In this document: piece after piece, positions 1 through 64,000 of the stretch
Numbering within the stretch: position 1 is the first letter of the stretch
How the letters are laid out: each line of letters opens with the position of its first letter
Origin: Nannocystis sp.
GTDB lineage: Bacteria; Myxococcota_A; Polyangia; Nannocystales; Nannocystaceae
Direction of reading: 5' to 3'
Assembly (NCBI RefSeq): GCF_016714285.1
Contig: NZ_JADJNN010000008.1
Coordinates: forward strand, 196,669 to 260,668
DNA: 64,000 nucleotides
The notes under the pieces: model-generated
The model's database searches: none
Seen by the model: the letters and a program-made list of their open reading frames with translations, nothing else
Told to the model about the DNA's origin: nothing
Program-made: the position numbers and the translations under genes

Positions 1-1180
1 CGTCGACGCCGTCCATGTCCGCGTCGCCGCAGGTGCCCTGGCCGCCGGAGTCGATGTAGATCGCGAAGTCCCGCTTCCCGGCGGCCGCGTAGCGCTCGAT
101 CATCGTCTCGTTGTGCAGGGAGATCGAGCCCCAGCCCATGGTGCCCGAGAGGCTGATCGCCATCGCGTAGCGCTGCGGGTAGAGGTCGGCGATCACCAGC
201 GAGACCAGTCCGCCGAGCGAGGAGCCCATGGTGCCGACCACCGCGGCCTCGCCGTAGGCGGCCTCCATGCGCGGCCGGATGACGCCGTCGACCAGCTCCG
301 CGTAGGCCTCGGCCTGCCCGCCGATCATGTCGATGTCGATGATGTCGGGGACGTGGGTGTACTCGTCGAGGCGGGCCGGGGTGTTGTCGACGCCGATCAG
401 CAGCAGCTCCGGCGGGGCGCTCTCCTGCAGCTTCCAGTAGCCGAAGGCGGCCTCGGGATCGAAGAGGTTCTGGCCGTCGTGGACGTAGAGCGCGTGGGTG
501 AAGGCGCCGTCCTGGGGGACCAGCACCTGGAGATCCCGTGGGCCGAGGCCGGCGCCCTCGAGGCCGAACCAGCGCTCGAGGTGGGCCGCGCTGGCGCGCA
601 CGAGCGAGATGCGACCGTTGGCGTCGTAGTCGTAGCGGCGGCCGAGTGGGTCGGCGATCCAGTCGTCGGCGGCGAGGTCGTGGAACTTGTAGCGGCTGCC
701 GTCGGGCGCGGGCAGCTCCGCCTCGGCCCACCACAGCGCGCCGGTCTGCTGCAGGTCGGCGCCGGCCCAGGCGTCGTGGTCACCCGCGAGCTGCCACTGA
801 CCCGGGCCGCACAGGCAGGCGAACAGGTAGCTGCCGCCCTGGCTCTGCACCGGCAGGCCGCCGCGCCCGGCGATCGTCTGCAGTGCCTCGTCGGGGTCGA
901 CCTCGCCGGCGATCGCCATTCGCAGCAGCGCCTCGTCGTCGGGCAGCGCCGGGCCGCCGGTGGTGGCGTCGTCGGTGGTGGCGTCAGTGGTGGCGACGTC
1001 GGTGGTGGCGCTGCTCGTGCTCGCGTCGGTGGTCGGGGTCGGCTCGCCGGTGCTCGTGGCCACGGTCGTGGCCCACGAGTCGGGGCCGTCGGTCGAGCTG
1101 GCCTGGGTGGTCGAGGGGCCGCCCGCGTCGGGCGAGCAGACTGTGAGTGCCAGCGTGGCGAGGAGCGGGGGGAGGCGCAC
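1..1180 (-). CDS. Secreted alpha/beta-hydrolase (putative esterase, enterochelin-esterase-like fold) with N-terminal Ig-like domain; C-terminus cut by window edge
   Basis: Reverse-strand translation gives a signal peptide (VRLPPLLATLALTVCS), a Thr/Asp-rich linker, then an esterase core with GxSxG (GSSLGG). No stop before position 1. GTG start near 1180. Confidence 0.6.
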   Translation of the reverse strand, partial: MRLPPLLATLALTVCSPDAGGPSTTQASSTDGPDSWATTVATSTGEPTPTTDASTSSATTDVATTDATTDDATTGGPALPDDEALLRMAIAGEVDPDEALQTIAGRGGLPVQSQGGSYLFACLCGPGQWQLAGDHDAWAGADLQQTGALWWAEAELPAPDGSRYKFHDLAADDWIADPLGRRYDYDANGRISLVRASAAHLERWFGLEGAGLGPRDLQVLVPQDGAFTHALYVHDGQNLFDPEAAFGYWKLQESAPPELLLIGVDNTPARLDEYTHVPDIIDIDMIGGQAEAYAELVDGVIRPRMEAAYGEAAVVGTMGSSLGGLVSLVIADLYPQRYAMAISLSGTMGWGSISLHNETMIERYAAAGKRDFAIYIDSGGQGTCGDADMDGVD

Positions 1181-1281
1181 GCGCGCGCTTGTAGCAGCTT
1201 CGTCGCCGAAAATCACAAGGCGCCCGGCCGCAGTGCGGTCGGACGCCTCGAAGTGAATGGCGGAGGAAGTGCCAGCGAATG

Positions 1282-1665
1282 CTAGCGGAGCGCCTCGCGC
1301 AGACGCGGGAGGGTGTCGGGGATGACGACGCTGACGAGGATACCGAGCGAGGCCTTGCTGCAATCGACGGCCATACCCCAGCGGTACTTGGGGTCGAGGT
1401 CGATGACGACGATCATGACCTGACCGTCCTCACCGAGGCGCAGCATGGTCTGGTGGAGGTAGTCAGGCACGGGGAGGCCGGACTTCTTGATCGTCTCGCC
1501 GATGCGCTCGCACAGGATGTTGAAGAGGGCGCAGGCCTTGGGGGAGCTGCGGATGCCGGCGACGGACATGCCAGACGATTTGCTGAACACGTCCGCGGCA
1601 GCCAAGCCGCCCTGCAAGCCGTCTTCGACCTCGGCCATCAGTGCATTTACGGTCTTCAGGTTCAT
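1282..1665 (-). CDS. Small regulatory protein, possible roadblock/LC7 or CheX-like fold (assignment uncertain)
   Basis: 127-aa ORF immediately downstream of a CheY-like regulator on the same strand. alpha/beta pattern of a small signalling-partner protein. No confident family match by eye. Confidence 0.4.
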   Translation of the reverse strand: MNLKTVNALMAEVEDGLQGGLAAADVFSKSSGMSVAGIRSSPKACALFNILCERIGETIKKSGLPVPDYLHQTMLRLGEDGQVMIVVIDLDPKYRWGMAVDCSKASLGILVSVVIPDTLPRLREALR

Positions 1666-1878
1666 TTCGAGGTTCCTTCGTGATCTCTGGCGGTCGCGGT
1701 CTCGCGGCCCAAGCCGAACGCCCCGGCATCCTAACTCGCTTCCGGGGCTGACTCCATCAAATTTTCAACCCGGGCCCAGGTGGCGCTGGACTGTCGCGGG
1801 CGGCCCCAGGCTGGCCAAATCAGGCCAGGAAAACGACGTCTGCTGGCGCGTTCGCGGGCCCGGCGGGTCGCCGAGCGT

Positions 1879-2346
1879 TCAGAAGCTCAGGCCCCGGATC
1901 GGGTCTGGCTCGTCCTTCTGGCTCTCCTTGAGGTAGTGCTGGGCCGCGCGGCGAAGCAGCGTCTTCAGCTCTTCGGTGTCCCAGGGCTTGGTGACGTACT
2001 GCCACATGAGGCCCTCGTTGAGACCGCGGATAACCACATTGATGTCCGCATAACCAGTGATGAGGATGCGGACGGGCGTCGGGTTAATCGCCTTGAGCTT
2101 GCCGAACAGCTCCACGCCGGTCATCTCCGGCATGCGCTGGTCGCTGAGGACGAGGTGGATCTCTTGATCGCGGAAGATCTGCAGCGCCTCGGCGCCGGAG
2201 TTGGCCGTGTGGACCTTGAACATGTCGCGGAAGCTCTCCTCAAGCGTGTTGAGGATGCCGCGCTCGTCGTCGACGATGAGCAGGGTCAGCGTCTTCTTGT
2301 TCTCGGTCCCGAGGGCGCCGGTCTTCTGGTATTCCTTCCAACTCAT
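1879..2346 (-). CDS. Single-domain response regulator (CheY-like receiver)
   Basis: 155 aa; LIVDDE...D...MPEMTG...KP receiver motifs. ATG at 2346. Confidence 0.8.
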   Translation of the reverse strand: MSWKEYQKTGALGTENKKTLTLLIVDDERGILNTLEESFRDMFKVHTANSGAEALQIFRDQEIHLVLSDQRMPEMTGVELFGKLKAINPTPVRILITGYADINVVIRGLNEGLMWQYVTKPWDTEELKTLLRRAAQHYLKESQKDEPDPIRGLSF

Positions 2347-2476
2347 GCGATACCTCGCTGTCTCGGCCTGCGCCGCGGACGGGCCGAATGTCGGGGAACC
2401 AATTGGGCATGGGCATGGGCACGGGCCGGGCTGGCCGTGGCGGTCCCAATGGTGTCATTCGTTGGGGAGAGCGCGC

Positions 2477-3895
2477 TCACGGTAGGTCTCCTGTACCACC
2501 GTCCGCGCCGCGTACGTAGCGAAATGTGGACGCGAAGTGGCGGATTCCCGGCGCCTCGACCTCGAATCGCAGGCCGTGGCGCAGTTTGGGGCCCTTCTCC
2601 TCGAACACGCTGCGGATTACGTCGGCGACGTACTCGAGGTGCTCAAAGGTGTAGACGCGCCGGGGGATGGTGACGCGGCACAGGTCGAGGTTCGGGCGGA
2701 TGTTCTCGCCGGTGTCGGGGTCGCGGCCGATGAGCACGCTGCCGACCTCGACCGCACGCACGCCGCCCTCCTTGTAGAGCTCGGCGCACAGCAGCTGCGC
2801 GGGGAACTCGTCCTCGGGGACGCCGGGGAAGAACTTGCGGGCGTCGATGAAGACCGCGTGGCCGCCGATCGGCTCGACGATCGGCACGCCGAACTTCTGC
2901 AGGAGCTCGCCGAAGCGGCGGACCTGGCCGATGCGGTAGGCCAGGTACGACTCGTCGGTGACCTCGCGCAGGCCCTGGGCCAGCGCCTCCATGTCAGCGC
3001 CCGACATGCCGCCGTAGGTGTAGAAACCCTCGAACAGGATCGTCGGGGCCTTGAGGCGCTCGTACAGGAGGTCGTCGCGCACCGCGATGAAGCCGCCCAT
3101 CGGCACCAGCGCGTCCTTCTTGGCGCTCATGATGCACGCGTCGGTGTACGAGCACATCTCCTGCACGATCTCTGGCACGGACTTGTGGGCGTAGCCGGTC
3201 TCGCGGGTCTTGATGAAGTAGGCGTTCTCGGCGAAGCGGGCGGCGTCGAGGACCACGAGCAGGCCGTACTGGTCGGCGACGCGGCGGACCTCGCGGATGT
3301 TGGCCATCGACACCGGCTGGCCGCCGCCGGAGTTGCAGGTCACGGTGACGAGCACGTAGGCGACGTGGCGGGCGCCGTACTCGCGGATGACGCTCTCGAG
3401 GCGGGGGATGTCGATGTTGCCCTTGAAGGGGTGGTAACCCTCCGAGGTGCGGCCGGCGTCGATTGTGCAGTCGATCGCGCGACCGCCCGCGAACTCGATG
3501 TGGGCCTTGGTCGTGTCGAAGTGCGAGTTGCCGGGCACGATCATGTGCTTCTTGATCAGCACGAAGTCGAAGACCCGCTCGCCGGCGCGGCCTTGATGGA
3601 CCGGGATGGTGTAGCGGTAGCCCATCGACTCGCGGATCTGCCGCTCCATCTCGAAGAAGGAGCGCGAGCCGGCGTAGGCCTCGTCGCCGATCATCATGCG
3701 GCCCATCTGATGGACCGAGAGGGCCCCGGTGCCGCTGTCGGTGATGAGGTCGATGTAGACCTCGTGCGAGCCGAGGCGGAACAGGTTGTTGCCGCAGGCT
3801 TCGATCCTGCGGACCCGCTCCTCGTACGGCAGCAGCGAGATCGGTTCGACGACCTTGGCCCGGTACGGGATGATCTGTCGCTCAGGTTTCCTCAT
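2477..3895 (-). CDS. tnaA: Beta-eliminating lyase: tryptophanase / tyrosine phenol-lyase family (472 aa)
   Basis: Strong similarity along the whole length to TnaA/TPL (DSGTGA, GDEAYAGSRS, SGGGQPVSMAN, SAKKDALVPMGG, GGHAVFIDA, EFPAQ). The ORF's N-terminal extension is junk; the true start is MRKPER, whose ATG overlaps the upstream kinase stop (ATGA). Confidence 0.8.
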   Translation of the reverse strand: MRKPERQIIPYRAKVVEPISLLPYEERVRRIEACGNNLFRLGSHEVYIDLITDSGTGALSVHQMGRMMIGDEAYAGSRSFFEMERQIRESMGYRYTIPVHQGRAGERVFDFVLIKKHMIVPGNSHFDTTKAHIEFAGGRAIDCTIDAGRTSEGYHPFKGNIDIPRLESVIREYGARHVAYVLVTVTCNSGGGQPVSMANIREVRRVADQYGLLVVLDAARFAENAYFIKTRETGYAHKSVPEIVQEMCSYTDACIMSAKKDALVPMGGFIAVRDDLLYERLKAPTILFEGFYTYGGMSGADMEALAQGLREVTDESYLAYRIGQVRRFGELLQKFGVPIVEPIGGHAVFIDARKFFPGVPEDEFPAQLLCAELYKEGGVRAVEVGSVLIGRDPDTGENIRPNLDLCRVTIPRRVYTFEHLEYVADVIRSVFEEKGPKLRHGLRFEVEAPGIRHFASTFRYVRGADGGTGDLP

Positions 3896-5907
3896 GTGCT
3901 CCCCACGGAGGTGGTCTTCGGCGCCTCCGCATCCACCGGGAAGCGGATGAGGAAGGTGACGCCGGTCGGATCGTTGCGCCGCACCGAGATGGTGCCGCGG
4001 TGCTCCATGATGATTCGGTAGCTGATCGAGAGGCCGAGCCCCGTGCCCTTGCCGACCGGCTTGGTGGTGAAGAACGGGTCGAAGATCTTCGACATGTTCG
4101 CCTCGCTGATGCCCTCGCCGTTGTCCGAGACCGTGATCTCGACGAAGCCCTCGTTCTCGCGTGTGCGCACCGCGACCTCCCCTCCACGCTGACACGCGTC
4201 GATGGCGTTGTTCACAAGGTTTAGTACCACCTGGTTCAGCTTCGCTGGGAAGCACGAGTGCGGGCGTGCCAGCCGCAGCTCGGACACCAAAGTCACGCCT
4301 TTGTCGCGCGCGTTGTTGCCGAGGATCATCAGCGTCTGGCGGATGCCCTCGTCGATGTCTGCGGTCTGGAATTGCGCCTCGTCGAGTCGGGCGAAATTGC
4401 GCAGCCCGAGCACGATCTCCGCCATGCGATCGAGGCCGATGAAGCTCTCCTCGAGCACCTTCTGCGTGCGCGCGAGCAGCTCCTCGATCGAGCCCTCGTC
4501 GGCCTCCTTGCGGCGCAGGACGTAGGTGAAGAAGTCGCGGAGCATGTCGAGCTGCCGCGGCGGCGGGAGCGAGCCGAGCTCGTTGCTGACGTCCTTCACG
4601 TCGGCGGCGAGGGCCTTGTCCTGGGCCAGCTTCTCGAGCGTGGTGCGGCCGGCGGCGATGCGCTCCGACTGCGGGCCGTCGACCCGCGCGAGCCAGTTCG
4701 TGGCGGCCAGGCGGCGGCTGACCGAGGTGACGCGGGCGTGGGCGAGGTGGGTGTTGTTGCGGCTGAAGGCGAGGGGGTTGTTGATCTCGTGGGCGACGCC
4801 GGCGGTGAGCTGGCCGAGGCTGGCGAGCTTCTCGCTCTGGACCAGCTGGGCCTGCGAGGTCTTGAGCTCGTGCAGCTGCTCCTTGACGGTGTCGTAGAGC
4901 TGGTTGTTGGTCAGCGAGACGGCGGCCTGGCTGGCCAGCGAGAGGGTGAGCTCGAGCGACTGGTCGTCGTAGGGGATGACGACCTCGTCGATGTTGCCGG
5001 CGCGCAGCTCGGCCGCCCGCGAGGTCTTGCGGTTGATGAGCTGGAGCACCCCGATCACGCGGTCCTCCTGGTTCTTCATCGGCAGGACCAGCATCGAGCG
5101 GGTGCGGTAGCCGGTGCGCTGATCGAAGGCGGGGCTGAAGCTGAACTCGGCGCGCGGGTCGAGCTCGTAGACGTTGGGGATGTTGAGCGGCTCACCGGTG
5201 GCGGCGACGTAGCCGGCGAGGGTCGACTTGCTGACGGGGATGGCGAACTTGACGAGCTCGAGGTCGGGCAGCGAGTCGTTCTGCGAGCTGGTGAAGCGCA
5301 GGCGACCCTGGCCCTCGTCGTCGCGCTCGAGGATGTAGAGCGAGCCGGCGTCGGAGCTGGTGAAGTCGCGGGCCGTGGTGAGGATGAAGTTGAGCAGGCG
5401 CTCCGGGTCGCGCTCGGCGGACAGGGCGATGCCGATGCGGTTGAGCTTGGTGATCTCGCCGGCGAGGCGGCGGCGCTCGTGCTCGAGGGCGAAGCAGCGG
5501 TCGGCGGCGGCGGCCTCGCGCACGGCGCAGCGCAGCGCGACGGCCAGCGCCTGCGGGTCGCCGTCGGGCGGGAGGATGAAGGAGAGGGCGTCGCCGAGGC
5601 GCTCGCGCAGGTTCGCGGCCGCGGGCGCGGGCAGCAGCGCGAGCACCCGCAAGGTGTGTCCGGGGGCGACGCGCAGCTCGGTGCCCTGCAGCGCCTCGTC
5701 GAGCAGCACGACGAGCGGCCGGCCGCGGCGGTTGCTCAGGGCCCGCTCGAGCTCGGCACGGTCGAGCGCTCGCAGCTCGCCAGGGAGGCCGGCGCCAGCC
5801 GCCGCGAGCGGGGACTCGGCGAACGAGCGCGAGCACAGCACGAGCGGTCTGGACTCGTCGGGGGCATGCACCGAAGCTGTCTCATTCGAATGCACCTGGG
5901 TGGCCAT
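3892..5907 (-). CDS. Sensor histidine kinase with GAF domain (N-terminal receiver-like region, HisKA H-box [11 protein letters not shown], HATPase_c with GTGLGL)
   Basis: 671 aa from MATQVHSNE. Coiled-coil/GAF region then the H-box, N, G1 and G2 boxes. Stop overlaps the lyase ATG. Confidence 0.8.
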
Positions 5908-6180
5908 GGTCGGGGATGCGGACGGCAAACACAAGCGAAACGGCGGCGCTGCGGCCCACAGCGGACGCCGGTGTATGCACACAGGTCGCGTGGGGCCGCG
6001 AGGCCGCGGTGATGTGAGCGAGGCTCGCGGCGGGCGCATGTGTTCGCCGCGCGGCTCGGCACACATCGTCCGCGGATGCACGTGGCTGCGGCGCTGGGCT
6101 CGGCATCGGCGATGCGCCCGGGTGCATCGCGCGACGTCGCGCGCCGCGGCGTTGCGTTCGGTGGCGACACAAAGGGCGCC

Positions 6181-6276
6181 GCATTGGCCGACGCATTGGC
6201 CGACGCAATGGCCGCCGCAATGACACATTGGCCGCCGCATTGGGAGCCGCATTGGCCGCCGCACTGGCTGACGTCG
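6181..6276. repeat. 12-bp tandem repeat (GCATTGGCCGCC-like), about 8 degenerate copies, intergenic
   Basis: gcattggccgac gcattggccgac gcaatggccgcc ... read directly from sequence; lies in the upstream region of the histidine kinase. Confidence 0.8.
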
Positions 6277-6293
6277 GTGGCGACGCCGGTGCA

Positions 6294-6326
6294 TTGCACG
6301 TGCCCGCTGGCGCGGCGGGCACGTGC
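6294..6326. terminator. Strong hairpin (13-bp perfect stem tgcacgtgcccgc / gcgggcacgtgca) just 3' of the trpB2 stop
   Basis: Perfect inverted repeat read from sequence, immediately downstream of the minus-strand trpB2 stop. Confidence 0.6.
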
Positions 6327-6332
6327 AGGATC

Positions 6333-7700
6333 TCAGTCGACCTTGGGCAGGGCCGCCATCGCGGCCTCGATCGCCTCGGCCGGGTACTCGTAGTCGGCGA
6401 GGCTGCCGTTGTTGAACGCGTCGTAGGCCGACATGTCGAAGTGGCCGTGGCCGCAGAGGTTGAACAGGATGACGGGCGATGTGCCGGCCTCGGTGGCCTT
6501 GGTCGCCTCGCGGATGACCTGGGCGATCGCGTGGGAGGCTTCGGGGGCCGGGACGATGCCCTCGCTGCGCAGGAACACGCGGGCCGCGGTGAAGGCCTCG
6601 AGCTGGCGGACCGCGTGGGCCTCGATGATCTTCTGATCGTAGAGCTCGCTGATGATGCTGGCCATGCCGTGGTAGCGCAGGCCGCCCGCGTGCACCGGCG
6701 GCGGGATGAAGGCGGCGCCGAGGGTGTGCATCTTGATCAGCGGGGTCATGCCGGCGACGTCGCCGAAGTCGTAGGCATAGACGCCGCGGGTGAGGCTCGG
6801 GCAGGCGGCCGGCTCGACGGCGAGGATCCGGATGTCCTTGTCGTGGGCCAGCTTGTCGCGCACGAAGGGCAGGGCGATGCCGGCGAAGTTGCTGCCGCCG
6901 CCGGTGCAGCCGATGACGATGTCGGGGTAGTCGCCGGCGCGTTTGAGCTGCAGCATCGACTCCTGCCCGATGATGGTCTGGTGCATCAGGACGTGGTTGA
7001 GCACCGAGCCGAGGGCGTACTTGTACTTGCCGCCGCTGGTCGCCGCGGCCTCGACGGCCTCGCTGATCGCCATGCCGAGGGAGCCGGTGTTGTTCGGGTC
7101 CTTCTCGAGGATGGCGCGGCCGCAGTTGGTGAGGTTGCTCGGGCTCGCGTTGACCGTGGCGCCGAAGCTCTGGATCATCGAGCGGCGGTGCGGCTTCTGG
7201 TCATAGCTGACGCGCACCATCCACACGAAGCACTCGAGGCCGAAGAAGTTGCAGGCCTGCGAGATGGCGGTGCCCCACTGGCCCGCGCCGGTCTCGGTGG
7301 TGAGGCCCTGCACGCCCTCTTGCTTGTTGTAGAACGCCTGCGGGACGGCCGTGTTGAGCTTGTGGCTGCCGCTCGGCGAGCCGCCCTCGTACTTGTAATA
7401 AATCCGGGCGGTGGTCCCGAGGGCCTTCTCCAGCCGGCGCGCGCGCAGCAGCGGCGTCGGGCGCCACAGCTTGTAGATCTCACGGACCTCCTCCGGGATC
7501 TCGATGAAGCGCTCGCGGCTGACCTCTTGCTTGATCAGCTCCATCGGGAACAGCGGGGCGAGGTCCGCGGGTCCGATCGGCTGATGCGTCCCCGGGTGTA
7601 GCACCGGGGGTAGCGGTCGCGGCAGGTCGGCCTGGATGTTATACCAGCGGGTCGGGATCGCACTCTGTGGCAGGTCGAATCGCGTCACGGACTCAGTCAT
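6333..7700 (-). CDS. trpB: Tryptophan synthase beta chain, TrpB2 (indole-salvaging) type, 455 aa
   Basis: Conserved PLP-fold-II TrpB motifs (GSHKLN, GGGSNFAG, HAGGLRYHG). The long N-terminal ORF extension is rejected; the ATG is at 7700. Confidence 0.85.
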   Translation of the reverse strand: MTESVTRFDLPQSAIPTRWYNIQADLPRPLPPVLHPGTHQPIGPADLAPLFPMELIKQEVSRERFIEIPEEVREIYKLWRPTPLLRARRLEKALGTTARIYYKYEGGSPSGSHKLNTAVPQAFYNKQEGVQGLTTETGAGQWGTAISQACNFFGLECFVWMVRVSYDQKPHRRSMIQSFGATVNASPSNLTNCGRAILEKDPNNTGSLGMAISEAVEAAATSGGKYKYALGSVLNHVLMHQTIIGQESMLQLKRAGDYPDIVIGCTGGGSNFAGIALPFVRDKLAHDKDIRILAVEPAACPSLTRGVYAYDFGDVAGMTPLIKMHTLGAAFIPPPVHAGGLRYHGMASIISELYDQKIIEAHAVRQLEAFTAARVFLRSEGIVPAPEASHAIAQVIREATKATEAGTSPVILFNLCGHGHFDMSAYDAFNNGSLADYEYPAEAIEAAMAALPKVD

Positions 7701-7947
7701 TCGCGGCTCCAATGCGGCCCATGATATCGCGGTCACAAGCCCGCGGGAACACTCGATCGTCGATCGCTTGCACGGCGAGCGGCGCGACTTCGCGGCGGAG
7801 CGTGGTCGTCGCGATGGGTCGATGCGCGTACACGCGTCGGTGCGGCGCGCGGCGGTGCTCGCAGGATGACTCTTGGGACATGTCCCAAGGGTCACTGGCA
7901 GAATCGCCGCGTCGCGCGCGAACGCCCGAGGGGTGCTGGACCGGGGC

Positions 7948-8001
7948 GGCCTGATCGGCGGCCTGATCGGCGGCCTGATCGGTGGCCCGATTGATGGCCC
8001 G
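7948..8001. repeat. 12-bp tandem repeat (GGCCTGATCGGC x3 plus degenerate copies)
   Basis: ggcctgatcggc ggcctgatcggc ggcctgatcggt ggcccgattgat; intergenic, just 3' of the symporter gene. Confidence 0.8.
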
Positions 8002-8020
8002 CGGTGGCCAGTCAGGCGGG

Positions 8021-9802
8021 TCAGGGGCGGGGCTGGTGGGGGCGGACGGGGAACTCGCCGGCGCGCAGGCGCGCGAAGTATCCGCGGTAGGCGGTCATCG
8101 TGACGCCGCCGAAGAGCAGCATGATCGGGATGTTGACCCACAGCATGATGCCCGTGCCGACGGCGGTGATGTTGTCCAGCTCCTCCTCGGTGGTGATGAC
8201 ACCGGCGCAGGCGACGACGATGCTGACGCAGTAGAAGATCTTGTAGGGGAGGACGCTGCGTCGGCCGGCCATGTAGACCATGCCCTGCTCGCCGTAGTAG
8301 GCCCACGAGATCATGGTCGAAACCGCGAAGAGCCACGACGCGATCGCGACCATCCATTTGCCGAGGCCCGGTGAGACGCGATCGAAGGCGTGGCTGGTGA
8401 GGGCGGCGCCGACGTAGTCCTTGTAGACCTCGGTTGTGTGGAGCGTCGGCGCGACGGCGAGCGGGCCACCGGGGGCGCCCACGGGGGCCCACGTGACGGC
8501 AAGGCGATCTCCCTCGTCGGGCCCGTTGGTGTCGTCGGGCCCGTGGGTGTCGACGCGGACGACGGTGCCGGTGACGCGGCGCAGGTCGGTGCCGCTGCCG
8601 ACGTCGACGGCGCCGTAGCGGGCGAGCAGGAAGACGTTGTCGCCGAGGCGCCAGTCGCTGCCGCTGATGGCGAGGCTCTCGGGGCGCTTGGGCGGGAGCG
8701 GGGTGTCGGGCAGGTCCCACACGCCGGGCTCGACGGCGACGAAGCCCGGCGGCGTGACGAGGGCGGCCTCGCCGTCGCGGTTCCAGGCGCCGCTCGAGAG
8801 CACCACCAGAGAGGTGAGGGTGCAGACGACGATGGTGTCGATGAAGGGCTCGAGGCCGGCGACCACGCCCTCGCGCACGGGCTCGGTGGTCTTGGCGGCG
8901 CAGTGGGCGATCGGCGAGGAGCCCTGGCCGGCCTCGCAGGAGAACAGGGCCCGCTTCATGCCCCACAGCACGGCCATGCCGAAGGTGCCGCCGACGAAGG
9001 CGCCGCTGGCCTCGGCGGGGTTGAAGGCGCTGACGACGATGAGGCGGAGGATGCCGGGGACCTCGCCGATGGTGTGGCCGAGCACGTAGAGCGCGGCGAT
9101 CAGGTACATGCCGCACATCGCCGGGACGATCGCGCCGGCGAAGGCGCCGATGCGCTTGATGCCGCCGAGGATCACGAGGCCGACCAGCACCGCCAGGATC
9201 ACGCCGACGATCGGCTGCGGCACGCCGAAGGACTCCTCGGTGACGACGCCGACGTTCCAGGCCTGGAACATGTTGCCGCCGGTGATCGTGGAGATCAGGA
9301 GGGTGATGCAGAACAGCACGCCGAGGGTGCGGCCGAGCCAGGCGAGCTTGGGGCTGCGCTGGCGCAGGCCGTCGTCGATGACCCACATCGGGCCGCCGCT
9401 CGGCTCGTCGGGGTTGTCGGTGCGGCGAAACAGCATCGACAGGGTGACCTCGGTGGTCTTGAGGGCCATGCCGGCGAGGCCGACGACCCACATCCAGAAC
9501 ACGGCACCGGGGCCGCCGAGAGCGATCGCCACGGCGACGCCGCCGATGTTGCCGAGGCCGACGGTGGCCGAGAGCGCGGCGGAGAGGGCCTGAAAGTGGT
9601 TGATGGCGCCGGGGTCGCGGGCGTCATCGTAGGCGCCGGTGATGACGCGGACGCCGTGGGTCAGCGCGTGGTACTGGCAGAAGCCGCTCCAAATGGTGAA
9701 CAGGAGGCCGACCGCGAGGACGATGTAGAGCACGCTGTCGTGCCAGATCACCGCGTTGATGGCGGTCAGCCAGTCGTTGAGGCCCGTGCGCAGCGCGTCC
9801 AT
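8021..9802 (-). CDS. Alanine/glycine:cation symporter (AGCS family)
   Basis: 593 aa polytopic membrane protein whose conserved blocks fit the AGCS family (PF01235-like). Confidence 0.8.
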   Translation of the reverse strand: MDALRTGLNDWLTAINAVIWHDSVLYIVLAVGLLFTIWSGFCQYHALTHGVRVITGAYDDARDPGAINHFQALSAALSATVGLGNIGGVAVAIALGGPGAVFWMWVVGLAGMALKTTEVTLSMLFRRTDNPDEPSGGPMWVIDDGLRQRSPKLAWLGRTLGVLFCITLLISTITGGNMFQAWNVGVVTEESFGVPQPIVGVILAVLVGLVILGGIKRIGAFAGAIVPAMCGMYLIAALYVLGHTIGEVPGILRLIVVSAFNPAEASGAFVGGTFGMAVLWGMKRALFSCEAGQGSSPIAHCAAKTTEPVREGVVAGLEPFIDTIVVCTLTSLVVLSSGAWNRDGEAALVTPPGFVAVEPGVWDLPDTPLPPKRPESLAISGSDWRLGDNVFLLARYGAVDVGSGTDLRRVTGTVVRVDTHGPDDTNGPDEGDRLAVTWAPVGAPGGPLAVAPTLHTTEVYKDYVGAALTSHAFDRVSPGLGKWMVAIASWLFAVSTMISWAYYGEQGMVYMAGRRSVLPYKIFYCVSIVVACAGVITTEEELDNITAVGTGIMLWVNIPIMLLFGGVTMTAYRGYFARLRAGEFPVRPHQPRP

Positions 9803-9901
9803 TGCATGTGCCCTTCGCCGGGCGACCGGGATGATGACAGGGGGCCGGCGCGCTGCGCAACGCCGGCGATGGCGGCCGCCCTACGCGGGGTGGCGGCGTC
9901 T

Positions 9902-10945
9902 TCAGGGCTTGCTGGTGGGCTCGGGCGCGGGTGCGGGCGCGGGCGGGGCGGCAGCGGGCGGGGCAGTTGCATCGCTCGGGGCAGTTGCATCGCTCGGGCC
10001 TGCTGCCGACGCCGGGGTTGGCGTGGGCGGGGCCACCTTGCCGTCGACGAAGCGCGGGGCGTCGGGGCGGAGGCCGTGCGGGACCTCGACGCGCTCACCG
10101 ATCGTGACGAGGTCGCCGTAGCGGAGGATGTTGACGCGCGCGAGCAGGTCGGCGAACTCCCACGAGCTCTCGTAGTTGATGGCGCCGGGGAACTCGACCT
10201 TGCCGTCCTTGTCGGGCTTCGGGAGCTCGGCCTTGAAGGTCTTGGTGGGCGGGCCGTAGAGGCGGGTGAAGTTGGCGCTGGTCTCCTCGAAGTCCTTGAG
10301 CGCGAGGGCCTGATCCTTGTGGGTGCGCTGGTAGGAGGCGTGGCGCAGCGGGTAGCTGGCGTCGTCGAAGACGTAGAGGAGGCGGCCCGTCGAGGGCGTG
10401 CGGGCGCGGTCGCCGAGCTGGTCGCTGGAGACCTTGGGGCAGCTGAAGCGCAGCTGCGGGTTGGCCTCCCGCTTGCTGCGCTTGTTGACCCACGAGGCGG
10501 CGGTGACTGCATCCTCGCCGCGGGCCTTGGCGTCGGCGATGCGGGCCTTCTCGGACTCGCGGCGCTTGTCCATCATGGCCCGGATCGAGGTGTCGGCGCA
10601 CTTGAGGTTGCGCTTGTAGACGAGGCTCTCGATCTCCGGGAACATCGAGCTGCCGATCGTGGCCTCGAAGGCGACGGTGACCGGGGCGCGCGGGCCGGGG
10701 CCGGGGTCCTTGAACTCGAACTTCCACGCCTCGGGCGCCTGGCCGGGCAGCAGCGAGGACAGGCCGGCGAGCGGGTTCTTGTCGGTTGTGGGCGCGGTGT
10801 TCTCGGCGGGCGGCGGGGCCTGGGGCGTGGGCTCGCTGCAGGCGAGGAGGCCGAGCGCGAGGCCCGTGACGCCGACGAGGCCGGCGAAGTGAACGAGGCC
10901 AGGGACAGGAACGGAGCGGGTGCGCGAGCGGAGCGATGGGTGCAT
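9902..10945 (-). CDS. Hypothetical lipoprotein with C-terminal PSDATA repeats
   Basis: Signal peptide plus lipobox (LGLLAC). No recognisable catalytic domain. Confidence 0.5.
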   Translation of the reverse strand: MHPSLRSRTRSVPVPGLVHFAGLVGVTGLALGLLACSEPTPQAPPPAENTAPTTDKNPLAGLSSLLPGQAPEAWKFEFKDPGPGPRAPVTVAFEATIGSSMFPEIESLVYKRNLKCADTSIRAMMDKRRESEKARIADAKARGEDAVTAASWVNKRSKREANPQLRFSCPKVSSDQLGDRARTPSTGRLLYVFDDASYPLRHASYQRTHKDQALALKDFEETSANFTRLYGPPTKTFKAELPKPDKDGKVEFPGAINYESSWEFADLLARVNILRYGDLVTIGERVEVPHGLRPDAPRFVDGKVAPPTPTPASAAGPSDATAPSDATAPPAAAPPAPAPAPEPTSKP

Positions 10946-11054
10946 GGCCAGGGGTGAAGCTACCCAAAGTGCGGCGAAGCGCCGCCCGGGGGCTGGTGGA
11001 CGGAAAGCGCCGCCGTCGGCACGAGGTCGACGGCGGCGCGCGGAGGGCGAAGCC

Positions 11055-12113
11055 CTAGCACTTGTCGGGGTCGACGGTGACGATGTCGGCGCACAGCGGG
11101 CCGAGGGCGCCGGCGATGGCGTTCTGGTCGTCGGGGGTCACGCCCTTGTTGGTCATGGCGGTGAAGAGGTGACCGACGAGGGCGTCGAAGTCGGCCTTCT
11201 CGATGCCCATGGCCATCCCGTCGAGGAGGTCCTTGTGCGAGGTGATCATGTCGAGGCAGGGCTTGGCGGCGCCGACGTTTGGATCGGCGGGGGCCGGGGC
11301 GTCGACCTCCTTGCCGTAGATGTCGGCGATCGGCTTGGCGCCGCCGACGGTGGCGCTGGCGACCTGGCGGACCAGGCAGGTCTTGAGGCGCGTGAGGTCC
11401 GAGGTGGCGAAGAAGCTGTTGATGGTCGCGTCCATGGCCACGAGGGGGACGAAGCTGTCGGCGTCCTCGAGGCCGCCGATGACGCTGGCGATGCCGGGCT
11501 TGCGGCCGATCCGCTGGTAGACCGTGACGTCGTTGTTGGCGTCCTCGACGATGTCGGGGGCCATGCCGGCGAGCACGTCGATCACGGCGGCCTTGTCCTC
11601 GGCCGTGAGGGTCGCGACCTCGTCCATCGCCGCGCCGAAGTCGGTGGCGAGGTCGGTGAAGTCGGCGGTCGAGATGCCCATGCCCGCGTGGGCGGTCTTC
11701 ATGTCCATGCAGCCGTAGACGACGCCGGCGCAGCCGACCGCCGCGCCGACCTGGGTCGCGAGGCAGTTGGTGAGGTTGCCGCCGTCGACGTCGGTGGTGA
11801 GGAAGTAGGCGTTGATGCCCTCGTTGACGAGGACCTTGCCCACGAAGCTGTTGATCACGGCCTCGACGCCGGCCTGGCCGCCGAAGTTGGTGCAGATCGG
11901 GCCGTCGGCGGGCTCACCGGTGGAGCCGCTGCCGGTCGGGGTGTCGGTGGCGCTGCCGGTCGGGGTGTCGGTGGCGCTGGCCGTCTCGGTCGCGCTGGTC
12001 GGGCTGCCGGAGGTGCTTGCGTTTTCGGTGTCGTCGCCGCCGCCAACCACGCAGGCTGGCAGGAGGCCAACGGCGCCGACGAGGGCGAGGGATGTGAAGA
12101 TTCGAAGGGCCAT
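11055..12113 (-). CDS. Lipoprotein with two tandem truncated-haemoglobin (trHb, bacterial globin) domains
   Basis: ATG at 12113 with an AGGAG Shine-Dalgarno. Lipobox LLPAC. GSATDTPT linker. Two repeats of a trHb-like pattern (GG..Y.G..M...H.GMGI...FD). Confidence 0.55.
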   Translation of the reverse strand: MALRIFTSLALVGAVGLLPACVVGGGDDTENASTSGSPTSATETASATDTPTGSATDTPTGSGSTGEPADGPICTNFGGQAGVEAVINSFVGKVLVNEGINAYFLTTDVDGGNLTNCLATQVGAAVGCAGVVYGCMDMKTAHAGMGISTADFTDLATDFGAAMDEVATLTAEDKAAVIDVLAGMAPDIVEDANNDVTVYQRIGRKPGIASVIGGLEDADSFVPLVAMDATINSFFATSDLTRLKTCLVRQVASATVGGAKPIADIYGKEVDAPAPADPNVGAAKPCLDMITSHKDLLDGMAMGIEKADFDALVGHLFTAMTNKGVTPDDQNAIAGALGPLCADIVTVDPDKC

Positions 12114-12447
12114 GGGTTCAACTTCTCCTGGGTTAGTGGGTCGCAAGGTGCTTCGCGGGCGAACGCGGCCGGAGGACCCCGCGAGCGGGTCCGGCGTCCA
12201 AGAATGTGTCATGCGCTGCAGCGTCGCCCGGGCGCGAAGTACCTCCGCCCGCGGGCCAGTGTGCCACGGGTCGAGGGGCGAGTGCGTGTCGTGGGCCGCG
12301 TCGAGCTCGCGCTGGTGCGCTGGCAGTTGCGAGCGCGGCGCCGATGCGCAGCGGCTTGCGCGGGGTGTGGCGTGAGGGGCGGCGAGGATCATGGTCGCGG
12401 AGGTGCAGCGCCACGGCGTGGCCCGGGCGGCGGATCGCCGCGAGGGA

Positions 12448-12966
12448 TCAGCCGCGGCCGAGCATGATCCGCGCGCCGGCGATGAGCTGCTTGAGCTCCG
12501 GATCGGCGACGGCATCGAGCGCGCGACGGGTCTCCTCGTCGGGCTCGGGCGAGAAGCGGGGCGCTGGCAGGGGCGGCGGGAGCTGCGTCTCGGGCGGGCG
12601 GCGGATCGCCAGGGGCGGGACCTCGCCGAGCCGGACACGCAGGCTACGCAGGCGAATGCCAGGCGCGAGCTCGCCGAGGCGGCGCAGCAGATCCTGGCGC
12701 AGATAGGTCAGTTCGTGTAGCCACTGGCTGTCATGCACGTTCAAGGTGAGCAGATCGCCGGAGACGCTGGCGGGCCAGCTGTGGGCCTCGAGGGCGGCGC
12801 CGCCGGGGCCGGCGATCCGCGGCCACAGCTCGCGCACCTGCATGAGGCGGATGGTGTCGTCGCCGACGTGGCGGCGCACGAGCTCCCACAGCGCCGCGGC
12901 CATGGGCGAGGGGGCCTGGGGTCTTCCACGGGCGCGGGCGCGGGCCATGTCCGGGCAATCTGCCAC
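12448..12966 (-). CDS. DUF721 / DciA-like protein
   Basis: 172 aa. Central motif W..I.G...A.HS.P....GDLLTL.V.DS.W..EL resembles the DUF721 family. Confidence 0.4.
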   Translation of the reverse strand: MADCPDMARARARGRPQAPSPMAAALWELVRRHVGDDTIRLMQVRELWPRIAGPGGAALEAHSWPASVSGDLLTLNVHDSQWLHELTYLRQDLLRRLGELAPGIRLRSLRVRLGEVPPLAIRRPPETQLPPPLPAPRFSPEPDEETRRALDAVADPELKQLIAGARIMLGRG

Positions 12967-13189
12967 ATCCTCGCGGCGCTGGTGGTGCTGGCGGGGGGCT
13001 GCGCCGGGGACGGGGCGTGGCGACGGGTGTCGTCCTCGGCCTGCGCGCCCGATGGGCCGCCGCGGCTGTGTGTGTTGGCGGGGCCGGACGCGCCGCAGGT
13101 GCTGCGGATCGGCGGCGCGGCGCTGGTGCCGGGCGAGTGCGCGGAGGGCTCACGCGCCCGCGGTGGCCGTGTTCGCGTCGAGGTCGGCG

Positions 13190-13225
13190 ATGGTCGAGAC
13201 GGTGGTCGAGACGGTGGTCGCGTGG
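13190..13225. repeat. 12-bp tandem repeat (GGTCGAGACGGT x about 3)
   Basis: Read directly; intergenic between the DUF721 gene and the lipoprotein gene. Confidence 0.7.
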
Positions 13226-13352
13226 CCCGGCGCGTGCGGCTGCGTCGGGGGGAGACGGCGATGCTGGCGGCGCCCGCGGGGGAGATCGCGGTCTACGAGC
13301 GCCGGGCCTGCGTCGCGGGGCCGTGAGCGAAGGGCCGGGCGCGGTCGGGAAC

Positions 13353-13470
13353 TCAGGTGCGAAGGTCCCGAGGGACAGGTGCGAAGGGGCAGGTCCCGAG
13401 GGACAGGTGCGAAGGGGCAGGTTGCAACGGACAGGTGCGAATGCGCATGTCCCGAGGGACAGGTGATCGG
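13353..13470. repeat. 4 x 28-bp tandem repeat, each unit carrying a GTCCC-GA-GGGAC palindrome (member of the CCTGTCC/GGACAGG palindrome family)
   Basis: Units caggtgcgaaggggcaggtcccgagggacagg repeated with small changes; lies just 3' of the lipoprotein gene stop (13481). Confidence 0.75.
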
Positions 13471-13480
13471 GAGCAGGCTG

Positions 13481-15015
13481 TCAGCGCGGGAGCAGGCGGG
13501 CGTCGCGAGCGGCGAGGGCGAAGGCGCGGCGGCGGGCGTCGTCGCTGGCCGGGCTGTCGTCGATCGGGGCGGCGGCGGCGACGCGGAGGCGCAGGCCGGC
13601 GAGGCTCTCGTCGTCGAGGCGGGCCAGGAGATCGAGGAGCAGGCCGACGCGCATGGGATCGCGGGCGGGGGCGTCGAGCTCGCGGCGGAGCAGGGCGCGG
13701 GCGGCGTCGGGGCGGTCGCGCAGCAGCAGCGCGGCGCGGGCGAGGGCGTGGCGGCGGGTGAGCTCGGTGGGGCTGTTGGCGGCGGCGGTGGCGGTGTGGT
13801 GGTCGCCGTGGGGCTGCTCGCGGCGGTGCGCAGCCAGGTCGCGGCGAGCTCGGCGATCGCCTGGTCTTCGGGCCAGGTGAGGGGGACGCGGGGCGGTAGG
13901 GGGCGGCTGCCCTGCTCGGGCGGCGCGGGGCTCAGGGCGCGGGTCTCGTCGATGCGGCGCTCGAGCAGGTCGGCGTACTCGAGGAGGTCGCGGTCGGCGA
14001 GCTGGGCGCGCAGCATCTCGGCGACGGGGGCGACGCCGTGCGGGCTCGGGGGTTCGCCGGCGAGGAAGAGGGCGCGCTGGAACACGAGCTCGACGAAGCG
14101 GTGGTCGAACAGGCGGTCGAACTCGTGGAGGAGGGGGAGCAGGGCGCTTGGGCCCGGGCCGCCGCTGCGGGCGAGGCGTTCGGCGACGCCGCTGCCCTGG
14201 AGGTGTCGGCGGGTGCGCTGGTGTTCGACGGCGAGGAGGGCGTCGGCGCTGAAGTGCGGCGTGCGCTCGAGGGCGAGGACGGTGGTGAGGAGCTGGGCTT
14301 CGGTGCTGGCGAACAGGGCCTCGAGGCCGGCGACGCGGCGTTGCCAGTACATGCGACACAGCTCGCGGCCGAAGTGGAGGAAGCGACCGGCGAGCACGCG
14401 GGCGAGCGGGGGCAGGGGCTCGTCGGCGAGGCCGAGCTGCAGGAGGGCCTCGTGGTGGACGCGGGCGAGGTAGGCGGTGGCGCGGGTGCGTTGGTCCTGG
14501 GACAGGCCGCTCTGGGTCTGCTGGACGATCGCCAGCTGCACGGCGGCCAGCACCGCGTCGGTGACCGGGCTGACGGTGGCGGTGACGGGGTCGGGGAGCT
14601 CGGTGAGCGGGGCGAGGCTGGGGTCGGCGCGATCGAGGGCGACGAGGCGGGCGATGCCGGCGAGGTCGGGGGTGGCGGCGAGGCGGGGGGCGAGGGCGGC
14701 GGCGGCGGCGGGCGAGTCGGCCATGCGCAGGGCGTGGCGGAGGATCGCGGGGGTCGTGGGCGTGGTCGGGCAGAGGTCGAGGAGGATCGCGGCGTCGGGT
14801 GGGTGCACGGCGGCGGCGACGGCGAGCTGCTCGCAGGTGTCGATGCGCGCGGGCAGGGCGGCGGGCGCGGGGGCGGCAGGTGGTGGGACGGCGGCGACGG
14901 TGTGGCGCGCGAGCGGCTCGGGCAGGCCGGTGGGGTCGGGCTCGTCGGCGCAGGCCGACAGGGCGACCAGCGAGGCGACCAGCGAGGCGAGGACGAGGCG
15001 GCGCATGCGAATCAC
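13481..15015 (-). CDS. Hypothetical lipoprotein (LVALSAC lipobox); apparent frameshift near 13790-13810 in a Pro/Thr-rich tract
   Basis: The N-terminal 400+ aa are in the frame of ORF 13150..15015. The natural-looking C-terminus (...RHALARAALLLRDRPDAARALL...LLPR*) is in the frame of ORF 13481..15358. Junction falls in a ccaccgccgccgcc run. Confidence 0.5.
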
Positions 15016-15620
15016 TCGTCGACGAGGCGGCGGATGACCTCGCGGAGGCGGGTGACGCCGCCCATGTCGCGGGCCATGAACTCGATGCCGGCGCCGTGCT
15101 CGTGATCGGTGTTGCGAATGATCGCCTGGACCTCGAGCGGGCGGGCGCTGCCGGGGGGCGTGATCTCGACGATGAGCTCCTCGCCGACGGTGAGCGGGGT
15201 CGGCGTGAGCAGCAGGGCGCCGACCTCGGAGATCTCGGAGATGGTGGCGGCGGTGAAGTCGGACTCGCCCTGACGGCGCAGGCGGATCTCGACGAGCACG
15301 GGCTGACGGATGTGGCGGCGGCGCTGGTCGAACTTCGTGCGGCCGCTCGCGACATCACGCAGGAACTGCAGCTTGCGCCACTCGCTGCCGACGCAGCGGA
15401 GCACCCCGCCGGCGCGCACGCGCAGGCGCGGGCGGGCGTTGTGCCACTTCTTGCCGACGGCGCGGACCATCAGCTTGCCGGGCAGGCCGGTGAAGAAGAC
15501 CTCGCAGAGCAGCTCCTCGCCGGGCTCGAAGCGCTCGGTGGTGTAGACCTGCAGGCCCTGCTCCTCGCTGGGGAGCAGCGCGGCGATGAAGGCCTCTCCG
15601 GAGAGGTAGTGACAGCGGAT
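15012..15620 (-). CDS. PilZ domain protein (c-di-GMP binding)
   Basis: RxxxR (RRRHIR) and DxSxxG (DFTAATISEISEVG) motifs. No ATG; start probably TTG/GTG near 15620. Stop overlaps the upstream lipoprotein start. Confidence 0.5.
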   Translation of the reverse strand: MRCHYLSGEAFIAALLPSEEQGLQVYTTERFEPGEELLCEVFFTGLPGKLMVRAVGKKWHNARPRLRVRAGGVLRCVGSEWRKLQFLRDVASGRTKFDQRRRHIRQPVLVEIRLRRQGESDFTAATISEISEVGALLLTPTPLTVGEELIVEITPPGSARPLEVQAIIRNTDHEHGAGIEFMARDMGGVTRLREVIRRLVDE

Positions 15621-15720
15621 TCTTCGCAACGTGGAGTACGGTCCTGGTGCCCGGCGTGGGCGAGAGGCGATGCTCGTCGGCCGGCAAGGTAACAGCACCG
15701 GGCTCGCGCTCGCAAGCGCG

Positions 15721-15849
15721 GCGAGCGAGGATCGGCGCGGGCCGACGCGCGTGAGCGGCGCAGGCGGATCTTGCGGACCACGAGCGGCGGGCGCCGCGAG
15801 CGAGGATCGGCGCGGGCCGACGCGCGTGAGCGGCGCAGGCGGGTCTTGT
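15721..15849. repeat. Two copies of a 53-bp direct repeat (period about 76 bp) in the divergent PilZ / glycosyltransferase promoter region
   Basis: gcgagcgaggatcggcgcgggccgacgcgcgtgagcggcgcaggcgg(a/g)tcttg occurs at 15721 and 15797. The caggcggNtcttgYgg sub-motif occurs a third time near 15864. Confidence 0.8.
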
Positions 15850-15905
15850 GGTGTGGCGGGGCGGCGGGTCTTGCGGCGGGGCGGGGCGGCTGCCAAGGTG
15901 GCGGC

Positions 15906-16631
15906 GTGTCCGAGCCGAGCGAGCAGCGGCCGCTGGTCCTGATCCCGACGTACAACGAACGCGAGAACCTCGCGGCGATCGTGGCGGCGACGCTGGTCGC
16001 GTTGCCGACGGGGCGGATCCTCGTGATCGACGACGCGAGTCCTGACGGGACGGGCGCGCTGGCCGACGAGCTCGCGCTCGCCGAGCCGCGGGTGTCGGTG
16101 CTGCACCGGGCGGGCAAGCAGGGGCTCGGGCGGGCGTACCTCGACGGGTTTCGTCGCGGGCTCGCGGACCCGTGGCGGGCGACGCACTTCGTCAGCATGG
16201 ACGCCGACTTCTCGCACGACCCGAAGTACCTGCCGGGGCTGCTGGCGGCGTGCGCGGCCGGGGCCGACGTGGCGATCGGGTCGCGCTACGTCCGCGGCGG
16301 GGGCACGGTCGACTGGGGCTTCGGGCGGCGGCTGATCTCGCGGGCGGGCGGGCTGTACGCGCGGGCCCTGCTGGGCGTGCCGGTGCGCGACGTGACGGCG
16401 GGCTTCGTGTGCTACGCGCGGGCCGTGCTCGAGGACCTCGATCTCGCGGCGGTGGCGGCCAGCGGCTATGGGTTTCAGATCGAGATGAAGCACCGGGCGC
16501 ACCGCCGCGGCTTCGTGCTGCGCGAGCTGCCGATCGTGTTTCCGGACCGTACGCGCGGGACCTCGAAGATGACGCCAGCGATCGCGGCCGAGGCGCTGCG
16601 GCTGGTGTGGCGGCTGCGGCGAGCGGCGTGA
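15906..16631 (+). CDS. GT2 glycosyltransferase, polyprenol-phosphate mannose/glucose synthase-like (Dpm1/Ppm1 family)
   Basis: VLIPTYNERENL, VIDDASPDGT and DADFSHDP motifs. GTG start at 15906 preceded by AAGGTGG. The upstream Arg-rich part of the ORF is rejected. Confidence 0.75.
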   Translation: MSEPSEQRPLVLIPTYNERENLAAIVAATLVALPTGRILVIDDASPDGTGALADELALAEPRVSVLHRAGKQGLGRAYLDGFRRGLADPWRATHFVSMDADFSHDPKYLPGLLAACAAGADVAIGSRYVRGGGTVDWGFGRRLISRAGGLYARALLGVPVRDVTAGFVCYARAVLEDLDLAAVAASGYGFQIEMKHRAHRRGFVLRELPIVFPDRTRGTSKMTPAIAAEALRLVWRLRRAA

Positions 16632-16647
16632 GCGGAAGGAGTGAGGC

Positions 16648-17541
16648 GTGGCGAGTAAGGTCTATCTGTCCAGCGCGGGGCGTGTGCTCGATCCAGGGGA
16701 GGCGAGCGTCAGCGTGTTCGACCGCGGGTTCCTCTACGGCGACAGCGTGTACGAGACGCTGCGTACGGCGGGCGGGCGCCCGGTCGAGCTGGCGCGCCAC
16801 CTCGATCGCCTGCGCCGCAGCGCGCTGGGGATCGGGCTCGAGATCCCGTTCACGGACGTGGCGTTGCGGGCGGCGATCGCCGAGACGCACGCGGCCTCGG
16901 GCAACGCCGACAGCTACGTGCGGGTGATCGTGACCCGCGGGACGGGGCCGCTGATGCTCGACCCGCGGGTGTCGTCGTCGCCGCTGCTGGTGGTGCTGGT
17001 GCAGGAGCTGAAGCTGCCGACGGCGGCCCTGTACGAGGCGGGGCTGTCGGTGCGCATCGTCGATGTGCACAAGATCAGCGCGCGCTCGCTGGACCCGACG
17101 CTGAAGACGGGCAACTACCTCAACAGCATCCAGGCGCTGCGGCAGGCGGCCGAGAGCGCGGCCGAGGACGCGATCCTGTGCAGCCCCGCGGGCGACGTGG
17201 CCGAGGGGGCGACCAGCAACGTGTTCATGGTCCGCGCGGGCGAGCTGCTGACGCCGGCGCTGGCGACCGGGCTGCTCGAGGGGATCACGCGGGCGCTGGT
17301 GCTGGCGCTGGCGACGGAGCTGGGGATCGGGTGGCGCGAGACGAAGATCTGGCCGGACGAGCTGCGGGCGGCGGACGAGGTGTTCCTGACCTCGTCGGTG
17401 CGCGGGGCGATGCCGGTGACGACGCTCGACGGGCAGCGGGTCGGCGCGGGCGGGGTCGGGCCGGTGACGCGGCGGATCTTGATCCGGTATCAGGCGTACA
17501 TCGACGCGGTCGCGGGCGGGGCTGACGACCTGCTGCGCTGA
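16648..17541 (+). CDS. Class IV aminotransferase (branched-chain / D-amino acid aminotransferase or PabC-like lyase)
   Basis: 297 aa. Conserved fold-type-IV PLP enzyme blocks (FDRGFLYGD, catalytic Lys region, EGxTSN). Confidence 0.7.
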   Translation: MASKVYLSSAGRVLDPGEASVSVFDRGFLYGDSVYETLRTAGGRPVELARHLDRLRRSALGIGLEIPFTDVALRAAIAETHAASGNADSYVRVIVTRGTGPLMLDPRVSSSPLLVVLVQELKLPTAALYEAGLSVRIVDVHKISARSLDPTLKTGNYLNSIQALRQAAESAAEDAILCSPAGDVAEGATSNVFMVRAGELLTPALATGLLEGITRALVLALATELGIGWRETKIWPDELRAADEVFLTSSVRGAMPVTTLDGQRVGAGGVGPVTRRILIRYQAYIDAVAGGADDLLR

Positions 17542-17593
17542 GGCGGTATCAGGGGTCCGTCGAGGTCGCGGGCGGGGTTGACGACCTGCTGCG
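17484..17593. repeat. Tandem duplication of about 52 bp covering the 3' end and stop codon of the aminotransferase gene
   Basis: cggtatcagg...ggtcgcgggcgggg(c/t)tgacgacctgctgcgctgagg occurs twice back to back. Confidence 0.8.
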
Positions 17594-17601
17594 CTGAGGG
17601 C

Positions 17602-19245
17602 TCACGGGGCGTACTTGGTGAGCCACACGTCGGCGAACTGGCCGACGCGGTACTCCTCGCCGGCGGCGTAGATGTGGCCGCTGGCGTCGATAGCGACGGC
17701 GCGGGCGATGTCGTTGCCGGCGTCGACGCCGTCGTGGATCTGCGTCCACAGCTCGTCGCCGGCGGGGCTGTGCTTGCGGACCCAGGTGCGGGCGAAGTCG
17801 TTGGCGGTGTACTCCTCGCCGACGGCGATGAGGTTGCCGCTGGCGTCGAAGGCGACGCCGTGGCCGATGTCGTTGTCGCCGCCGTCGCTGTCCTGGATCT
17901 TCGCCCACACCTCGAAGCCGGAGGCGTTGTACTTGGCGCTCAGGATCGCGGCGAGGCCGGCGACCTCGTAGACCTCGCCGACGAGGCCGATGTTGCCGTC
18001 GTTGTCGACGGCGACGGCGTGCCAGAGGTCGTTGCCCTTCATGTGGTCGGCGGTGCGGGTCCACAGCTCCTTGCCGGCGGCGGAGTACTTGCGCAGCCAC
18101 AGGTCGGCGAGGCCGATCGGGACGTAGATGTTGCCGGCGACGATGAGGTCGCCGCCTTCGGTGAAGGCGACGGCGTTGCCGGCGTCGTTGCCGGCGTTGG
18201 CGTCGTAGGTGTCGGTCCAGATCTCGAGGCCGTCGGGGTCCATCAGGCGGGTCCAGACGTTGTGCAGGCCGATGAGCTTGTACTCCTCGCCGGTGACGGC
18301 GATGTTGCCCTGGGGATCGACGGCGACGCCGAAGGCGCGGTCGCCGAGGCCGGAGTCGCTGCTGTAGGTCATCTGCCACACGGGCTTGCTGTCGGGGCCG
18401 AGCTTGAGGAAGAGCATGTCGGCGCCGTCGCCCGCGACGTAGGTCTCGCCGACCATCACGAGGTCACCGTCGGGGGCGACCGCGACGGCGTGGAGGATGT
18501 CGTCGCCGTTGCTGTCGCCGTTCCAGCTGAAGCTCCACAGGATGTCGCCGTCGGGGCTGTACTTGCGGGCCCAGGCGTTGGCGTTCTCGCCGACGACGAA
18601 CTCCTCGCCGACGATGATCACGTTGCCGTCGGCGTCGACCGCGGCCCCGCGGGCGCGGGCGTTGCCGGCGTCGTCGCCGGGGTAGTACTCCGTCCACAGC
18701 TCGCTGCCCGACTGGACGCAGTCGACGTTGCAGCCGTCGCCGTCGACGGCGTTGCCGTCGTCGCAGGCCTCCGGTCCGTTGACCTCGGCGTCGCCGCAGT
18801 GCGGGCCGAGGGCGCTGCAGTCGGGCAGGCAGCCGCCGTAGGCGCCGTCGTTGGTGCCGTCGTCGCAGGCCTCGGCGCCGTTGACCTCGCCGTCGCCGCA
18901 GACCGACTCGGGGCAGACGCAGGGGCCGAGCTCGTCGCCGCCGTCGCTGCAGGTCTGGGTGCCGACCTGGCCTTCGGGACAGTCGCAGGCGACGGTCTGG
19001 CCGGGCTCGCAGACGGGCGTGCCGCCGCTGCTGCTGCCCGCACTGGCGCTGGCGCTGGCGCTGGTGGTGGGGAGGTCGCCGGTCGGGGTGTCGTCGCTGT
19101 CGCTGCTGGTGGTGGCGTTGCTCGTGCCGGTGCCGCTCTCGGAGGCGGAGGCGCTGCCGGAGGCGGAGCTGCTGTCGCCGCAGGCGGCGGCGAGGAGCAG
19201 GGTGGAGGCGAGGGTGGTGCGGGTGCGTGCGAGCATCGCCCGCAC
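17602..19245 (-). CDS. Lipoprotein with Myxococcus cysteine-rich repeats (CGDGxV..EACDDGN) followed by beta-propeller repeats
   Basis: Signal peptide/lipobox LLAAAC, three CxDG..CDDGN repeats, then repeated D.DGN..V.G beta-propeller blocks. Confidence 0.7.
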   Translation of the reverse strand: MRAMLARTRTTLASTLLLAAACGDSSSASGSASASESGTGTSNATTSSDSDDTPTGDLPTTSASASASAGSSSGGTPVCEPGQTVACDCPEGQVGTQTCSDGGDELGPCVCPESVCGDGEVNGAEACDDGTNDGAYGGCLPDCSALGPHCGDAEVNGPEACDDGNAVDGDGCNVDCVQSGSELWTEYYPGDDAGNARARGAAVDADGNVIIVGEEFVVGENANAWARKYSPDGDILWSFSWNGDSNGDDILHAVAVAPDGDLVMVGETYVAGDGADMLFLKLGPDSKPVWQMTYSSDSGLGDRAFGVAVDPQGNIAVTGEEYKLIGLHNVWTRLMDPDGLEIWTDTYDANAGNDAGNAVAFTEGGDLIVAGNIYVPIGLADLWLRKYSAAGKELWTRTADHMKGNDLWHAVAVDNDGNIGLVGEVYEVAGLAAILSAKYNASGFEVWAKIQDSDGGDNDIGHGVAFDASGNLIAVGEEYTANDFARTWVRKHSPAGDELWTQIHDGVDAGNDIARAVAIDASGHIYAAGEEYRVGQFADVWLTKYAP

Positions 19246-19249
19246 GATA

Positions 19250-21689
19250 TCACGCGGTCGCGGGCGGCTTGAGGGGACGGGCGCGGCCGACCTCGGGGCT
19301 GTCGCTCATGATGTCGTCGAAGGCGACCGGGCTGGCCTCCTTGAGGACACCGCCAGGGGCGTCGGCGGTGCCGATGAGGGCGATGACTCCGCGGGCCGAG
19401 CCGTAATAGTTGCTCTGCGCGTGGTCCTCCTCGTCGATGCAGCGGCGGACCAGCGAGCGCGAGAGGCGGGGCATGCGGAGCATGTCGAGGGCCTGCTCCC
19501 ACAGGCCGTCGAGGAGGTTCGGGTCGGCGGGGAACTCGAGCAGGCCGGCGAGCAGGAGGAGGAGGCCGGCACGCTGACCGCCGCGGGTGTCGAGCGGGGC
19601 GTCGGCGAGGTAGCCGAGGTCGACGGCGCGCCAGTACGCGTCGGCGGCGACGAGCAGGCGCTTGAGCTCCTGGGCGCTGTGGGCCAGGGTGGCGTGGAAC
19701 ATGACGTCGGCGGAGAGGCCGTCCTTGACCCGCGGGTCGGGGATGTAGCGGACGACGGCGGGAGCGCTGGCGAGGTCGACGGGGGGCGCGGGGCGGGTGG
19801 GGCCTGCCCGAGGGGACGTCGCGCGGGGGATCGACGGCGTCGTAGAAGCCGGCGGCGCGGAACACATAGAAGTTCTCGGCCTGGCCGGGGAGGCCGTCCC
19901 ACAGCTCGGAGTACTGGGCGACGCGGTTGAGGCTGCCGGCGGCCCAGCTGAGGCCGCGGGCCGCGTCGCCGCCGATCTGCGAGGCGGCGACGCCGGGGTT
20001 TCGCGGGGTGGCGGAGTCGCGGATGGCCTCGGCGATCTCGACGACGCGGAGATCGAGGAAGCCGTCATAGAAGTCGGCCTTGCCGTCGCGGTTGATGTCC
20101 TCGTAGCGGGCGACGATCAGCGGGTGGGCCGGGCCGATGAACTGCACGAAGCCGGGGGTGCGGCTCTGCTTGTGGTGCCACTGGGCCTTCTGGATGCGGA
20201 GGTCGATCGCGGCGAAGTCCTCGCGGGCGGCCATGCCCTGGAGGATCGCGTGGAAGCAGTCGATGCCCTCGCTGGCGGTGGTCTCGTCGTTCGCGCCGGT
20301 GTTGAAGTAGGTGCTGTCCCAGGAGGAGTAGATGTCGGCGTCGGGGAACAGGCGGGAGATCGCAAAGCGCGTGGTGAGGCCGGCGCACTGGCAGTTCATC
20401 ATCAGCTTGTAGCCGGCCTGCGTGACCTGGGTGAGCGCGGCCCGCATGTCGAAGGCGCCGAGGTTGGCGTGGCGGCTGATGACGAGGCCGTGGAAGTAGG
20501 CGCTGCCCATCTCGACGTTCTCGTCGCGCGGCGAGGCGGAGCGGACGAAGAGCAGGATGTCCTGGCCGTCGGGGCCGCGGAAGGGGGCACGCAGGACGTG
20601 GTAGCCGTCGCCCCACGAGAGCGGGCTGGCGGGGGCGTCGGCGGGGAGCTCGGCCTTGGTGAAGTGGTACTTGTTCTCGAGGATCTTGACCTCGCCGGGG
20701 AAGAACTCGGAGGCGGAGTTGAGGACGAAGCGCCAGGTGCCGGTGAGCTCGGCGTAGGGCGGGGCGGCGCGTCGGAGGCCGCGCAGCAGCGCCTCGGCCT
20801 GCTTCTGATCGTCGGGGCGCAGGGCCGGGCCGCGCATCGACAGCAGCGAGATGGCGTGGGCCCGCAGATCGGGGCGCGCCTTGGGGCCGGTCTCGGCGGC
20901 GATGAGGGCGAAGATGCGGGCGGCGGCGAGGTCGGCGACGGCGCGGAAGCTGGGATCCTTGAGCACGGTGGCGACGATGTGCGAGAGCACGGTGAGCGCC
21001 GCGGAGCGCAGCTGGGCGGCGTCGAGCGGATCGATGTTGGCGGCTCCGGGGGCAGCAGCCGAGAGCACCGCGTTCAGCTGGGCGAGCAGGGCCTGGGCCT
21101 GGGTCGGGCTCAGACGCTCGGGGCGCAGCGGCTCCTCGGGGTGGAAGGGGCTGGCGGGGAACAGGCACTCGAAGCTGGTGGTGCGGCGGGTCGAGACCCA
21201 GCGCGCCGCGGTGACGAGGACGGGCAGGGCGTCGAGCCACACCGGGGCGGGGCCCTCGGCGTTGCCGGCGAGGGTGCCGTCGGCGAGCAGGAAGAGGGGC
21301 GGTGCGCCGTGCACGGCGGCGGTGAGGTCGAGGGCGCTGCGCGGGGCCTCGGGCGCGGCGGGGGTGGGCGCGGCGACGGGGCGCGGGGGCAGGCCGCCGA
21401 TGGCGACGAGGTGGCGACGCACGCTGCTGCTGCGGCCGGCGAAGTGCACCTGCACGCGCTTGCCGAGGGCGAGCGAGAGGATCGTGCGGGCGTTGTCCGG
21501 GGCGGGGCTCAGCTGCACGTGGTAGTCGCGCTCGCCGATCAGGAAGAGGTGCACGCCGACCGCGGCGCGGGCCGTGTTGAAGCTCTTGCGGGCCGCGGAT
21601 CCGCTGGCCATCAGCTCGGCGGGGAAGGTGTGAACGACGGCGACGAGGCCATCATCGCTGCGTACTTGCACTTCAAGACGATTCGCCAT
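19250..21689 (-). CDS. Large hypothetical protein (about 810 aa) with apparent frameshift near 19775-19820; possible Cys/His hydrolase core (NCQCAG ... FHAIL)
   Basis: N-terminal 630 aa in the frame of ORF 18618..21689 (MANRLEV...). The natural C-terminus (VDLASAPAVVRYIPDPRVKDG...PPATA*) is in the frame of ORF 19250..20068. The shift lies at G6/G5 runs. Confidence 0.45.
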
Positions 21690-21744
21690 GGGGGGTTCTC
21701 ACCTTCGTTTCGGGCGCATCGTATCGTGATACCGTGCCTTCCGC

Positions 21745-22794
21745 ATGCGCTTCAAACTGCTCGGACACAGTGGTCTCCGCGTCTCGGAGATCTGCCTCGG
21801 AACGATGACCTTCGGCAACACGTGGGGGGCGATGGGGGCCGAGCCCGCGGTGTGTCGCGCGATTTATGACGCCTATCGCGCGCGCGGGGGCAACTTCGTC
21901 GACACGGCGAACAAGTACATGGAGGGCATGAGCGAGCGCATCGTCGGCGAGTGCATTGCGGGAGATCGCGACCGGGTGGTGCTGGCGACCAAGTACTCGC
22001 TGAGCACGGCCAACGGGGATCCGAACGCCAGCGGCAACAGCCGCAAGAACATGGTCCAGGCGGTCGAGAAGAGCCTGAAGCGGCTCGGCACCGATTACAT
22101 CGATCTGTATTGGGTGCACATCTGGGACTTCGTGACGCCCACGGAGGAGGTCCTGCGCGGGCTCGATGACCTCGTGCGGGCGGGCAAGATCCTCTACATC
22201 GGGGTGTCGGACACGCCGGCCTGGGTGGTCTCGCGCGCCAACACGATCGCCGAGCTGCGCGGGTGGAGCCGCTTCGTCGGGCTGCAGGTCGAGTACAGCC
22301 TGATCGAGCGCGCGGTCGAGCGTGAGCTGCTGCCGATGGCCGCGGCGCTCGACGTGACGGTCACGGCGTGGTCGCCGCTGGGGGCCGGGCTGCTGTCGGG
22401 CAAGCACACCGTGACCGACGGCGCGGCGGTCGACACCGGGCGCTCGCAGATGGCGGGTGGTCGCCTCAACGCCCGCACCCGCGGGGTGATCGAGGCGCTG
22501 ACGCAGGTCGCGGGCGAGCTCGGCAAGCCGCCGGCGCAGGTGGCCCTGAACTGGCTGCGCCAGCGGCCGACGTCGGTGATCCCGATCGTCGGGGCGCGCA
22601 AGCTGGCGCAGGTCGAGGACAACCTCGCCTGCCTCGACTTCACCCTGGCGCCCGAGGCCATCGCGCGCCTCGACGCGGCCTCGGCGATCGAGCTCGGCTT
22701 CCCGCACGACTTCGCGGCCGCCGACTGGGTGCAGAAGGTGACCTTCGGCGACGCGCCCGACCTCATCGATCGGCGGCGCGGCGGCGGGGTCTGA
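21745..22794 (+). CDS. Aldo/keto reductase (AKR, Tas/YajO-like)
   Basis: 349 aa. Canonical AKR blocks (LGTMTFG, GGNFVDTA, DLYWVH, IGVSD). Confidence 0.85.
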   Translation: MRFKLLGHSGLRVSEICLGTMTFGNTWGAMGAEPAVCRAIYDAYRARGGNFVDTANKYMEGMSERIVGECIAGDRDRVVLATKYSLSTANGDPNASGNSRKNMVQAVEKSLKRLGTDYIDLYWVHIWDFVTPTEEVLRGLDDLVRAGKILYIGVSDTPAWVVSRANTIAELRGWSRFVGLQVEYSLIERAVERELLPMAAALDVTVTAWSPLGAGLLSGKHTVTDGAAVDTGRSQMAGGRLNARTRGVIEALTQVAGELGKPPAQVALNWLRQRPTSVIPIVGARKLAQVEDNLACLDFTLAPEAIARLDAASAIELGFPHDFAAADWVQKVTFGDAPDLIDRRRGGGV

Positions 22795-22811
22795 TGGTTG
22801 GGGAGCTGGTG

Positions 22812-22843
22812 CTCAGGACATGTCTGCCAGGACATGTCCTGAG
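22812..22843. terminator. Bidirectional hairpin (13-bp stem ctcaggacatgtc / gacatgtcctgag) between convergent genes
   Basis: Perfect inverted repeat between the AKR stop (22794) and the minus-strand gene stop (22846). GGACATGTCC core shared with other palindromes in the window. Confidence 0.6.
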
Positions 22844-22845
22844 GG

Positions 22846-23847
22846 TCAGCCATCGAGCAGGCGCGTGAGCCAATCGGCGAAGCCGGCGTCGACGAAGAGG
22901 CGGCGCAGGTGGTGCTCGAGCTCGCCGTGCAGGGGGGCGCGCCAGGCGTCGACCTGGCCGGGCCCGAGCAGCTCGCCGACGCTGCGGGCCTCCAACTCGT
23001 CGACCAGGGACTGGAGGACGGCGCTGGCCTCGTCAGGGAGGCGGTCCCACTCGGCGAGGGCCCGGGCCGCGGCGTGCAGGTCGGCGGCGAGGGCCTGCGG
23101 GTCGAGCTTGTGGAGCTCGGCGAGGACGACGGAGCCGGGCAGGGCGAGGACGGAGCGGACGGCGTCGCCGCGCCAGGCGGCCATGTCGGCGGCGTAGCGC
23201 GGGTCGCTGGCTCGCTCGACGATGAGGTCGAGGGCGCGGCCGAGGGCGCCGTCGACGAAGCTGCGCACGCGGTCCTCGAGCTGATGTTCGATCTCGGCGC
23301 CGACGACGGAGGCGACGCCCTTGGCGACGCCCATGAGCTTGGAGCGGATGCCGGCGCCGGGGATCCACCCGGTGTCGGGCATGGCGGTGCGCAGGCGGGT
23401 GGCGAAGTCGAGGATGGTCGTCTGCAGGACGCTGCGGAGCAGCGCCCGCATGCCGGCGTGGTCGATGGCGGCGCGCACGAGCTCGCGGCTGGGGGTGAAG
23501 GGCCGGCGCAGGGCGGTCTGCAGGGCCTTCTGGAGCTCGGGCGGGAGCTGGGCGGCGAGCGGGCCGGGGCGGGCGACGGCGGCGGCGCGGCGGCGGGCGA
23601 TCGCGGCGGCGAGCTGCTCCGGGTCGATCGCGGCGACGCTGCGGCGCAGGCCGGCGACGAAGGCGGGGACGATGCGGGTCGGGGCGATGAACTCGCGGAC
23701 CGGCGTGGCGAGGACGGCGTCGAAGATCACGCGCGCGAGCTCGGTCGCGAACGCAGGCTGGTCACGCAGGCGCGCGATGGCATCGGTGGCAGACGACACG
23801 CCGCTGCTATAGCAGGCTTGCCACGGGCTGAGATACGCTGGGTTCAC
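22846..23847 (-). CDS. Hypothetical protein (Ala/Leu-rich helical)
   Basis: 333-aa ORF with no alternative on the other strand; no family recognised. Confidence 0.45.
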   Translation of the reverse strand: MNPAYLSPWQACYSSGVSSATDAIARLRDQPAFATELARVIFDAVLATPVREFIAPTRIVPAFVAGLRRSVAAIDPEQLAAAIARRRAAAVARPGPLAAQLPPELQKALQTALRRPFTPSRELVRAAIDHAGMRALLRSVLQTTILDFATRLRTAMPDTGWIPGAGIRSKLMGVAKGVASVVGAEIEHQLEDRVRSFVDGALGRALDLIVERASDPRYAADMAAWRGDAVRSVLALPGSVVLAELHKLDPQALAADLHAAARALAEWDRLPDEASAVLQSLVDELEARSVGELLGPGQVDAWRAPLHGELEHHLRRLFVDAGFADWLTRLLDG

Positions 23848-23903
23848 GCACGCGGGCCCGGAGTTTGAGAACGCCGGGCCGAGACACGCGTTCGCCCGCC
23901 GCC

Positions 23904-24722
23904 ATGCGAAGCAGCACGCTCCCGATCGCCAGCCCCTGCCACGAGTCCTGGGACGCCATGTCCGGCGAGGCGGAGCGTCGCTTCTGCGGCGTATGCCAGA
24001 AGGACGTGCACAACCTCTCGGCGATGAAGCACGAGGAGGCGCAGGCGCTGCTGCGCGAGAAGGCGGGCGAGCACCTGTGCGTGCGCTACACGGCCGAGGC
24101 GGACGGGACGCTGCGGTTTCGCGATCTGGTGCCGCGGGCGAGCCTGACGCGGAAGATCGTGCGGACGGCCTTCGCGGCGTCGCTGCTGGCCGCCTGCACG
24201 CCGCACGGCGAGGGGCCGGTGGGCGAGCTGGGTCAGGAGGTCATCGAGTCGATCCGCAAGGAGACGGTGCCGACGCCGGACGGCGGCTGCGACTACACGA
24301 CCGGGCCCTTCACGACCTTCCACTTCCCTCCGGGCCACGCGCTGTGCAAGGGCGTGCTCGAGGCGGTGCGCATCGAGTCGGAGCCGATGCCGATGATGGG
24401 GGCGCCGCCGCCGATGCGGGTGATGGACGAGCCGCCGTTGCCGCCGCCGACCGTCGCGCCGGTCGAGCAGGTGAAGATGGGCGAGGCGATCGCGGTGCCT
24501 CCGCACGTGAGCCCGTTCGAGCCCTGCGATCCGAAGCCGGGCTTCGCTCCGCCGCCGCCGGGCGAGCCGGGCCACGAGAAGATGGGGGACATCGCCCCGC
24601 CCGAGCCGCCCCGGCCGCCGAAGCAGCCGCAGGAGCGCACGCCCCTGATGGGGGACATCGCGGCGCCGGAGCCGGAGCCCGAGCGCGAGCTGATGGGGAA
24701 GATCGCCCCGAGCCACGATTGA
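23904..24722 (+). CDS. Cys-rich hypothetical protein (SPCHESW...RRFCGVCQK.VHNLSAM N-terminal motif), paralog A
   Basis: Start chosen at MRSSTLPIASPCHESW. First of two tandem paralogs sharing about 110 aa N-terminal identity. Confidence 0.5.
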   Translation: MRSSTLPIASPCHESWDAMSGEAERRFCGVCQKDVHNLSAMKHEEAQALLREKAGEHLCVRYTAEADGTLRFRDLVPRASLTRKIVRTAFAASLLAACTPHGEGPVGELGQEVIESIRKETVPTPDGGCDYTTGPFTTFHFPPGHALCKGVLEAVRIESEPMPMMGAPPPMRVMDEPPLPPPTVAPVEQVKMGEAIAVPPHVSPFEPCDPKPGFAPPPPGEPGHEKMGDIAPPEPPRPPKQPQERTPLMGDIAAPEPEPERELMGKIAPSHD

Positions 24723-24770
24723 GCCACCACGATTGAGCCACGATTGAGCCACGATTGAGCCACGATTGAG
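24713..24770. repeat. 11-bp tandem repeat (CCACGATTGAG x5) overlapping the stop codon of paralog A
   Basis: ccacgattgag ccaccacgattgag ccacgattgag ccacgattgag ccacgattgag. Confidence 0.8.
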
Positions 24771-24812
24771 CTGGGAGAACCAGCCATCGACCCGCACGTT
24801 AGCGAGGCCGCC

Positions 24813-25538
24813 ATGCACAGCAACACCGTGACGATCGACAGCCCCTGCCACGAGTCGTGGGAGGCGATGCAGGGCGACGCGGCGCGTCGCTTCTGCGGGG
24901 TGTGCCAGAAGCACGTCCACAACCTCTCGGCGATGGCGCACGACGAGGCGCAGGCGCTGCTCGCGGCGAAGGCGAAGGAGCACCTGTGCGTGCGCTACAG
25001 CAGCGAGGCCGACGGGACCCTGCGCTTTCGCGACCTGGTGCCGCGGGCGAGCCTGACGCGGAAGATCGTGCGGACGGCGTTCGCAGCCGCGGCGCTGGCC
25101 GCCTGCACGCCGCACGGGGAGGCGCCGCTGCAGGGGCTCGGCGAGGCGATCATCGAGACCGTCCGCGAGAGCACGGTGGCGAGCGTGGACGGTGGATGCA
25201 TCTACACGACGGGGCCCTTCACGAGCTTCCACCTGCCGGCCGGGCACGCGCTGTGCCGGATGTCGGGCGAGGGCGAGACGATCGCCGAGCCGGTGGTGGA
25301 GGAGGGCCGCGTGCCGGTGATCGAGGCCCAGCCGGAGCGCGAGGTGCAGGGGCTGGTGATGGCGGCGCCGGAGCCGAAGCCGACGCTGGTGCCCTGCGAC
25401 CCCGCGGCGAAGGATGAGCCCGCGACCAAGCAGCCCGATGACCCGCCGAGGCGGCGGCCGATGATGGGCGGCAAGCGGCCGGCGCGGGACGTGGCCGAGA
25501 AGATGGGCAAGATGCAGCTGCCGGTCGACGAGCTGTAG
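24813..25538 (+). CDS. Cys-rich hypothetical protein, paralog B of 23904..24722
   Basis: Same SPCHESWEAM...RRFCGVCQKHVHNLSAM...HLCVRY...ADGTLRFRDLVPRASLTRKIVRTAFAA N-terminal region; C-terminal region diverged. Confidence 0.5.
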   Translation: MHSNTVTIDSPCHESWEAMQGDAARRFCGVCQKHVHNLSAMAHDEAQALLAAKAKEHLCVRYSSEADGTLRFRDLVPRASLTRKIVRTAFAAAALAACTPHGEAPLQGLGEAIIETVRESTVASVDGGCIYTTGPFTSFHLPAGHALCRMSGEGETIAEPVVEEGRVPVIEAQPEREVQGLVMAAPEPKPTLVPCDPAAKDEPATKQPDDPPRRRPMMGGKRPARDVAEKMGKMQLPVDEL

Positions 25539-25557
25539 CCCGCTCGGCGCGAGGCGA

Positions 25558-28761
<3,204 letters not shown>

Positions 28762-28889
28762 CCCTGAAAATCGCGGCGAGTGGCGGCCGCAGGGGCGGGC
28801 GATCCTGAACACCGGCGCAGGTGCCCGCGGCTTGCGTTCGCGCGGGGCCGCGGAGTAGGGTGTGCGCCCGTTCGCCCCAGGAAATACTC

Positions 28890-29471
28890 GTGAAGCCGAT
28901 CCAGATCTGTCAGCACCTTGGCCAGGGACACATCGACGCGTACTACGACGAGCTGTCCGGCAAGGAAGTCCGCGCCGTCCTCAAGGCGGGTGGTTGCAGC
29001 GTCAACGTCCCGGAGACCGCGTACACCCAGTCCGCCCGTCGTCGCGCGTGGCGCAAGCGCTTCGACGCCGAGTTCGGCGGGGGCAACGATCAGCTGGCGC
29101 TGGCGCTGCTGCTCGAGTGGTTGATGCGCCACCACCGGAGCATGCTGGTCGACTACCTCGACTTCCTCGGCGTGAAGCACCGCCAGGGTGAGACCGACGA
29201 GGACTTCTGCGCCACGCGCGACGAGGCCCAGCTGCGCGAGGGCGTGGCGGAGCTGCTCAAGAAGTACCCGGCGGCGCATGTGGCCACCTACCTGCTGCTG
29301 GTCGGTCACCTGCAGGAGACGCCGGTCTACGACCAGACGCCCGAGGTGCTCACCTCGCTCGGGATGTCGGCCGACGCGGCGGCGAAGTACGTCGAGGCGC
29401 ACAAGCTCTCGTACAAGCCCAAGGCCCAGCGCTCGCCGACGCCGATGATCACCACGCAGCCGGCGGCCTGA
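28890..29471 (+). CDS. Hypothetical protein (first gene of the MVP operon)
   Basis: GTG start at 28890 preceded by AGGAAA. 193 aa, no recognised family. Confidence 0.45.
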   Translation: MKPIQICQHLGQGHIDAYYDELSGKEVRAVLKAGGCSVNVPETAYTQSARRRAWRKRFDAEFGGGNDQLALALLLEWLMRHHRSMLVDYLDFLGVKHRQGETDEDFCATRDEAQLREGVAELLKKYPAAHVATYLLLVGHLQETPVYDQTPEVLTSLGMSADAAAKYVEAHKLSYKPKAQRSPTPMITTQPAA

Positions 29472-29485
29472 GCCGAGGAGCACGC

Positions 29486-29797
29486 GTGATGGATCGCCTG
29501 GCGCTGCTGCAGAAGTTCGTGGCCGACAAGCCAGACGACCCCTTCGCCCGCTACGGGCTGGCGATGGAGCTCAGCAAGCGGGGTCTGGCGGCCGAGGCCG
29601 ACGCGGCGTTCGTGGAGCTGATGACGCGCCACCCGAGCTACGTGCCGGCCTACCTGATGGCGGGCAACGCTCGCCTCGCGCGGGGCGACCGCGATGGCGC
29701 GCGCGAGGTGTTCACGCGGGGCGTCGCCGCGGCCACTGCGGCCGGGGACAGCCACGCGCTCGGTGAGCTGCAGGCCGCGAGGGCGGCCCTGGATTGA
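29486..29797 (+). CDS. Small TPR-like helical protein
   Basis: 103 aa, two TPR-like helix pairs. Stop overlaps the next gene's start. Confidence 0.5.
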   Translation: MMDRLALLQKFVADKPDDPFARYGLAMELSKRGLAAEADAAFVELMTRHPSYVPAYLMAGNARLARGDRDGAREVFTRGVAAATAAGDSHALGELQAARAALD

Positions 29798-30693
29798 GCG
29801 AGCTCCCGCCCGACCTGGTGTTCGCCAGCCCGCGCAAGCTGCCGCGCGCGGCGGACCTGCGGGGGCGGGTGGTGGTGCTCGACCTGGCCTTCGCGGCCGA
29901 CGGCATGGGCGGGCCGGGCTTCGCCAAGATCACCGGCCGCTTCCTCAAGGAGCTCGGGCCGCGCCTGGCTCGCTGGGTCGACCACCACGACCACGACCTG
30001 CACGCGCAGTACCGCGGCGACGATCGCTTCGTGCTGCACACCAAGGCCGAGCACGGCGCGTGCCCGGAGATCATCACCCCCGAGCTGGTCGCGCGGACCG
30101 GCCCGATCGACACGATCGTCGCCCACTTCGACCTCGACGGGCTGTACGCGGCGGCGAAGTGGATCCTCGGCGGACGCGAGCCCTACCCGGGGGCCGACGC
30201 CGACGCCCGCGCGGTCGACACCCGCGTCGGCGAGGTGAGCCCGCGGGCCCAGCTGATCGACAAGGCGCTGCGGGTGCACTTCGACGACGCGGTGCTCAAG
30301 CAGCGCATCGTCCACTGGCTGTGCCGCGGCCTGCGACCCGGGGTCGAGCACGACACGATCGTCGCGGCGGCGGCGGACTTCGATCAGCGCGCGAGCGAGG
30401 CGGTCGCGCTGGCGTCGCGCTACACGGTCGAGGATGACATCGCCCTGCTGCACCTGCCGAGCCACCCGCGGCCCTTCGACAAGACGGAGCTGCTGCTGCT
30501 CGGACAGCGGCGGGCGAGCGTGGCGATCGTGGTCGACGGGACGACCGTCAACATCGCGGCGGGCTTCGACAGCGGGCTGAACTTCGTGACGCTGCTCGAG
30601 CTTGGCGGCGGGATGCCGACGCGGGTGTCGGTGCCGCTGGCCCGCCTCGACCTTGCGCTGGCGAAGATCCGCGAAGCGCTGCGCTCGCGCTGA
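29794..30693 (+). CDS. Hypothetical protein (His/Asp-rich motifs VDHHDHD, AHFDLDG; possible phosphoesterase)
   Basis: 299-aa ORF tightly linked upstream of the MVP gene; start codon uncertain (TTG/GTG). Confidence 0.45.
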   Translation: MSELPPDLVFASPRKLPRAADLRGRVVVLDLAFAADGMGGPGFAKITGRFLKELGPRLARWVDHHDHDLHAQYRGDDRFVLHTKAEHGACPEIITPELVARTGPIDTIVAHFDLDGLYAAAKWILGGREPYPGADADARAVDTRVGEVSPRAQLIDKALRVHFDDAVLKQRIVHWLCRGLRPGVEHDTIVAAAADFDQRASEAVALASRYTVEDDIALLHLPSHPRPFDKTELLLLGQRRASVAIVVDGTTVNIAAGFDSGLNFVTLLELGGGMPTRVSVPLARLDLALAKIREALRSR

Positions 30694-30715
30694 GCTCGTC
30701 CTGCAGGCACGCGCC

Positions 30716-30763
30716 GCTGTATCGTTTCGGTGCAGCGCGCCGGGCTGCATCGAAACGATGCAG
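30716..30763. promoter_or_regulatory. Long imperfect inverted repeat (ctgtatcgtttcggtgcagc ... gctgcatcgaaacgatgcag) 25 bp upstream of the MVP start
   Basis: About 20-bp arms with 18/20 complementarity separated by gcgccggg. Each arm is itself near-palindromic (CTGCATCG-N3-CGATGCAG). Confidence 0.5.
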
Positions 30764-30788
30764 TCGTGCATCCAGGACGCGCGCGCGA

Positions 30789-33200
30789 GTGCCCGCTCGC
30801 GTGCGGTTCGATGTGCCGGTGGTCTTCGACTCGGGGACCAAGCGCTTCGATCGCAAGACGCTGGATCAGGCGATCCAGATGATCTCGATCGCGCCGGAGG
30901 GCTGGTACCTGGTCGTCAAGAACCCGGCGTCGGACAAGAGCCACCCGCGGACCGGGGCGCTCAACAACCTGCCGAACCTCGACACCGGCCGCAAGGTGAA
31001 CATCCCGGGGCCGGTGTCCTTCGCGCTGTGGCCGGGCCAGATGGTGCGCGTGCTGCAGGGCCACCACCTGCGCTCGAACCAGTACCTGCTGGTCCGCGTG
31101 TACGACGAGGAGGCGGCCAAGACCAACTGGAAGAACGCGGTGATCAAGCCGCAGAAGACCGGCGAGGGCGAGCCGGAGGGGGAGGGGATCAAGCACCTCG
31201 AGGCGCTGCCGGACCTGACCATGGGCAACCTGCTGGTCATCCGCGGCACCGAGGTGTCGTTCTACATCCCGCCGACCGGCGTCGAGGTGGTGCCCGACGT
31301 CGACGGCAACTACGTGCGCGAGGCGGTCACGCTCGAGCGCCTCGAGTACTGCATCCTGCTCGACGAGAACGGCTCCAAGCGCTTCATCGTCGGGCCCGAC
31401 GTGGTGTTCCCCAAGCCGACCGAGGTGATCGTGCGGATGCGGGGCTCGCGGAAGTTCCGGGCGATCGAGCTGAACGAGAACTCGGGCCTGTACCTCAAGG
31501 TCATCGCGCCCTACGAGGAGAACGGCGTCGCCTACAAGGTCGGCGACGAGATCTTCCTGACCGGCCGCGACACGATGATCTACTTCCCGCGCACGGAGCA
31601 CGCGATCGTCAAGTACGGCGATCAGGAGAAGCACCACGCGGTCGCGATCCCGGCCGGCGAGGCGCGCTACGTGCTCGACCGCATGAACGGCAAGATCAGC
31701 CTGGTGCGCGGCCCGGCGATGTTCCTGCCCGACCCGCGGCGCGAGGTGATCGTGCGCCGCGTGCTCGACCCGAAGACGGTCGCGCTGTGGTTCCCCGGCA
31801 ACCGCGAGGCCTACGAGCACAACCGCCGCCTGGCGGCCCAGAGCGCGCCGCCGTTGACGGCCGACGCCGGGGCCTTGAGCGCGCCGGCGCCGGCCCAGGC
31901 CAAGGCCCCCGCGGGCGCGCCGGCGGCGGCCAAGGCCGCGTCCGGGGCGATCGCCACCCGCGAGACCCAGGCCCCGCCGCCGCCGCCCAACGAGTTCGCG
32001 GGCGACGACTTCAACCGCAACCAGAACTTCACCGGGCCGCGGACGATCGTGCTCGACACCCGCTTCGAGGGGGCCGTGGCGATCGACGTGTGGACCGGCT
32101 ACGCGGTGCTGGTGGTCAGCAAGACCGGCGAGCGCCAGGTCGTCAGCGGGCCGCACACCCGCCTGCTCGAGTACGACGAGAACCTGCAGGTGCTCGAGCT
32201 GTCGACCGGCACGCCGAAGTCGGACGCCAACCTCTACAAGACGGTGTACCTGCGCACGCTCAACAACAAGGTGACCGACGTCGTCGAGGCCGAGACCCTC
32301 GATCTCGTGCGCGTGCACCTGCAGCTGTCGTACCGGGTGAACTTCGAGGGCGACCCGGCGCGCTGGTTCGAGGTGGAGAACTACGTGAAGTTCCTGACCG
32401 ACCACCTGCGCTCGCTGATCCGCCACGCGGTGAAGCGCCACGGGATCGAGCACTTCTACGCCAACGCGGTGAGCGTGCTGCGGGACATCGTGCTCGGCAC
32501 CGTCGGCGAGGACAGCAAGCGCCCGGGTCGCCGCTTCGACGAGAACGGGATGCGCATCTACGACGTCGAGGTGCTCGAGGTGGCGATCGGCGACGAGACG
32601 ATCGCCGAGCTGCTGGTCCAGGCCCAGCACGCGGCGGTGCAGCAGACGCTGCAGCTGGCCGCCGAGCAGCGCCGCCTCGAGGCGACCCGGCAGAGCGAGT
32701 CGATCGGGCAGCAGATCGCGGAGCTGCAGTCGCAGACGCGGCAGAAGCAGAGCGGGCTCAAGACCCTCGAGGTCGAGCAGCTGCTGCGCCACCAGCTGGC
32801 CGAGCAGGCGGCGAAGATCGAGCTGCACGAGCGCCAGCAGACGGCGCTGCTGACCGAGCAGGAGCGGGTGGGGACGATCCACCAGGCCGAGCTGGCCCGC
32901 CGCAAGGCGGCGCAGGAGCTCGAGCTGTCCCTGGCGCAGCAGAAGCTCGAGCAGAAGCTGCGCGAGCTGGCGGCCGAGGTGAGCGCGGTGGCCGAGAAGG
33001 CCCACGCGGTCTCGCCGGACCTCATCGCGGCGCTGCAGGCCTTCGGCGACAAGGCCCTGGCCGGCAAGATGGCCGAGAGCATGGCCCCGCTGGCGATCCT
33101 CGGCGGCGAGAGCGTGTCGGAGGTGCTCAGCCGGCTGCTGCGCGGGACGCCGCTGGCCCGCCTGCTCGAGGCGAAGGCCGTCGAGGCGAGCAAGACCTGA
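30789..33200 (+). CDS. Major vault protein (MVP) homolog: N-terminal MVP repeats, SPFH-like shoulder, C-terminal coiled-coil cap-helix
   Basis: Recognisable similarity to eukaryotic MVP: repeat blocks (LEYCILLDENG ~ HNYCVILDPVG; GDEIFLTG..IYFP ~ GDEWLFEGPGTYIP), shoulder block TDVVEAETLDLVRVHLQLSYRVNFE ~ [25 protein letters not shown], then about 200 aa of Q/E/A-rich coiled coil. Confidence 0.8.
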   Translation: MPARVRFDVPVVFDSGTKRFDRKTLDQAIQMISIAPEGWYLVVKNPASDKSHPRTGALNNLPNLDTGRKVNIPGPVSFALWPGQMVRVLQGHHLRSNQYLLVRVYDEEAAKTNWKNAVIKPQKTGEGEPEGEGIKHLEALPDLTMGNLLVIRGTEVSFYIPPTGVEVVPDVDGNYVREAVTLERLEYCILLDENGSKRFIVGPDVVFPKPTEVIVRMRGSRKFRAIELNENSGLYLKVIAPYEENGVAYKVGDEIFLTGRDTMIYFPRTEHAIVKYGDQEKHHAVAIPAGEARYVLDRMNGKISLVRGPAMFLPDPRREVIVRRVLDPKTVALWFPGNREAYEHNRRLAAQSAPPLTADAGALSAPAPAQAKAPAGAPAAAKAASGAIATRETQAPPPPPNEFAGDDFNRNQNFTGPRTIVLDTRFEGAVAIDVWTGYAVLVVSKTGERQVVSGPHTRLLEYDENLQVLELSTGTPKSDANLYKTVYLRTLNNKVTDVVEAETLDLVRVHLQLSYRVNFEGDPARWFEVENYVKFLTDHLRSLIRHAVKRHGIEHFYANAVSVLRDIVLGTVGEDSKRPGRRFDENGMRIYDVEVLEVAIGDETIAELLVQAQHAAVQQTLQLAAEQRRLEATRQSESIGQQIAELQSQTRQKQSGLKTLEVEQLLRHQLAEQAAKIELHERQQTALLTEQERVGTIHQAELARRKAAQELELSLAQQKLEQKLRELAAEVSAVAEKAHAVSPDLIAALQAFGDKALAGKMAESMAPLAILGGESVSEVLSRLLRGTPLARLLEAKAVEASKT

Positions 33201-33210
33201 GCGCGACGGC

Positions 33211-33230
33211 GCGGACCGGAAGCGGTCCGC
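33211..33230. terminator. Hairpin (8-bp stem gcggaccg / cggtccgc, GAAG loop) 10 bp after the MVP stop; a second longer hairpin follows at about 33252..33291
   Basis: Perfect inverted repeats read from sequence. Confidence 0.5.
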
Positions 33231-33533
33231 GTACTCCGACACCGCGGTGGTGAAGAAACGGCGCGAACGACCTCGTCCGCGCCGTTGCTTCAGCGTCGCT
33301 TGCGATACCAGCGCGGCTCGGCGTGCACCGCGGTGCCGCCGGTCTGCATGCTCATCCCGGGCTAAGAGGGGTGCACAGCGGCCCCGCCGTCGAGCCGCCG
33401 CCAGGGCGGGCTGGCGCCCGGTTGCCGCGAGCTGCTCGGGGTGCGCCGATCGTGAGGTCACCGGGCGCGGGACCCAGGAGGCGACCTGCGAGGTCGAGCC
33501 CGGACGCGTCAGCACCTGGATCTCCCAGGCCTG

Positions 33534-34256
33534 CTAAACAGCTTGAGGAAGGCCGGGTTCTCCGAGGTCTGCAGGGCCCCGAGCCTGCCCTCGGGGCCCG
33601 GCCCGGGCGGCTGTACTGCCGACAGCAGCGCGCAGGGCCAGGGCACACGCCCGCCAGCTCGATCGCCGCCGGGATGGCTGCGTTGAGTGCGTTCCAGCGG
33701 ACGGAGGATCCGCTGAGGTTGGCACTCGGCCAGGTGGGGGGGACGCACGGGCATCGGACAGGCCGATGTAGCGGACCTTGCCCGCACGCACGAGGTCGGT
33801 CAGCGTGCCGATCACCTCCTCGACCGGCGTCAGCCCGTCCCATGCGTGCAGCCAGTACAGGTCGATGTAGTCGGTCTGCAGCCGGCGCAGCGAGCCCTCG
33901 AGCGCGCGGTAGATGTTCTTGCGCGCGTTGCCGCCGGCGTTCGGATCGCCGGGGCCCGGACTGAACGCGAACTTGGTCGCCAGCACCACGCGATCGCGGG
34001 TCCCGGTCTCCTTCAAATGGGTGCCGATGATCGTCTCGCTGCTGCCGTTGGTGTAGCCGTCGGCGGTGTCGACGAAGTTGCCGCCCGCCTCGAGATAGGC
34101 CGCGAGGATCGCCCGCGAGGTCGCCTCGGGCGCGCCCCAGCCCCACTCTGTCCCGAAGGTCATGGTCCCCAGGCACAGCGGGCTGACCCGCAGTCCGGTG
34201 CGTCCGAGGAGGCTGTAGTCGGCGAGGCTGGCGATCCTTGACGTCGGCTCGGTCAT
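33534..34256 (-). pseudogene. Aldo/keto reductase pseudogene (paralog of 21745..22794) with internal deletion/frameshift
   Basis: First about 165 aa align with the intact AKR up to ...VRYIGLSD, then the frame degenerates. A C-terminal AKR remnant (LNAAIPAAIELAG) lies in another frame. The central 100+ aa are missing. Confidence 0.6.
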
Positions 34257-34365
34257 GGTCGGTGGTTATGCACCCGGCGCGCCCCGGCGCGCCAGCCCTC
34301 GCGTCCGCGCGCAGCTTCGCTGTGTCCACAAGCCGCGGCCCCGCGGATACAATGCCGGGCTGGGC

Positions 34366-37300
34366 ATGCACGAGAACCCCTACGTCGGCCCGCGCGCCTT
34401 CGCGGCCGGGGAGCGGCTGTTCGGACGCGACCGCGAGCTCGCCGACCTCGTCGACCTCGTGATCGCCGAGCGCATCGTCCTGCTCTACGCCCCCTCGGGC
34501 GCGGGCAAGAGCTCCCTGCTGCACGCCGGCCTGATCCCGCGCCTGCGCGCCGAGGGCCTGGTGCCGCGGCCGGTCGCGCGGGTCGGGCTGCCGCCGCCGC
34601 TGACCTGCGCCGACCGCTTCACCCTCAGCGTGCTGCTCGGCCTCGAGGAGGATGTCCCAAAGGACAGGCAGACCCCGCTCGCCACGCTGGCCCAGCTGCG
34701 CCTGGTCGACTACCTCGATCGTCGACGCGAGGGCGACGAGCCCGAGGTCCTGATCCTCGATCAATTCGAGGAGCTGCTGACGATCGACCCCGGCGGGCGC
34801 GCGGCCAAGCTGGCCTTCATGCGCGAGCTCGGGGTCGCCCTGCGCCGCGCCGATCGCTACGCCGTGCTGGCGCTGCGCGAGGACTGGCTCGCCGCGCTCG
34901 ACCCCTACCGCGGCGCCATCCCGACCCGCCTGCGCACCAGCTACCGCCTCGATCTGCTCGGCCCGGCCGCCGCCCTCGCCGCGATCCAGGGCCCGGCCGC
35001 GGCCCGCGGGGTGCGCTTCGCCGAGTCGGCCGCCAGCAAGCTGATCGACGACCTGCGCCAGATCCGGGTCGAGACCCCCGACGGCGGCGTGCGCGTCGAG
35101 CCGGGCCCGAGCGTCGAGCCGGTGCAGCTGCAGGTCACCTGCCGCACGCTGTGGTCGCGGCTGTCCCCAGGGACAGCCGAGATCCTGCCCGCCGACCTCG
35201 CCGCGATCGGCGACGTCGACCACGCGCTCTCCGGCTTCTGCGACGACGTGCTCGCCGCCGTCGCCCGCGCCTGCGCCACCCCCGAGCGCCTGCTGCGGGC
35301 CTGGCTCGCCCGCCACCTCGTCACCGATCGCGGCCTGCGGACCCAGGTGCTGCGCGGCGCCGGGACCAGCGAGGGCCTCGACAACCGGGCCCTCGCGGCG
35401 CTGGTCGACGCCCACCTGGTCCGCGCCGACGAGCGCCGCGGCATGACCTGGTACGAGCTGGCCCACGACCGCCTGGTCGCGCCGCTGCTCGCCAGCAACG
35501 CTCGCCACGCCGAGGCCCACCTCGGGCCGCTCGAGCGCCAGGCTGAACTTTGGGACAGGCAGGCCCGACCCGAGTCGCTGCTGCTCGCCGAGCCCGCGCT
35601 GCTCGACCGCGCCGCCGCCGAGCCAGGCCCGCGTACGCCCGCCGAGCTGGCCTTCCTCGCCGCCTGCCAGCAGCTGCGCCGTCGTCGTCAACGCGAGCGC
35701 CGCAGCGTCCGCTTCATCGCCGGGCTCGCCGTGCTCGCCTGCGCTGGCCTGGTGGCAGCCAGCGTCGCCGCGGTCCGGGCCCGCCACAGCGCCGCCCGGG
35801 CCGAGGACATGCGCGGCAAGGCCGAGCGCGAGCGCAGCGAGGCGGACAGCGCCCGGGCCCAGGCCGAGGCCGCGCGCCAGCTCGCCCTCTCGCGCCAGCT
35901 CGCGGCCCAGGCCCAGACCCTCCCGCTCGTCGACTACGAGCTCGCGGCCCTGCTCGCGGTCGAGGCCAGCGCGCGCGCCCCGGCGGTCGAGGCGCGCGGC
36001 CCTCTGCTCGGCCTCGCCGCCCGCTGGCCGCGCTTTCGCGGTCTGCTCGACAGCGACAACGAGGGCGCCTACGGCCTCGCCGTCGACCCGCAGGACGGCG
36101 CCGCGTACGTCCACTTCGGCGCGCTCGGTCTGCGCAAGTACGGCCGTGGCCGCGTCGCCACGGCGCTGCAGCGCGACCCGGTCTCGGTCCTCGCATTCGC
36201 CGCTGCCGGGCCGCTGTTCGCCGCGCTCGGCAGCGAGTCCAACGTGGCCCTCCGCGCTCGCAAGGACGGCGCTGTTGTCCGCGAGATCGGGCGACCCTTC
36301 GCGCCCGCCGACACCGGCGTCGCCGCGGCCCTCTCGCCCGACGGCGCCACCCTCGTCGTCGGCAGCGATCGCGGTGAGCTCATCGCCTTCAAGGTCGCCG
36401 ACGGGCGCGAGCTGTGGCGGGTCGCCGGTCGCCCCGATCTGGGCGGCCTGGTCGTCACCGCCGACGCCGCCTTCGCCGTCGCCCGTACGGGCATCGTCCG
36501 CCACGACCTCGCCGACGGCCACGAGATCGCCGCCCTCGAGCTCCCGATCGCGAGAGTTGCGAGCTGGCCGGGGCGGGCCGTGTTCGCCGTCCTCCCGCCG
36601 TCCAGCGACCCCGCGGACGGCCTCCTCGGCCCGCCGCAGCTGGTCGACATGGACACCGCCAGCATCCACCGGCCCGTCGATCGCACGCCGGCCAACTACA
36701 CCGCGATCGCCCTCCATCCCACTGGCTTCGACATCGCCGCCAGCGTCTGTGAGGGTGAGTGTCGCAGCATCGAGCTGCTGGTCTGGGACGGCCGCAGCGC
36801 CGAGCTGCGGCTGCGCAGCTCGCTCGGCGCCGTGCGCCCCGAGGCGATCGTCTACGAGGCCAGCGGCGAGACCGTCATCGTCGCCGCCTTCGACCGCCTG
36901 CTCCGCCACGACGTCCGCCCGCCCGCGACCGTCGACCCGGACACCGCCGCGGCCGTCTTCCTCGCCGACGATCGCCTGATCACGGCGCACGCCACGGGCC
37001 TCTCGCGCTGGACCCTCGATCCCCTGCGTCGCGTCGACACCATCCCGTGGGAGCTCAACGCCGCCGACCTCCGCGTCACCCGCGATGGGCGGCGCGCCGT
37101 GATCGTCACGGGCGAGGGCCGGGCCGTCGCGTACGACCTCGAGACCCGCGCCCGCCAGTTCGACACGCCCGCGCCGATCGCTGTCACGCGCGCCGCGATC
37201 GGGGAGCTCGCCGACGGTCGCCTCGCCGTCGCCGGTCAGGACGATAGCAGCAACCAGATCGTCGCGTGGGACGCCAGCAGCGGCGCCGTCCTCGGCCGCC

Positions 37301-38038
37301 AGCGGCTCCCGGACGGCCCCTTCTCCGACGCCGGCATCTCGTGGCCCGAGTGGAGCAGCGACGGCCACATCCTCACCAGCACCTGCCTGCGCAGCACCTT
37401 TACCTGCGTCGAGTGGCGGCTGTGGCGATGGGACCCGACCCATCCCGATCGGCCGCCCGAGCAGCCCCCTCCCGGCCCTCGCGGGCCAGATCGACGACTT
37501 CGACACCAGCCCCGACGGCCGCGCCCTCGTCGTCAGCGCCGGCGGGACTCTGGTCCGCTGGAGCCTCCCGGAGCTCCGTCCGCTCGCCGTCCAGCGCAGC
37601 GACGCCGCCTGGGGCGGCAGCCTGGCCCACGGCAAGGACGGCAGCTTCATCGCCGCCGCGGGCCAGTGCGGCGACCGCCCCGACTGCCCCGGTTCCGGCC
37701 TGCAGCTGCTCGACGCCGTGACCCTGCAGCCGATCGGCGCCCCGCAGGTGATCCGCGACGGCCCCTTCTTCCGCGTCCTCGCGGCCGGCCGCGATCACGT
37801 GCTCACCCGCTCGGACCTCAGCGTCGAGCTGTGGGACCTCCGCCTCGCGCAGCTGCAGCGCAGCGCCTGTGAGCTCGCCGCCCGCGAGCTCGCGCCGGAC
37901 GAGTGGCAGCGCCACCTCGGCGACCTGCCGTACCGGCCGATCTGCAGCGAGCTGGCCGCGGCCCGGGGGGGGGGGGGGGGGGGGATCGGGACCGCCCGGC
38001 CCGGATCGTGTCCGGACCGCCCCGCGTCGGGCCCGTGA
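34366..38038 (+). CDS. nSTAND-type P-loop NTPase (NPYVGPRAF...GRDRE...APSGAGKSSL) + helical domain + TM helix + coiled coil + C-terminal beta-propeller; frameshift near 37440-37470
   Basis: N-terminal Walker A; Walker B (ILDQFEE); hydrophobic segment FIAGLAVLACAGLVAASVAAV; repeated beta-strand-rich C-terminal units. The last about 190 aa (ending ...EWQRHLGDLPYRPIC...) are in the +1 frame (ORF 37718..38038). Confidence 0.6.
37965..37984. repeat. Homopolymer run of about 20 G inside the C-terminus of the NTPase gene
   Basis: gcccgggggggggggggggggggggatcggg read directly; it would encode Gly6-7. Confidence 0.9.
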
Positions 38039-38088
38039 TCGTGCTCCGCGGTTGACCGCCCCGGGTCCGCCCCTGCTACCGTGCCCGC

Positions 38089-39750
38089 GTGACCGAGAGC
38101 GCCCCGCAGACCATCACGCCGCGCGCCCTGATCGCCGGCTTCATCCTGGCGATGCTGCTGTGCGGCATGAACTCGTACCTCACGCTCTCCTTCGGCGTCA
38201 TCGAGGAGGGCCCGACGATCGCCGCGCTGTTCTTCTTCGCGATCTTCTTCGTCTCGAAGCTCCCGATCACCGTCACCGAGATGGTCATCGTCTCGACGAT
38301 GGGCTCGGCCGGCGGAAGCCTCGGCTTCATCTCCAACTTCTTCGCCGCCAAGGCCATGACCGGCGAGCCCTACAGCCTGTTCGAGATGGCCGCCTTCTCG
38401 ATCGTCTCGAGCCTGGTGGGCCTGATCATGGTGATCCCGCTGCGCCAGCTCCTGATCCTCCGCGAGAACCTGCCGTGGCCCGGATCGAAGGCGGTCGCCG
38501 GCGTCATCCGCGCCCTCGTCGAGGAGGGCGACCCGCGCCAGCCGAAGATCCTGCTGGCCGCCGGCCTCGCGCTCATCGTCTGGGTCATCGGCAACAAGGA
38601 CGGCGGGTACGGCTTCTTCCCGGTCGAGACGGCGCTCGGCGGGCTCGCGGCCTACGGCGGCGCGATCGCCTGGTCGCCCTTCGCGATCGGCGGCTCCTAC
38701 CTCATGGGCCTGCGCACCTGCGTCGGCTTCCTGGTCGGCGCGATCGCCCTCATGGTCATGGCCCCGCACCTGCCCGAGCCCGAGGCCCCGCACCGCTACT
38801 TCTGGCCCGGCCTCGGCTTCCTCGTCGCCTCGGGCCTGGTCAGCATCGGCCTCAACTGGCGCAGCTTTGTCGGCGCGTTCCAGTCGATGCTCGCGCTCGG
38901 CGAGAAGACCGACGACGACGACCCCGTGATGTCCGGCCGCACCCTCGGCGTCCTCGCCGTCCTCGCCTTCGCCACCGCCACGGTCGTCCTCAACCAGCTG
39001 TTCGACCTCTCGATCATCCTCGTGTTCGTGCTCATCGCGATCGGCGGCCTGATCCAGAACATCATCGCCACGCGCGCCGCCGCCCAGACCGCCTTCAACC
39101 CCGCGCGCGTGATGGGCATCCTGCTGCAGGGCGTCACCTCGGCCTTCGGCGGCAAGAGCATCGCCATGAACCTCACCGGCGCCGGCTTCGTCGCCGGCTC
39201 GGGCGCCCAGGCTGGCCTGCTCACCGGCGACATGGCCTACGGCCGCTGGTTCAAGGTGCCCTCGCGCTACCAGTTCTGGGCCCAGTGCCTCACCGTGCTG
39301 CCCTGCTCGATCGTCGCCGCCTTCGTGTTCCAGCAGATCCACGCCGCCAAGCCGCTGGTCCTCCAGGGCGAGGGCCACCCCGCGCCGGTCGCCAAGATGT
39401 GGGCCGCCAGCGCCCAGATCTTCGACGGCTCGCGCCCGCTGCCCGACGGCGTGTGGGACGCCCTGCTCATCGGCGGCGCGGTCGGTGTCGCCTACACCCT
39501 GATCGAGTGCATCAAGCCGATCGAGCGCTGGCTGCCGCACTCGATCGGCATCGGCCTCGGCCTGGTGCTCGCGCCCTCGCTCGGCATCTCCTTCTTCCTC
39601 GGCGGCTTCGTGATGTGGGTCGTCCTCGGCGGCTGGCTCAAGTGGAAGGACGTCACCCTCACCACCATCGCCGTCGCCTCGATCGTCGCCGAGGGCATCG
39701 GCGGCGTGCTCAAGCCGCTGCTCACGCTGATGGGCGTGAACCCGCAGTGA
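38089..39750 (+). CDS. OPT-family oligopeptide transporter
   Basis: 553 aa, about 15 TM segments. Conserved OPT blocks (NSYLTLSFG, FFPVETALGG, LIQNIIA). Confidence 0.8.
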   Translation: MTESAPQTITPRALIAGFILAMLLCGMNSYLTLSFGVIEEGPTIAALFFFAIFFVSKLPITVTEMVIVSTMGSAGGSLGFISNFFAAKAMTGEPYSLFEMAAFSIVSSLVGLIMVIPLRQLLILRENLPWPGSKAVAGVIRALVEEGDPRQPKILLAAGLALIVWVIGNKDGGYGFFPVETALGGLAAYGGAIAWSPFAIGGSYLMGLRTCVGFLVGAIALMVMAPHLPEPEAPHRYFWPGLGFLVASGLVSIGLNWRSFVGAFQSMLALGEKTDDDDPVMSGRTLGVLAVLAFATATVVLNQLFDLSIILVFVLIAIGGLIQNIIATRAAAQTAFNPARVMGILLQGVTSAFGGKSIAMNLTGAGFVAGSGAQAGLLTGDMAYGRWFKVPSRYQFWAQCLTVLPCSIVAAFVFQQIHAAKPLVLQGEGHPAPVAKMWAASAQIFDGSRPLPDGVWDALLIGGAVGVAYTLIECIKPIERWLPHSIGIGLGLVLAPSLGISFFLGGFVMWVVLGGWLKWKDVTLTTIAVASIVAEGIGGVLKPLLTLMGVNPQ

Positions 39751-39759
39751 GGCGGTCGG

Positions 39760-39828
39760 CCTGTCCCTTCGGACAGGTGCAGGCGCTCGCAGGGCGGGCA
39801 CGCCCTGGGCCTGTCCGAAAGGACAGGC
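39760..39828. terminator. Two adjacent hairpins of the CCTGTCC-N4-GGACAGG family (cctgtcccttcggacagg; gcctgtccgaaaggacaggc) between convergent genes
   Basis: Perfect 7-8 bp stems with 4-nt loops, between the OPT stop (39750) and the FNR stop (39844). Confidence 0.65.
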
Positions 39829-39843
39829 ACGAGTCCCCGCGCC

Positions 39844-40800
39844 TCACAGCGCGCTACGAGTCGCCGAGTGGGCCGCGTGGAACGCCGCCTTGAGCCCGGC
39901 CACGCGCGGCGCGTCCTCGAGGTCGATCGGCGGGATGGTGTCGTAGGCCTCGTAGAAGATCGTCGGCTTCAGGTCATCGGCGATCTCGAGGGCGCGGCGG
40001 ATCTTGCGGTTGTCGGGCACGAAGCCGCGGGGCACCAGCGACTCGATGCACTGGCCGATCGTCCCCTGCAAGCCGCAGATCAGGATCTGCACCGCGCTCG
40101 GCAGGAAGCCCCCGCGCGGCAGCCCGAGCAGGTCCTCGAGGCCGTCGATGCGCCCGGGCCCGAAGAAGCTCTCGGCGCGGCCGCTGTGGCCGCGCCAGTT
40201 CGGGTCCTGCTGGGGTCGGCTGACGGTCGGCAGGTAGTGCAGGCCGTGGTTGCGGACCAGCGCCTCGAGCTCGTCGCGGTAGCCGAGGTCGGCGCTGTAG
40301 CTGGCGCCGTGGATGATCACGTAGTCGGCCAGCGAGCGCCGCGGGTCCTGGTTGACCTCGCTGCGCACCATCGACAGGAACGGCGCAAGTCCGGTGCCCG
40401 CGGCCACGCACACCTTGATCCTGCGGTCGTCGATGCCGACGGTGTCGGGCACCGTGAACTTGCCGGTCGGGTGCACGCGCACGTACATGCGGTCGCCGGC
40501 CTTGCGGGTCCACAGCAGGTGCGTGAAGGGGTTGTCCGACTCGGGCCGCTCGACGTAGCGGATGTAGAACTCGACCAGGTCGCGGCGCTCCGGCGCCGAC
40601 GCGATCGACATCGGGCGGCGCACCCCGCCGAGCTCGACCTTCACCTCGTTGTTGAGCCCGAGGACCATGTACTGTCCGGGCACGAACCACGAGCCGGTGC
40701 CCGGCAGGGCCTCGTCGGGACGGATGCGAAACACACCCAGCGCGGATGTGAGGTCCTCACGCTCCACCAGCGTCGCGTTGTATTCGAGCGGCTTGGCCAT
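39844..40800 (-). CDS. fpr: Ferredoxin/flavodoxin-NADP+ reductase (Fpr-type FNR)
   Basis: 318 aa from MAKPLEYNAT. FAD-binding RPMSIAS, NAD(P)-binding GTGLAPF, C-terminal aromatic residues. Upstream ORF extension rejected. Confidence 0.75.
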   Translation of the reverse strand: MAKPLEYNATLVEREDLTSALGVFRIRPDEALPGTGSWFVPGQYMVLGLNNEVKVELGGVRRPMSIASAPERRDLVEFYIRYVERPESDNPFTHLLWTRKAGDRMYVRVHPTGKFTVPDTVGIDDRRIKVCVAAGTGLAPFLSMVRSEVNQDPRRSLADYVIIHGASYSADLGYRDELEALVRNHGLHYLPTVSRPQQDPNWRGHSGRAESFFGPGRIDGLEDLLGLPRGGFLPSAVQILICGLQGTIGQCIESLVPRGFVPDNRKIRRALEIADDLKPTIFYEAYDTIPPIDLEDAPRVAGLKAAFHAAHSATRSAL

Positions 40801-40923
40801 AGGCGCCGCATCATGCACCAGGGGCGCGCTCGTCGCCAGGCCCGTGAGGCGGCCCAGAGAGCCACGAAACGAAGTTACTAATGGTGGCATCTGGCCCAGG
40901 ATCGGGTTGGCGCGGCGCTTGCT

Positions 40924-41730
40924 GTGGGGGCGGCCCACACCATGTCTGCCGCCCTTGAAGCCCCGCGGATCCTCGCGGTCGATGACGACGCCGACGCCCT
41001 CTGCGAGCTCGTGCGGGCGCTCGAGGGCAGCGGCTGCGTCGTGCTCATCGCCCGCGACGCCGACGCCGGGCTGCGGCTGGCGATCGAGCAGGTGCCCGAC
41101 CTCATCGTCGCCAGCGTCGATCTGCCCGGCGTCGACGGCTGGGCCCTCGCCAAGCACGTGCGCAGCCGGCCGCGTCTGGCCCTGATCCCGTTCATCTTCC
41201 TCACCCGCGGCGACACCCACGAGGATCGCCTGCGCGGCTTCCAGCTCGGCGGCGACGACTTCGTGCGCAAGCCGCTGCGGGCCGCGGAGCTCGGCGCGCG
41301 CGTGCAGGGCTCGCTGCGTCGGCAGGCGCGCATCGTCGGCGCCGTCCAGCAACATCTGCGCGAGGTCTCGGCCCGGCCCGCCCCGGAGCCTGGTCGCCTC
41401 GGCATCGCCGGGACCCTCGAGCAGGTCGGCCTCCCGGCGCTGCTGACGATGCTGGAGCTCGAGCACAAGACCGGTGTCCTGACCCTGCTGCGCCGCGATC
41501 CGCCGCGCGAGGCTTGCCTGTACATCGTCGCGGGTCGGGTCCACGGCGCCCACCTCGCCGGACGTCAGCCGCTGCACCGCGCGGCCGCCGTCTACGAGCT
41601 GCTGCGCTGGGACAGCGGCCGCTTCGAGTTCGTCGCCCGGCCGGTCGCGCAAGTCGACGAGATCGGGCTCAGCACTGGCGAGCTCCTGCTCGAGGGGGCG
41701 CGCCGCATCGACGCCGACGTGCGCTGTTAG
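40924..41730 (+). CDS. Response regulator receiver fused to DUF4388 (PatA-like) domain
   Basis: ILAVDDD...D(L/V)PGVDG...KP receiver motifs, then a DUF4388-like block (LPALLTMLELEHKTGVLTL). Confidence 0.7.
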   Translation: MGAAHTMSAALEAPRILAVDDDADALCELVRALEGSGCVVLIARDADAGLRLAIEQVPDLIVASVDLPGVDGWALAKHVRSRPRLALIPFIFLTRGDTHEDRLRGFQLGGDDFVRKPLRAAELGARVQGSLRRQARIVGAVQQHLREVSARPAPEPGRLGIAGTLEQVGLPALLTMLELEHKTGVLTLLRRDPPREACLYIVAGRVHGAHLAGRQPLHRAAAVYELLRWDSGRFEFVARPVAQVDEIGLSTGELLLEGARRIDADVRC

Positions 41731-41747
41731 CTGTCCGCGGGGACAGC
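41730..41747. terminator. Hairpin gctgtccgcggggacagc (CCTGTCC/GGACAGG family) between convergent genes
   Basis: Directly follows the TAG of 40924..41730. Confidence 0.55.
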
Positions 41748-41787
41748 TGTCGCGGACGCCTGCCGGACGCGGGCCGCATGTGCCGCC

Positions 41788-42069
41788 TCACGGCCCGCCG
41801 GTCGTCTCGCCGTCGGTCGTCCGGGCGTCGGTGTCGACGCTGCATCGTCCGGTCCCGACCTCGAAGCTGGCCCACACGCCGGCCTCGCAGCGCAGCCCGT
41901 GGTACAGCCCGCAGCTGTCGCGCTCGGGCGCACAGACCTCGCCGTCCTGCGGGCACAGGCTGCCCTCCTCGGGCAACTCCTCGCACGCCTCCGTCGCCGG
42001 CGGCGACGCCTCGCAGGCGCCGTCGGCGAGCGCGACGGTCAGCAGCAACAGCGCGCGGTGCAGCCTCAC
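41788..42069 (-). CDS. Small secreted cysteine-rich protein (93 aa, 8 Cys)
   Basis: GTG start with AGGGA upstream; signal peptide LLLLTVALADGAC. Could be spurious. Confidence 0.35.
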   Translation of the reverse strand: MRLHRALLLLTVALADGACEASPPATEACEELPEEGSLCPQDGEVCAPERDSCGLYHGLRCEAGVWASFEVGTGRCSVDTDARTTDGETTGGP

Positions 42070-42196
42070 GCCGCATCCCTAGCAAAGCCAGTCGCGCTGT
42101 CGAATTTGTGGCGGCGGCGAGTGCCCACCCGGCCCGCGTGGATGTGCCACGGGTGACCTGAGGAGTGCCTGGCGAAGGACTGCGCGACGAGGCCGC

Positions 42197-45184
<2,988 letters not shown>

Positions 45185-45277
45185 GGGCGGGGCCGGGTTT
45201 TCCCACGGATCTCGGGTGGACGCCACCACCACGACCCCCCTTGCCGAGACGCGGCCGCGGGCTAACACTGGCCCGCC

Positions 45278-46291
45278 GTGAAGGACCTCTACTCCACCCT
45301 CGGCGTCGCCAAGACGGCGGACGCTTCCGAGATCAAGCGCTCGTATCGCAAGCTCACGCAGCAGTTTCACCCGGACAAGAACCCGGGCGACAAGCAGGCC
45401 GAGGACCGCTTCAAGGAGGTCTCGTCGGCCTACGAGGTGCTGAGCGACGCCGACAAGCGCAAGAACTATGACGAGTTCGGCGACATGAGCCTGACCCAGG
45501 GCTTCGACGTCGAGCGCGCCCGCGCCTACAAGAACGCGACCCGCGGCGGCGGCGGTGGTCGGCGCCCGCGCGGCGCTGGCGGCTTCCCGGGTGGTGGCGG
45601 CGGCGGCTTCGACGAGAGCATGTTCTCCAACATGGGCGACGCCCGCGGCACCTCCTTCGACGACCTGCTCTCGCAGCTGTTCGGCGGCGGTCGCGTCGTC
45701 GATCCCTTCGGCGCTGGCGCTGGCGCTGGCGGCGGGCGTGCGCGTGGACCGGTGAGCCGCCGCGGCCACGACATCGAGGGCGAGATCACGATCGACTTCA
45801 TGGACATGCTGCGCGGCAAGGTCGTGCCCCTGCGCATCGAGTCCGAGTCCGGCAACGGCCGCACCCTCGACGTCAAGGTCCCGCCCGGCATCGCCGACGG
45901 CGGCAAGCTGCGCATGCGCGGGCAGGGCGGGCAGGGCGACCCGAACGGCGACATCCTCCTCACCGTCAAGGTCGCGCCGCACCCTCGCCTCAAGCGCGAC
46001 GGCCAGCACCTTCTCCTCAGCCTCCCCGTCACCGCCCTCGAGGCCTACCGCGGCGGCCCCATCGACGTCCCGACCCCCGGCGGCACGGTCACCTTGAAGC
46101 TCAAGCCCGGCAGCCAGAACGGCCAGACCCTGCGCCTCAAGGGCAAGGGCATCGCCCCGGCCGGCCAGGAGCCCGGCGACCTGCTCGTCACCCTCGACCT
46201 GCGCCTGCCGCCGCCCGGCGACGCCGCCCTGCTCGCCGCGTTGGAGCAGCTCCAGGCCGACGAGGATCCGCGCGCTGACCTCGATCTGTAG
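45278..46291 (+). CDS. DnaJ-class co-chaperone (CbpA-like: J-domain, G/F-rich region, no zinc finger, C-terminal substrate-binding domains)
   Basis: J-domain with HPDKN; Gly/Phe-rich linker; CTD blocks. No CxxCxGxG repeats. Confidence 0.8.
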   Translation: MKDLYSTLGVAKTADASEIKRSYRKLTQQFHPDKNPGDKQAEDRFKEVSSAYEVLSDADKRKNYDEFGDMSLTQGFDVERARAYKNATRGGGGGRRPRGAGGFPGGGGGGFDESMFSNMGDARGTSFDDLLSQLFGGGRVVDPFGAGAGAGGGRARGPVSRRGHDIEGEITIDFMDMLRGKVVPLRIESESGNGRTLDVKVPPGIADGGKLRMRGQGGQGDPNGDILLTVKVAPHPRLKRDGQHLLLSLPVTALEAYRGGPIDVPTPGGTVTLKLKPGSQNGQTLRLKGKGIAPAGQEPGDLLVTLDLRLPPPGDAALLAALEQLQADEDPRADLDL

Positions 46292-46312
46292 ACCTGTCCG
46301 GAGGGACAGGTC
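46291..46312. terminator. Perfect 9-bp-stem hairpin gacctgtcc-ggag-ggacaggtc immediately after the dnaJ-like stop
   Basis: Canonical member of the CCTGTCC/GGACAGG palindrome family. Confidence 0.6.
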
Positions 46313-46345
46313 ACGTGGTCGCCGCAGCTCGGGACACCGTGCTAT

Positions 46346-47311
<966 letters not shown>

Positions 47312-47354
47312 GCCTGGGCGGCGGGGCCGGGCCTGGAGGTGGCCCGATACGAGT

Positions 47355-48095
47355 TGGGGGGCGCCCGGCAGGCTCGAGAAGCCGGAGGTCCGGGGGGGGG
47401 GGAAGCTGCCGCCCTCAGGGGGCCGCCGCAGGGGCGCCGGGGGGGGGGGGGGCCCCGGCCGGGCGGGGCGGGCCCCCCCGGCCCCCCGGGGGGGGGGGGG
47501 CCGCCCCCGGGGGGGGGGGGGGGGGGGGCCGCGGCGGGGGGGGGCGGCGCGGGGGGGGGGCCGCGGGGGGGGGGGGGGGGGAGGGGGCCCCGGGCGCCCG
47601 GGCCGGGGGGGGGGGGGGCGCGGGGGGGGGGGGGGGGGGGGCCCCGGCGGGGGGCCGCCGGGGGGGGCGGGGGGGGGCCCCGGGGGGGGCGCCCCGGGGG
47701 GGCGGGGGGGGGGCCCCGGGGGGGCCCCCCGGGGGGGGGGGGGGGGGGGCGCGGGGGCCCCGGGGGGGGGGGGGGCGGGGGCGGGGGCCCCCCGGGGGCG
47801 GGGCCCCGGGGGGGGGGGGGGGGGGCCCCCGGGGGGGCCCCCGGGGGGGGGGCCGGGGGGGCGGCGGGGGGGGCCCCCGGGGGGGGGGGCGGCGCGGGCC
47901 GGCGCCGCCCGGGGGGGGGCCGGGGGGGGCCCGGCCCGCGGCGGGGGCGGGGGGGGGGCGGGGGGGGGGCCGGGGGGGGGAGGGGGGGGCGCGGGGGGCG
48001 CCCGGGGCGGGGGCCGGGGGGGGCGCGGGGCCCGGGCGGGGCCGGGGGCCGGGGGGGGGGGGGCGGGGGGGGGCGGGGCGGGGGGGGGGGGGCCG
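47355..48095. repeat. About 740-bp G-rich low-complexity tract (G runs of 10-25 nt with sporadic C/A), intergenic between lipA and the phosphatase gene
   Basis: Read directly. Composition incompatible with normal coding; the plus-strand 'Gly-rich' and minus-strand 'Pro-rich' ORFs are translation of homopolymers. Confidence 0.9.
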
Positions 48096-48123
48096 GGTGC
48101 GACAACAGGCCAGAAGAGGCAGA

Positions 48124-48747
48124 TCAGGCCGTCGTGATCAGCCCGGCCGGCAGGTGGCCGGTGTCGTTGTAACTGATCAGGGCCTCGAAGCCCTCGGGGT
48201 AGACGCGCAGCTCGGTGATGCCGCAGTGGCAGCAGTCGAAGCGGCTCCAGGCCTCGTAGGGGAGGCGCAGGGTGCTCGTGACGAGGTAGCGGATCAGGTT
48301 GCCGTGGGTGAAGATGACGCAGAAGCTGGTCTGCTTGGGCGTGCGAAAGAAGCGCTCGCGGACGCGTTCGATCTGGCGGACGGTGACGGCGCGCTCCTCC
48401 GCGGTGGTGAAGGGCAGGCCGGGGTGGGCGCCGAACTCGGCGATCTTGTCGGCGTCGAGGAGGGGCAGGACCTCGTGCAGGTACGGCTTCACCTTGATGC
48501 GGTCGATGTTCAGCTCGTGCGCCGCGATCTCGGCCGTCTGCAGGGCGCGCGGCCAGGGGCTGGCGAACAGGCCCTCGAACTTGCCCTGCGCGGCCTCGAT
48601 GAGCTGGACCAGGCGGCGGCCGGTGCGGGCGGCCTGGCGGCGGCCGAGGGCGGTCAGGCCCCACACGGTGTCGCCCTGGTCGCCGATGCGCTCGTAGTGT
48701 CCGTGTCTGACGAGCAGGATCCGGCTGTAGACGACTTCGAGGCTCAT
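48124..48747 (-). CDS. Histidine phosphatase family protein (phosphoglycerate-mutase-like, SixA-like)
   Basis: RHG motif (LLVRHGH) and later catalytic His (FTHGN). ATG overlaps the stop of the upstream GIY-YIG gene. Confidence 0.7.
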   Translation of the reverse strand: MSLEVVYSRILLVRHGHYERIGDQGDTVWGLTALGRRQAARTGRRLVQLIEAAQGKFEGLFASPWPRALQTAEIAAHELNIDRIKVKPYLHEVLPLLDADKIAEFGAHPGLPFTTAEERAVTVRQIERVRERFFRTPKQTSFCVIFTHGNLIRYLVTSTLRLPYEAWSRFDCCHCGITELRVYPEGFEALISYNDTGHLPAGLITTA

Positions 48748-49097
48748 GGACGCGGAGGGTTGCTTGTAACACGACGGGCCCTGCTTGGGGTGGCCTGTGC
48801 GATCGATGCTGGCGGGGTGATCGCGGCGCGTCGGAGGCGGCGCCACAGGGCCAGGTCGCCGGCGATCAGGCGCTCCTTGTCGCAGCGGGGGAGGGCCTTG
48901 ATCGCCCGCTCGAGCTGACGGGCGGCACGTGGCGCCTGGCGGCCGCGCTTCCAGACGAGCACGAGCGGGCCGCGGCCGCGGGTGTACTTGGCCCCGGCGC
49001 CGCGGTTGTGCAGGGCGATGCGGGCCGCGAGGTCGCGGGCGATCCCGGTGTAGAGGCTGCCGTCGGCGCAGCGCAGGACGTAGACCGAGTAAGTCAC
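48744..49097 (-). CDS. GIY-YIG nuclease-family protein (UPF0213/YhbQ-like)
   Basis: YSVYVLRCADGSLYTGIARDL...R...HN motif. GTG start at 49097. Confidence 0.7.
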   Translation of the reverse strand: MTYSVYVLRCADGSLYTGIARDLAARIALHNRGAGAKYTRGRGPLVLVWKRGRQAPRAARQLERAIKALPRCDKERLIAGDLALWRRLRRAAITPPASIAQATPSRARRVTSNPPRP

Positions 49098-49169
49098 CGG
49101 GCGGGCCTGTCGTGGCGGCTGCCGTCGGCGCAGCGCAGCAGGTAGACCGAGCAGGTCACCGGGCGGCAC
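49060..49169. repeat. Tandem duplication (about 47 bp x2, 5 mismatches) of the 5' end of the GIY-YIG gene, creating a 21-codon upstream mini-ORF that ends in GTGA on the real start
   Basis: ggtgac(t/c)t(a/g)ctcggtctac(g/c)t(c/g)ctgcgctgcgccgacgg present at about 49060 and about 49123. Upstream copy translates VTCSVYLLRCADGSRHDRPAR*. Confidence 0.75.
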
Positions 49170-51207
49170 CGCCGTGGGTGGCGCCGCTGTGTTCGGCGAT
49201 CACCGCCAGCAGATCGGCGCCGTACTTCTCGGCCTTGGCCGGGCCGATCCCGTGGGCCAGGAGCAGCTGTTCACGCGAGCTCGGGCGCAGCAGCGCGAGG
49301 TCGCGCAGGCTGCGGTCGCTGGCGACGACGTAGGGCGGCACGCCGTCGCGGCCGGCGAGCTCCATGCGGCGGCCGCGGAGGCGCTGGAACAGGGCCAGGC
49401 CGGCGGCGTCGAGGGCCACCTCATCGCTGGTCTCGGCCGGGCCGCGGGTGGGCCTGGGCATCGACTTGCCGCTCGTGTGGGGCAGCATGCGGGTGACGCT
49501 GAGCGCGGGGAGCAGGAGGCGGGCCGGGGCCTCGCCCTTCATCACGCGGCGGCCGGCCTCGGTGAGGACCGCGAGGGGTTTGTCGTCGCCGGAGAACTCG
49601 ACCCAGCCGGCGACGATGCAGCGCCGGAGCAGGCGCATGAGCCAGGCGGGGTCGTACTCCTTGAGGCTGGCGAAGGTGGGGGTGTGGATCAGGCCGGAGC
49701 GCTCGAGGCGGTCGTCGGCGCGGCCGGCGAGGAGGTTGGCGGCCGCGGCGAGGCCGAAGCGGCGGTGCACGCGGGCGACCGCGCTGAGGGCCTTGCGGAC
49801 GATGAGGGTGACGGTCGCGGGGTCGGCTGTCCCGCGGGCCAGGTCGAGACAGACGTCGCAGCGGCCGCAGCCGCCGAGCGCCTCGCCCTCGTCGCCGAAG
49901 TAGCGGAGGATCGCGTCGTGGCGGCACGAGCCGCCCTCGGCCCAGCGCATGAGCTCGAGGAAGAGGTTCCACTTGTGCTCGACGACGGCGGGCTGGGGCG
50001 GGCTGTCCTCGCTGCCGCGCTCGATGAGGCGCCGGCGCAGCGGCATGTCGCCGGGGGCGATGAGCATGAGGGCGTGGGCGTCGGCGCCGTCGCGACCGGC
50101 GCGGCCGACCTCCTGGTAGTAGGCCTCGAGCGAGCTCGGCGGGGCCAGGTGGATCACGGCGCGCACGTCGGCGCGATCGATGCCCATGCCGAAGGCGTTG
50201 GTGGCGACGACGACGTCGAGCTGGCTGAGCATGAACTGCTCCTGCGCCCGCTCGCGGACCTGGGGCTCGAGGCCGGCGTGGTAGGCCTTGCAGCGCCAGC
50301 CCTGGCCGGCCAGGCGGGCCTGCTCCTGCTCGGCGGACTTGCGGGTCGGGGCGTAGACGATCGCCGTTCCAGAGACGAGGCTGCGGCTGAGGGTCTTGCT
50401 GGGGCCGCGGCCGAGTGCTTGCGCGAGCAATTGATCGACGGCGTGGTCGCGGCTGCGGCGGTCGTCGTCCTCGCGGACCTGGAGGGCGAGGTTGGGGCGG
50501 GCGAAGCCCTGGATCAGCTGCGGGGTGTCGCTGTGGAGGCCGAGGCGGGCGAGGATCTCGTCGCGGACGATCGGCGTGGCGGTGGCGGTGCAGGCGAGCA
50601 CGCGGGCGTGGGCGTGCTCGCGCACCAGCTCGCCGATCTGCAGGTACTCGGGGCGGAAGTCGTGGCCCCACTCGCTGATGCAGTGGGCCTCGTCGATGGC
50701 GAGCAGGGGGACGTGGATCTTGCGCAGGATCTCGCGGAAGGCGGGCGAGCCGAGGCGCTCGGGGGCGGCGTAGATCAGCTTGTACTGGCCGCGGGCGAGG
50801 CCGGAGAGGCGGGCGCTGATCTCGTGGCCGGGCAGGGTGCTGGCGAGGAAGGTCGCCGCGACGCCGCGGGCTTGCAGGGCCTGGACCTGGTCGGCCATCA
50901 GGGCGATCAGCGGCGAGAGCACCACGGTGGTGCCCGGCAGCAGCAGCGCCGGGAGCTGAAAGCTGAGGCTCTTGCCGCCGCCGGTCGGGGCGATCAGCAG
51001 CAGGCGGCCGGCGTTCAGGAGGGTGGTGATCGCCTCGCGCTGGCCGGGGCGGAAGCTCTCGAGGCCGAGCTGGCGCAGGGCGGCCTCGAGGTCGAAGCCG
51101 TGATCATGATCGAGGCCATGATCGAGGCCATGATCGAGGCCGTGATCGAGGCCGTGATCGAGGGCTCGAACATCCGCGTCGACGTCCATGTCGGCTGGGG
51201 CGCTCAC
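49156..51207 (-). CDS. recQ: ATP-dependent DNA helicase RecQ (helicase, RQC, HRDC domains)
   Basis: DEAH box (DEAHCISEWGHDFR), Zn-binding Cys cluster, HRDC at the C-terminus. N-terminus carries (DHGL)n encoded by a 15-bp repeat. Confidence 0.9.
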   Translation of the reverse strand: MSAPADMDVDADVRALDHGLDHGLDHGLDHGLDHDHGFDLEAALRQLGLESFRPGQREAITTLLNAGRLLLIAPTGGGKSLSFQLPALLLPGTTVVLSPLIALMADQVQALQARGVAATFLASTLPGHEISARLSGLARGQYKLIYAAPERLGSPAFREILRKIHVPLLAIDEAHCISEWGHDFRPEYLQIGELVREHAHARVLACTATATPIVRDEILARLGLHSDTPQLIQGFARPNLALQVREDDDRRSRDHAVDQLLAQALGRGPSKTLSRSLVSGTAIVYAPTRKSAEQEQARLAGQGWRCKAYHAGLEPQVRERAQEQFMLSQLDVVVATNAFGMGIDRADVRAVIHLAPPSSLEAYYQEVGRAGRDGADAHALMLIAPGDMPLRRRLIERGSEDSPPQPAVVEHKWNLFLELMRWAEGGSCRHDAILRYFGDEGEALGGCGRCDVCLDLARGTADPATVTLIVRKALSAVARVHRRFGLAAAANLLAGRADDRLERSGLIHTPTFASLKEYDPAWLMRLLRRCIVAGWVEFSGDDKPLAVLTEAGRRVMKGEAPARLLLPALSVTRMLPHTSGKSMPRPTRGPAETSDEVALDAAGLALFQRLRGRRMELAGRDGVPPYVVASDRSLRDLALLRPSSREQLLLAHGIGPAKAEKYGADLLAVIAEHSGATHGGAAR

Positions 51208-51273
51208 AGGCGGCGAGGATGATCTGCGGCGTGCTCGCGCGCAAGTGGCGGATCGCAGATCACGGCGATGCGA

Positions 51274-53325
51274 TCAGGGCGCGGGCTTCGGGGTGCTGCG
51301 GGCGAGCTGGAATTCGAGGCGCAGGCGGCCGTCGACGATGTCGGCGGCGAGCCGGGCGGAGCGACCGGTGAGCCAGCCCTGGGCGAAGTTCAGCTCGCGC
51401 TGGGCGTCGTCGATGGTCGCGAACAGCTGCCAGAGATCGGGGAGCTCGAGGTAGAAGGCGGGCAGCACCGCGGCGCTGCGCTCCAGCCCGAGCATCCACG
51501 ATAGGCGGTCGTTGCTGTCGGCGACCATGGCCCAGCCGGCCTCGATGTCGCGATCGCCGGCGCGGACGGTGCCGGGGTCGGTCATGAGGTAGAGCGAGGC
51601 GGGGACCTCGGCGTCGGGGATCTGGGCCTGTTCGACCTTGCCGGTGATCTGCGGCAGCGTGACCGGCGAGAAGCGGACCCCGCCGAGGCCCATCAGCGAG
51701 CGCAGCAGCGCGAGGTCCTGACCTTGCAGGCGCATGTAGCCGATGAAGTCGCCGCTCGGGTTGCCGCGCTGGATGTGGAGGCTGCGCAGGCTGCCGCCGA
51801 GGCCCTCGATGCGGCCGACGGCCTCGAGCGCCTGGCCGAGCATGACGGTCTCCATGCGGCCGCCCTGCTGCTTGGGCCAGCGCTGGGCGGCGCCGAAGAA
51901 GTTGGGCCAGGTCTCGAGGAAGAGGACCAGCGCGCCCCACTCGTCGGCGCGGTTGATCGTGTCCATGAGCTCGCGCTCGGGCTTGGCGTAGAGGCCGGCG
52001 GCCAGCTCGTCGAAGCCCGACAGCGCCGGGAAGCCGGCGGTGCGCAGGCAGGCGAGGCTGCCGTCGCACAGGCCGGAGATCGTCGGCACGCTGGCGGCGG
52101 CGGGGCTGCGCGTGAGCAGGCGGGTCAGCGTCTCGCGGGCCGCGTCGTCGCGCGGCTCCCACTGGAAGGTGGCCTGCAGGGTGTCGCCGTCGACGACGAC
52201 CTCGAGGCGGGCGCCGGAGAACAGGCGTCGGGTCTCGCGCAGACTGCTGAGCGCCGCGGCCTCGGCGAGCGAGGACTGCACGCCCTCGGTGTACCAGCGC
52301 TGGCGGCCCACGGCCTCGGCGACCGACATGACCTCCTGGACCGGCGGCAAGGCGTCGGCGTCGGCGTAGACGACGAAGTCGCCGCGCAGGGTGCTGAGCG
52401 GGGCGAGCGAGGCGATCGGCGCGGACAGGGCCTGCTGGACCACGGCCAGGCGCTCGGGGTCGAAGGCGGCGCCGGTGCCGGCCTCGAAGGTGAAGAAGTC
52501 GATCGCGACAGCGCCGTCGGCGGCGCGGATGAGCAGGAGCTCGCGGCTTCCGCCGGTGCACAGCTCACTCGGGCCGAGCTGGCCGCACAGGCTGTCGGTC
52601 TCGGGGGAGCGGTTCTTGCCGGCGAGGCGGCGCAGCGGCGCGAGCATCAGGCCGAGGTCCTTCACGGGCACGTGGACCCGCGAGTGCGTGCCGAGAGCGC
52701 CGGCGCGGCGGGCCAGCTCGCCCTGATCCGCCGTCGGCTTGGTGATCAGCGGCGGGGGGGGCGGCGGTGGTTGTTGAAAGATCGGGCTCGGCAGGGGCTC
52801 GATCTGCGGCGGGGTGATCGGCGGCGGCTGCATGCGATCGTAGTCGCGGGGGCCGGGGCCGACGTCGGAGGGCGTGATGCCGGGGAAGGGGTCGGGCGGG
52901 AGGTTGGTGCCGCGTTGCAGCAGGGCCCGCACACCGGCCGCGTCGCCGAGCGGGCGCATCAGGGTGGCGGTGATCACGGCGTCGGGGTCGAGGCCGAGGC
53001 GGGCGGCGACGTCGTCGACGCGCGGGTCGAAGCCGAGTTCGTTGCCGGCGCGGGCGAGGTCGCGGACGACGTCGGGGCCGAGCGGGAGCGCCTGCAGCCA
53101 CCGCTGCGCCTTGCCCGGGCGCAGGCCGATGTAGACGAGGCCGCCGGCGAGGAAGCCCGGCGCGGCGCCGAGATCGGCGGCGGGCAGCGGCGGGATCCGG
53201 GCCTGGATGGCCGCGAGCGCCGGGTCGTCGCTGCCACCCACACCGCTGCCCGACTTGCAGGCCGACAGCGCGAGGGTCAGGGCGGCGAGGCCACACAGCG
53301 ACGACGAGACGGATGGGCGTGACAC
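51274..53325 (-). CDS. Hypothetical lipoprotein (683 aa)
   Basis: Signal/lipobox LALSAC; Pro-rich linker; no known domain recognised. Confidence 0.5.
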   Translation of the reverse strand: MSRPSVSSSLCGLAALTLALSACKSGSGVGGSDDPALAAIQARIPPLPAADLGAAPGFLAGGLVYIGLRPGKAQRWLQALPLGPDVVRDLARAGNELGFDPRVDDVAARLGLDPDAVITATLMRPLGDAAGVRALLQRGTNLPPDPFPGITPSDVGPGPRDYDRMQPPPITPPQIEPLPSPIFQQPPPPPPPLITKPTADQGELARRAGALGTHSRVHVPVKDLGLMLAPLRRLAGKNRSPETDSLCGQLGPSELCTGGSRELLLIRAADGAVAIDFFTFEAGTGAAFDPERLAVVQQALSAPIASLAPLSTLRGDFVVYADADALPPVQEVMSVAEAVGRQRWYTEGVQSSLAEAAALSSLRETRRLFSGARLEVVVDGDTLQATFQWEPRDDAARETLTRLLTRSPAAASVPTISGLCDGSLACLRTAGFPALSGFDELAAGLYAKPERELMDTINRADEWGALVLFLETWPNFFGAAQRWPKQQGGRMETVMLGQALEAVGRIEGLGGSLRSLHIQRGNPSGDFIGYMRLQGQDLALLRSLMGLGGVRFSPVTLPQITGKVEQAQIPDAEVPASLYLMTDPGTVRAGDRDIEAGWAMVADSNDRLSWMLGLERSAAVLPAFYLELPDLWQLFATIDDAQRELNFAQGWLTGRSARLAADIVDGRLRLEFQLARSTPKPAP

Positions 53326-53456
53326 GGCCGCGAGTATGCCACGCGGCGTCCGCCCGCGGGCCGTGGCGTGGGCGCGCTCCGAGGCGTTCCAGGAGCGCGC
53401 GGGCCTGCGCCCGTCCTGGCCCCGCGAGGGCGCCGGTGATCGTGTAGGGTGGGCCC

Positions 53457-54965
53457 ATGGTTTGCGGGACGACAGGGCGCGTGGGTCGCTCGCTCGCGCT
53501 GCTCCTCGCCTGCGCGCCGGCCTGCGCCGGCGGGGCCGGCCTGGGCGACGAGACGGCGGCGGAGCAGACGAGCGGGAGCGGCGGTCAGGCTGCGAGCACG
53601 AGCGCGAGCGGCGATGTGCCGACGGGCCCGGGCGACACGACCACCGGCGATCCGGGCACGAGCACCGGCGACGTGTCGACGGGCACCGGCGACACCGGCG
53701 ACGAGACGGGGGGCAGCAGCGGTGACGCGACCACCACCGGCGCCGACGAGCCCCACCCCGAGCTCTACCCGACCGACCGCACGCACTCGCCGATCAGCGC
53801 CTACGTGGCCGATCACCTGCGCGAGATAGCGATGGCGCCGGCCGGGGTCGACAAGAACGCCGCGGTGTTCGCCAAGATCGGCGGCACGAGCACGGCCAAC
53901 GCCGACTACATGCAGTGCTTCCAGAGCGACGCGGCGATCAAGGACCTGCCGGTCGAGCTGATGCCGGCGCTGACCCACTTCCGCTCGGTCGACCTCGGCA
54001 TGGGCGTGACGGACTTCGATCGCGTGAGCCTGGCGGCGACCGTCGGGGTCACCTCGACCGGGCTCGTGGCGGGCGCGCCGACGCCGATCAACGCCGAGGT
54101 CGAGGCGATCAAGCCGCGCTTCGCTCACCTGCTGGTCGGAAGTCACGACCTCGAGAAGGACCAGCCGGCCGAGCTCTACACCTTCGCCGATAACCTGCTC
54201 GGGGCCGTCGACGCGCTGCTGATCAACGGGGTCGTGCCGATCATGTCGACGATCCCGCAGCGCCAGGACCTCGGGCTCAAGGACGCTTATGTGCCGCGCT
54301 ACAACGCGGTGATCCGCGCGGTCGCGCAGGGCCGCCAGATCCCGCTGGTCGACCTGAACCGCGAGCTGGCGCCGCTGCCGAACCTCGGCGCGACCGACGG
54401 CGGCGGCCTGACCGTGTTCGTGTCGGCGAACCTCGATCGCCCGTGCCACTTCTCGGAGTCGGCGCTGATGTACGGCTACAACGTGCGCAACCTCGAGGAC
54501 CTGCGGGCGCTCGACCGCGTGAAGCAGGTGGTGGTGGACGCGGTCGCCGAGCTCGACCCTGCCAGCCCGGGGCTCGCGGGCGCGGGCACGCCGGAGAAGC
54601 CGTACCTGATCCCGTCGCTGCCCTTCGTCGATCTGCGCAGCACCGCCGACAGCCCGAGCGACAGCTTCGACAGCTACATGGGCGCGTGCGACGGCGCCAA
54701 GGACGAGAGCGGTCCCGAGCGCGTGTATCGCTTCGAGGCGCCCGACGACATCAATCTTCGGGTCATGGTCTTCGACCGCGGCATGGTCGACGTCGACGTG
54801 CAGGTGCTCAAGGACGCCGCGCCGGAGACCTGCCTGCAGCGCAACGACAAGGAGATCGCCGGACCGCTGCCGTCCGGGACCTACCACGTGGTGGTCGACA
54901 GCTACGCCGGCAACGTGCCGAAGGGCGCGTCCGGCGAGTACATGCTGGTGGTGATGGCAGAGTGA
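53457..54965 (+). CDS. Secreted lipoprotein with Gly/Thr/Asp-rich linker and C-terminal pre-peptidase (PPC)-like beta-sandwich domain
   Basis: Lipobox LLLACAPAC. C-terminal block YRFEAPDD...GTYHVVVDSYAG...GEYMLVV resembles PPC domains. Confidence 0.5.
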   Translation: MVCGTTGRVGRSLALLLACAPACAGGAGLGDETAAEQTSGSGGQAASTSASGDVPTGPGDTTTGDPGTSTGDVSTGTGDTGDETGGSSGDATTTGADEPHPELYPTDRTHSPISAYVADHLREIAMAPAGVDKNAAVFAKIGGTSTANADYMQCFQSDAAIKDLPVELMPALTHFRSVDLGMGVTDFDRVSLAATVGVTSTGLVAGAPTPINAEVEAIKPRFAHLLVGSHDLEKDQPAELYTFADNLLGAVDALLINGVVPIMSTIPQRQDLGLKDAYVPRYNAVIRAVAQGRQIPLVDLNRELAPLPNLGATDGGGLTVFVSANLDRPCHFSESALMYGYNVRNLEDLRALDRVKQVVVDAVAELDPASPGLAGAGTPEKPYLIPSLPFVDLRSTADSPSDSFDSYMGACDGAKDESGPERVYRFEAPDDINLRVMVFDRGMVDVDVQVLKDAAPETCLQRNDKEIAGPLPSGTYHVVVDSYAGNVPKGASGEYMLVVMAE

Positions 54966-54991
54966 CAAGCTGATATGCTGGCCTGGCGACC

Positions 54992-56414
54992 ATGAAGCAA
55001 CCGCAGGATGAGATGGTGTGGATCGACCACAACGGCGTCGCGCACCCGCTCGGCGAGGTGGCGACGGCCCGGATGGGCCAGCGCGAGGGGGCCTATCGGA
55101 TGCTGCCCACGCCGGGCCACGTGGTGTTGCTGCGCTTCACCGGCAACGACGGTCGGCGCGACCTCGAGGACGGTCCGATCGTGCGGATGGCCGGTGAGAT
55201 CACGGCCAGCGGCGACATGGCCGACGTGCTCGCGGTGCTCGGGCACATCGGCACGCGCGGCGAGCTGGTGGTGATGGATGGCGAGGTCACGCGCAGCGTG
55301 TTCTTCGAGCACGGCAACATCGTCGGCGTGCAGACCAACGCGGAGGACGAGCGCATCGGCATGCTCCTCTACAAGTACGGGGTGCTCAGCGAGGAGCAGA
55401 TCCTCCCGGTGCTCGAGCGGGCCCGCAAGGGCGACCTGTTCGGCATGGCCGCGGTCGAGCTCGGCCTGGTCTCGCAGGATGTCATCTACAAGTATCTGGC
55501 GCGCCAGGTCGAGGAGGTGGTGTTCGCGGTGCTCGCCGCGGCCGACGGCGCGTACTGCTTCCTCGACGGCTTCGACGAGGCGCGCCTGGCCTCGCGGCAG
55601 GTCGTCAGCGCGACCGCGCTGCTGATGAATCACCTCACGCGAATCGACGAGATCCGGCATCTTCGGCCCTGGATCCCGTCGGCGGAGTACGTGCCGCTGC
55701 GCCTGGCGCCGCGCTCGGCGGTGGCCAGCGAGCAGGCGGTGGTGTGGGACGCGATCGACGGCATCAGCAGCGTCGGCGACATCGGCCGCGGCACCGGGCT
55801 CGGCGAGTTCGAGGTGACCAAGCAGCTGTTTCACCTGAGCCAGGCCCAGCTGGTGGCGATCCATCCGCCGAAGCTGCGCGGCGGGATCGGTGAGGTCGTC
55901 GAGCTGGCCAACGCCGGTCTGCGGGCGATCCACCAGGCCGCCGACGCGGGCGGGCGCGGCACGGCGCTGCGCAACAACCTCATCGCCTTCTCCCGCGGCG
56001 ACTACGAGGCGCTGCTGCGCGGCGCCGGGCCCTTCGAGCACGGGGGCTTCGGCGCGCCCGCGCTCGTGGTCAACAGCGCGGGCCTCCGCCCCGCCTCCGA
56101 GGTCGAGACCTTCGTGCGCGAGATGCTCTACGACTACGTGTCCTTCGCGCTGTTCAGCGCGACGGCCTCGCTGGCCAACACCACGTTGTCGGCCGAGGTC
56201 GAGCCGCTGCTGGCCCGGCTGCGCCCGCTCGGTCAGTCGGGGCGCTATCTGGTCGGGCGTCGCCAGCCAGGTGGTCCCGGTGGCGGCGGTTCGGGGGTGG
56301 CTTCGGTGGGGCCGGGGCGTCTGGGTCGGGCGTTCGCTCGAGCGAGGACTCGGACCCGGGCGGGGCGGGCTCGTCGGGCTCGGGCGGGGCGGACTCGTCG
56401 GGCGCGGCGCTCTG
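54992..56414 (+). CDS. DUF4388-domain protein; C-terminal Gly/Ser tail reached through an apparent +2 frameshift near 56280
   Basis: N-terminal DUF4388-like region. The uninterrupted ORF runs on into an Arg-rich junk linker, while the +2 frame gives a plausible G/S-rich tail ending at TGA 56412-14. Confidence 0.45.
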
Positions 56415-56431
56415 ACGTATCCTCGCGGGCG

Positions 56432-57556
56432 ATGCCGGTCGACGACCCCCACGACCCCGCGGCGCCGACGACCCGCAAGCAGGTGTTCCCCTGCGGCCAG
56501 TGCGGATCGTCGCTGGAGTTCAAGCCGGGCAGCGACAGCATGCGCTGCCCGCATTGTGGGCACACCCAGGCGCTGCCCGGCGGCGCGGGCGGGGTGATCA
56601 GCGAGCACGACTTCCACGAGGGCATCGCTCGCGCGCGCCGCCAGCCGAGCGCCGCGCTCGTCGAGGGCGGCCACAACGTGCAGTGCGAGGGCTGCGGCGC
56701 GCAGACGGTGGTCGCCGGTCAGGCCGCGCGCTGCCCCTTCTGCGGCTCGCCGGTGGTGATGGCGATCCAGGAGCTCGGCGAGATCTTCACGCCCGAGAGC
56801 CTGCTGCCGTTCAAGCTCGACGCGCGCGCGGCCAAGGACCGCTATCAGAAGTGGGTCGGCGGCCTGTGGTTCGCGCCGAACGACCTCAAGACGCTGGCCA
56901 ATCAGCACGGCATGGACGGCGTGTACATGCCGTACTGGTCGTACGATTCGAACACCACCACCCGCTACACCGGCGAGCGCGGCGAGTACTACTACGTCAG
57001 CGAGACCTACCGCGACAGCAAGGGCGAGACGCAGACCCGCCAGGTCCGCCACACCCGCTGGTACCCGACCTCGGGCACCGTGCACGTGAGCTTCGACGAC
57101 GTGCTGGTGTGCGGCTCGCAGACCCTGCCGCGCAAGCTGCTCGAGGGGCTGGAGCCGTGGGACCTGCCGGAGCTGCGGGCCTTCGACGCCGGCTACCTCA
57201 GCGGCTTCGTCGCCGAGCGCTACAAGATCGGGCTGGAGGAGGGCTTCGTCGCCGCCGAGGCGCGCATGGTCCCGAAGATCCGCAGCGCGGTCGAGTCGGA
57301 CATCGGCGGCGACGATCAGCGGATCGGCAACCTCAACATCCATCACGCCGATGTCCGCTTCAAGCACCTGCTGCTGCCGCTGTGGATCTCGAGCTTTCGC
57401 TACAAGGAGAAGGCCTACCGCTTCACCGTCAACGCCCGCAGCGGGCAGGTCTCGGGCGAGCGGCCGTGGAGCGTGGTGAAGATCGTGCTGGCGGTGCTGG
57501 CGGTGATCGCGGTGATCGTGACGATCGCGGTGCTGGTCCAGAAGTACAAGCAGTAG
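56432..57556 (+). CDS. Zinc-ribbon protein (two CxxC...CxxC pairs) with C-terminal TM anchor
   Basis: FPCGQCGSS...RCPHCGH and QCEGCGA...RCPFCGSP motifs; terminal hydrophobic helix IVLAVLAVIAVIVTIAVLV. Confidence 0.5.
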   Translation: MPVDDPHDPAAPTTRKQVFPCGQCGSSLEFKPGSDSMRCPHCGHTQALPGGAGGVISEHDFHEGIARARRQPSAALVEGGHNVQCEGCGAQTVVAGQAARCPFCGSPVVMAIQELGEIFTPESLLPFKLDARAAKDRYQKWVGGLWFAPNDLKTLANQHGMDGVYMPYWSYDSNTTTRYTGERGEYYYVSETYRDSKGETQTRQVRHTRWYPTSGTVHVSFDDVLVCGSQTLPRKLLEGLEPWDLPELRAFDAGYLSGFVAERYKIGLEEGFVAAEARMVPKIRSAVESDIGGDDQRIGNLNIHHADVRFKHLLLPLWISSFRYKEKAYRFTVNARSGQVSGERPWSVVKIVLAVLAVIAVIVTIAVLVQKYKQ

Positions 57557-57599
57557 GGTTGTCGCGGCCCCGGGGTTCCCCCTGCGAGGCCGCGCTGTT

Positions 57600-58787
57600 A
57601 TGCTCGCGGCCCGCATGCGGCCCGTCCCGATCACCGCGCTCAGCCTGTGCAACGGCATGGGCATGACCACCGCGGAAGTGCTGGCGGGGCTGCGCGCGGG
57701 TCGCTCCGGGCTCGGGCCCTGTCCGCCGGAGATCGGGCTCGCGGGCGCGGCGACGGTCGGGGCGATGCCGGGGCCCTTGCCGCCGCTGCCGGCCGAGTTC
57801 GCCGCCTACGACACCCGGCAGGCCCGCATCGCCGCACTCGCGCTGGCCGAGCTGGCCGGGCCGATCGAGCGCGCCAAGGGCCGCTGGGGCGCGCGTCGGA
57901 TCGCGGTGATCCTCGGCACCAGCACCGGGGGCATCGGCGCGAGCGAGCTGGCCTACGCGCATCACCAGGCGCACGGCGTGCTGCCGGACTGGTACTCGGT
58001 GGAGACCTCGCACGCGCTCGACGCGGTGCTGCCGGTGGTGTGCGGGCTGGCCGGGCTCGCGGGGCCGGCGTACATGCTGTCGACCGCGTGCTCGTCGTCG
58101 GCCAAGGTGTTCGCGGCGGCGCAGCGGCTCATTCACCTCGGGGTGTGCGACGCGGCGCTGGTCGGCGGGGTCGACAGCCTGTGCCAGCTGACGCTGCGCG
58201 GCTTCGCCGGCCTCGAGGTGCTGTCGGCGGCCCCGTGTCGGCCGTTCTCGGCGCTGCGGGCCGGCATCAACATCGGCGAGGGCGCGGCGCTGTGCCTGCT
58301 CGAGCGCGAGGGCGAGGGCCCGGCCCGCCTGCTGGCGGTCGGCGAGAGCTCCGACGCGTTTCACATGACCAGCCCGCACCCGGAGGGGCTCGGCGCGCGC
58401 CTGGCGATGGAGCGGGCGCTGGCTGGCGCGGGGCTGTCGCCCGGCGATGTCGACCACGTCAACGCCCACGGCACTGGCACGCGCCAGAACGACAGCGCCG
58501 AGGGGGCGGCGATCGCTGCGCTGTTCGGGCCGGGCATGCGGGTGGTAGCGACCAAGGGCTACACGGGGCATCAGCTCGGGGCGGCGGGCGCCACCGAGGT
58601 CGCGTTCACGGCGCTGGCGATCGCCCACGGCTTCGTGCCGGAGAGCGTCGGAGCGGCCCCGCCGGACCCGGAGATCGCGGTCCGGGTCACGACCCAGTTC
58701 GAAGCCTTGATCACGCGCGCGGCGATCAGCAACTCCTTCGCCTTCGGCGGCTCGAACGTCAGCGTGCTCGTGGGGGCGCCGGCATGA
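57600..58787 (+). CDS. Beta-ketoacyl-ACP synthase (KS-alpha, FabF/type-II PKS-like; active-site Cys/His/His present)
   Basis: TACSSS (Cys), HGTGT and GH motifs. Stop overlaps the next ATG (ATGA). Confidence 0.85.
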   Translation: MLAARMRPVPITALSLCNGMGMTTAEVLAGLRAGRSGLGPCPPEIGLAGAATVGAMPGPLPPLPAEFAAYDTRQARIAALALAELAGPIERAKGRWGARRIAVILGTSTGGIGASELAYAHHQAHGVLPDWYSVETSHALDAVLPVVCGLAGLAGPAYMLSTACSSSAKVFAAAQRLIHLGVCDAALVGGVDSLCQLTLRGFAGLEVLSAAPCRPFSALRAGINIGEGAALCLLEREGEGPARLLAVGESSDAFHMTSPHPEGLGARLAMERALAGAGLSPGDVDHVNAHGTGTRQNDSAEGAAIAALFGPGMRVVATKGYTGHQLGAAGATEVAFTALAIAHGFVPESVGAAPPDPEIAVRVTTQFEALITRAAISNSFAFGGSNVSVLVGAPA

Positions 58788-59695
58788 GCGACGGTGGTGG
58801 CATCTCCTCAGCAGAGCGTGGGCCGGAGCGTGGGCTCGGGCTGTCGCTGCGCGGGCTCGGGCTGTGGACCCCGGGCTACCCCGACGCGCTCAGCTGGTCG
58901 CAGCGACATGTCCGTGGGGACAGGTCCAACGAGGCTGCTCCGAGCGCCCCGTCTGCGCTGGGCGCCGACGCCCCGCGGGCCGAGCTGCTGCCGCCGATGC
59001 TGCGCCGCCGGACCAGCCTGCTGACCCGCATGGCCGCCGAGGTCGCGGCCCAGGCGATCGCCAGCGCCGGCTTCGATCGCGCCGAGGTGACGACGATCTA
59101 CGGATCGGTCTACGGCGAGATCCGGACCACGCTCGATCTCCTGGCCGCGCTGCAGGACCCGGCCGCGCCGCTGTCGCCGACCAAGTTCCACAACAGCGTG
59201 CACAACACGGCCGCCGGCTACGTGTCGATCGCGACCCAGAACCGGCGCGGCAACGCGGCCCTCACCGCCGGGCGCTCGACCCTGGCGATGGGGCTGATCG
59301 AGTGCGCCGGGCTGATCGCGGCGGGGCAGGGGCCGACCGTGCTGGTGATCGCCGAGGAGACGCTGCCCGAGCCGCTGGCCGCCGGCCGCAGCTACGCGCC
59401 GCTGGCCGCCGCCTTCGCGCTCGCTGCCGCGGGCGCCACGGATGTTGGGGCTGTCCCGGGGGACATGTCCTCGCGGACCTGTCGCCTGGTACAGGCGAGC
59501 CGCGGCGACCCGGCTGTGCCAAGGCTGCCGGCCGCGCTGCTCGGCAACCCCTGCGCGCTGGCGCTGGCGCTGTGCGAGCTGGCGCTGCAGCCGGGCGCCG
59601 CGTGCCTGTCGCTCGAGCCGCACCTGCCCGCGGGCGGCTGGTGCATCGAGCTCGACGCCCGCGACGGCGCGAAGGGCCCGGAGGCGGCCGCGTGA
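58784..59695 (+). CDS. KS-beta / chain-length-factor-like partner (no active-site Cys)
   Basis: 303 aa with a thiolase-like C-terminal half but no Cys/His triad. ATGA overlap upstream and GTGA overlap downstream. Confidence 0.7.
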
Positions 59696-60297
59696 GCGAG
59701 TTCCCGCCCGTGCAGGAGCTGGTGCCCCAGCGGCCGCCGATGCTGCTGCTCGACGCGGTCACGGCCTGGGACGGCGTCTCGCTCGAGTGCGTCACCACCG
59801 TGCGCGCCGACTGGCTGCTGGTCGAGGCCGGGCGCATGCCGGCGGCCGGGCTGCTGGAGGTGATGGCGCAGGCGGTCGCGGCGATGCACGGACTGCAGGG
59901 CCACGCGCGCGGCGAGCCGGTGCGCGTCGGCCTGCTGACGGGCTGCCGCGAGCTGCGCCTGCACGCGCCGGCGGTGCCGGTCGGCACGTCCCTGCGGGTG
60001 CGGGCCCGCCAGGTCGTCGACCTCGAGGCGGCGGCCGAGTTCGCGTGCAGCGTGGTCACGGCCGAGGGCCGCGCGCTCGCCGAGGGCGCGCTGCAGGTGG
60101 TGCGGGGCGAGCCAGCGGCCGCGGGCGTAGCGACGGCCGCTGGCTCCGCTGGATCCGCTGGATCCGCTGGATCCGCTGGATCCGCTGGATCCGCTGGATC
60201 CGCTGGATCCGCTGCATCCGCTGCATCCGCTGCATCCGCTGCATCCGCTGCATCATGGACCGCGCCCGGCGGACCCGAGGAAGCGCAATCAACATGA
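59692..60297 (+). CDS. Hotdog-fold 3-hydroxyacyl-ACP dehydratase (FabA/FabZ-like, APE-cluster type) with (GSA)n/(AAS)n C-terminal tail
   Basis: PPMLLLD..., EVMAQ, H..G motifs; tail encoded by 9-bp repeats gctggatcc x8 then gctgcatcc x5. Confidence 0.7.
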
Positions 60298-61016
60298 GAC
60301 CGAGAGCACTCGTCACCGGCGCGAGCCGTGGCATCGGCGCGGCGATCGCAGAGGCGCTCGCCGCCGCCGGACACCCCGTCCTGATCAACTACCGCAGCGG
60401 GCACGCGGCCGCGGAGGCGGTCGCCGAGAAGATCCGGAGCGCCGGCGGGCAGGCCACGCTGTGCCCCTTCGACGTCGCCGACGCGGCGGCCAGCGCGGCC
60501 GCGATGGCGGAGATCCTCGCCGACGCGGCGCCGCTCGGGATCGTCGTCAACAACGCCGGGGTCGCGCGCGACAACCCCTTGCCGGCGCTCGAGCCCGACG
60601 ACTGGCACCTGGTGTTGCGCACCACCCTCGACGGCTTCTACAACGTCACCCGGCCGGCGGTCATGCCGATGGTGCGGCGCAAGTGGGGCCGCATCGTCAA
60701 CATGAGCTCGGTGTCGGCGCTGATCGGCAACCGCGGCCAGGTCGCCTACGCGGCGGCCAAGGCCGGGATCCTCGGCGCGACCAAGTCGCTGGCGCTGGAG
60801 CTGGCCCGGCGCGGCATCACCGTCAACGCGGTCGCTCCCGGTCTGATCGAGACGGACATGATCAAGGACGTCCCGCTCGAGCACGTGATGCCGCGGATCC
60901 CCGCGCAGCGGCTCGGTCAACCGCACGAGGTCGCGGCGCTGGTGGCATTTTTGTGCAGCGACGCGGCCGGCTACATCACCGGGCAGACGATCGGGATCAA
61001 CGGCGGGATGGCATGA
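60294..61016 (+). CDS. fabG: 3-oxoacyl-ACP reductase (SDR, FabG-like)
   Basis: [13 protein letters not shown]...YxxxK (YAAAKAG), PG.I.T motifs; 240 aa. Confidence 0.85.
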
Positions 61017-62242
61017 ACGACGACGCATACGAGGTGATCATCGTCGGCAGCGGGCCCGCGGGCTCGACCGCCGCCAACCTGCTGGCCCAGGCCGGGCGCC
61101 GGGTGCTGGTGCTCGAGCGCGAGAGCTTCCCGCGCTTCCACATCGGCGAGTCGCTGCTGCCGATCGACCTGCCGCTGTTCGAGCGCCTCGGCCTCACGAT
61201 CGACGCCAGCGCCTACAAGTTCAAGCAGGGCGCCGAATTTTGGGACGAGCGCACCGGCGACTTCGCGTTCTTCAGCTTCGCCGACGCGATGCCCGGCACG
61301 CCCTCGCACGCGTGGCAGGTCGAGCGCGCGCTGTTCGACGACCTCCTGGCCCGCCAGGCGATCGCCCGCGGCGCGGAGATCCACTTCGGCGAGGCGGTCA
61401 CGGCGATCGAGCTCGGCGCCGAGGCGGTGGCGGTGCGCAGCGAGCGGGCCAGCTACCGCGCCCGCTTCGTGTTCGACGCGACCGGTCAGGACGCGTGGTT
61501 CGCCCGCCGGGCCCGGACGGTCGCGCCGATCCGCGAGCTCGGTCGCGCCGCCGTGTTCACCCACTTCGAGGGCCTGTCAGCGGCCGCGATCGACGAGATC
61601 GGGGCCCAGGGCAACATCAAGGTGCTGCTGGTGCCCGACGGCTGGCACTGGATCATCCCGCTGGTCGGCGGCCGCCTGAGCGTCGGCCTCGTGAAGTGGC
61701 GCGGCAAGCTCGACGAGGAGGCGCTGGAGGCCGCGCTCGCCGCGTCGCCGCTGATCCAGCGCCTGTGCGCCGGGGCGCGGCGCGGCCCGACGCGGACGAT
61801 CGCCAACTGGTCGTACAAGAACCTGCGCCCGCACGGCCCGCGCTGGGCCTGCATCGGCGACGCGGCCGCGTTCCTCGATCCGGTGTTCTCGTCCGGCGTG
61901 TCGCTGGCGATGCTCGGTGCCGAGCGGGCCGTCGACCTGCTGCTCCCGGCGCTCAGCGCTGCCGACGAGGCGGCGCCCGAGCTGATGGCGCCGTGGTCGT
62001 CGCACATGCAACCAGCCTACGACGCGTTCGAACAGCTCATCCGCCGCTTCTATCACACGCGGATGGTGCACCACCTGTTCTTCGCCGCCGAGCCCGACCC
62101 GGCGCTGCGCCGCGGCCTCATCAGCGTGCTCGCGGGCGACGTGTGGCGCCGCGATAACCCGTTTCAGGCGATGCTGGAGAGCTCCCGTCTGCAGCCCCGA
62201 GCACCCACGATATTGCCAGACCCGGAGACACAACAAGATTGA
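61013..62242 (+). CDS. Flavin-dependent halogenase (tryptophan-halogenase family)
   Basis: GSGPAGS FAD motif, WxWxIP (GWHWIIP) and F.DP.FSSG motifs. Confidence 0.8.
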
Positions 62243-62342
62243 TACGTAATCCGCATTACGGAACTTACCGAATGTGATGTTGATGCGCCCTGGCCAGGGT
62301 TGTTGCAATTTCGCGCCAAAGATTGTTCTCTCGACATGTCGC

Positions 62343-63548
62343 ATGTCGAAGCCGCAAGCCACCCCCGAGGTCCTTCGTTCGATCACCGCGCCGATGCTGG
62401 CCACGCTGGCCATGTTGTTGGGCGCCTGCCTGTCGCCCAACGGTGGCGACACGAGCACCGATGTGAACCTCAGCAGCGACACGGGCGGTGTGCTGTCGAC
62501 CAGCGGCGCGAGCGGGTCGTCGACCTTCGACGAGATCATGACGACGACCGAGGACTGGGACACCAGCGCGGGCTCGGGCTCCGAGTCGAGCGAGTCGAGC
62601 GCGGCCGAGGGCAGCAGCGGCAGCGGCAGCACGAGCGACACCCCCGCGAGCTGCGGCGACGGCGTCGTCCAGGCGCCGGAGGAGTGCGACTTCGGGATCG
62701 ATAACGCCAACGACGCCGGCTGCACCGCCGACTGTCACCTCGCCACCTGCGGCGACGGCCTCGTGCAGAAGGACGTCGAGGCCTGCGACGACGGGCTCAA
62801 CGACGGCGCCTACGGCGGCTGCGCGGTCGACTGCAAGGCGCTCGCGCCCCACTGCGGCGACGGCGAAGTTCAGGACGACTACGAGGCCTGCGACCAGACC
62901 GACCCCAAGACCGGCTGCATCGCGTCCACCTGCGAGTACGCGAAGAGCTGCAAGCAGATCCGCGACGCCCGTCCGGACGACCTGATGCTGCAAGACGGCC
63001 TTTACTTCATCAAGCCGCTCGACGCCAAGCTCAAGGTGCTCTGCGATATGGACGCGGACGGCGGCGGCTACACATTCCTGAAGGTCGCGCTGCCAGGGAT
63101 GGTCAACTACAACGCCGCGCAAGCCGAGGCCAAGTGCAAGGAGTACGGCATGCAGCTGCTGGTCCCACGCTCGCCGGAGCACGTCGCTGCCGCCGTGATG
63201 ATCGCCAATTCGACGCTGCTGGTGCCGCTCGGCGGCGGCAGTGCCAAGAGCGATCTGAACTACATGAAGATCCTCGGCATCTACCCGGCCGTCGAGAACA
63301 TGACCTGTATGGACAAGCCGCTCAACAGCACGGATTGTCCGCAGTGGAAGGCCGCTGGCGACAAGTTCTGGGTCACCGACAAGGGGGTCCCCGGGGCGCC
63401 CGGGGCCAAGAATTGTGTGAAGTGCTCCAACGCCTACTATTGGAAGGTCGAGGGCGTGCTCGACTTCTATGAGACCCCGTGGAACGCCGGCGTCGGCGCG
63501 GAGACGGGGCTGTTCATGTGCGACACCGGCGACAAGATGCCGCTGTGA
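62343..63548 (+). CDS. Lipoprotein with Myxococcus cysteine-rich repeats and C-terminal fibrinogen-related-like domain
   Basis: Lipobox LLGAC; CGDG.VQ..EECD repeats; LCDMDADGGGYTFLKV resembles the FReD core (CDMDTDGGGWT). Confidence 0.5.
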   Translation: MSKPQATPEVLRSITAPMLATLAMLLGACLSPNGGDTSTDVNLSSDTGGVLSTSGASGSSTFDEIMTTTEDWDTSAGSGSESSESSAAEGSSGSGSTSDTPASCGDGVVQAPEECDFGIDNANDAGCTADCHLATCGDGLVQKDVEACDDGLNDGAYGGCAVDCKALAPHCGDGEVQDDYEACDQTDPKTGCIASTCEYAKSCKQIRDARPDDLMLQDGLYFIKPLDAKLKVLCDMDADGGGYTFLKVALPGMVNYNAAQAEAKCKEYGMQLLVPRSPEHVAAAVMIANSTLLVPLGGGSAKSDLNYMKILGIYPAVENMTCMDKPLNSTDCPQWKAAGDKFWVTDKGVPGAPGAKNCVKCSNAYYWKVEGVLDFYETPWNAGVGAETGLFMCDTGDKMPL

Positions 63549-63618
63549 CGGCCACTTGACGGCCACTTGACGGCCGCTGTGGCGGCCGCTGTGACGTGAG
63601 TCCGAGCGGAGGGGAGGG

Positions 63619-64000
63619 TCAGAGCCCGGGCGCCGCGAAGGGCGCGAGGAACTCGGCGACGCGCCCGCGGATCGCGGCGCAGCGCGCTGGATCGCCGCCC
63701 GCCGCCGCGACCTCGATCGCGTCCGCGATCAGCTCGCCCACCGTGCCCATGTGTTCGGTGACGAGGCCGCGTGAGGTGATCGCCGCGAGGCCGACGCGCA
63801 GCCCCGAGGGATCGAAGGGCTTGCGGGGATCGAAGGGGATCGAGTTGGCGTTGAGCTCGATGCCGCAGCCGTTGAGCACGTGGGCGATCTTGCGGCCGCT
63901 GAGCTCGCGGGGGCTGAGGTCGACGAGCATCAGGTGATTGTCGGTGCCGCCGGTGACGAGGCGGAAGCCGCGGCCGATCAGGACCTCGGCGAGGGCGCGG
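63619..64000 (-). CDS. glyA: Serine hydroxymethyltransferase, C-terminal part (N-terminus beyond window)
   Basis: LVTGGTDNHLMLVDL...NANSIPFDP...SGLRVG conserved SHMT C-terminal blocks. Confidence 0.8.
   Translation of the reverse strand, partial: RALAEVLIGRGFRLVTGGTDNHLMLVDLSPRELSGRKIAHVLNGCGIELNANSIPFDPRKPFDPSGLRVGLAAITSRGLVTEHMGTVGELIADAIEVAAAGGDPARCAAIRGRVAEFLAPFAAPGL

What the first reader, a model, noticed from the sequence alone, without database searches (positions are those of the whole stretch)
1282..7700. Sensor kinase translationally coupled to a tryptophanase/TPL-family lyase, with a CheY-like regulator, a small partner protein and an adjacent TrpB2
Directly visible: the GAF-histidine kinase stop and the beta-eliminating lyase start share ATGA (3892-3895). 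A single-domain response regulator and a roadblock/CheX-like small protein follow on the same strand. A TrpB2 (indole + Ser -> Trp) gene sits immediately upstream behind a strong terminator. The lyase is likely tryptophanase (Trp -> indole), making this a synthesis/salvage pair for a diffusible aromatic signal. Putting the lyase inside a two-component operon is unusual, since tnaA is normally controlled by the tnaC leader. This may be a dedicated indole (or phenol) signalling module in a predatory myxobacterium.
Basis: partly seen in the sequence, partly recalled or inferred. Interest (0 to 1): 0.6.

Follow-up and report, generated by a model that had tools for sequence, protein, structure and literature searches.

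The report
Tryptophanase embedded in a two-component operon
In Nannocystis and related myxobacteria the indole-forming enzyme tryptophanase is encoded between a soluble sensor kinase and its response regulator in one tightly coupled, conserved operon, an arrangement I found no description of, and one that ties indole production to signal transduction, although what the kinase senses is still unknown.

Summary
On the minus strand lie TrpB2 (6333-7700), a soluble histidine kinase (3892-5907), a beta-eliminating lyase (2477-3895), a receiver-only regulator (1879-2346) and a 127-aa protein (1282-1665). Kinase stop and lyase start share ATGA at 3892-3895.

The lyase has all five residues that separate tryptophan indole-lyase from tyrosine phenol-lyase in the indole-lyase state. 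The small protein has a Roadblock/MglB fold, not CheX. The kinase is pseudo-receiver, GAF, DHp (with a ~90-aa insert) and ATPase, with no membrane segment.

Kinase-lyase-regulator is conserved in every kinase orthologue context examined (12 distinct loci, down to 45-51% kinase identity). Eight loci share the ATGA overlap. Linked lyases form one clade. Seventy-five Bacteroidota tryptophanase loci and 77 unrelated kinase loci lack the pairing. TrpB2 linkage is confined to one sublineage, where a TrpRS usually follows.

The "indole signalling module" reading is only partly supported. The GAF domain's closest solved relatives bind cAMP or cGMP. The cassette-bearing strain N. punicea FL3 scored indole-negative in an API test.

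Best reading: a co-inherited circuit coupling tryptophan-to-indole conversion to a cytoplasmic two-component system. It is a new variant of a known kind, of moderate-to-good interest.

The parts
8021..9802 (-). AGCS-family Na+:alanine/amino-acid symporter. It is an upstream neighbour conserved in the type-1 arrangement only.
   Evidence: Pfam Na_Ala_symp 380 bits and TIGR00835 406 bits. The orthologue sits upstream of TrpB2 in L009, L091 and L092.
6333..7700 (-). TrpB2, a stand-alone TrpB-like PLP enzyme (indole + serine or phosphoserine -> Trp). It is an accessory neighbour with its own 3' hairpin.
   Evidence: NF009057 718 bits (cut-off 366) and TIGR01415 612 bits. It is linked to the cassette in the window, L001/2, L009, L091 and L092, but not in L004/6/7/11/171/172.
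6295..6327 (-). Perfect 13-bp hairpin with a 7-nt loop, starting 6 nt after the TrpB2 stop. No U tract follows.
   Evidence: -28.5 kcal/mol, z = -3.0; not called by the terminator scan. Strong hairpins of different sequence sit at the same place in L001 and L009, but not in L091 or L092.
6180..6273 (-). 12-nt tandem repeat (CGCATTGGCCGA, about 8 copies) in the TrpB2-kinase spacer.
   Evidence: L091 has an unrelated 8-nt repeat (GATGCGGT, about 11 copies) at the same place; L092, L009 and L001 have none.
5906..5935 (-). Conserved 30-nt element CTTGTNTTTG-N9-TNCNNGANCAT abutting or overlapping the kinase start. It is a candidate promoter or 5' element of the kinase-lyase-regulator operon.
   Evidence: Exact in the window, L001/2 and L091; near-exact in L009 and L092. 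It occurs once in the window at up to 3 mismatches, against 0.02 expected. It is absent upstream of type-2 and type-3 kinases.
3892..5907 (-). Soluble histidine kinase: pseudo-receiver, coiled coil, GAF, DHp (with a ~90-aa insert) and ATPase. The start is uncertain: ATG 5907, GTG 5895, or GTG 5871 as in NCBI's 659-aa call.
   Evidence: Pfam and NCBIfam. No membrane segment; maximum Kyte-Doolittle 19-residue mean 1.12. 100% identical to WP_293252206.1 of Nannocystis sp.. Family alignment.
5533..5850 (-). N-terminal receiver-like (beta-alpha)5 domain of the kinase (about residues 20-125). Only the Asp at the end of beta3 (D70) is conserved.
   Evidence: AF2 pLDDT 87.7. The top Foldseek hits are nearly all receiver domains, including the REC-GAF-HK 'dual sensor kinase' 6oap/6oaq. 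D70 is invariant in 22 orthologues.
4909..5415 (-). GAF domain of the kinase (about residues 165-333), of the cyclic-nucleotide-binding GAF lineage.
   Evidence: Pfam GAF 54.8 bits. Closest solved relatives: CyaB2 1ykd E = 7e-27, PDE5 3lfv E = 3e-21, plus PDE2A, PDE10A and the HD-GYP protein 4mcw.
3931..4245 (-). HATPase_c catalytic domain. The phospho-acceptor His373 in the HEINNPL box is encoded at 4789-4791.
   Evidence: Pfam HATPase_c 92.6 bits. The H, N, G1, F and G2 boxes are invariant in the family alignment.
3892..3895 (-). ATGA overlap of the kinase stop and the lyase start (translational coupling).
   Evidence: The same overlap is present in L001/2, L004/5/10, L006, L009, L091, L092 and L093.
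2477..3895 (-). TnaA-type tryptophan indole-lyase, 472 aa. The PLP lysine K260 is encoded at 3116-3118.
   Evidence: PF01212 253 bits and PRK13238 627 bits. D127, F291, V382, V384 and H453 are the indole-lyase states of the five discriminators. NCBI names it tryptophanase, MBK7826671.1.
1879..2346 (-). Receiver-only response regulator, 155 aa, with an intact D26/D27, D69, T97, K120 set.
   Evidence: Pfam Response_reg 81 bits. The best NCBIfam match is the receiver of a NosR-family HD-GYP regulator at 144 bits. Closest solved structure is 3hv2, the receiver of an HD-domain regulator. It follows the lyase in all 12 cassette loci.
1282..1665 (-). Roadblock/LC7/MglB-fold protein, 127 aa. It is an accessory member of the cassette in the Nannocystis-like clade.
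   Evidence: AF2 pLDDT 90.6. Foldseek to Roadblock and MglB, TM 0.75-0.78, E about 1e-6. It lies downstream of the regulator in type 1 and upstream of the kinase in type 2. N. punicea also has two unlinked paralogues.

Best explanation
The kinase, lyase and regulator genes form one vertically inherited, co-translated operon, specific to Nannocystaceae and related Myxococcota.

**What the sequence and comparisons show**
- The enzyme is a genuine TnaA-type tryptophanase (Trp -> indole + pyruvate + NH3).
- The kinase is cytoplasmic. It has a pseudo-receiver, a cyclic-nucleotide-type GAF sensor and a complete catalytic core.
- The regulator has an intact phospho-acceptor site and no output domain.

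**What I infer**
- The module is a control circuit for tryptophan-to-indole conversion.
- The kinase reads an intracellular small molecule through its GAF domain. By homology the default candidate is a cyclic nucleotide. Indole or Trp are candidates only by gene context.
- The kinase phosphorylates the output-less regulator, which acts by protein contact. Possible targets are the co-produced tryptophanase, the kinase itself, or (in Nannocystis) the linked Roadblock protein and the gliding-polarity machinery.
- In the window's sublineage the cassette sits in a tryptophan-centred neighbourhood (TrpB2, and TrpRS in relatives). Indole made by TnaA or received from prey could there be recaptured as Trp.
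For: - **Linkage from the kinase side.** Every kinase orthologue context examined carries lyase then regulator: the window, L001/2, L004/5/10, L006, L009, L091, L092, L093, L171 and L172, plus the short-kinase loci L007 and L011.
- **Coupling.** ATGA overlap in 8 distinct loci; -1, +2, about +8 and +24 nt in the rest, mostly with a GGAG-type ribosome site upstream.
- **Co-inheritance.** Linked lyases form one clade in a neighbour-joining tree, with one nested loss (L003). The unlinked myxobacterial lyases L008, L012 and L013 branch outside it.
- **Negative controls.** None of 75 Bacteroidota tryptophanase loci has the kinase. None of 77 unrelated kinase loci has a lyase.
- **Enzyme identity.** Five of five discriminating residues are in the indole-lyase state, in all 33 aligned myxobacterial homologues (residue list from PMC5805759). 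The PLP Lys and other catalytic residues are invariant.
- **Kinase.** No membrane segment; REC-like domain; GAF closest to CyaB2 and PDE GAFs; H, N, G1, F and G2 boxes invariant.
- **Regulator.** D26/D27, D69, T97 and K120 are visible in the sequence.
- **Roadblock protein.** It keeps its linkage through a change of gene order between type 1 and type 2.
- **Tryptophan context.** TrpB2 lies upstream. A trpS gene (TIGR00233, 248 bits, above cut-off) lies downstream in L001/2, L009 and L091.
- **Native origin.** Cassette GC3 is 0.89-0.95, so this is not a recent import.
Against: - No experiment links the kinase or regulator to tryptophanase. Co-transcription of the regulator and Roadblock genes in this window is uncertain, with spacers of 130 and 213 nt.
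- A 4-nt overlap is common in bacterial operons and does not by itself indicate a protein complex.
- The GAF ligand is unknown. The D and E of the NKFDE motif of cyclic-nucleotide GAFs are replaced by S and L.
- N. punicea FL3, which carries the cassette (L009), scored indole-negative in API NE. The test was run for 24 h at 37 C, above the strain's stated growth range (PMC10435759).
- A lyase 80% identical occurs without the kinase (L003), so the enzyme can function alone.
- Two of three Roadblock paralogues in N. punicea are unlinked.
- The tree has no bootstrap support values.
Confidence: 0.5

Rival explanations
1. Indole autoinduction loop. TnaA is the signal synthase. Membrane-permeant indole is sensed directly by the cytoplasmic GAF kinase. 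The regulator relays population or prey information. This would be a quorum-sensing-like synthase-receptor cassette.
For: - Synthase and receptor genes are typically co-located in autoinducer systems such as cqsA-cqsS, lqsA-lqsR-lqsS and agrBDCA (my knowledge).
- A soluble kinase fits a freely diffusing ligand.
- Linkage is strict and long-standing.
- Indole induces sporulation in the myxobacterium Stigmatella aurantiaca, as cited in PMC3126691.
- TrpB2 next door could act as an indole sink.
Against: - The closest solved relatives of the GAF domain bind cAMP or cGMP. I know of no GAF domain shown to bind indole.
- Strain FL3 was indole-negative in API NE.
- No transcriptional output is encoded that could close a feedback loop.
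Confidence: 0.2
2. Plain catabolic operon with a hitch-hiking two-component system. Tryptophanase serves amino-acid catabolism in a protein-feeding predator. The kinase and regulator respond to an unrelated cue such as a cyclic nucleotide or starvation, and merely share a promoter.
For: - The GAF domain is of cyclic-nucleotide type.
- In E. coli tnaA is under cAMP-CRP control (my knowledge), so a link between starvation and tryptophanase has a precedent.
- An amino-acid symporter lies nearby.
- The lyase occurs alone in L003, L008, L012 and L013.
Against: - The strict three-gene linkage persists to 45-51% kinase identity while all flanking genes change. That is hard to explain without a functional tie.
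- No kinase orthologue was found away from a lyase.
- The regulator has no DNA-binding domain, so it is not a simple transcriptional controller of a catabolic operon.
Confidence: 0.17
3. The lyase works mainly on another substrate in vivo, for example as a cysteine or S-alkylcysteine desulfhydrase, or in the synthetic direction. The module would then concern sulfide, pyruvate or ammonia rather than indole.
For: - Tryptophanases are known to be promiscuous beta-eliminating lyases (my knowledge; see also the title of PMC12943590).
- The protein scores below NCBIfam's equivalog cut-offs for TnaA: 567 against 750, and 485 against 826.
- The API indole test on FL3 was negative.
Against: - All five indole-pocket discriminators are in the indole-lyase state and nearly invariant across the clade.
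- The neighbours TrpB2 and TrpRS are tryptophan-specific.
Confidence: 0.1

Closest known systems
Enterobacterial tnaCAB operon (E. coli, Proteus vulgaris tryptophanase)
   Same: Same enzyme family and predicted reaction. The five indole-pocket residues, the PLP lysine and the catalytic Tyr and Arg are conserved. It scores 457 bits to P. vulgaris TnaA 1ax4 and 389 bits to E. coli TnaA.
   Different: - There is no TnaC leader peptide and no TnaB permease. The lyase start codon lies inside the stop of a histidine kinase gene, so there is no room for a leader.
- No Rfam element was found.
- The operon partners are signalling proteins.
- Identity to enterobacterial enzymes is modest, and the protein falls below the equivalog cut-offs.
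Autoinducer synthase / sensor kinase / regulator clusters with a PLP-dependent synthase (Vibrio cqsA-cqsS; Legionella lqsA-lqsR-hdeD-lqsS). The comparison rests on my knowledge.
   Same: A PLP-dependent enzyme that makes a small diffusible molecule is encoded beside a sensor histidine kinase and a response regulator.
   Different: - CqsS and LqsS are membrane kinases that sense the product through transmembrane helices. Here the kinase is soluble with a GAF sensor.
- The enzymes are from different PLP families: CqsA and LqsA are aminotransferase-like acyl transferases.
- Nothing here shows that the product is the ligand.
REC-GAF-histidine kinase 'dual sensor' architecture (PDB 6oap/6oaq/6ob8)
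   Same: The domain order is receiver-like, GAF, DHp, ATPase. These are among the top structural matches of the N-terminal domain.
   Different: That GAF domain is a bilin-binding cyanobacteriochrome and its receiver is phosphorylatable (a BeF3-bound structure exists). Here the GAF domain is of cyclic-nucleotide type. The receiver-like domain lacks the acidic pair, the Thr/Ser and the Lys.
Cyclic-nucleotide-binding GAF domains (Anabaena CyaB2; PDE2, PDE5, PDE10)
   Same: These are the best solved sequence relatives of the sensor domain, with E = 7e-27 to 8e-10. The AG.VA..G..LNIP ... DQ.TGY.T.S.L..P..N ... GV.Q..NK core is shared.
   Different: - The output is a histidine kinase rather than a cyclase or phosphodiesterase.
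- The NKFDE motif is only partly kept. N292, R/K and Y/F are present, but D and E are replaced by S and L.
- Ligand binding was not tested.
Roadblock/LC7 partners of signalling proteins: MglB (GAP of MglA in Myxococcus polarity) and CvnB of Streptomyces conservons
   Same: The fold is the same alpha-beta-beta-alpha-beta-beta-beta-alpha, with TM 0.75 to M. xanthus MglB and 0.69-0.70 to the S. avermitilis Roadblock protein 3kye. As in conservons, a Roadblock gene is linked to a histidine-kinase gene (my knowledge).
   Different: - No small GTPase gene is in the cassette.
- Sequence identity is 10-15%, and there is no Pfam Roadblock hit.
- The protein is absent from the more distant cassette loci L007, L011, L171 and L172.

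Membership tests
Tryptophan indole-lyase (TnaA, EC 4.1.99.1) | Membership of the beta-eliminating lyase / tryptophanase-TPL family by profile | tested here: met
   PF01212 at 253 bits (cut-off 27). NCBIfam subfamily PRK13238 at 627 bits (cut-off 285).
Tryptophan indole-lyase (TnaA, EC 4.1.99.1) | [quoted passage not shown] | tested here: met
   The window has D127, F291, V382, V384 and H453. Four are identical and one is Ile->Val. In 33 myxobacterial homologues the counts are D 33/33, F 30 (Y 3), V 31, V 25 (I 8) and H 33/33.
Tryptophan indole-lyase (TnaA, EC 4.1.99.1) | PLP-binding lysine and the catalytic Tyr, Arg and Asp of the family | tested here: met
   K259/K260 (SAKKD), Y74, R103, N188, D217, R220 and R407 are invariant in alignment A1.
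Tryptophan indole-lyase (TnaA, EC 4.1.99.1) | NCBIfam equivalog score for TnaA | tested here: not met
   NF053783 scores 567 bits against a cut-off of 750. TIGR02617 scores 485 against 826. These models are built on other lineages. The protein is a divergent clade member, so I file it as TnaA-type, not as an equivalog.
Tryptophan indole-lyase (TnaA, EC 4.1.99.1) | Indole formation from L-tryptophan | not testable with these tools
   The only indirect datum is that N. punicea FL3, which carries an 88% identical lyase (L009), was API NE indole-negative after 24 h at 37 C (PMC10435759).
[quoted passage not shown] | Thr124, Met288, Met379, Arg381 and Phe448 (C. freundii numbering) | tested here: not met
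   The corresponding residues are D, F, V, V and H (alignment to 2ycp). TIGR02618 scores 535 bits against a cut-off of 721.
tnaCAB-type regulation | Upstream TnaC leader peptide with a Rho-dependent attenuator, and a linked tnaB permease | tested here: not met
   The lyase ATG overlaps the kinase stop codon. No RNA family was found. No permease is in the operon.
Two-component histidine kinase (HisKA class) | H box with phospho-acceptor His, plus N, G1, F and G2 boxes | tested here: met
   H373 in [30 protein letters not shown] and GTGLGLS are all invariant in 22 orthologues. HATPase_c scores 92.6 bits. HisKA scores 24.1 bits, just below its 26.9 cut-off, because a ~90-aa insert splits the DHp.
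Response regulator receiver (CheY-like) | Acidic pair, phospho-acceptor Asp, Thr/Ser and Lys | tested here: met
   The regulator has D26/D27, D69, T97 and K120 (sequence). PF00072 scores 81 bits.
Receiver domain (N-terminus of the kinase) | (beta-alpha)5 fold plus the catalytic residue set | tested here: inconclusive
   The fold test is met: AF2 pLDDT 87.7, and Foldseek hits are nearly all receivers at probability about 1.0 and TM 0.45-0.58. Of the catalytic set only D70 is conserved; the acidic pair, the Thr and the Lys are absent. There is no Pfam hit. It is best called a pseudo-receiver.
Cyclic-nucleotide-binding GAF domains | Sequence membership plus the NKFDE motif | tested here: inconclusive
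   The closest solved relatives are CyaB2, PDE5, PDE2 and PDE10 GAFs. Of the motif, N292, R293/K294 and Y312 are present, but D and E align to S and L. Ligand binding is not testable here.
Roadblock/LC7 (MglB-like) | Roadblock fold; Pfam profile match | tested here: inconclusive
   The fold test is met. There is no Pfam or NCBIfam hit at E <= 0.01. UniRef labels orthologues 'Roadblock/LAMTOR2 domain-containing'. No partner GTPase is in the locus.
TrpB2 (stand-alone TrpB-like enzyme) | Equivalog profile score | tested here: met
   NF009057 scores 718 bits (cut-off 366). It scores only 149 bits to canonical trpB TIGR00263 (cut-off 392).

The most novel reading that the evidence does not exclude
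The cassette is a self-contained indole communication unit. Tryptophanase is the signal synthase, the soluble GAF kinase is a dedicated indole (or Trp/indole-ratio) receptor, and the receiver-only regulator, with the Roadblock protein, feeds into the MglA/MglB-type polarity switch. Together they would steer gliding, swarming or fruiting in response to self- or prey-derived indole. To my knowledge this would be the first dedicated bacterial indole receptor kinase and the first GAF domain shown to bind indole.
Probability: 0.15. Interest if true: 0.85.

Novelty: new variant of a known kind. Interest (0 to 1): 0.58.

Why it matters
Indole is a widespread bacterial signal, yet no dedicated receptor kinase for it is established. 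How tryptophanase is controlled outside the enterobacteria is also largely unknown (both statements rest on my knowledge).

Here the enzyme has been locked between a sensor kinase and its regulator through the divergence of a whole myxobacterial lineage. That gives a concrete genetic handle on how indole production is wired to signal transduction in social, predatory bacteria. It is testable with one purified GAF domain, one phosphotransfer assay and three deletions.

If the regulator acts on the enzyme, it would be a new case of post-translational control of a metabolic enzyme by a receiver-only regulator. If the kinase senses indole, it would define a new receptor class.

Full-text searches of the held library found no paper on tryptophanase in Nannocystis or on a tnaA, kinase and regulator operon. 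The genes are annotated individually in public records.

Tried and rejected
- **Apparent kinase-lyase fusion.** P0344 is a 705-aa 'tryptophanase' in the lyase's 90% cluster. Its N-terminal part is the kinase C-terminus read partly out of frame, so it is an assembly or frameshift artefact, not a Rosetta-stone fusion.
- **RNA elements.** An Rfam scan of 1-10200 at E <= 1 gave only two chance-level hits (a microRNA and a twister-P5 ribozyme, both far below gathering score). No T-box, riboswitch or attenuator family was found.
- **Terminator scan.** It gave 3 sites against 2.9 expected and missed the post-TrpB2 hairpin, which has no T tract.
- **18-bp palindrome.** CTTGGGACATGTCCCAAG at 7872-7889 is unique in the window but absent from all 172 loci, so I did not pursue it as an operator.
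- **First motif pattern.** My first pattern for the conserved element upstream of the kinase used the wrong spacer (N10) and found nothing. With N9 it matched.
- **Truncated scans.** They returned only 5 and 3 myxobacterial loci respectively. The remaining loci served as negative controls rather than a census.
- **Source contig.** The exact look-up of the window's own kinase contig failed, as it is not on record. Provenance came from cluster membership instead.
- **Horizontal transfer.** The cassette has lower G+C (0.62-0.69) than its flanks, but GC3 is 0.89-0.95, like the neighbours. I therefore rejected a recent import.
- **Nearby cyclic-nucleotide genes.** No cyclase or cNMP-binding gene was found among the ten ORFs tested at 11-33 kb of this window. 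A cNMP_binding protein is a conserved neighbour in type-2 loci, and a cyclase lies near L007. I treat this as suggestive only.
- **CheX-like reading.** I rejected it for the small protein, because all top fold matches are Roadblock, MglB, LAMTOR or Rag C-terminal domains.

Full report
**1. What is in the window**

The region is G+C-rich (0.64-0.73). Five co-directional minus-strand genes can be read from the ORF list and profile searches:

| Gene | Coordinates | Size | Evidence |
|---|---|---|---|
| AGCS amino-acid symporter | 8021-9802 | 593 aa | Na_Ala_symp 380 bits |
| TrpB2 | 6333-7700 | 455 aa | NF009057 718 bits, cut-off 366 |
| Histidine kinase | 3892-5907 | 671 aa | GAF, HisKA, HATPase_c |
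| Beta-eliminating lyase | 2477-3895 | 472 aa | PF01212 253 bits; PRK13238 627 bits, cut-off 285 |
| Receiver-only regulator | 1879-2346 | 155 aa | Response_reg 81 bits |
| Small protein | 1282-1665 | 127 aa | no Pfam or NCBIfam hit |

The kinase stop and the lyase start share ATGA at 3892-3895, and a GGGGAG ribosome-binding sequence lies 4 nt upstream of the ATG.

All five products are exact matches to proteins of a Nannocystis sp. metagenome-assembled genome. The accessions are consecutive: MBK7826669 (hypothetical), -670 (response regulator), -671 (tryptophanase) and -673 (TrpB-like). The kinase is WP_293252206.1. The genes are therefore individually annotated in public records. Full-text searches found no paper on tryptophanase in Nannocystis or on a tnaA, kinase and regulator operon.

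**2. Checking the details of the observation**

The structure after TrpB2 is a perfect 13-bp stem with a 7-nt loop at 6295-6327. The 56-nt segment folds at -28.5 kcal/mol with z = -3.0. No U tract follows it, and the consensus terminator scan did not call it. Strong hairpins of unrelated sequence occupy the same position in two relatives (L001 z = -3.2; L009 z = -2.7). Two others have none (L091, L092). A 3'-end hairpin is therefore plausible but not universal.

The rest of the 425-nt spacer holds a 12-nt tandem repeat (6180-6273). Directly at the kinase start lies a 30-nt element, CTTGTNTTTG-N9-TNCNNGANCAT (5906-5935). This element is conserved in all five type-1 relatives, while the rest of the spacer is not. 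It is a candidate promoter or 5' element for an operon that starts at the kinase.

Because the element overlaps the first ATG, and because L091 has a 1-nt indel just after it, the true start codon is uncertain. The candidates are ATG 5907, GTG 5895, or GTG 5871 as in NCBI's 659-aa call.

**3. The lyase is tryptophanase-type**

By whole-sequence score it is equidistant from solved tryptophanases and tyrosine phenol-lyases (475 bits to each best hit). It falls below NCBIfam's equivalog cut-offs for both.

The residue test decides the matter. A published comparison lists five active-site positions that differ between the two enzymes (PMC5805759):

| E. coli indole-lyase | C. freundii phenol-lyase | Window |
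|---|---|---|
| Asp137 | Thr124 | D127 |
| Phe304 | Met288 | F291 |
| Val394 | Met379 | V382 |
| Ile396 | Arg381 | V384 |
| His463 | Phe448 | H453 |

The window residues come from the residue-by-residue alignments to C. freundii TPL and P. vulgaris TnaA. Across 33 myxobacterial homologues these positions are D 33/33, F 30 (Y 3), V 31, V 25 (I 8) and H 33/33. The PLP lysine pair and the catalytic Tyr, Arg and Asp are invariant. Phenol-lyase is excluded.

**4. The partners**

*Kinase.* It has no membrane segment.
- Its first 150 residues fold with confidence (pLDDT 87.7) into a (beta-alpha)5 domain. The top structural matches are nearly all receiver domains, including the REC-GAF-kinase 'dual sensor' proteins 6oap and 6oaq.
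- Only the Asp at the end of beta3 (D70) is conserved, so it is best called a pseudo-receiver.
- The GAF domain is highly conserved within the family. Its closest solved relatives are cyclic-nucleotide-binding GAFs: Anabaena CyaB2 (E = 7e-27), PDE5 (3e-21), PDE2A, PDE10A and a GAF-HD-GYP protein. The NKFDE motif is only partly kept.
- Outside the orthologue group, the next sequence relatives are GAF-HD-GYP phosphodiesterases.
- The DHp has an intact HEINNPL box followed by a ~90-residue insert. The ATPase boxes are invariant.

*Regulator.* It has a complete phospho-acceptor set (D26/D27, D69, T97, K120) and no output domain. Its receiver is most like those of HD-GYP-type regulators.

*Small protein.* It is predicted at pLDDT 90.6 as alpha-beta-beta-alpha-beta-beta-beta-alpha. 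It matches Roadblock proteins and MglB at TM 0.75-0.78.

**5. Conservation of the arrangement**

Starting from lyase homologues and kinase homologues, I read gene neighbourhoods. I then scanned the fetched loci with the window's proteins. Three arrangements appear.

- **Type 1:** AGCS, TrpB2, kinase, TnaA, regulator, Roadblock. Found in the window, L001/2, L009 (N. punicea FL3), L091 and L092. L093 is a 3.6-kb contig that holds only the kinase, lyase and regulator genes and groups with the type-1 loci in the lyase tree.
- **Type 2:** Roadblock, kinase, TnaA, regulator, with a divergent PatA_N-REC gene. Found in L004/5/10 and L006.
- **Type 3:** kinase, TnaA, regulator, without Roadblock. Found in L171 and L172 (full-length kinase, 51% identity) and in L007 and L011 (shorter 485-aa kinase in L007; 45-50% identity over the C-terminal half).

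Every kinase orthologue context examined has the lyase and then the regulator. The junction is ATGA in eight distinct loci and -1, +2, about +8 and +24 nt in the others.

In a neighbour-joining tree the kinase-linked lyases form one clade. One unlinked lyase, L003 (80% identity), is nested inside it, which suggests a loss or relocation. The other unlinked myxobacterial lyases (L008, L012, L013) fall outside (no bootstrap).

As controls, none of 75 Bacteroidota tryptophanase loci has the kinase, and none of 77 unrelated kinase loci has a lyase. Cassette GC3 is native.

The Roadblock gene keeps its linkage despite changing sides. It is missing from the more distant loci, and N. punicea has two further unlinked paralogues. 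It is therefore an accessory partner.

TrpB2 and the transporter are type-1 features only. In L001/2, L009 and L091 a trpS gene follows the Roadblock gene (TIGR00233, 248 bits, above cut-off). In this window an esterase gene sits there instead, and no trpS is present in the 64 kb.

**6. How it most likely works**

Shown:
- a co-inherited, tightly coupled kinase-TnaA-regulator operon;
- a TnaA-type active site;
- a soluble kinase with a cyclic-nucleotide-type GAF sensor;
- a phosphorylatable regulator without an output domain.

Inferred:
- The three proteins form one functional circuit that ties tryptophan-to-indole conversion to a cytoplasmic signal.
- A receiver-only regulator must act through protein contacts. 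The most economical targets are its operon partners, namely tryptophanase or the kinase. In Nannocystis the Roadblock protein is a further candidate, and its family works with small GTPases in myxobacterial polarity control (my knowledge).
- The ligand is open. Homology points to a cyclic nucleotide, while context points to indole or Trp.
- Tight control of the enzyme could also account for one published datum. Strain FL3, which carries the cassette, was indole-negative in API NE. That test ran for 24 h at 37 C, above the strain's stated growth range, so the result is weak (PMC10435759).
- In type-1 genomes the adjacent TrpB2 can recapture indole as Trp. TrpB2 as an indole-salvage enzyme is cited in PMC11085991.

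Rivals are the indole autoinduction loop, a plain catabolic operon with an unrelated two-component system, and a lyase acting on another substrate. They are weighed in their own section.

**7. Comparison with known systems and novelty**

- The enzyme is a member of the tryptophanase family, but the regulation is not tnaCAB-like. There is no leader, no permease and no room for either.
- The closest analogues in logic are the cqs and lqs clusters: a PLP-dependent signal synthase beside a kinase and a regulator (my knowledge). Those kinases are membrane-bound and sense the product directly, which is not shown here.
- The kinase architecture resembles REC-GAF-kinase dual sensors.
- The Roadblock-kinase pairing recalls Streptomyces conservons, but no GTPase is present.

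All parts are known families. The conserved combination, with a tryptophanase placed inside a two-component operon, is to my knowledge undescribed. I rate it a new variant of a known kind, with interest 0.58. The most novel reading still open is a dedicated indole receptor kinase. I give it a probability of about 0.15, and it would be of high interest if true.

Noticed in passing
window 6180-6273 (also 7945-8001); L091 about 5772-5860: Intergenic tandem repeats flank TrpB2. One is a 12-nt unit CGCATTGGCCGA, about 8 copies, between TrpB2 and the kinase. Another is a 12-nt unit GGCGGCCTGATC, about 4 copies, just after the AGCS stop. The relative L091 has an unrelated 8-nt repeat (GATGCGGT, about 11 copies) in the TrpB2-kinase spacer, while L092, L009 and L001 have none. 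The spacer therefore looks hypervariable.
   Followed up: partly
window 7872-7889: A perfect 18-bp palindrome, CTTGGGACATGTCCCAAG, lies in the AGCS-TrpB2 spacer. It is unique in the window (0 expected) but is not found in any of the 172 fetched loci. It could be an operator or a 3' hairpin.
   Followed up: partly
window 1-1281 compared with L001 6772-7851, L009 12877-13965 and L091 10863-11993: In close relatives a tryptophanyl-tRNA synthetase gene (TIGR00233, 248 bits) follows the Roadblock gene. In this window that position holds a Thr/Ala-rich putative esterase (PF00756), and no trpS is present anywhere in the 64 kb. Synteny breaks right after 1282.
   Followed up: partly
window about 4470-4750 (kinase residues about 390-480): A ~90-residue insertion lies between the H-box helix and the second DHp helix of the kinase. 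It is conserved in length across the family. Profile matches to known kinases are split into two stretches by it. Its structure and role are unknown.
   Followed up: no
L004/L005 2203-5019; L006 2099-4958; L007 1-3013: Type-2 cassette loci share a conserved upstream block: DUF4920, a small cNMP_binding protein, an S41 peptidase and a divergent PatA_N-receiver regulator. L007 has an adenylate/guanylate cyclase-domain protein nearby. This is suggestive, given the cyclic-nucleotide-type GAF domain of the kinase.
   Followed up: no
L171 10982-11919: In one distant cassette locus the regulator gene is followed by a flavin reductase (HpaC/RutF/StyB-like, 129 bits, below cut-off) and a 144-aa protein with no family hit. 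Flavin reductases partner the two-component monooxygenases that oxidise aromatic compounds, some of which act on indole (the last point is my knowledge).
   Followed up: no
window 30438-33200 (+): An ORF of about 920 aa matches the Major Vault Protein shoulder domain (99 bits), a vault repeat and SPFH/Band 7. This is a bacterial MVP-like protein.
   Followed up: no
window 11055-12707 (-): An ORF has a weak bacterial-like globin domain match (25.8 bits, cut-off 21), two genes upstream of the AGCS transporter gene.
   Followed up: no
L089 8001-8384; L090 8001-8384 (N. punicea FL3): Two extra paralogues of the 127-aa Roadblock-fold protein (75% and 66% identity) sit in unrelated contexts. One is flanked on both sides by ABM (antibiotic biosynthesis monooxygenase) domain genes. 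The family appears to have expanded in Nannocystis.
   Followed up: partly

Follow-up and report, generated by a model that had tools for sequence, protein, structure and literature searches.

A predicted single-pass transmembrane nSTAND1 NTPase with a tandem beta-propeller sensor in Nannocystis sp.

The gene starting at position 34366 of the analysed window (the whole 64,000-nt stretch of Nannocystis sp. DNA) probably encodes an intact, NLR-like STAND NTPase of the nSTAND1 family (~1,200 aa) with the catalogued architecture nSTAND1+TM+beta-propeller. Taken jointly with an N-in/C-out mechanism and with the attribution of the sequence anomalies of the gene to assembly error, this reading is given a probability of about 0.6. 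The protein is genuine, but of an already catalogued type, and a 99%-identical protein is already named 'nSTAND1 domain-containing NTPase' in UniRef. The ORF opens with an ATG on the forward strand, its N-terminus reading MHENPYVGPRAF..FGRDRE..PSGAGKSSLL, and runs in a single frame to ~37465 and then in the +1 frame to a TGA at 38036-38038. Its product of ~1,200 residues is ordered as nSTAND1 NTPase, Arg-rich stretch, 21-residue hydrophobic helix, helical stalk, beta-propeller blades and C-terminal helix pair (Table 1), and the AlphaFold2 (AF2) model of the whole protein has a pLDDT of 89.7. An earlier note on this DNA had described an NTPase, a TM helix, a beta-propeller, a frameshift, a G-run and palindromes, and every one of these features is present in the sequence. 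P0001, a 99%-identical protein from the Nannocystis sp. MAG GCA_016717175.1 (locus L001) that ends in ...CSELAAAP before its stop, served as reference relative.

Table 1. Features of the nSTAND1 gene and its product, with positions in the window.
Feature	Position	Strand	Evidence or remark
nSTAND1 NTPase module, aa 1-420: N-terminal NPYVGPRAF...FGRDRE motif, P-loop domain, helical domain with GxP, winged-helix domain	34366-35625	+	
Walker A PSGAGKSS, aa 43-50	34492-34515	+	P43 S44 G45 G47 K48 S50 invariant in 55- and 50-sequence alignments
In-frame palindrome 1, GAT GTC CCA AAG GAC AGG (DVPKDR)	34651-34668	+	Present in 7/7 nSTAND1 genes of myxobacteria, paralogues among them
Walker B VLILDQFEE, aa 128-136	34747-34773	+	D132 Q133 E135 E136 invariant in 120 homologues
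In-frame palindrome 2, GGCTGTCC-CCAG-GGACAGCC (RLSPGTA)	35159-35178	+	RNA fold -24 kcal/mol, z -5.9
ELAHDR motif, winged-helix domain, aa 364-369	35455-35472	+	E364 L365 H367 D368 R369 invariant
Half-site GAA CTT TGG GAC AGG (ELWDR), not a palindrome	35545-35559	+	Only GAA and CTT codons of the gene, second AGG
Arg-rich flank RRRRQRERRSVR, aa 438-449, putatively cytoplasmic	35677-35712	+	8 R/K among the 15 residues ahead of the hydrophobic helix, 4 after it
Predicted single transmembrane helix FIAGLAVLACAGLVAASVAAV, aa 450-470	35713-35775	+	Kyte-Doolittle (KD) 19-residue mean 2.36
Helical stalk (coiled-coil-like helix, aa 478-518) and two capping helices (aa 521-553)	35776-36030	+	AF2 helices
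Tandem beta-propeller sensor, aa 556-1157, ~13 blades, frameshift inside	36031-37837	+	AF2, Foldseek
C5 run, one C longer than in the 99%-identical relative, which shifts the frame	37465-37469	+	blastn vs L001
C-terminal helices, family motif AC..A.REL...EW...L......C, aa 1158-1199	37838-37963	+	AF2 helices 1160-1198
Spurious ORF tail: 20-G run and garbled repeat instead of the native 'CCG TGA' stop and tandem repeat	37964-38038	+	Alignment with L001 13596-13740

The membership of the protein in the novel-STAND group, proposed from its N-terminal signature, is borne out by a full-length match to Pfam nSTAND1 (PF20703; 125.5 bits where the gathering cutoff is 27.1, E 5.1e-36, covering positions 1-376 of 379 in the profile), a family for which a search at E up to 1e-3 gives 22,551 cluster representatives. 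The family motif NPYxG...F...GR[DE]xE occurs directly before the P-loop (NPYVGPRAFAAGERLFGRDRE, aa 4-24); within it P5, Y6, G8, P9, R10 and G20 are at least 90% conserved, and R21 and E24 are invariant in alignments of 55 and 50 sequences and at least 90% conserved in one of 120. Also invariant in homologues are R171, the GxP motif (P210) and H367-D368. Leipe et al. in 2004 reportedly defined STAND proteins by a Walker A GxxxxGK[ST] and a Walker B hhhhD followed by acidic residues, and both PSGAGKSS and VLILDQFEE conform to this; the STAND layout is found as well, the NBD being followed by a helical domain with GxP and then by a winged-helix domain with a conserved MHD-like His. The ELAHDR motif, which resembles the 'MHD' histidine of NLRs, maps to E352-365/H368-385, a strand-helix region in the model. 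Fold searches put the NTPase in the company of Orc/Cdc6, STAND-like ATPases of archaea, NLRs of plants and animals, and MalT (10-14% identity), and it is probably not an ordinary housekeeping AAA+ protein. No NB-ARC match was obtained in Pfam at E up to 1, and phmmer recovered no relative of the NTPase module among PDB sequences; by sequence there is therefore no solved nSTAND1 structure.

Between the NTPase and the propeller, where a single TM helix had been noticed before, such a helix is strongly predicted by hydropathy. It comprises 21 uncharged residues, and its position is conserved while its sequence is not: 119/120 and 112/116 homologues (231/236 in all, the homologues not being phylogenetically independent) have an equivalent segment with a KD of at least 2.0, and of up to 3.56, ~62 aa downstream of the conserved W396. 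The family means for R/K are 5.3 before the helix and 2.2 after it. The AF2 model contains a helix at 425-466, a low-confidence break at 462-477 and a second helix at 478-518, the pLDDT at the hydrophobic helix being 44-68 and the helix being packed against no domain. The protein lacks an N-terminal signal peptide. The earlier note had called this topology unusual, which holds relative to characterised STANDs but not within the clade, where nearly all of the homologues sampled carry the same helix; Kaur et al. 2021 (eLife 10:e70394) have 278 entries of 'nSTAND1+TM+BetaPropeller' in their source data, and topology is not discussed in the main text of that paper. In the literature searched, no discussion of the membrane topology of nSTAND1 proteins was found, and a TM is mentioned only in architecture tables.

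Beyond the helix, the F430-to-R510 distances of homologues form two heptad ladders (52, 59, 66, 73, 80, 87... and 60, 67, 74, 81, 88, 95), with 72/82 sequences belonging to just two out of seven residue classes. The beta region that follows (aa 557-1157) contains 52 strands in the AF2 model and therefore ~13 blades, that is, two propellers; the beta-propeller claimed before is thus present, but it takes up ~600 aa rather than the ~500 estimated. The best Foldseek matches of the full-length model are to full-length Apaf-1 (3SHF, 3SFZ, E about 1e-27), followed by tandem WD40 proteins, and the propeller region itself gives a weak Pfam match to PQQ_2 and, in NCBIfam, only a sub-threshold match to a BamB-like propeller. 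Cysteines of the C-terminal motif are conserved in 55/55 (C1168) and 54/55 (C1193) sequences, the pair being co-present in 54/55. Further pairs also occur together or not at all, namely 795/799 (both in 37 sequences, neither in 18, a single one in 0) and 1007/1014 (both in 46, neither in 9, a single one in 0), and an even Cys count is seen in the post-TM modules of 167/214 sequences versus 121/214 for the N-terminal module, among homologues that are not phylogenetically independent. In relatives, the post-TM module found in place of the propeller is LysM+CBM9, Lcl_C, FGE-sulfatase or GH113. On the indirect evidence of the positive-inside charge bias, the co-varying Cys pairs, the heptad-stepped stalk and the occurrence of LysM, CBM9 and GH113 in the propeller's place, we infer with good support an N-in/C-out protein with an extracytoplasmic sensor and a single inner-membrane span, in which the ATPase would be cytoplasmic and the stalk, the propellers and the disulfide-stapled C-terminal helices would be periplasmic.

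Judged against the reference locus, both the frameshift and the 20-G tail most likely reflect errors of assembly or base calling rather than biology. The extra C is the only indel inside the CDS (blastn against L001); deleting one C restores ...PPEQPLPALAGQIDDFD..., identical to P0001, and past the frameshift the shifted frame stays open for 193 codons that match the relative at 99% identity. The G homopolymer, also pointed out in the earlier note, measures exactly 20 G (37965-37984) and replaces 'CGTGATCGTGATCC...' of the relative, which corresponds to the stop codon and the first unit of a tandem repeat (36-39-nt unit, 3.9 copies in L001 by TRF). With its stop codon overwritten by the run, the ORF in the window has a spurious end of 24 codons. 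Elsewhere the window has a 400-nt patch with 95 small deletions (33354-33754), and a G/C-only stretch (47390-48095) holds 30 poly-G runs. Poly-G runs of at least 8 number 31 in the window and poly-C runs of that length are absent, a one-sided excess that is a strand-asymmetric error signature. Programmed frameshifting was rejected, as the reading frame is uninterrupted in the 99%-identical relative and in all orthologues, and so was a phase-variation tract, given that the 20-G run overwrites non-G sequence including the stop codon and belongs to the strand-asymmetric poly-G class of the window. Four orthologous genes from other samples are intact. Neither the frameshift nor the G-run should be taken for phase variation or pseudogenisation without a check of the reads.

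In 65/79 related loci a CHAT+SIR2_2 gene (~690 aa product) is encoded directly upstream on the same strand, and a CHAT-SIR2 gene also directly precedes the paralogue P0029 (from the same MAG as P0001, a 99.5%-identical MAG) and, likewise, P0025. A tblastn search for this partner found none in the window, L001, L002 or L004. The gene directly upstream here is a divergent aldo/keto reductase (AKR), the neighbours in the window being MVP-like, AKR, OPT, FNR-like and response regulator genes, and the order AKR, nSTAND1 gene, OPT transporter, FNR-like, response regulator is stable across ~70%-identity orthologues. The OPT gene begins 50-160 nt downstream of the nSTAND1 gene (50-68 nt in L002 and L004); a functional link to this transporter was considered and dropped, the adjacency being confined to one close clade. 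Several other myxobacterial copies are orphans as well, and more distant orphans have unrelated neighbours. The neighbourhood contains no defence genes, and PADLOC returned no useful match for the STAND protein (only mad8, at the P-loop level, E 0.034). This copy and its orthologues are thus orphan sensors in housekeeping synteny with no effector in cis. A conflict or signalling role, as suggested earlier, stands at the level of the family, with its conserved upstream CHAT-SIR2 gene, but not for this copy, which has neither an effector partner nor a defence neighbourhood and whose role in conflict would be extrapolated from relatives. The comparison with Avs and other antiphage STANDs went against membership in these systems: there is no defence-model match, no fused effector (the NTPase starts at residue 4) and no defence island.

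The whole gene evolves at a dN/dS of 0.62 versus 0.13-0.36 for neighbouring genes (NG86; values inflated at 72-75% GC, with neighbours computed alike), the OPT neighbour having 0.125. By module, the values are 0.40 for the NTPase, 0.90 for the first propeller half and 0.76 for the second. Relaxed constraint, instead of diversifying selection, could account for the high ratio.

The in-frame palindrome copies reported for the gene are real, built of rare codons and conserved across myxobacterial paralogues. TGTCC-N4-GGACA occurs in exactly 9 copies in the window against 0.05 expected, and two of these lie inside the nSTAND1 gene, at 34653 and 35162. In the first the rare GAT and AGG codons are always retained, and as RNA it forms a weak hairpin (z -0.17); the second carries the only ACA codon of the gene, and in the orthologues at L002 and L004 its arms are kept and its loop varies. 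A third candidate was rejected, being only a half-site with no hairpin (Table 1). A rare-codon palindrome conserved within paralogous genes merits separate study.

The defects of the window as given, a frameshift and a missing stop in an orphan gene with elevated dN/dS, would also suit a recent pseudogene of this strain, in which the extra C truncates the frame in the second propeller, the stop loss is real and the orphan is decaying after loss of its effector. We regard this as quite unlikely, because the defect is a one-base homopolymer difference, the codons downstream remain open and nearly identical to those of the relative, the four orthologous genes are intact, and the same window holds the deletion patch, the G/C-only stretch and no long poly-C run. 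Unlikely too, though to a lesser degree, is that an intact product serves as a housekeeping envelope or nutrient receptor and not as a conflict sensor, the orphan subclade having been co-opted, for example in connection with OPT, with NTPase oligomers signalling to a cytoplasmic partner. The synteny kept in ~70% orthologues with its short distance to OPT, the neighbourhood free of defence genes, the other myxobacterial orphans and the legacy name 'high-affinity carbon uptake protein Hat/HatR' on some family members are consistent with such a role; however, the OPT linkage is limited to a single clade of close relatives and could simply be due to common descent, distant orphans have other neighbours, a propeller dN/dS of ~0.9 beside that of OPT is atypical of a nutrient sensor and typical of recognition receptors, and across the family as a whole the links are to effectors of the CHAT-SIR2, TIR and caspase types.

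The membrane itself could be questioned, if the helix were not inserted but formed part of an HD2-like linker in a soluble, cytoplasmic, Apaf-1-like STAND whose propellers detect a ligand in the cytoplasm, as every characterised STAND does. The cytosolic Apaf-1 is the best full-length structural match, STANDs are framed in the literature as intracellular receptors and an N-terminal signal peptide is absent, all of which agree with a soluble protein. Against it stand the 21 uncharged residues with their KD of 2.36 and higher in homologues, kept in position almost throughout, the positive-inside bias, the poorly modelled helix that AF2 packs against no domain, co-varying Cys pairs and an even-Cys bias found only after the helix, the LysM, CBM9 and GH113 modules at the same position in relatives and the TM annotated at this position in the tables of the Aravind group, which together leave a soluble receptor very improbable.

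For the intact transmembrane receptor a mechanism can be sketched with Apaf-1, NLRs and Avs as analogues and with the help of the operon partners that relatives have. An extracytoplasmic ligand would bind the fast-evolving propellers, and the signal would travel via the heptad-register stalk and the TM helix to release the ADP-locked NTPase, which would then exchange nucleotide and oligomerise under the membrane. In canonical loci the oligomer would switch on the co-encoded CHAT protease-SIR2 NADase executioner; the orphan copy might act in trans on the CHAT-SIR2 protein that a paralogous operon encodes at another place in the genome, or its output might be another pathway.

In bacteria, plants and animals alike, STAND/NLR proteins are regarded as pattern-recognition receptors of the cytosol. 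We tentatively put forward, at somewhat less than even odds, that a large NLR-like STAND clade consists of single-pass transmembrane receptors acting as envelope sensors that fire CHAT-SIR2, with orphans feeding in trans and the rare-codon motif as a control element. The clade extends over thousands of 50%-identity clusters in Chloroflexota, Myxococcota, Acidobacteriota, Verrucomicrobiota, Actinomycetota and others. Its sensors (disulfide-stapled propeller, LysM, lectin or glycosidase-like) may survey the periplasm or cell surface, and signalling may proceed outside-in through the heptad-register coiled-coil stalk to the cytoplasmic NTPase. Orphan copies may be extra sensors that feed this effector in trans, much as sensor NLRs work with helper NLRs, and the rare-codon nucleotide motif may be a dedicated control element of the myxobacterial genes. 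If the topology is true, this would be a widespread, uncharacterised branch with its sensor outside the cytoplasm, extending NLR-type surveillance to the cell envelope, and the two-gene module of CHAT-SIR2 and nSTAND1-TM-sensor would be a tractable system for transmembrane STAND activation. The present locus is an ordinary, probably intact family member, and its practical value is more modest.

The closest known proteins are the nSTAND1+TM+BetaPropeller proteins of Kaur, Iyer, Burroughs & Aravind 2021 (eLife 10:e70394, Fig. 2 source data 1), which share Pfam family, domain order and size with the protein described here and likewise have the NTPase at the extreme N-terminus, one TM helix and then beta-propellers. 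Both solo and effector-linked forms exist in that set, examples being the solo HBB96021.1 (Blastocatellia, 1196 aa) and operons of the type 'TIR+DrHyd -> nSTAND1+TM+BetaPropeller'. The partner in those operons is TIR+DrHyd, whereas the relatives sampled here have CHAT+SIR2_2 and this copy has none; also, unlike in that set, the propellers are too diverged for canonical WD40 models to match. Apaf-1 (3SHF, 3SFZ) is alike in having a STAND NOD followed by two tandem beta-propellers as ligand sensor, but it is cytosolic, with an N-terminal CARD, an NB-ARC, an HD2 linker and 7+8 blades, whereas the protein here has no N-terminal adaptor, a TM helix and stalk instead of HD2, ~13 blades and no NB-ARC Pfam match, so that the similarity, as judged from the model, is at the level of fold and architecture only. 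With Avs1-7 and bNACHT it shares a STAND NTPase core, a C-terminal repeat sensor and predicted ligand-triggered oligomerisation; those proteins are, however, soluble, with an N-terminally fused effector and mostly TPR-like sensors for cytoplasmic phage proteins, in contrast to the TM helix, the absence of a fused effector and the lack of a PADLOC system match seen here. Receptor Ser/Thr kinases such as M. tuberculosis PknD have their catalytic module in the cytoplasm, one TM helix, and a beta-propeller sensor on the extracytoplasmic side. They follow the same topology logic and are a precedent for the membrane layout only, their output being a kinase and not a STAND NTPase and their sequences being unrelated.

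The protein of the studied gene is an nSTAND1 NTPase, which bears out the nSTAND-like assignment of the earlier note: Pfam nSTAND1 (PF20703) covers residues 5-401 (E 5.1e-36, 376/379 profile positions), AAA_16 and AAA_22 match it only below threshold, and NB-ARC and NACHT give no Pfam match. Protein search recovered P0001 from a near-identical relative (1,200 aa, 99% identity), annotated as 'hypothetical protein IPO88_12545 [Nannocystis sp.]' and, in UniRef, as 'nSTAND1 domain-containing NTPase'; the locus that encodes it, L001 (GCA_016717175.1, contig JADKFZ010000004.1), shares synteny with the window. Across 50-120 homologues the invariant features are Walker A (PSGAGKSS), Walker B (VLILDQFEE), R171, P210 of the GxP motif and ELAHDR, a motif resembling MHD. 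The AF2 model of the full-length relative has a pLDDT of 89.7, and Foldseek places full-length Apaf-1 on top (E ~1e-27), followed by tandem WD40 proteins. For this protein, fold alone does not separate STAND from Orc/Cdc6 whereas the sequence profile does, and a search of structures solved to date returned none related in sequence. With an E cutoff of 1e-3 the family counts 22,551 representatives, and in nearly all of them the NTPase begins within the first ~10 residues, leaving no N-terminal effector.

Features of the protein (AF2 model of the relative), its neighbours and the TGTCC-N4-GGACA elements
Feature	Position	Strand	Remark
NBD-helical-WHD module	aa 1-420		AF2 of relative
Helix, then low-confidence break	aa 425-466		AF2 of relative
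Helix, then two capping helices	aa 478-518 (helix)		AF2 of relative
Beta region	aa 557-1157		AF2 of relative; 52 strands, ~13 blades
Three terminal helices	after beta region		AF2 of relative
Vault-shoulder/SPFH protein	window 30789-33200	+	bacterial homologue of the major vault protein of eukaryotes; MVP shoulder domain (E 1.8e-28), Vault_3 repeat, SPFH/Band 7 region
Aldo/keto reductase (AKR)	window 33534-34256	-	divergent
OPT transporter			neighbour
FNR-like reductase			neighbour
Response regulator (RR)			neighbour; with PatA_N
TGTCC-N4-GGACA elements	window 13364-13461, 39762-39825, 41732-41745, 46295-46308, 58909, 59452
TGTCC-N4-GGACA elements, elsewhere	L001 23374-23600; L085 2248-2410; L087 12508-12670

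A hydrophobic segment, FIAGLAVLACAGLVAASVAAV (KD mean 2.36), directly preceded by RRRRQRERRSVR, lies between NTPase and propeller, and an equivalent helix (KD at least 2.0, ~62 residues beyond the invariant W396) occurs in 119/120 best homologues and in 112/116 further representatives of 50%-identity clusters. The hydrophobic helix that the earlier note read as a TM helix is present, but the description as an unusual topology does not hold, since nearly all of the clade has such a helix and the architecture is already catalogued: in the source data of Kaur et al. 2021, 'nSTAND1+TM' appears 412 times and 'nSTAND1+TM+BetaPropeller' 278 times, solo genes and 'TIR+DrHyd -> nSTAND1+TM+BetaPropeller' operons among them. 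The studied protein is an additional member of this known architecture, the topology of which is not discussed in the main text of Kaur et al. 2021 or in the 2020/2026 STAND surveys. Of the 120 best homologues, P0040 (1328 aa) alone lacks the helix; it has two nSTAND1-matching stretches and a Peptidase_C25-like domain fused at the C-terminus instead.

Several features point to an extracytoplasmic sensor and a probable outside-in topology. The homologues compared are not independent samples of one another. Among them, the 15 residues before the helix carry on average 5.3 R/K vs 2.2 in those after it (8 and 4 in the studied protein), and the cysteine count is even in 167/214 post-TM modules vs 121/214 NTPase modules. 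Cysteines 795/799 (37 both, 18 neither) and 1007/1014 (46 both, 9 neither) co-occur without exception, and the pair 1168/1193 is found in 54/55 sequences; parity and co-occurrence are the pattern that disulfides would be expected to give. In relatives, LysM+CBM9, Lcl_C, FGE-sulfatase or GH113 modules stand in place of the propellers; LysM, CBM9 and GH113 target cell-wall or extracellular carbohydrate. The F430-R510 distance varies among homologues by whole heptads (ladders 52-59-66-73-80-87... and 60-67-74-81-88-95), and two of the seven residue classes account for 72/82 sequences, as would be the case for a coiled-coil signalling stalk that keeps its register. In the AF2 model the hydrophobic helix is not packed into a domain, and pLDDT drops to 44-68 there.

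Rates of evolution were compared between L001 and L002, an orthologous locus (NG86). The whole gene has a dN/dS of 0.62, vs 0.13-0.36 for AKR, OPT, FNR-like and RR genes; by region, values are 0.40 for the NTPase, 0.50 for TM and stalk, 0.90 for propeller A, 0.76 for propeller B and 0.29 for the C-terminal helices. The sensor thus evolves fastest within the protein, which fits a recognition receptor, and relaxed constraint could also underlie its high values.

A role in conflict or signalling, put forward in the earlier note, finds support at the level of the family and not in the studied copy itself. A CHAT+SIR2_2 gene (~690 aa) lies directly upstream on the same strand in 65/79 related loci (reference genomes, mostly Chloroflexota, at least six phyla), often with a Peptidase_C25-like gene downstream. 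At one of these loci (L023 1028-3739) the partner, 903 aa long, combines three effectors, as an additional N-terminal class III adenylate/guanylate cyclase domain precedes CHAT and SIR2_2. The relative's own MAG encodes a paralogue, P0029, ~125 kb away from the orthologue (L084); its start overlaps the end of a CHAT+SIR2_2 gene by 4 nt within a defence-island-like stretch of OmpA-like, TIR_2+Peptidase_C14+SIR2_2, Eco57I-like and Peptidase_C25-like genes, and the order OmpA / CHAT-SIR2 / nSTAND1 recurs at P0025. The partner is absent beside the studied gene, its orthologues and the myxobacterial copies P0009, P0011, P0013, P0017 and P0061; no homologue of it was found within the window, and no PADLOC model covers the STAND protein. 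Orthologues of ~70% identity keep the arrangement AKR / gene / OPT / FNR-like / RR. At one orthologous locus (L004 8217-11053) genes for a HipA-like kinase and a GmrSD_N protein, a small toxin/defence insertion close to the orphan STAND, separate OPT from the FNR-like gene.

The window (GC 70-76%) presents the gene as a 1,205-codon frame (34255-37872) whose final ~130 codons seem out of frame in the ORF list, and a second frame (37718-38038) that carries on with sensible sequence. Both merge once the C5 run at 37465-37469 is shortened by one C, giving a product of 1,223 aa from ATG 34366; compared base by base with L001, the gene shows 20 substitutions inside the CDS and, as the sole indel, the extra C at 37465. 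The 20-G homopolymer signalled earlier is exactly 20 G long (37965-37984); with a garbled remnant it replaces the stop region of L001 (...GCG GCC CCG TGA) and the tandem repeat that follows (unit 36-39 nt, 3.9 copies), indicating that the native protein ends ...CSELAAAP and that the final 24 codons of the window are spurious. Frameshift and G-run are most likely errors of assembly or base calling. The repeat (L001 13592-13765, ~4 copies, between the gene and OPT) begins within the last codons, hence a 'CCG TGA'-like string in every unit; its window counterpart is collapsed and garbled (37964-38040). Window 33354-33754 is a low-quality assembly patch of 400 nt, with 95 deletions of 1-5 nt relative to L001 and almost gap-free flanks of 99.5% identity, and truncates the AKR gene (240 aa vs 370 aa in the relative). 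At 30809/30810, 242 nt of the relative (L001 6057-6298) are absent, so that the vault-like gene lacks its 5' end and encodes 803 aa, starting at GTG, vs 838 aa in the relative. Window 47390-48095, ~700 nt of G and C only (GC given as 80%) with 30 poly-G runs (8-20 G), looks like an artefact of base calling or assembly over a hairpin-rich repeat; homology to the 99.5%-identical relative stops there, and L001 23374-23603 instead holds a tandem array of units with TGTCCGCGGGGACA hairpins. The whole window has 31 G-runs of at least 8 and no C-run of that length.

The in-gene palindromes reported earlier were recovered at 34651-34668 (copy 1, thermodynamically weak) and 35159-35178 (copy 2, whose hairpin is strong at -24 kcal/mol, z -5.9). 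These two sites and a half-site at 35545 contain the only ACA, CTT and GAA codons of the gene, both AGG and 2/3 CCA, and copy 1 (GAT GTC CCR AAG GAC AGG) is present in 7/7 myxobacterial nSTAND1 genes examined, paralogues included; this conservation and the rare codons speak for selection acting on the nucleotide sequence. The TGTCC-N4-GGACA core occurs in nine exact copies in the window (0.05 expected), and a related pattern with up to two mismatches in 23 (3 expected). Three copies, directly 3' of the stop codons of OPT, of the response regulator and at 46295, form hairpins with a tetraloop and a stem of 8-9 bp (z -2 to -4). Copies often follow stop codons or form tandem arrays with 28-56-nt spacing, and the hairpins can be extended to CTGTCC-N4-GGACAG; they may represent REP-like or terminator-like elements of Nannocystaceae.

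What remains of interest concerns the family: its probable outside-in topology, its pairing with CHAT-SIR2 and the motif conserved inside the genes. In the mechanism that we propose, the propellers would bind a periplasmic or surface ligand, the signal would pass via stalk and TM helix, the NTPase would swap ADP for ATP and then oligomerise, and in canonical loci the CHAT protease/SIR2 NADase would be activated; the output of the studied orphan would be in trans or via another route. These steps are suggested by the architecture, the operon partners of relatives and the established behaviour of STAND proteins such as Apaf-1, MalT and Avs.

Follow-up and report, generated by a model that had tools for sequence, protein, structure and literature searches.

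Real contingency tracts are single runs of ~8–20 nt that lie within a gene or immediately upstream of it and occupy a conserved position among strains. Classic poly-G read tails consist of pure G and are at most one read long. We know of no description of a long-read consensus failure that yielded sequence composed only of G and C. In two-colour Illumina chemistry, signal loss is read as G, which generates poly-G reads (PMC13218037; PMC13465854).

The stretch of DNA analysed here (the window; 64,000 nucleotides) contains a G-rich tract of ~740 bp that resembles each of these systems in part. Like poly-G contingency and G-quadruplex (G4) loci, the tract is built from G runs and occupies an intergenic or gene-proximal position, but it comprises dozens of runs over 740 bp, lies downstream of both neighbouring genes and is absent from the orthologous site in relatives. 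Like the poly-G artefact of two-colour Illumina instruments (NextSeq/NovaSeq), the tract displays long G runs without a biological counterpart and a left edge at which real sequence decays into G in the 5'-to-3' direction, and short G-rich mosaics are likewise found near contig ends in three of five matching public contigs. In contrast to that artefact, the tract is not pure G and is far longer than one read (740 bp, 26% C and C runs of up to 7 nt), and it is located inside a contig of at least 64 kb with correctly joined flanks. The features in common with long-read consensus or polishing failure are the coincidence of both G-run sites of the window with tandem arrays in a sister genome, collapsed repeats (105 bp at 47312–47355 and nine deletions at 37969–38015) and two 1-bp homopolymer frameshifts elsewhere in the window, whereas the G bias of the tract is not explained by such a failure alone. 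Overall, the tract resembles an established class of technical artefact that combines poly-G or low-complexity filler with garbled consensus repeats. Judged from sequence comparison, the tract is very probably an assembly or consensus error and not genomic sequence of the organism (probability of about 0.93).

Composition and reading frames of the tract

The tract is positioned between the 3' ends of the convergent lipA and histidine-phosphatase genes. Its existence was reported in the initial annotation and is borne out by the base counts at 47355–48095 (532 G, 193 C, 11 A and 5 T; 72% G and 26% C). By composition count, the G+C content of 47356–48096 is ~99%, compared with a background of 72.5%, and 100-bp windows with at least 92% G+C are observed at 47381–48116 only within the 64-kb window. 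Past position 47430, the tract contains no T, and A is found only at 47582 and 47981. The internal structure departs from the first description, which listed G runs of 10–25 nt interrupted by single C or A residues. The longest G run has 20 nt, 18 runs reach at least 10 nt and the median run is far shorter. C residues are organized in runs of up to 7 nt (GGGGCCCCGGGG motifs), and the tract is thus a mosaic of G runs and C runs; the junction sequence in the window is GAGGTCCGGGGGGGGGGGGAAGCTGCC. The original label of a poly-G artefact is apt insofar as a G-rich artefact is concerned but too simple for such a mosaic. No significant repeat period was detected in an autocorrelation of the C positions (best lag z = 2.5 among 300 lags). 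The composition of the tract is beyond chance and is therefore non-random, yet its biological nature is not thereby established.

The flanking genes are as first described, and lipA is intact. The 321-aa LipA product is identical to that encoded on a wastewater contig (locus L001), and a 314-aa version is identical in the metagenome-assembled genome (MAG) GCA_016717175.1; among the matches listed, LipA is 86–87% identical to Nannocystis genomes, so that the organism can be regarded as Nannocystaceae-like. The exact 207-aa phosphatase product is encoded on 14 public contigs, one of them JADKFZ010000004.1 (915 kb) of GCA_016717175.1.

Several reading frames are open across the tract and could be taken as a sign that the tract encodes a real low-complexity protein, either Gly/Arg/Pro-rich on the plus strand or Pro-rich on the minus strand, as a 275-aa open reading frame (ORF) or as part of a 2191-aa ORF. 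A sequence without A or T, however, cannot hold a stop codon, so that open frames in the tract are uninformative. The C frequency is flat (0.24–0.26) at all three codon positions in all frames, neither the Gly-rich nor the Pro-rich ORF matches a Pfam family, and both ORFs are missing in relatives, in which the 995-aa radical-SAM gene is the annotated product. The position of the tract between the 3' ends of convergent genes also argues against coding. A protein encoded by the tract has next to no probability, and the initial annotation was right both in finding no coding periodicity and in treating the Gly-rich and Pro-rich ORFs as homopolymer translations.

The 2191-aa ORF (42197–48772, minus strand) shares its stop codon with the genuine radical-SAM gene, which is 99.6% identical over 995 aa to the annotated gene of GCA_016717175.1. 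The corresponding mechanical ORF in the sister contig JADKFZ010000004.1 already comprises 1,782 aa, and the stop-free tract therefore adds only ~409 codons. The ORF is long even without the tract because no stop codon interrupts the frame antisense to dnaJ and lipA, and antisense frames commonly stay open at 72% G+C. The tract is not the main cause of the inflation of this ORF. The earlier proposal that the tract inflated it holds for the ~409 added codons, but the remainder is accounted for by the radical-SAM gene and the open antisense frame.

The lipA–phosphatase spacer in related genomes

The closest public genome is GCA_016717175.1, a Nannocystaceae-like MAG whose contig JADKFZ010000004.1 (loci L082 and L092) was used as the sister sequence. 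Over the 20 kb compared, this contig is 98.98% identical to window positions 36405–47353 and 99.37% identical to positions 48097–57074; the comparison genomes represent a different strain or population that is ~0.7–1% divergent from the window. The gene order of the window and that of the sister contig are identical on both flanks, and the difference is confined to 47353–48097. A chimeric mis-join at the tract was rejected, as synteny with the sister contig holds on either side.

In the sister contig, the spacer consists of 1,060 bp of ordinary sequence (L092 10946–12005, equal to L082 5625–6684) that is orthologous to window positions 47312–48123. Its unaligned 1,001 bp, which stand in place of the 743-bp tract, contain 119 A, 331 C, 385 G and 166 T. 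The spacer carries three direct copies of a ~27-bp motif (GGCCCGATACGAGCTCCGTCGCACGGG); a fourth copy, in inverted orientation, is located at its far end. Imperfect inverted-repeat arms, composed of several colinear arm pairs that are 78–92% complementary, enclose 7.7 (about eight) tandem copies of a 37-bp unit (GCAGCTGTCCGCGGGGACATGTCGCGTGTTTCCCGAG), each of which contains the small palindromes TGTCC-N4-GGACA, GACATGTC and CAGCTG. Folding of the spacer as single-stranded DNA gives a ΔG of −425.5 kcal/mol, compared with −255.8 ± 5.0 kcal/mol for shuffled sequences (z = −33.8), and predicts one giant hairpin. Rfam searches of the true spacer and the tract returned sub-threshold chance matches only. 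No other copy of the true spacer is present within the window, and its 37-bp unit is absent from the window even when three mismatches are allowed.

Independent short-read contigs from other datasets contain parts of this spacer. L001 (ENA ERZ965210, wastewater) proceeds from an identical lipA gene through the three direct repeats into the left arm, where the contig ends. L084, another contig from the study of L001, starts in the right arm. L085 (ERZ27280344) runs from the left arm across the 37-bp array, where the core of the unit is present in four exact copies, into the right arm. Five Logan contigs from 92–94% identical strains (L083 and L086–L089) end within the right arm. These repeated breaks of short-read contigs in the arms indicate that the lipA–phosphatase spacer is hard to assemble. 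The site of the tract thus coincides with intrinsically difficult sequence, formed by the inverted-repeat arms and the 37-bp array, and a true spacer that is repeat-rich, folds into a hairpin and is hard to sequence, map and assemble argues for an error.

In a further Logan contig (L090, SRR35242012) from a 92%-identical strain, another convergent gene is located 14 bp past the phosphatase gene (L090 1150–1687). This gene encodes 174 aa, is cut by the contig end and aligns to neither the window nor the lipA spacer, which indicates that conservation of the neighbourhood does not extend to more distant strains.

The G/C tract is absent from every related assembly compared, and G and C runs in related loci (961 kb in total) reach 8 nt at most. 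Other near-identical assemblies consequently differ from the window at this site while the flanks agree, and the ordinary, A/T-containing repeats of the 99%-identical sister and the independent short-read contigs, together with the limit of 8 nt on G and C runs in relatives, argue that the tract is an error. The initial annotation favoured an artefact over a G4 island and proposed that independent sequencing might collapse the tract; the nearest equivalent of that check, the comparison with other assemblies, revealed a repeat-rich, A/T-containing spacer and sustains the preference.

If the tract were real, a 740-bp G/C island (99% G+C) would have replaced the palindromic repeat element in this strain and would form many G-quadruplexes on the plus strand between the convergent genes. 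The deposited sequence does include the tract, which has 13 non-overlapping canonical G4 motifs compared with 25 in the other 63 kb of the window, and the comparison assemblies, at 99.0–99.4% identity, do not represent the identical strain. The motif definition of four runs of at least three G with short loops is satisfied by the tract, but any G-rich junk satisfies it trivially. The absence of the tract and of any long G or C run from the related assemblies stands against a genuine island, as do a left border that degrades gradually without a junction and a second G run in the contig, at which a tandem repeat is replaced and a stop codon lost. Moreover, 18 G runs of at least 10 nt would be expected to be extremely unstable in replication, owing to homopolymer slippage and G4 replication blocks, and we know of no bacterial locus with such an array of G runs. 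A genuine island is accordingly very improbable.

Borders of the tract

The two borders of the tract differ in character (Table 1). On the left side, a collapsed remnant of the spacer, defined by alignment to L082/L092 and L001, directly follows lipA, and window positions 47328–47355 match L001 1560–1587 exactly (28 of 28 positions). The window agrees with the sister sequence up to 47353/47392. In the adjoining transition zone, GCAGGCTCGAGAAGCCGGAGGTCCG is an exact 25-mer of the true left inverted-repeat arm; past this 25-mer, GAGAGGGGGGTCGCCCTCAAACACGGCC of the relatives appears as GGGGGGGGGGGGAAGCTGCCGCCCTCAGGGGGCC in the window, and the fragments CGCCCTCA and CGCCGGGG remain recognizable until ~47440. 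A and T residues are lost stepwise; the final T lies at 47415, and the final A ahead of the core at 47430. Local alignment of 47354–47480 with the true spacer scored 42.5, compared with 16.6 ± 2.5 for run-shuffled controls. On the right side, the border is abrupt, and exact identity returns at 48097, with 27 bp left to the stop codon of the phosphatase gene. The gradual 5'-to-3' decay into G on the left is the picture given by base calls that deteriorate or a consensus that fails, not by an insertion or replacement junction, and the combination of a gradual left edge and an abrupt right edge argues for an error.

Table 1. Features of the tract, its surroundings and the second G-run site (window coordinates).
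Feature	Position	Strand	Remarks
Second probable artefact, G20	37965–37984		Replaces ~4 tandem copies of a 36–39-bp repeat (GCGGCCCCGTGATCGTGATCCGCGGTGGACCGCCCCGCG)
Genuine radical-SAM gene, 995 aa	42197–45184	−	Radical_SAM_N2/Radical_SAM/DUF2344
lipA (lipoyl synthase), intact, left flank	46346–47311	+	Pfam Radical_SAM and LIAS_N
Pro-rich ORF, 275 aa	47278–48105	−	
Collapsed spacer remnant	47312–47355		One of three ~27-bp direct repeats (GGCCCGATACGAG...) kept; ~105 bp missing
Gly-rich (Gly/Arg/Pro-rich) ORF, 277 aa	47339–48172	+	
Transition zone	47356–47430		Left-arm pieces (GCAGGCTCGAGAAGCCGGAGGTCCG exact, CGCCCTCA, CGCCGGGG) amid growing G runs
Core G/C-only tract	47431–48096		No Rfam match, no periodicity, no collinear homology; probable artefactual filler
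Genuine spacer end, last 27 bp	48097–48123		BLAST HSPs of L082, L084, L085 and L092 start at 48097
Histidine phosphatase, 207 aa from ATG, right flank	48124–48747	−	Pfam His_Phos_1, E = 2.5e-20

On another reading, the core would be a corrupted position-by-position copy of the true array, in which A and T were recoded as G by the loss of a signal channel. Global alignment of the A/T-to-G-recoded true spacer with the core surpasses run-shuffled controls (z = 7.8), and TRF reports a weak period of 36, close to the true 37. The alignment score of 321, however, falls within the range of circularly shifted sequences (306.8 ± 6.8; maximum 322.5), and unrelated genomic segments score up to 325.5. With the circular-shift and unrelated-segment controls, no homology of the core to the true spacer was detectable, and the residual signal over run-shuffled controls (z = 6–8) vanished. 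The candidate periodicity of ~37 bp was rejected as well, given that the C-position autocorrelation has no peak at 36–37. An A-to-C/T-to-G recoding fits worse than A/T-to-G, an A-to-G/T-to-C recoding is no better, and none of the recodings survives the controls. True sequence is recognizable only in the first ~75 bp. A masked copy of the array has only a very remote chance of being correct, even more so than a genuine island.

Other probable consensus errors and a proposed origin of the filler

The sole other long homopolymer in the 64-kb window, a G20 run, also coincides with a tandem array of the sister contig. In L092, the intact array (1553–1726) starts at the stop codon of a 1,200-aa nSTAND1/WD40-type gene. 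In the window, this stop codon is lost at the G20 run; the protein alignment ends at 37963 and the ORF runs to 38038. The G20 run is followed by nine small deletions at 37969–38015 (to ~38020), such that the first repeat copies are replaced and the next copies bear deletions. That this second G run also replaces a tandem array argues that the tract is an error.

Single-base differences in homopolymers affect two genes. At 37469, the window has C5 where the sister has C4, and the resulting frameshift lies ~165 codons before the end of the nSTAND1/WD40-type gene; the extra C is probably a homopolymer consensus error rather than the mark of a pseudogene. At 56290, the window has T2 where the sister has T3, and the frameshift fuses a PatA_N-domain gene, in whose Gly-rich C-terminal tail it lies, to the next ORF (HypA/zinc-finger-like, starting MPVDDPHD). 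The two 1-bp frameshifts are typical of residual long-read consensus errors. With the G20 run and these frameshifts, the type of error recurs in the window, and the two frameshifts likewise argue that the tract is an error. Taken together, these differences suggest that the consensus was derived from long reads and that it is reliable in unique sequence but poor at repeats and homopolymers.

Elsewhere, the window differs from the sister by substitutions and by one in-frame 12-bp repeat unit. The 12-bp tandem repeat (CATGATCGAGGC) at 51105–51163 has 4.9 copies in the window and 3.9 in the sister contig, which changes the protein in frame by 4 aa near the N-terminus of a RecQ-family helicase (683 vs 679 aa) and looks like genuine strain-level variation. 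Among the 91 substitutions between window positions 36405–57074 and L092, 45 are C-to-G or G-to-C transversions. A share of one-half is generally uncommon, yet it would be plausible at third codon positions of a genome with 72% G+C, with the codon positions pooled in this count. Outside the two G-run sites, the substitutions show no significant excess of G (39 vs 27), and C/G exchanges in both directions dominate. Tracing of G-biased polishing through the substitution spectrum outside the tract was dropped on this basis.

A route to the tract can be proposed for an assembly or consensus error. The true ~1-kb spacer, with its direct repeats, arms and 37-bp units, would fold as a giant hairpin and hamper sequencing and assembly. 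The long-read draft consensus would be poor at the repeats. Low-quality reads with G as the default call might then be taken in when the draft was polished or the graph traversed, and, where mapped in reverse, these reads would contribute C runs, giving a G/C-only filler of roughly the right length. In this way, the repeat part of the spacer would be exchanged for 740 bp of stop-free G-run and C-run filler, while the flanks and the gene order are kept right. This specific route, a poor draft followed by the use of G-default reads in polishing or graph traversal, is tentative and merits a chance of at most about one third. It is not a full account of the 740-bp mosaic, which greatly exceeds a short read in length and in which C makes up 26% in runs and G is in strong excess on one strand only.

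As to the sequencing behind the assembly, 1,080 MAGs from activated sludge that have nearby accession numbers are reported to be 'population bins' derived from Nanopore and Illumina data (PMC9765116). From the accession range, GCA_016717175.1 or the window may be part of this MAG set.

Comparable sequence is found in public data on a smaller scale. Unrelated IMG/VR viral contigs contain mosaics of a G run, CCCC and a G run over 60–95 bp, and three of the five matches are located within ~90 bp of a contig end. The mosaics lie at L093 8240–8290, L094 11548–11642, L095 8287–8347 and L097 4220–4265; that of L094 is internal to a 64.9-kb contig, and that of L095 is inside a 42-kb contig. The fifth match (L096 638–660) lies in a C-rich repeat region, which may be genuine sequence. 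The IMG/VR mosaics look like smaller-scale junk of the same kind as the tract and fit a recurrent technical origin.

The main significance of the tract lies in quality control. Annotation of the contig will call spurious Gly-rich and Pro-rich proteins and an inflated ORF at the tract and will fail to place the nSTAND1/WD40-type stop codon at 37965, and scans of public MAGs for G-quadruplexes or composition would flag the locus as extraordinary. G/C-only filler can occur within otherwise accurate and correctly joined long contigs, exactly at tandem or palindromic repeats, and G/C-only tracts thus mark places at which real repeat elements were lost. If the tract were real in one strain, it would far exceed any bacterial locus reported so far in G-quadruplex-forming density. 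The true palindromic element is the likelier novelty than a genuine tract, though a weaker one and outside the window: this ~1-kb element with its central 37-bp array may represent an undescribed myxobacterial repeat, mobile element, regulatory element or protein-binding array.

Follow-up and report, generated by a model that had tools for sequence, protein, structure and literature searches.

A halogenase-bearing ApeO/C/P/Q cassette of Nannocystis is probably one half of an aryl-polyene gene cluster split between two loci

The 64-kb stretch of DNA that we analysed (the window) contains a compact cassette of five open reading frames on the plus strand, followed by a gene for a cysteine-rich protein. 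The initial annotation had described the cassette as encoding a ketosynthase (KS), a chain-length factor (CLF), a dehydratase, a ketoreductase (KR) and a halogenase at 57600-62242; all five reading frames were found at these coordinates, and Pfam profile searches back their identities. The assignments below also draw on NCBIfam models with curated cut-offs and on comparison with proteins of solved structure (PDB).

57600..58787, plus strand: predicted ApeO-type elongating ketosynthase (395 aa; alternative start at 57615)
58784..59695, plus strand: predicted ApeC-type chain-length-factor partner, half-size and KS-like, without the catalytic Cys
59692..60297, plus strand: ApeP-like hotdog dehydratase subunit, Glu present and His absent, with a C-terminal Gly/Ser/Ala repeat tail
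60294..61016, plus strand: predicted ApeQ-type 3-ketoacyl-ACP reductase (adh_short/KR)
61013..62242, plus strand: predicted flavin-dependent halogenase of the phenol/pyrrole (carrier-tethered substrate) type (PF04820, 98.6 bits)
62274..63548, plus strand: Cys-rich secreted repeat protein, the downstream neighbour (NCBIfam myxo_disulf_rpt plus a GGGWT domain)

The four junctions within the cassette, said earlier to be ATGA or GTGA, read ATGA, GTGA, ATGA and ATGA in order. These 4-bp overlaps are real, yet no statistical oddity: genes within operons of these genomes are normally joined in this way, three such overlaps occur at the unlinked partner locus described below, and their conservation in orthologous cassettes is partial (three of the four junctions in N. 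bainbridge and in locus L088, one in L004). An ATG 15 nt further downstream, chosen in the annotation of the assembly GCA_016717175.1, is an alternative start for the KS. Third-position GC in the cassette reading frames is 0.83-0.95, against approximately 0.5-0.63 at position 2, which is a coding signature for a genome of 72% GC. A promoter scan found no sigma-70-like site upstream of the KS gene, and terminator-like sites were no more numerous than expected from shuffled sequence.

The KS matches both the N- and C-terminal ketoacyl-synthase families of Pfam and has the catalytic triad Cys164/His290/His324. It passes the NCBIfam model PRK09185 (440 bits; cut-off 407) and fails those for FabF (TIGR03150; 200 bits, cut-off 494) and FabB (107 bits, cut-off 630). 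Its best solved relatives are XdApeO (6QSP_A, 245 bits) and AbApeO (7F28_B, 234 bits), with solved FabF at approximately 157 bits and ApeR (7F27) at 100 bits; the chains of 6QSP, 7F28 and 7F27 are identified as Ape proteins in PMC8358021. The second protein, whose gene overlaps that of the KS by 4 bp (ATGA), matches Ketoacyl-synt_2 (PF13723, 118 bits), and its only solved relatives are the ApeC chains 7F28_A (AbApeC) and 6QSP_B (XdApeC). By these scores the KS is ApeO-type and its partner ApeC-type, neither being FabF/FabB-type, and we predict that they form a heterodimeric KS-CLF pair.

The dehydratase belongs to the ApeP-like family PF22817, has 6QSR_B as its best solved relative and fails the FabZ model (23 bits, cut-off 155). 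In alignment the Glu of LLEVMAQ is kept and the position of FabZ GHFPG has no His, as is the case in 19 orthologues; these positions were placed with what we take to be the E. coli FabZ sequence. Its low-complexity tail, encoded by a tandem repeat (9 bp x 13.1, at 60137-60254), varies. The KR scores highest against 7CZC (249 bits; deposited as FabG, its identity otherwise not established), followed by AbApeQ (7CAW/6NRP, 244 bits) and 4IIU from E. coli CFT073 (231 bits), a putative FabG and in our reading the c1187 reductase of the APE cluster; the range for genuine FabG proteins is 166-188 bits. Although it lies above the cut-off of the NCBIfam FabG model NF004200, the KR is nearer to ApeQ than to FabG by score. 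By sequence comparison all four polyketide synthase proteins, with scores far higher for Ape than for FAS proteins, are of the aryl-polyene (Ape) type and not of the fatty acid synthase (FAS) type.

The fifth protein bears every flavin-halogenase signature and is predicted to be a halogenase. It scores far above the cut-off of 21 bits for PF04820 (Trp_halogenase), and its motifs G12xG14xxG17, K71, W211xW213xI215P216 and F287xDPxFSxG295 do not vary among 16 orthologues. Its relatives of solved structure are 3NIX, 8ZOP, Bmp2, CndH, ChlB4, CmlS, Mpy16 and PltA, with no tryptophan halogenase among them at E<1e-5. With the carrier-protein-dependent phenol/pyrrole halogenases Bmp2, PltA, Mpy16, CndH and CmlS it shares GxGxxG, the Lys, WxWxIP and FxxPxxSxG, as well as a short architecture of approximately 400 aa without the substrate domain of tryptophan halogenases; it is distant from them (113-138 bits) and has a distinct conserved C-terminal motif of 15 residues common only to 3NIX. 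The latter, its best solved relative, is an uncharacterised flavoprotein, presumably from Cytophaga hutchinsonii, on which a literature search found nothing. Wherever a homologous locus has at least 46% identity and enough flank, the halogenase gene adjoins Ape-type KS genes, and no flavin reductase gene lies at the cassette or at the partner locus. The presumed substrate is an aryl(-polyenoyl)-ACP, and halogenated APE head groups are known from xanthomonadin. We also considered CmlS-like aliphatic halogenation of beta-ketoacyl intermediates, since CmlS is the top NCBIfam model; we rejected this as the main reading because the score (151 bits) is far under the cut-off (900 bits) and the clade occurs within aryl-polyene clusters that also contain a tyrosine ammonia-lyase (TAL) and a ligase.

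The absence from this region of ACP, acyltransferase, starter-unit and MMPL export genes, remarked on in the initial annotation, holds: across most of the window and in the 10 kb downstream of it (followed through locus L001), no called reading frame encodes any of these or a ligase, and no scanned reading frame of the window outside the cassette matches an APE-type Pfam family. The genes met there, considered as APE partners, are all housekeeping or regulatory and include RecQ, a DnaJ-type chaperone, lipoyl synthase, SHMT, STPKs, a vault-like protein, an OPT transporter and a STAND NTPase. Homologues of the Cys-rich protein follow the halogenase in L002, L004, L006, L088 and L090; the family has multiple copies, and another one lies 8 kb from the partner locus. 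We rejected the protein as a sixth pathway member: synteny holds in the stand-alone clade, but the family is multi-copy and missing from full clusters, and the tie of the protein to the cassette is probably one of synteny only.

The initial annotation had left the missing genes as either elsewhere or absent, and they are found in a conspecific genome. The assembly GCA_016717175.1, which matches the window at 99.4-99.6% DNA identity over 13 kb and so belongs to the same species, carries a partner locus (L086) on contig JADKFZ010000003, a different contig from that of the cassette; it was identified in this conspecific assembly and not in the window's own strain. Genes were placed by tblastn mapping. 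The partner locus encodes an ACP (the single ACP gene seen), an AMP-ligase fused to an ApeI-like domain (PF22818), a GT2 glycosyltransferase, an LpxL-type acyltransferase (Lip_A_acyltrans), an aromatic lyase (Lyase_aromatic, TAL), a 4HBT thioesterase, LolA_3, MMPL and DUF3261, and contains no KS, CLF or ApeP. N. punicea carries the same locus intact (L087). The dedicated ACP and aryl-acid adenylating enzyme are present at both L086 and L087, as is the complete set for envelope attachment and export (acyltransferase, glycosyltransferase, LolA-like, MMPL/RND and DUF3261 proteins), none of which is in the window. The hotdog pair is itself divided: the ApeP-like subunit lies in the window and the ApeI-like one is fused to the ligase at the partner locus, where it has FRGHFxGxPVLPG (with the His) and no Glu, so that the two are complementary in these residues. 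The annotation of the conspecific assembly divides the ligase/ApeI gene into two pieces (119 and 457 aa), which may reflect misassembly or a genuine frameshift. A divergent SDR gene beside the partner locus could encode an alternative KR.

Given the contig positions, the cassette and the partner locus are at least approximately 380 kb apart in GCA_016717175.1; the cassette lies at 9.96-9.98 Mb in N. exedens and the partner locus at 4.74-4.77 Mb in N. punicea. N. exedens, N. bainbridge and several metagenome-assembled genomes (MAGs) have the cassette with the same gene order and content, at 54-79% protein identity, and in every Nannocystis genome examined it stands by itself, surrounded by housekeeping genes. 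Full APE clusters that include the cassette occur in Enhygromyxa, Nannocystaceae ST9 and Polyangia MAGs. A Myxococcales MAG (L021) has one contiguous cluster of ancestral type, in which the KR, halogenase, KS, second KS-like and dehydratase genes lie, in this order, between TAL/thioesterase and LolA; taking those five genes away leaves the partner locus of Nannocystis with its gene order, except for a leading LPLAT gene that the latter lacks. In one relative, the halogenase P0054 and the MMPL protein P0180 are both assigned to one 106,299-bp ENA contig, which suggests a distance of approximately 50 kb. A one-cluster layout was found in L021 and in Enhygromyxa/ST9 and not in Nannocystis; contiguity is typical of the APE family but not strictly defining.

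We consider it very likely that the cassette is the ApeO/C/P/Q and halogenase half of a genus-conserved Nannocystis APE cluster that is split into two loci and probably makes a halogenated aryl-polyene lipid. From the contents of the two loci we infer the starter unit, the site and timing of halogenation, the physical pairing of ApeP with ApeI and the product. The ammonia-lyase of the partner locus would make an aryl acid starter, probably 4-coumarate, which the ApeH-like AMP-ligase would load onto the dedicated ACP. The ApeO:ApeC heterodimer of the window would extend it iteratively with malonyl units, ApeQ would reduce every beta-keto group, and a heterodimer of the window ApeP (Glu) and the ligase-fused ApeI domain (His) would dehydrate the 3-hydroxy intermediates to give a conjugated polyene on the ACP. 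The halogenase would chlorinate or brominate the phenolic head group, probably while ACP-bound, and the thioesterase, acyltransferase, glycosyltransferase and LolA/MMPL/DUF3261 proteins of the partner locus would serve lipid anchoring and transfer to the outer membrane. ApeR, the initiating second KS, is present in Enhygromyxa/ST9 and Planctomycetota relatives and was found at neither Nannocystis locus; its absence would be tolerable, because an E. coli apeR deletion mutant still produces APE lipid (PMC8253772) and ApeO-ApeC of A. baumannii makes full-length polyene in vitro without a further KS (PMC8358021). A more specific proposal is that the chain-building and halogenase half is kept as a separate genus-wide operon, as a shared polyene-forming and halogenating module that serves more than one carrier protein or pathway and is regulated independently of export, with ApeR-free initiation and an ApeI domain encoded in trans; we regard this as unlikely.

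The core of an aryl-polyene/xanthomonadin-type pathway recognised in the initial annotation is supported, the KS and its partner being of ApeO and ApeC type. Neither of the two outcomes that it named as contrary, a FAS-type KS/CLF pair and a genome free of APE partners, was found, as the Ape-type scores and the conspecific partner locus attest. Its suggestion of a minimal, self-contained halogenating module, possibly modifying fatty acids, is unsupported. Such an autonomous type II module would rely on the ACP and FabZ/FabA of housekeeping FAS, would produce halogenated polyenoic or fatty acids, and would need no APE loading or export genes. The isolation of the cassette in Nannocystis would suit it, as would the aliphatic acyl substrate of CmlS and the possibility that APE ketosynthases accept malonyl-AcpP (PMC8253772). 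We nevertheless judge it quite improbable: the cassette has no ACP, starter enzyme or release enzyme, the dehydratase is without its catalytic His, the CmlS score is far too low, and an exactly complementary locus exists in the conspecific genome, the two being fused in relatives. The cassette is therefore better read as half of a split cluster, as it has no carrier protein and its catalytic His is supplied by the partner locus. That it is a decaying, non-functional remnant of an ancestral APE cluster is very improbable, since its detachment, the lack of ApeR and the variable dehydratase tail are set against intact reading frames with strong coding GC3, catalytic residues kept in KS and halogenase, an identical set and order of five genes across species at the identities given above, and a partner locus likewise intact in N. 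punicea. Primary fatty-acid paralogues (FabF/FabZ/FabG) beside an unrelated flavoprotein monooxygenase or reductase, to which the FabG call for the KR and the weak matches of the halogenase to geranylgeranyl-reductase and UbiH families might point, are hardly credible given a KS that passes PRK09185 and fails the FabF and FabB models, an ApeC-like partner without FAS counterpart, a KR closer to ApeQ, and invariant WxWxIP and catalytic Lys.

As half of a split cluster, the cassette shares the ApeO:ApeC KS-CLF, the ApeP subunit and the ApeQ KR with the APE clusters (apeA-R) of E. coli CFT073, Xenorhabdus doucetiae and Acinetobacter baumannii, and the partner locus shares ACP, ApeH ligase, ApeI, ApeJ (glycosyltransferase), ApeK (thioesterase), LolA-like ApeL, MMPL ApeM and DUF3261 ApeN. 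In contrast to these clusters, the Nannocystis genes lie in two distant loci, with one ACP gene seen, no ApeR, ApeI fused to the ligase, a halogenase, no ApeB-type methyltransferase seen, and TAL instead of a 4-HBA starter from ubiquinone metabolism; ApeC adjoins ApeO and is translationally coupled to it, whereas E. coli encodes ApeC far from ApeO. The xanthomonadin (pig) clusters of Xanthomonas and the related clusters of Lysobacter and Azoarcus (arcuflavin) likewise place an unusual KS/CLF pair beside a flavin halogenase gene, have a halogenated aryl-polyene pigment as product and share the LpxL-type acyltransferase, GT2 and MMPL (PMC3691225, PMC3949708). Nannocystis differs in being a myxobacterium, in its split cluster and in having TAL, with no XanB2 chorismatase-type starter enzyme seen; halogenase homologues in Rhodanobacteraceae, with Xanthomonas itself not sampled, are only 37-40% identical to that of the window. 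Initiation by TAL and a ligase is established for the flexirubin clusters of Bacteroidetes (Chitinophaga pinensis, Flavobacterium) (PMC3992019), whose FlxB model the KR also matches at 280 bits, below the cut-off of 340. These clusters differ in phylum, in not being split and in their dialkylresorcinol genes DarA/DarB, seen at neither Nannocystis locus.

The layout is unusual in being split; the cassette itself is an ordinary representative of a gene-cluster family that is very widespread. APE clusters are regarded as the bacterial biosynthetic gene cluster family with the widest distribution, and their halogenated variants, the xanthomonadins, are classic chemotaxonomic pigments. Understanding of the family as a whole is unchanged, and the importance of the finding is modest. 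A stand-alone KS/CLF/dehydratase/KR/halogenase operon should not be taken for a minimal autonomous pathway, and cluster-mining tools that depend on contiguity would overlook the partner and list the arylpolyene region here as truncated or orphan. The division of His and Glu between the ligase-fused ApeI and ApeP offers a testable sequence-level rationale for the obligate ApeI:ApeP heterodimer. The searched literature held no report of APE pigments in Nannocystis, and the prediction is that Nannocystis makes a halogenated aryl-polyene lipid.

The window has a G+C content of ~72%, and long spurious ORFs are therefore plentiful in it. Direct inspection of the ORFs, third-position GC (0.83-0.95 across the five genes, all in frame), and Pfam assignments bear out the five-gene cassette described in the initial annotation, including the identities of its genes.

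Features of the cassette and of the gene that follows it
57600-58787, + strand: ketosynthase (KS), with Pfam ketoacyl-synt N and C domains
58784-59695, + strand: chain length factor (CLF)-type second protein, Pfam Ketoacyl-synt_2 (PF13723)
59692-60297, + strand: dehydratase (DH), Pfam ApeP-like hotdog (PF22817) followed by a low-complexity tail
60294-61016, + strand: ketoreductase (KR), Pfam adh_short/KR
61013-62242, + strand: halogenase, Pfam Trp_halogenase (PF04820)
62274-63548 (possible start 62337): Cys-rich secreted repeat protein, with myxo_disulf_rpt, a fibrinogen-like GGGWT domain, and faint DUF4215

The junctions between the cassette genes read ATGA, GTGA, ATGA, and ATGA, exactly the 4-bp overlaps that had been claimed. 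Such overlaps are an everyday operon junction in these genomes; they are kept only in part in orthologous cassettes, and there are three as well in an unlinked partner locus that carries the loading, tailoring, and export half of an aryl polyene (APE) cluster.

A Pfam scan of called ORFs over most of the window identified a response regulator, a histidine kinase, Ser/Thr kinases, an alanine symporter, an OPT transporter, a STAND NTPase, an esterase, a GT2, an aminotransferase, aldo-keto reductases, a DnaJ-type chaperone, lipoyl synthase, RecQ, and a GDSL protein. The cassette is followed 3' by the Cys-rich protein and then SHMT; the near-identical contig of the conspecific assembly GCA_016717175.1 extends past the end of the window and adds a kinase and TrpG/TrpC. 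Neither the scanned window ORFs nor the downstream stretch of that contig encodes an ACP, ligase, acyltransferase, ammonia-lyase, or exporter, in keeping with the earlier observation that ACP, acyltransferase, starter-unit, and MMPL genes are lacking nearby. Just 5' of the cassette (54992-57556) a protein with DUF4388/PatA_N and zinc-ribbon domains is encoded by one 854-aa ORF; its counterpart on the near-identical contig (L001, 4033-6598) is annotated as two genes (474 and 374 aa), which suggests that the strains or assemblies differ by an indel or frameshift. A 920-aa ORF (30438-33200) containing a Major Vault Protein shoulder, Vault_3 repeats, and SPFH/Band_7 is a bacterial vault-protein-like gene, and a 1217-aa nSTAND1 NTPase (34219-37872), the C-terminal region of which resembles a PQQ/beta-propeller, may be a STAND protein acting in conflict or signaling.

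All of the flavin-dependent halogenase signatures are present (GxGxxG, Lys71, W211xW213xI215P216, and F287xDPxFSxG295), and they are invariant in 16 orthologs with identity down to 53%. Its solved relatives are 3NIX (an uncharacterized flavoprotein), 8ZOP, and the phenol/pyrrole halogenases Bmp2, CndH, ChlB4, CmlS, Mpy16, and PltA; there is no tryptophan halogenase among its structure matches. Orthologs are numerous in Nannocystis and other Myxococcota, and are also found in Planctomycetota. Scanning reference genomes with the ortholog alignment yielded 80 loci, onto which the five window proteins were mapped by tblastn. Ape-type KS genes adjoin the halogenase at every locus where it is at least about 46% identical and the flank is sufficient; most loci at this identity encode the CLF, DH, and KR as well, and gene order varies. 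The exceptions number four (L013, L023, L030, and L031), each with the halogenase within 3 kb of a contig end. Homologs below about 40% identity are mostly found in unrelated contexts (Sorangium, Verrucomicrobiota, Acidobacteriota, and most Rhodanobacteraceae).

Clustering of neighboring ORFs, with representatives identified by Pfam, showed that the cassette sits inside full APE-type clusters in Enhygromyxa salina, Nannocystaceae ST9, Polyangia MAGs, and some Planctomycetota. These encode envelope and loading functions (MMPL, LolA-like, DUF3261, ACP, and AMP-ligase), LPLAT and LpxL-type acyltransferases, an aromatic ammonia-lyase, an O-methyltransferase, and a GT2. The stripped five-gene form, always with a Cys-rich protein after it, occurs in the window, in N. 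bainbridge and N. exedens, and in L004/5, L006, and L088 (MAGs or contigs). This protein follows the halogenase in all stand-alone cassettes examined (those of N. bainbridge and N. exedens and of L004, L006, and L088), is missing from the full APE clusters, and belongs to a multi-copy family. Two Planctomycetota MAGs (L003 and L007) contain another reduced cluster form, KS-KS2-ApeP-second KS ... halogenase-LPLAT, directly 5' of a nuo (NADH dehydrogenase) operon, with no KR seen in the flanks.

With the MMPL exporter from the ST9 cluster as the query for the missing half, we found relatives (47-48% identity) in N. punicea, N. pusilla, Nannocystis sp. RBIL2, and Nannocystis MAGs. In GCA_016717175.1, the contig 4 of which is 99.4-99.6% identical to the window, the MMPL relative is on contig 3, in a locus (60.8-83.2 kb) encoding, in order, a divergent SDR, ACP, a pair of small proteins, an AMP-ligase that carries an ApeI-like domain (PF22818) at its C terminus, GT2, a lipid-A-type acyltransferase, a Lyase_aromatic-4HBT thioesterase fusion, LolA_3, MMPL, and DUF3261. 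This partner locus, also present in N. punicea, contains no KS, CLF, or ApeP. The APE genes first described as elsewhere or absent do exist elsewhere in the conspecific assembly, on another contig; judged by where each half lies on its contig, at least about 380 kb separate them in that assembly. The AMP-ligase/ApeI gene is annotated as 119 + 457 aa in this assembly (L086, 3785-5638) and as a single 642-aa protein in N. punicea (L087, 3360-5288); the split annotation may reflect an assembly frameshift or a true disruption of the loading enzyme. A Myxococcales MAG (L021) carries one contiguous cluster, LPLAT-ACP-p200-ligase/ApeI-GT2-LpxL-AT-TAL/TE-[KR-HAL-KS-KS2-DH]-LolA-MMPL-DUF3261, which, minus the KR-HAL-KS-KS2-DH segment, is the Nannocystis partner locus in the same order, the leading LPLAT having no counterpart there. 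The gene content of the two halves is therefore exactly complementary.

The best structure match of the dehydratase is 6QSR_B, which we take to be part of the X. doucetiae ApeI:ApeP complex, and its FabZ match is weak; the ApeP-like Pfam assignment independently supports an ApeP-type enzyme. A hotdog active site comprises one His and one Glu assembled across the dimer interface, the catalytic residues of FabZ being His54 and Glu68. In an alignment of the window protein, 19 orthologs, X. doucetiae ApeP, and E. coli FabZ, the ApeP family keeps the Glu (LLEVMAQ), but no His is conserved where FabZ has GHFPG; the window protein has Arg at that place. In the partner locus, the ApeI-like domain carries the motif FRGHFxGxPVLPG, with the His and without the Glu. 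Because the site needs both residues across the interface, we infer from these sequences that a single complete active site is possible only when ApeP and the ApeI domain pair, in agreement with the ApeI:ApeP heterocomplexes reported from X. doucetiae (summarized in PMC8253772). That the cassette is instead an autonomous minimal module working on the ACP of primary fatty-acid synthesis (FAS) is disfavored: it encodes no carrier, starter, or release enzyme, its dehydratase lacks the His, and an exactly complementary partner locus exists. The Gly/Ser/Ala tail of the dehydratase is encoded by a 9-bp tandem repeat, CCGCTGGAT (60137-60254; 13.1 copies, 98% matches), which is 54 nt (6 units) shorter in GCA_016717175.1 (183 aa versus 201 aa in the window); the orthologs of N. 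exedens and N. bainbridge (148-151 aa) lack the tail. The repeat looks like a strain-variable in-frame VNTR.

Also disfavored is a decaying remnant of an APE cluster, as the ORFs are intact, the catalytic residues are kept, and the five genes are conserved among species at protein identities of 54-79%. Window positions 28856-30695 share 77-78% DNA identity with N. punicea (L087, 15010-16731) and an ENA contig (L089, 3664-5501), in both of which the match directly adjoins the DUF3261 end of the partner locus, implying a rearrangement breakpoint near 30.7 kb. Because this segment (28.9-30.7 kb) matches genes abutting the partner locus, the comparison suggests that the halves were formerly much closer, tens of kilobases apart, and later moved further apart in the lineage of the window. 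A block of SHMT, Ser/Thr kinase, and trp genes is 5' of the cassette in N. exedens, N. bainbridge, and L088, and 3' and inverted in the species of the window (window 63619-64000 and L001 12608-19763 versus L090, the N. exedens cassette, 1-9965); since the block flips side and orientation, the cassette is at a local inversion boundary.

The best solved relatives of the KS are the ApeO proteins of X. doucetiae (6QSP_A, 245 bits) and A. baumannii (7F28_B, 234 bits), versus about 157 bits for FabF, 121 for 6KXD (presumably Iga11), and 100 for ApeR (7F27), the initiating KS of APE clusters. The KS contains the triad Cys164/His290/His324, passes NCBIfam PRK09185, and fails the NCBIfam FabF/FabB equivalog models by a wide margin. 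The only solved relatives of the second protein are the ApeC chains 7F28_A and 6QSP_B, with no match to FAS-type or other structures. The top match of the reductase is 7CZC (249 bits), deposited as FabG; A. baumannii ApeQ (7CAW/6NRP) scores 244 bits, the E. coli CFT073 structure 4IIU (putative FabG, which we take to be the APE-cluster reductase c1187) 231 bits, and genuine FabG 166-188 bits. The identities of 6QSP, 7F28, 7F27, 7CAW, and 6NRP are from PMC8358021 and PMC8041823. These family-model and structure-database scores rule out primary-FAS paralogs.

By homology to the reconstituted X. doucetiae pathway and E. coli genetics (PMC8253772, PMC8358021), and to flexirubin initiation, which uses a TAL and a ligase (PMC3992019), the two halves probably act in one pathway. 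The ammonia-lyase would generate a putative aryl acid starter, which the ligase would place onto the ACP; rounds of ApeO:ApeC elongation, ApeQ reduction, and ApeP:ApeI dehydration would then give an aryl-polyenoyl-ACP. The phenolic head group would be halogenated by the halogenase (halide and timing presumptive), as xanthomonadins are brominated in the same way (PMC3691225, PMC8253772), and partner-locus enzymes would join the product to lipid and export it. The missing ApeR is no obstacle: E. coli deleted for apeR continues to produce APE lipid (PMC8253772), and ApeO-ApeC alone produces the full polyene in vitro (PMC8358021).

Halogenated APEs have already been described, as have KS/CLF pairs beside halogenase genes in xanthomonadin-type clusters (PMC3691225) and APE clusters of marine Nannocystineae such as Enhygromyxa and Plesiocystis (PMC6226438). 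What sets the present case apart is its clean division between two complementary loci, Nannocystis-wide, together with the loss of ApeR.
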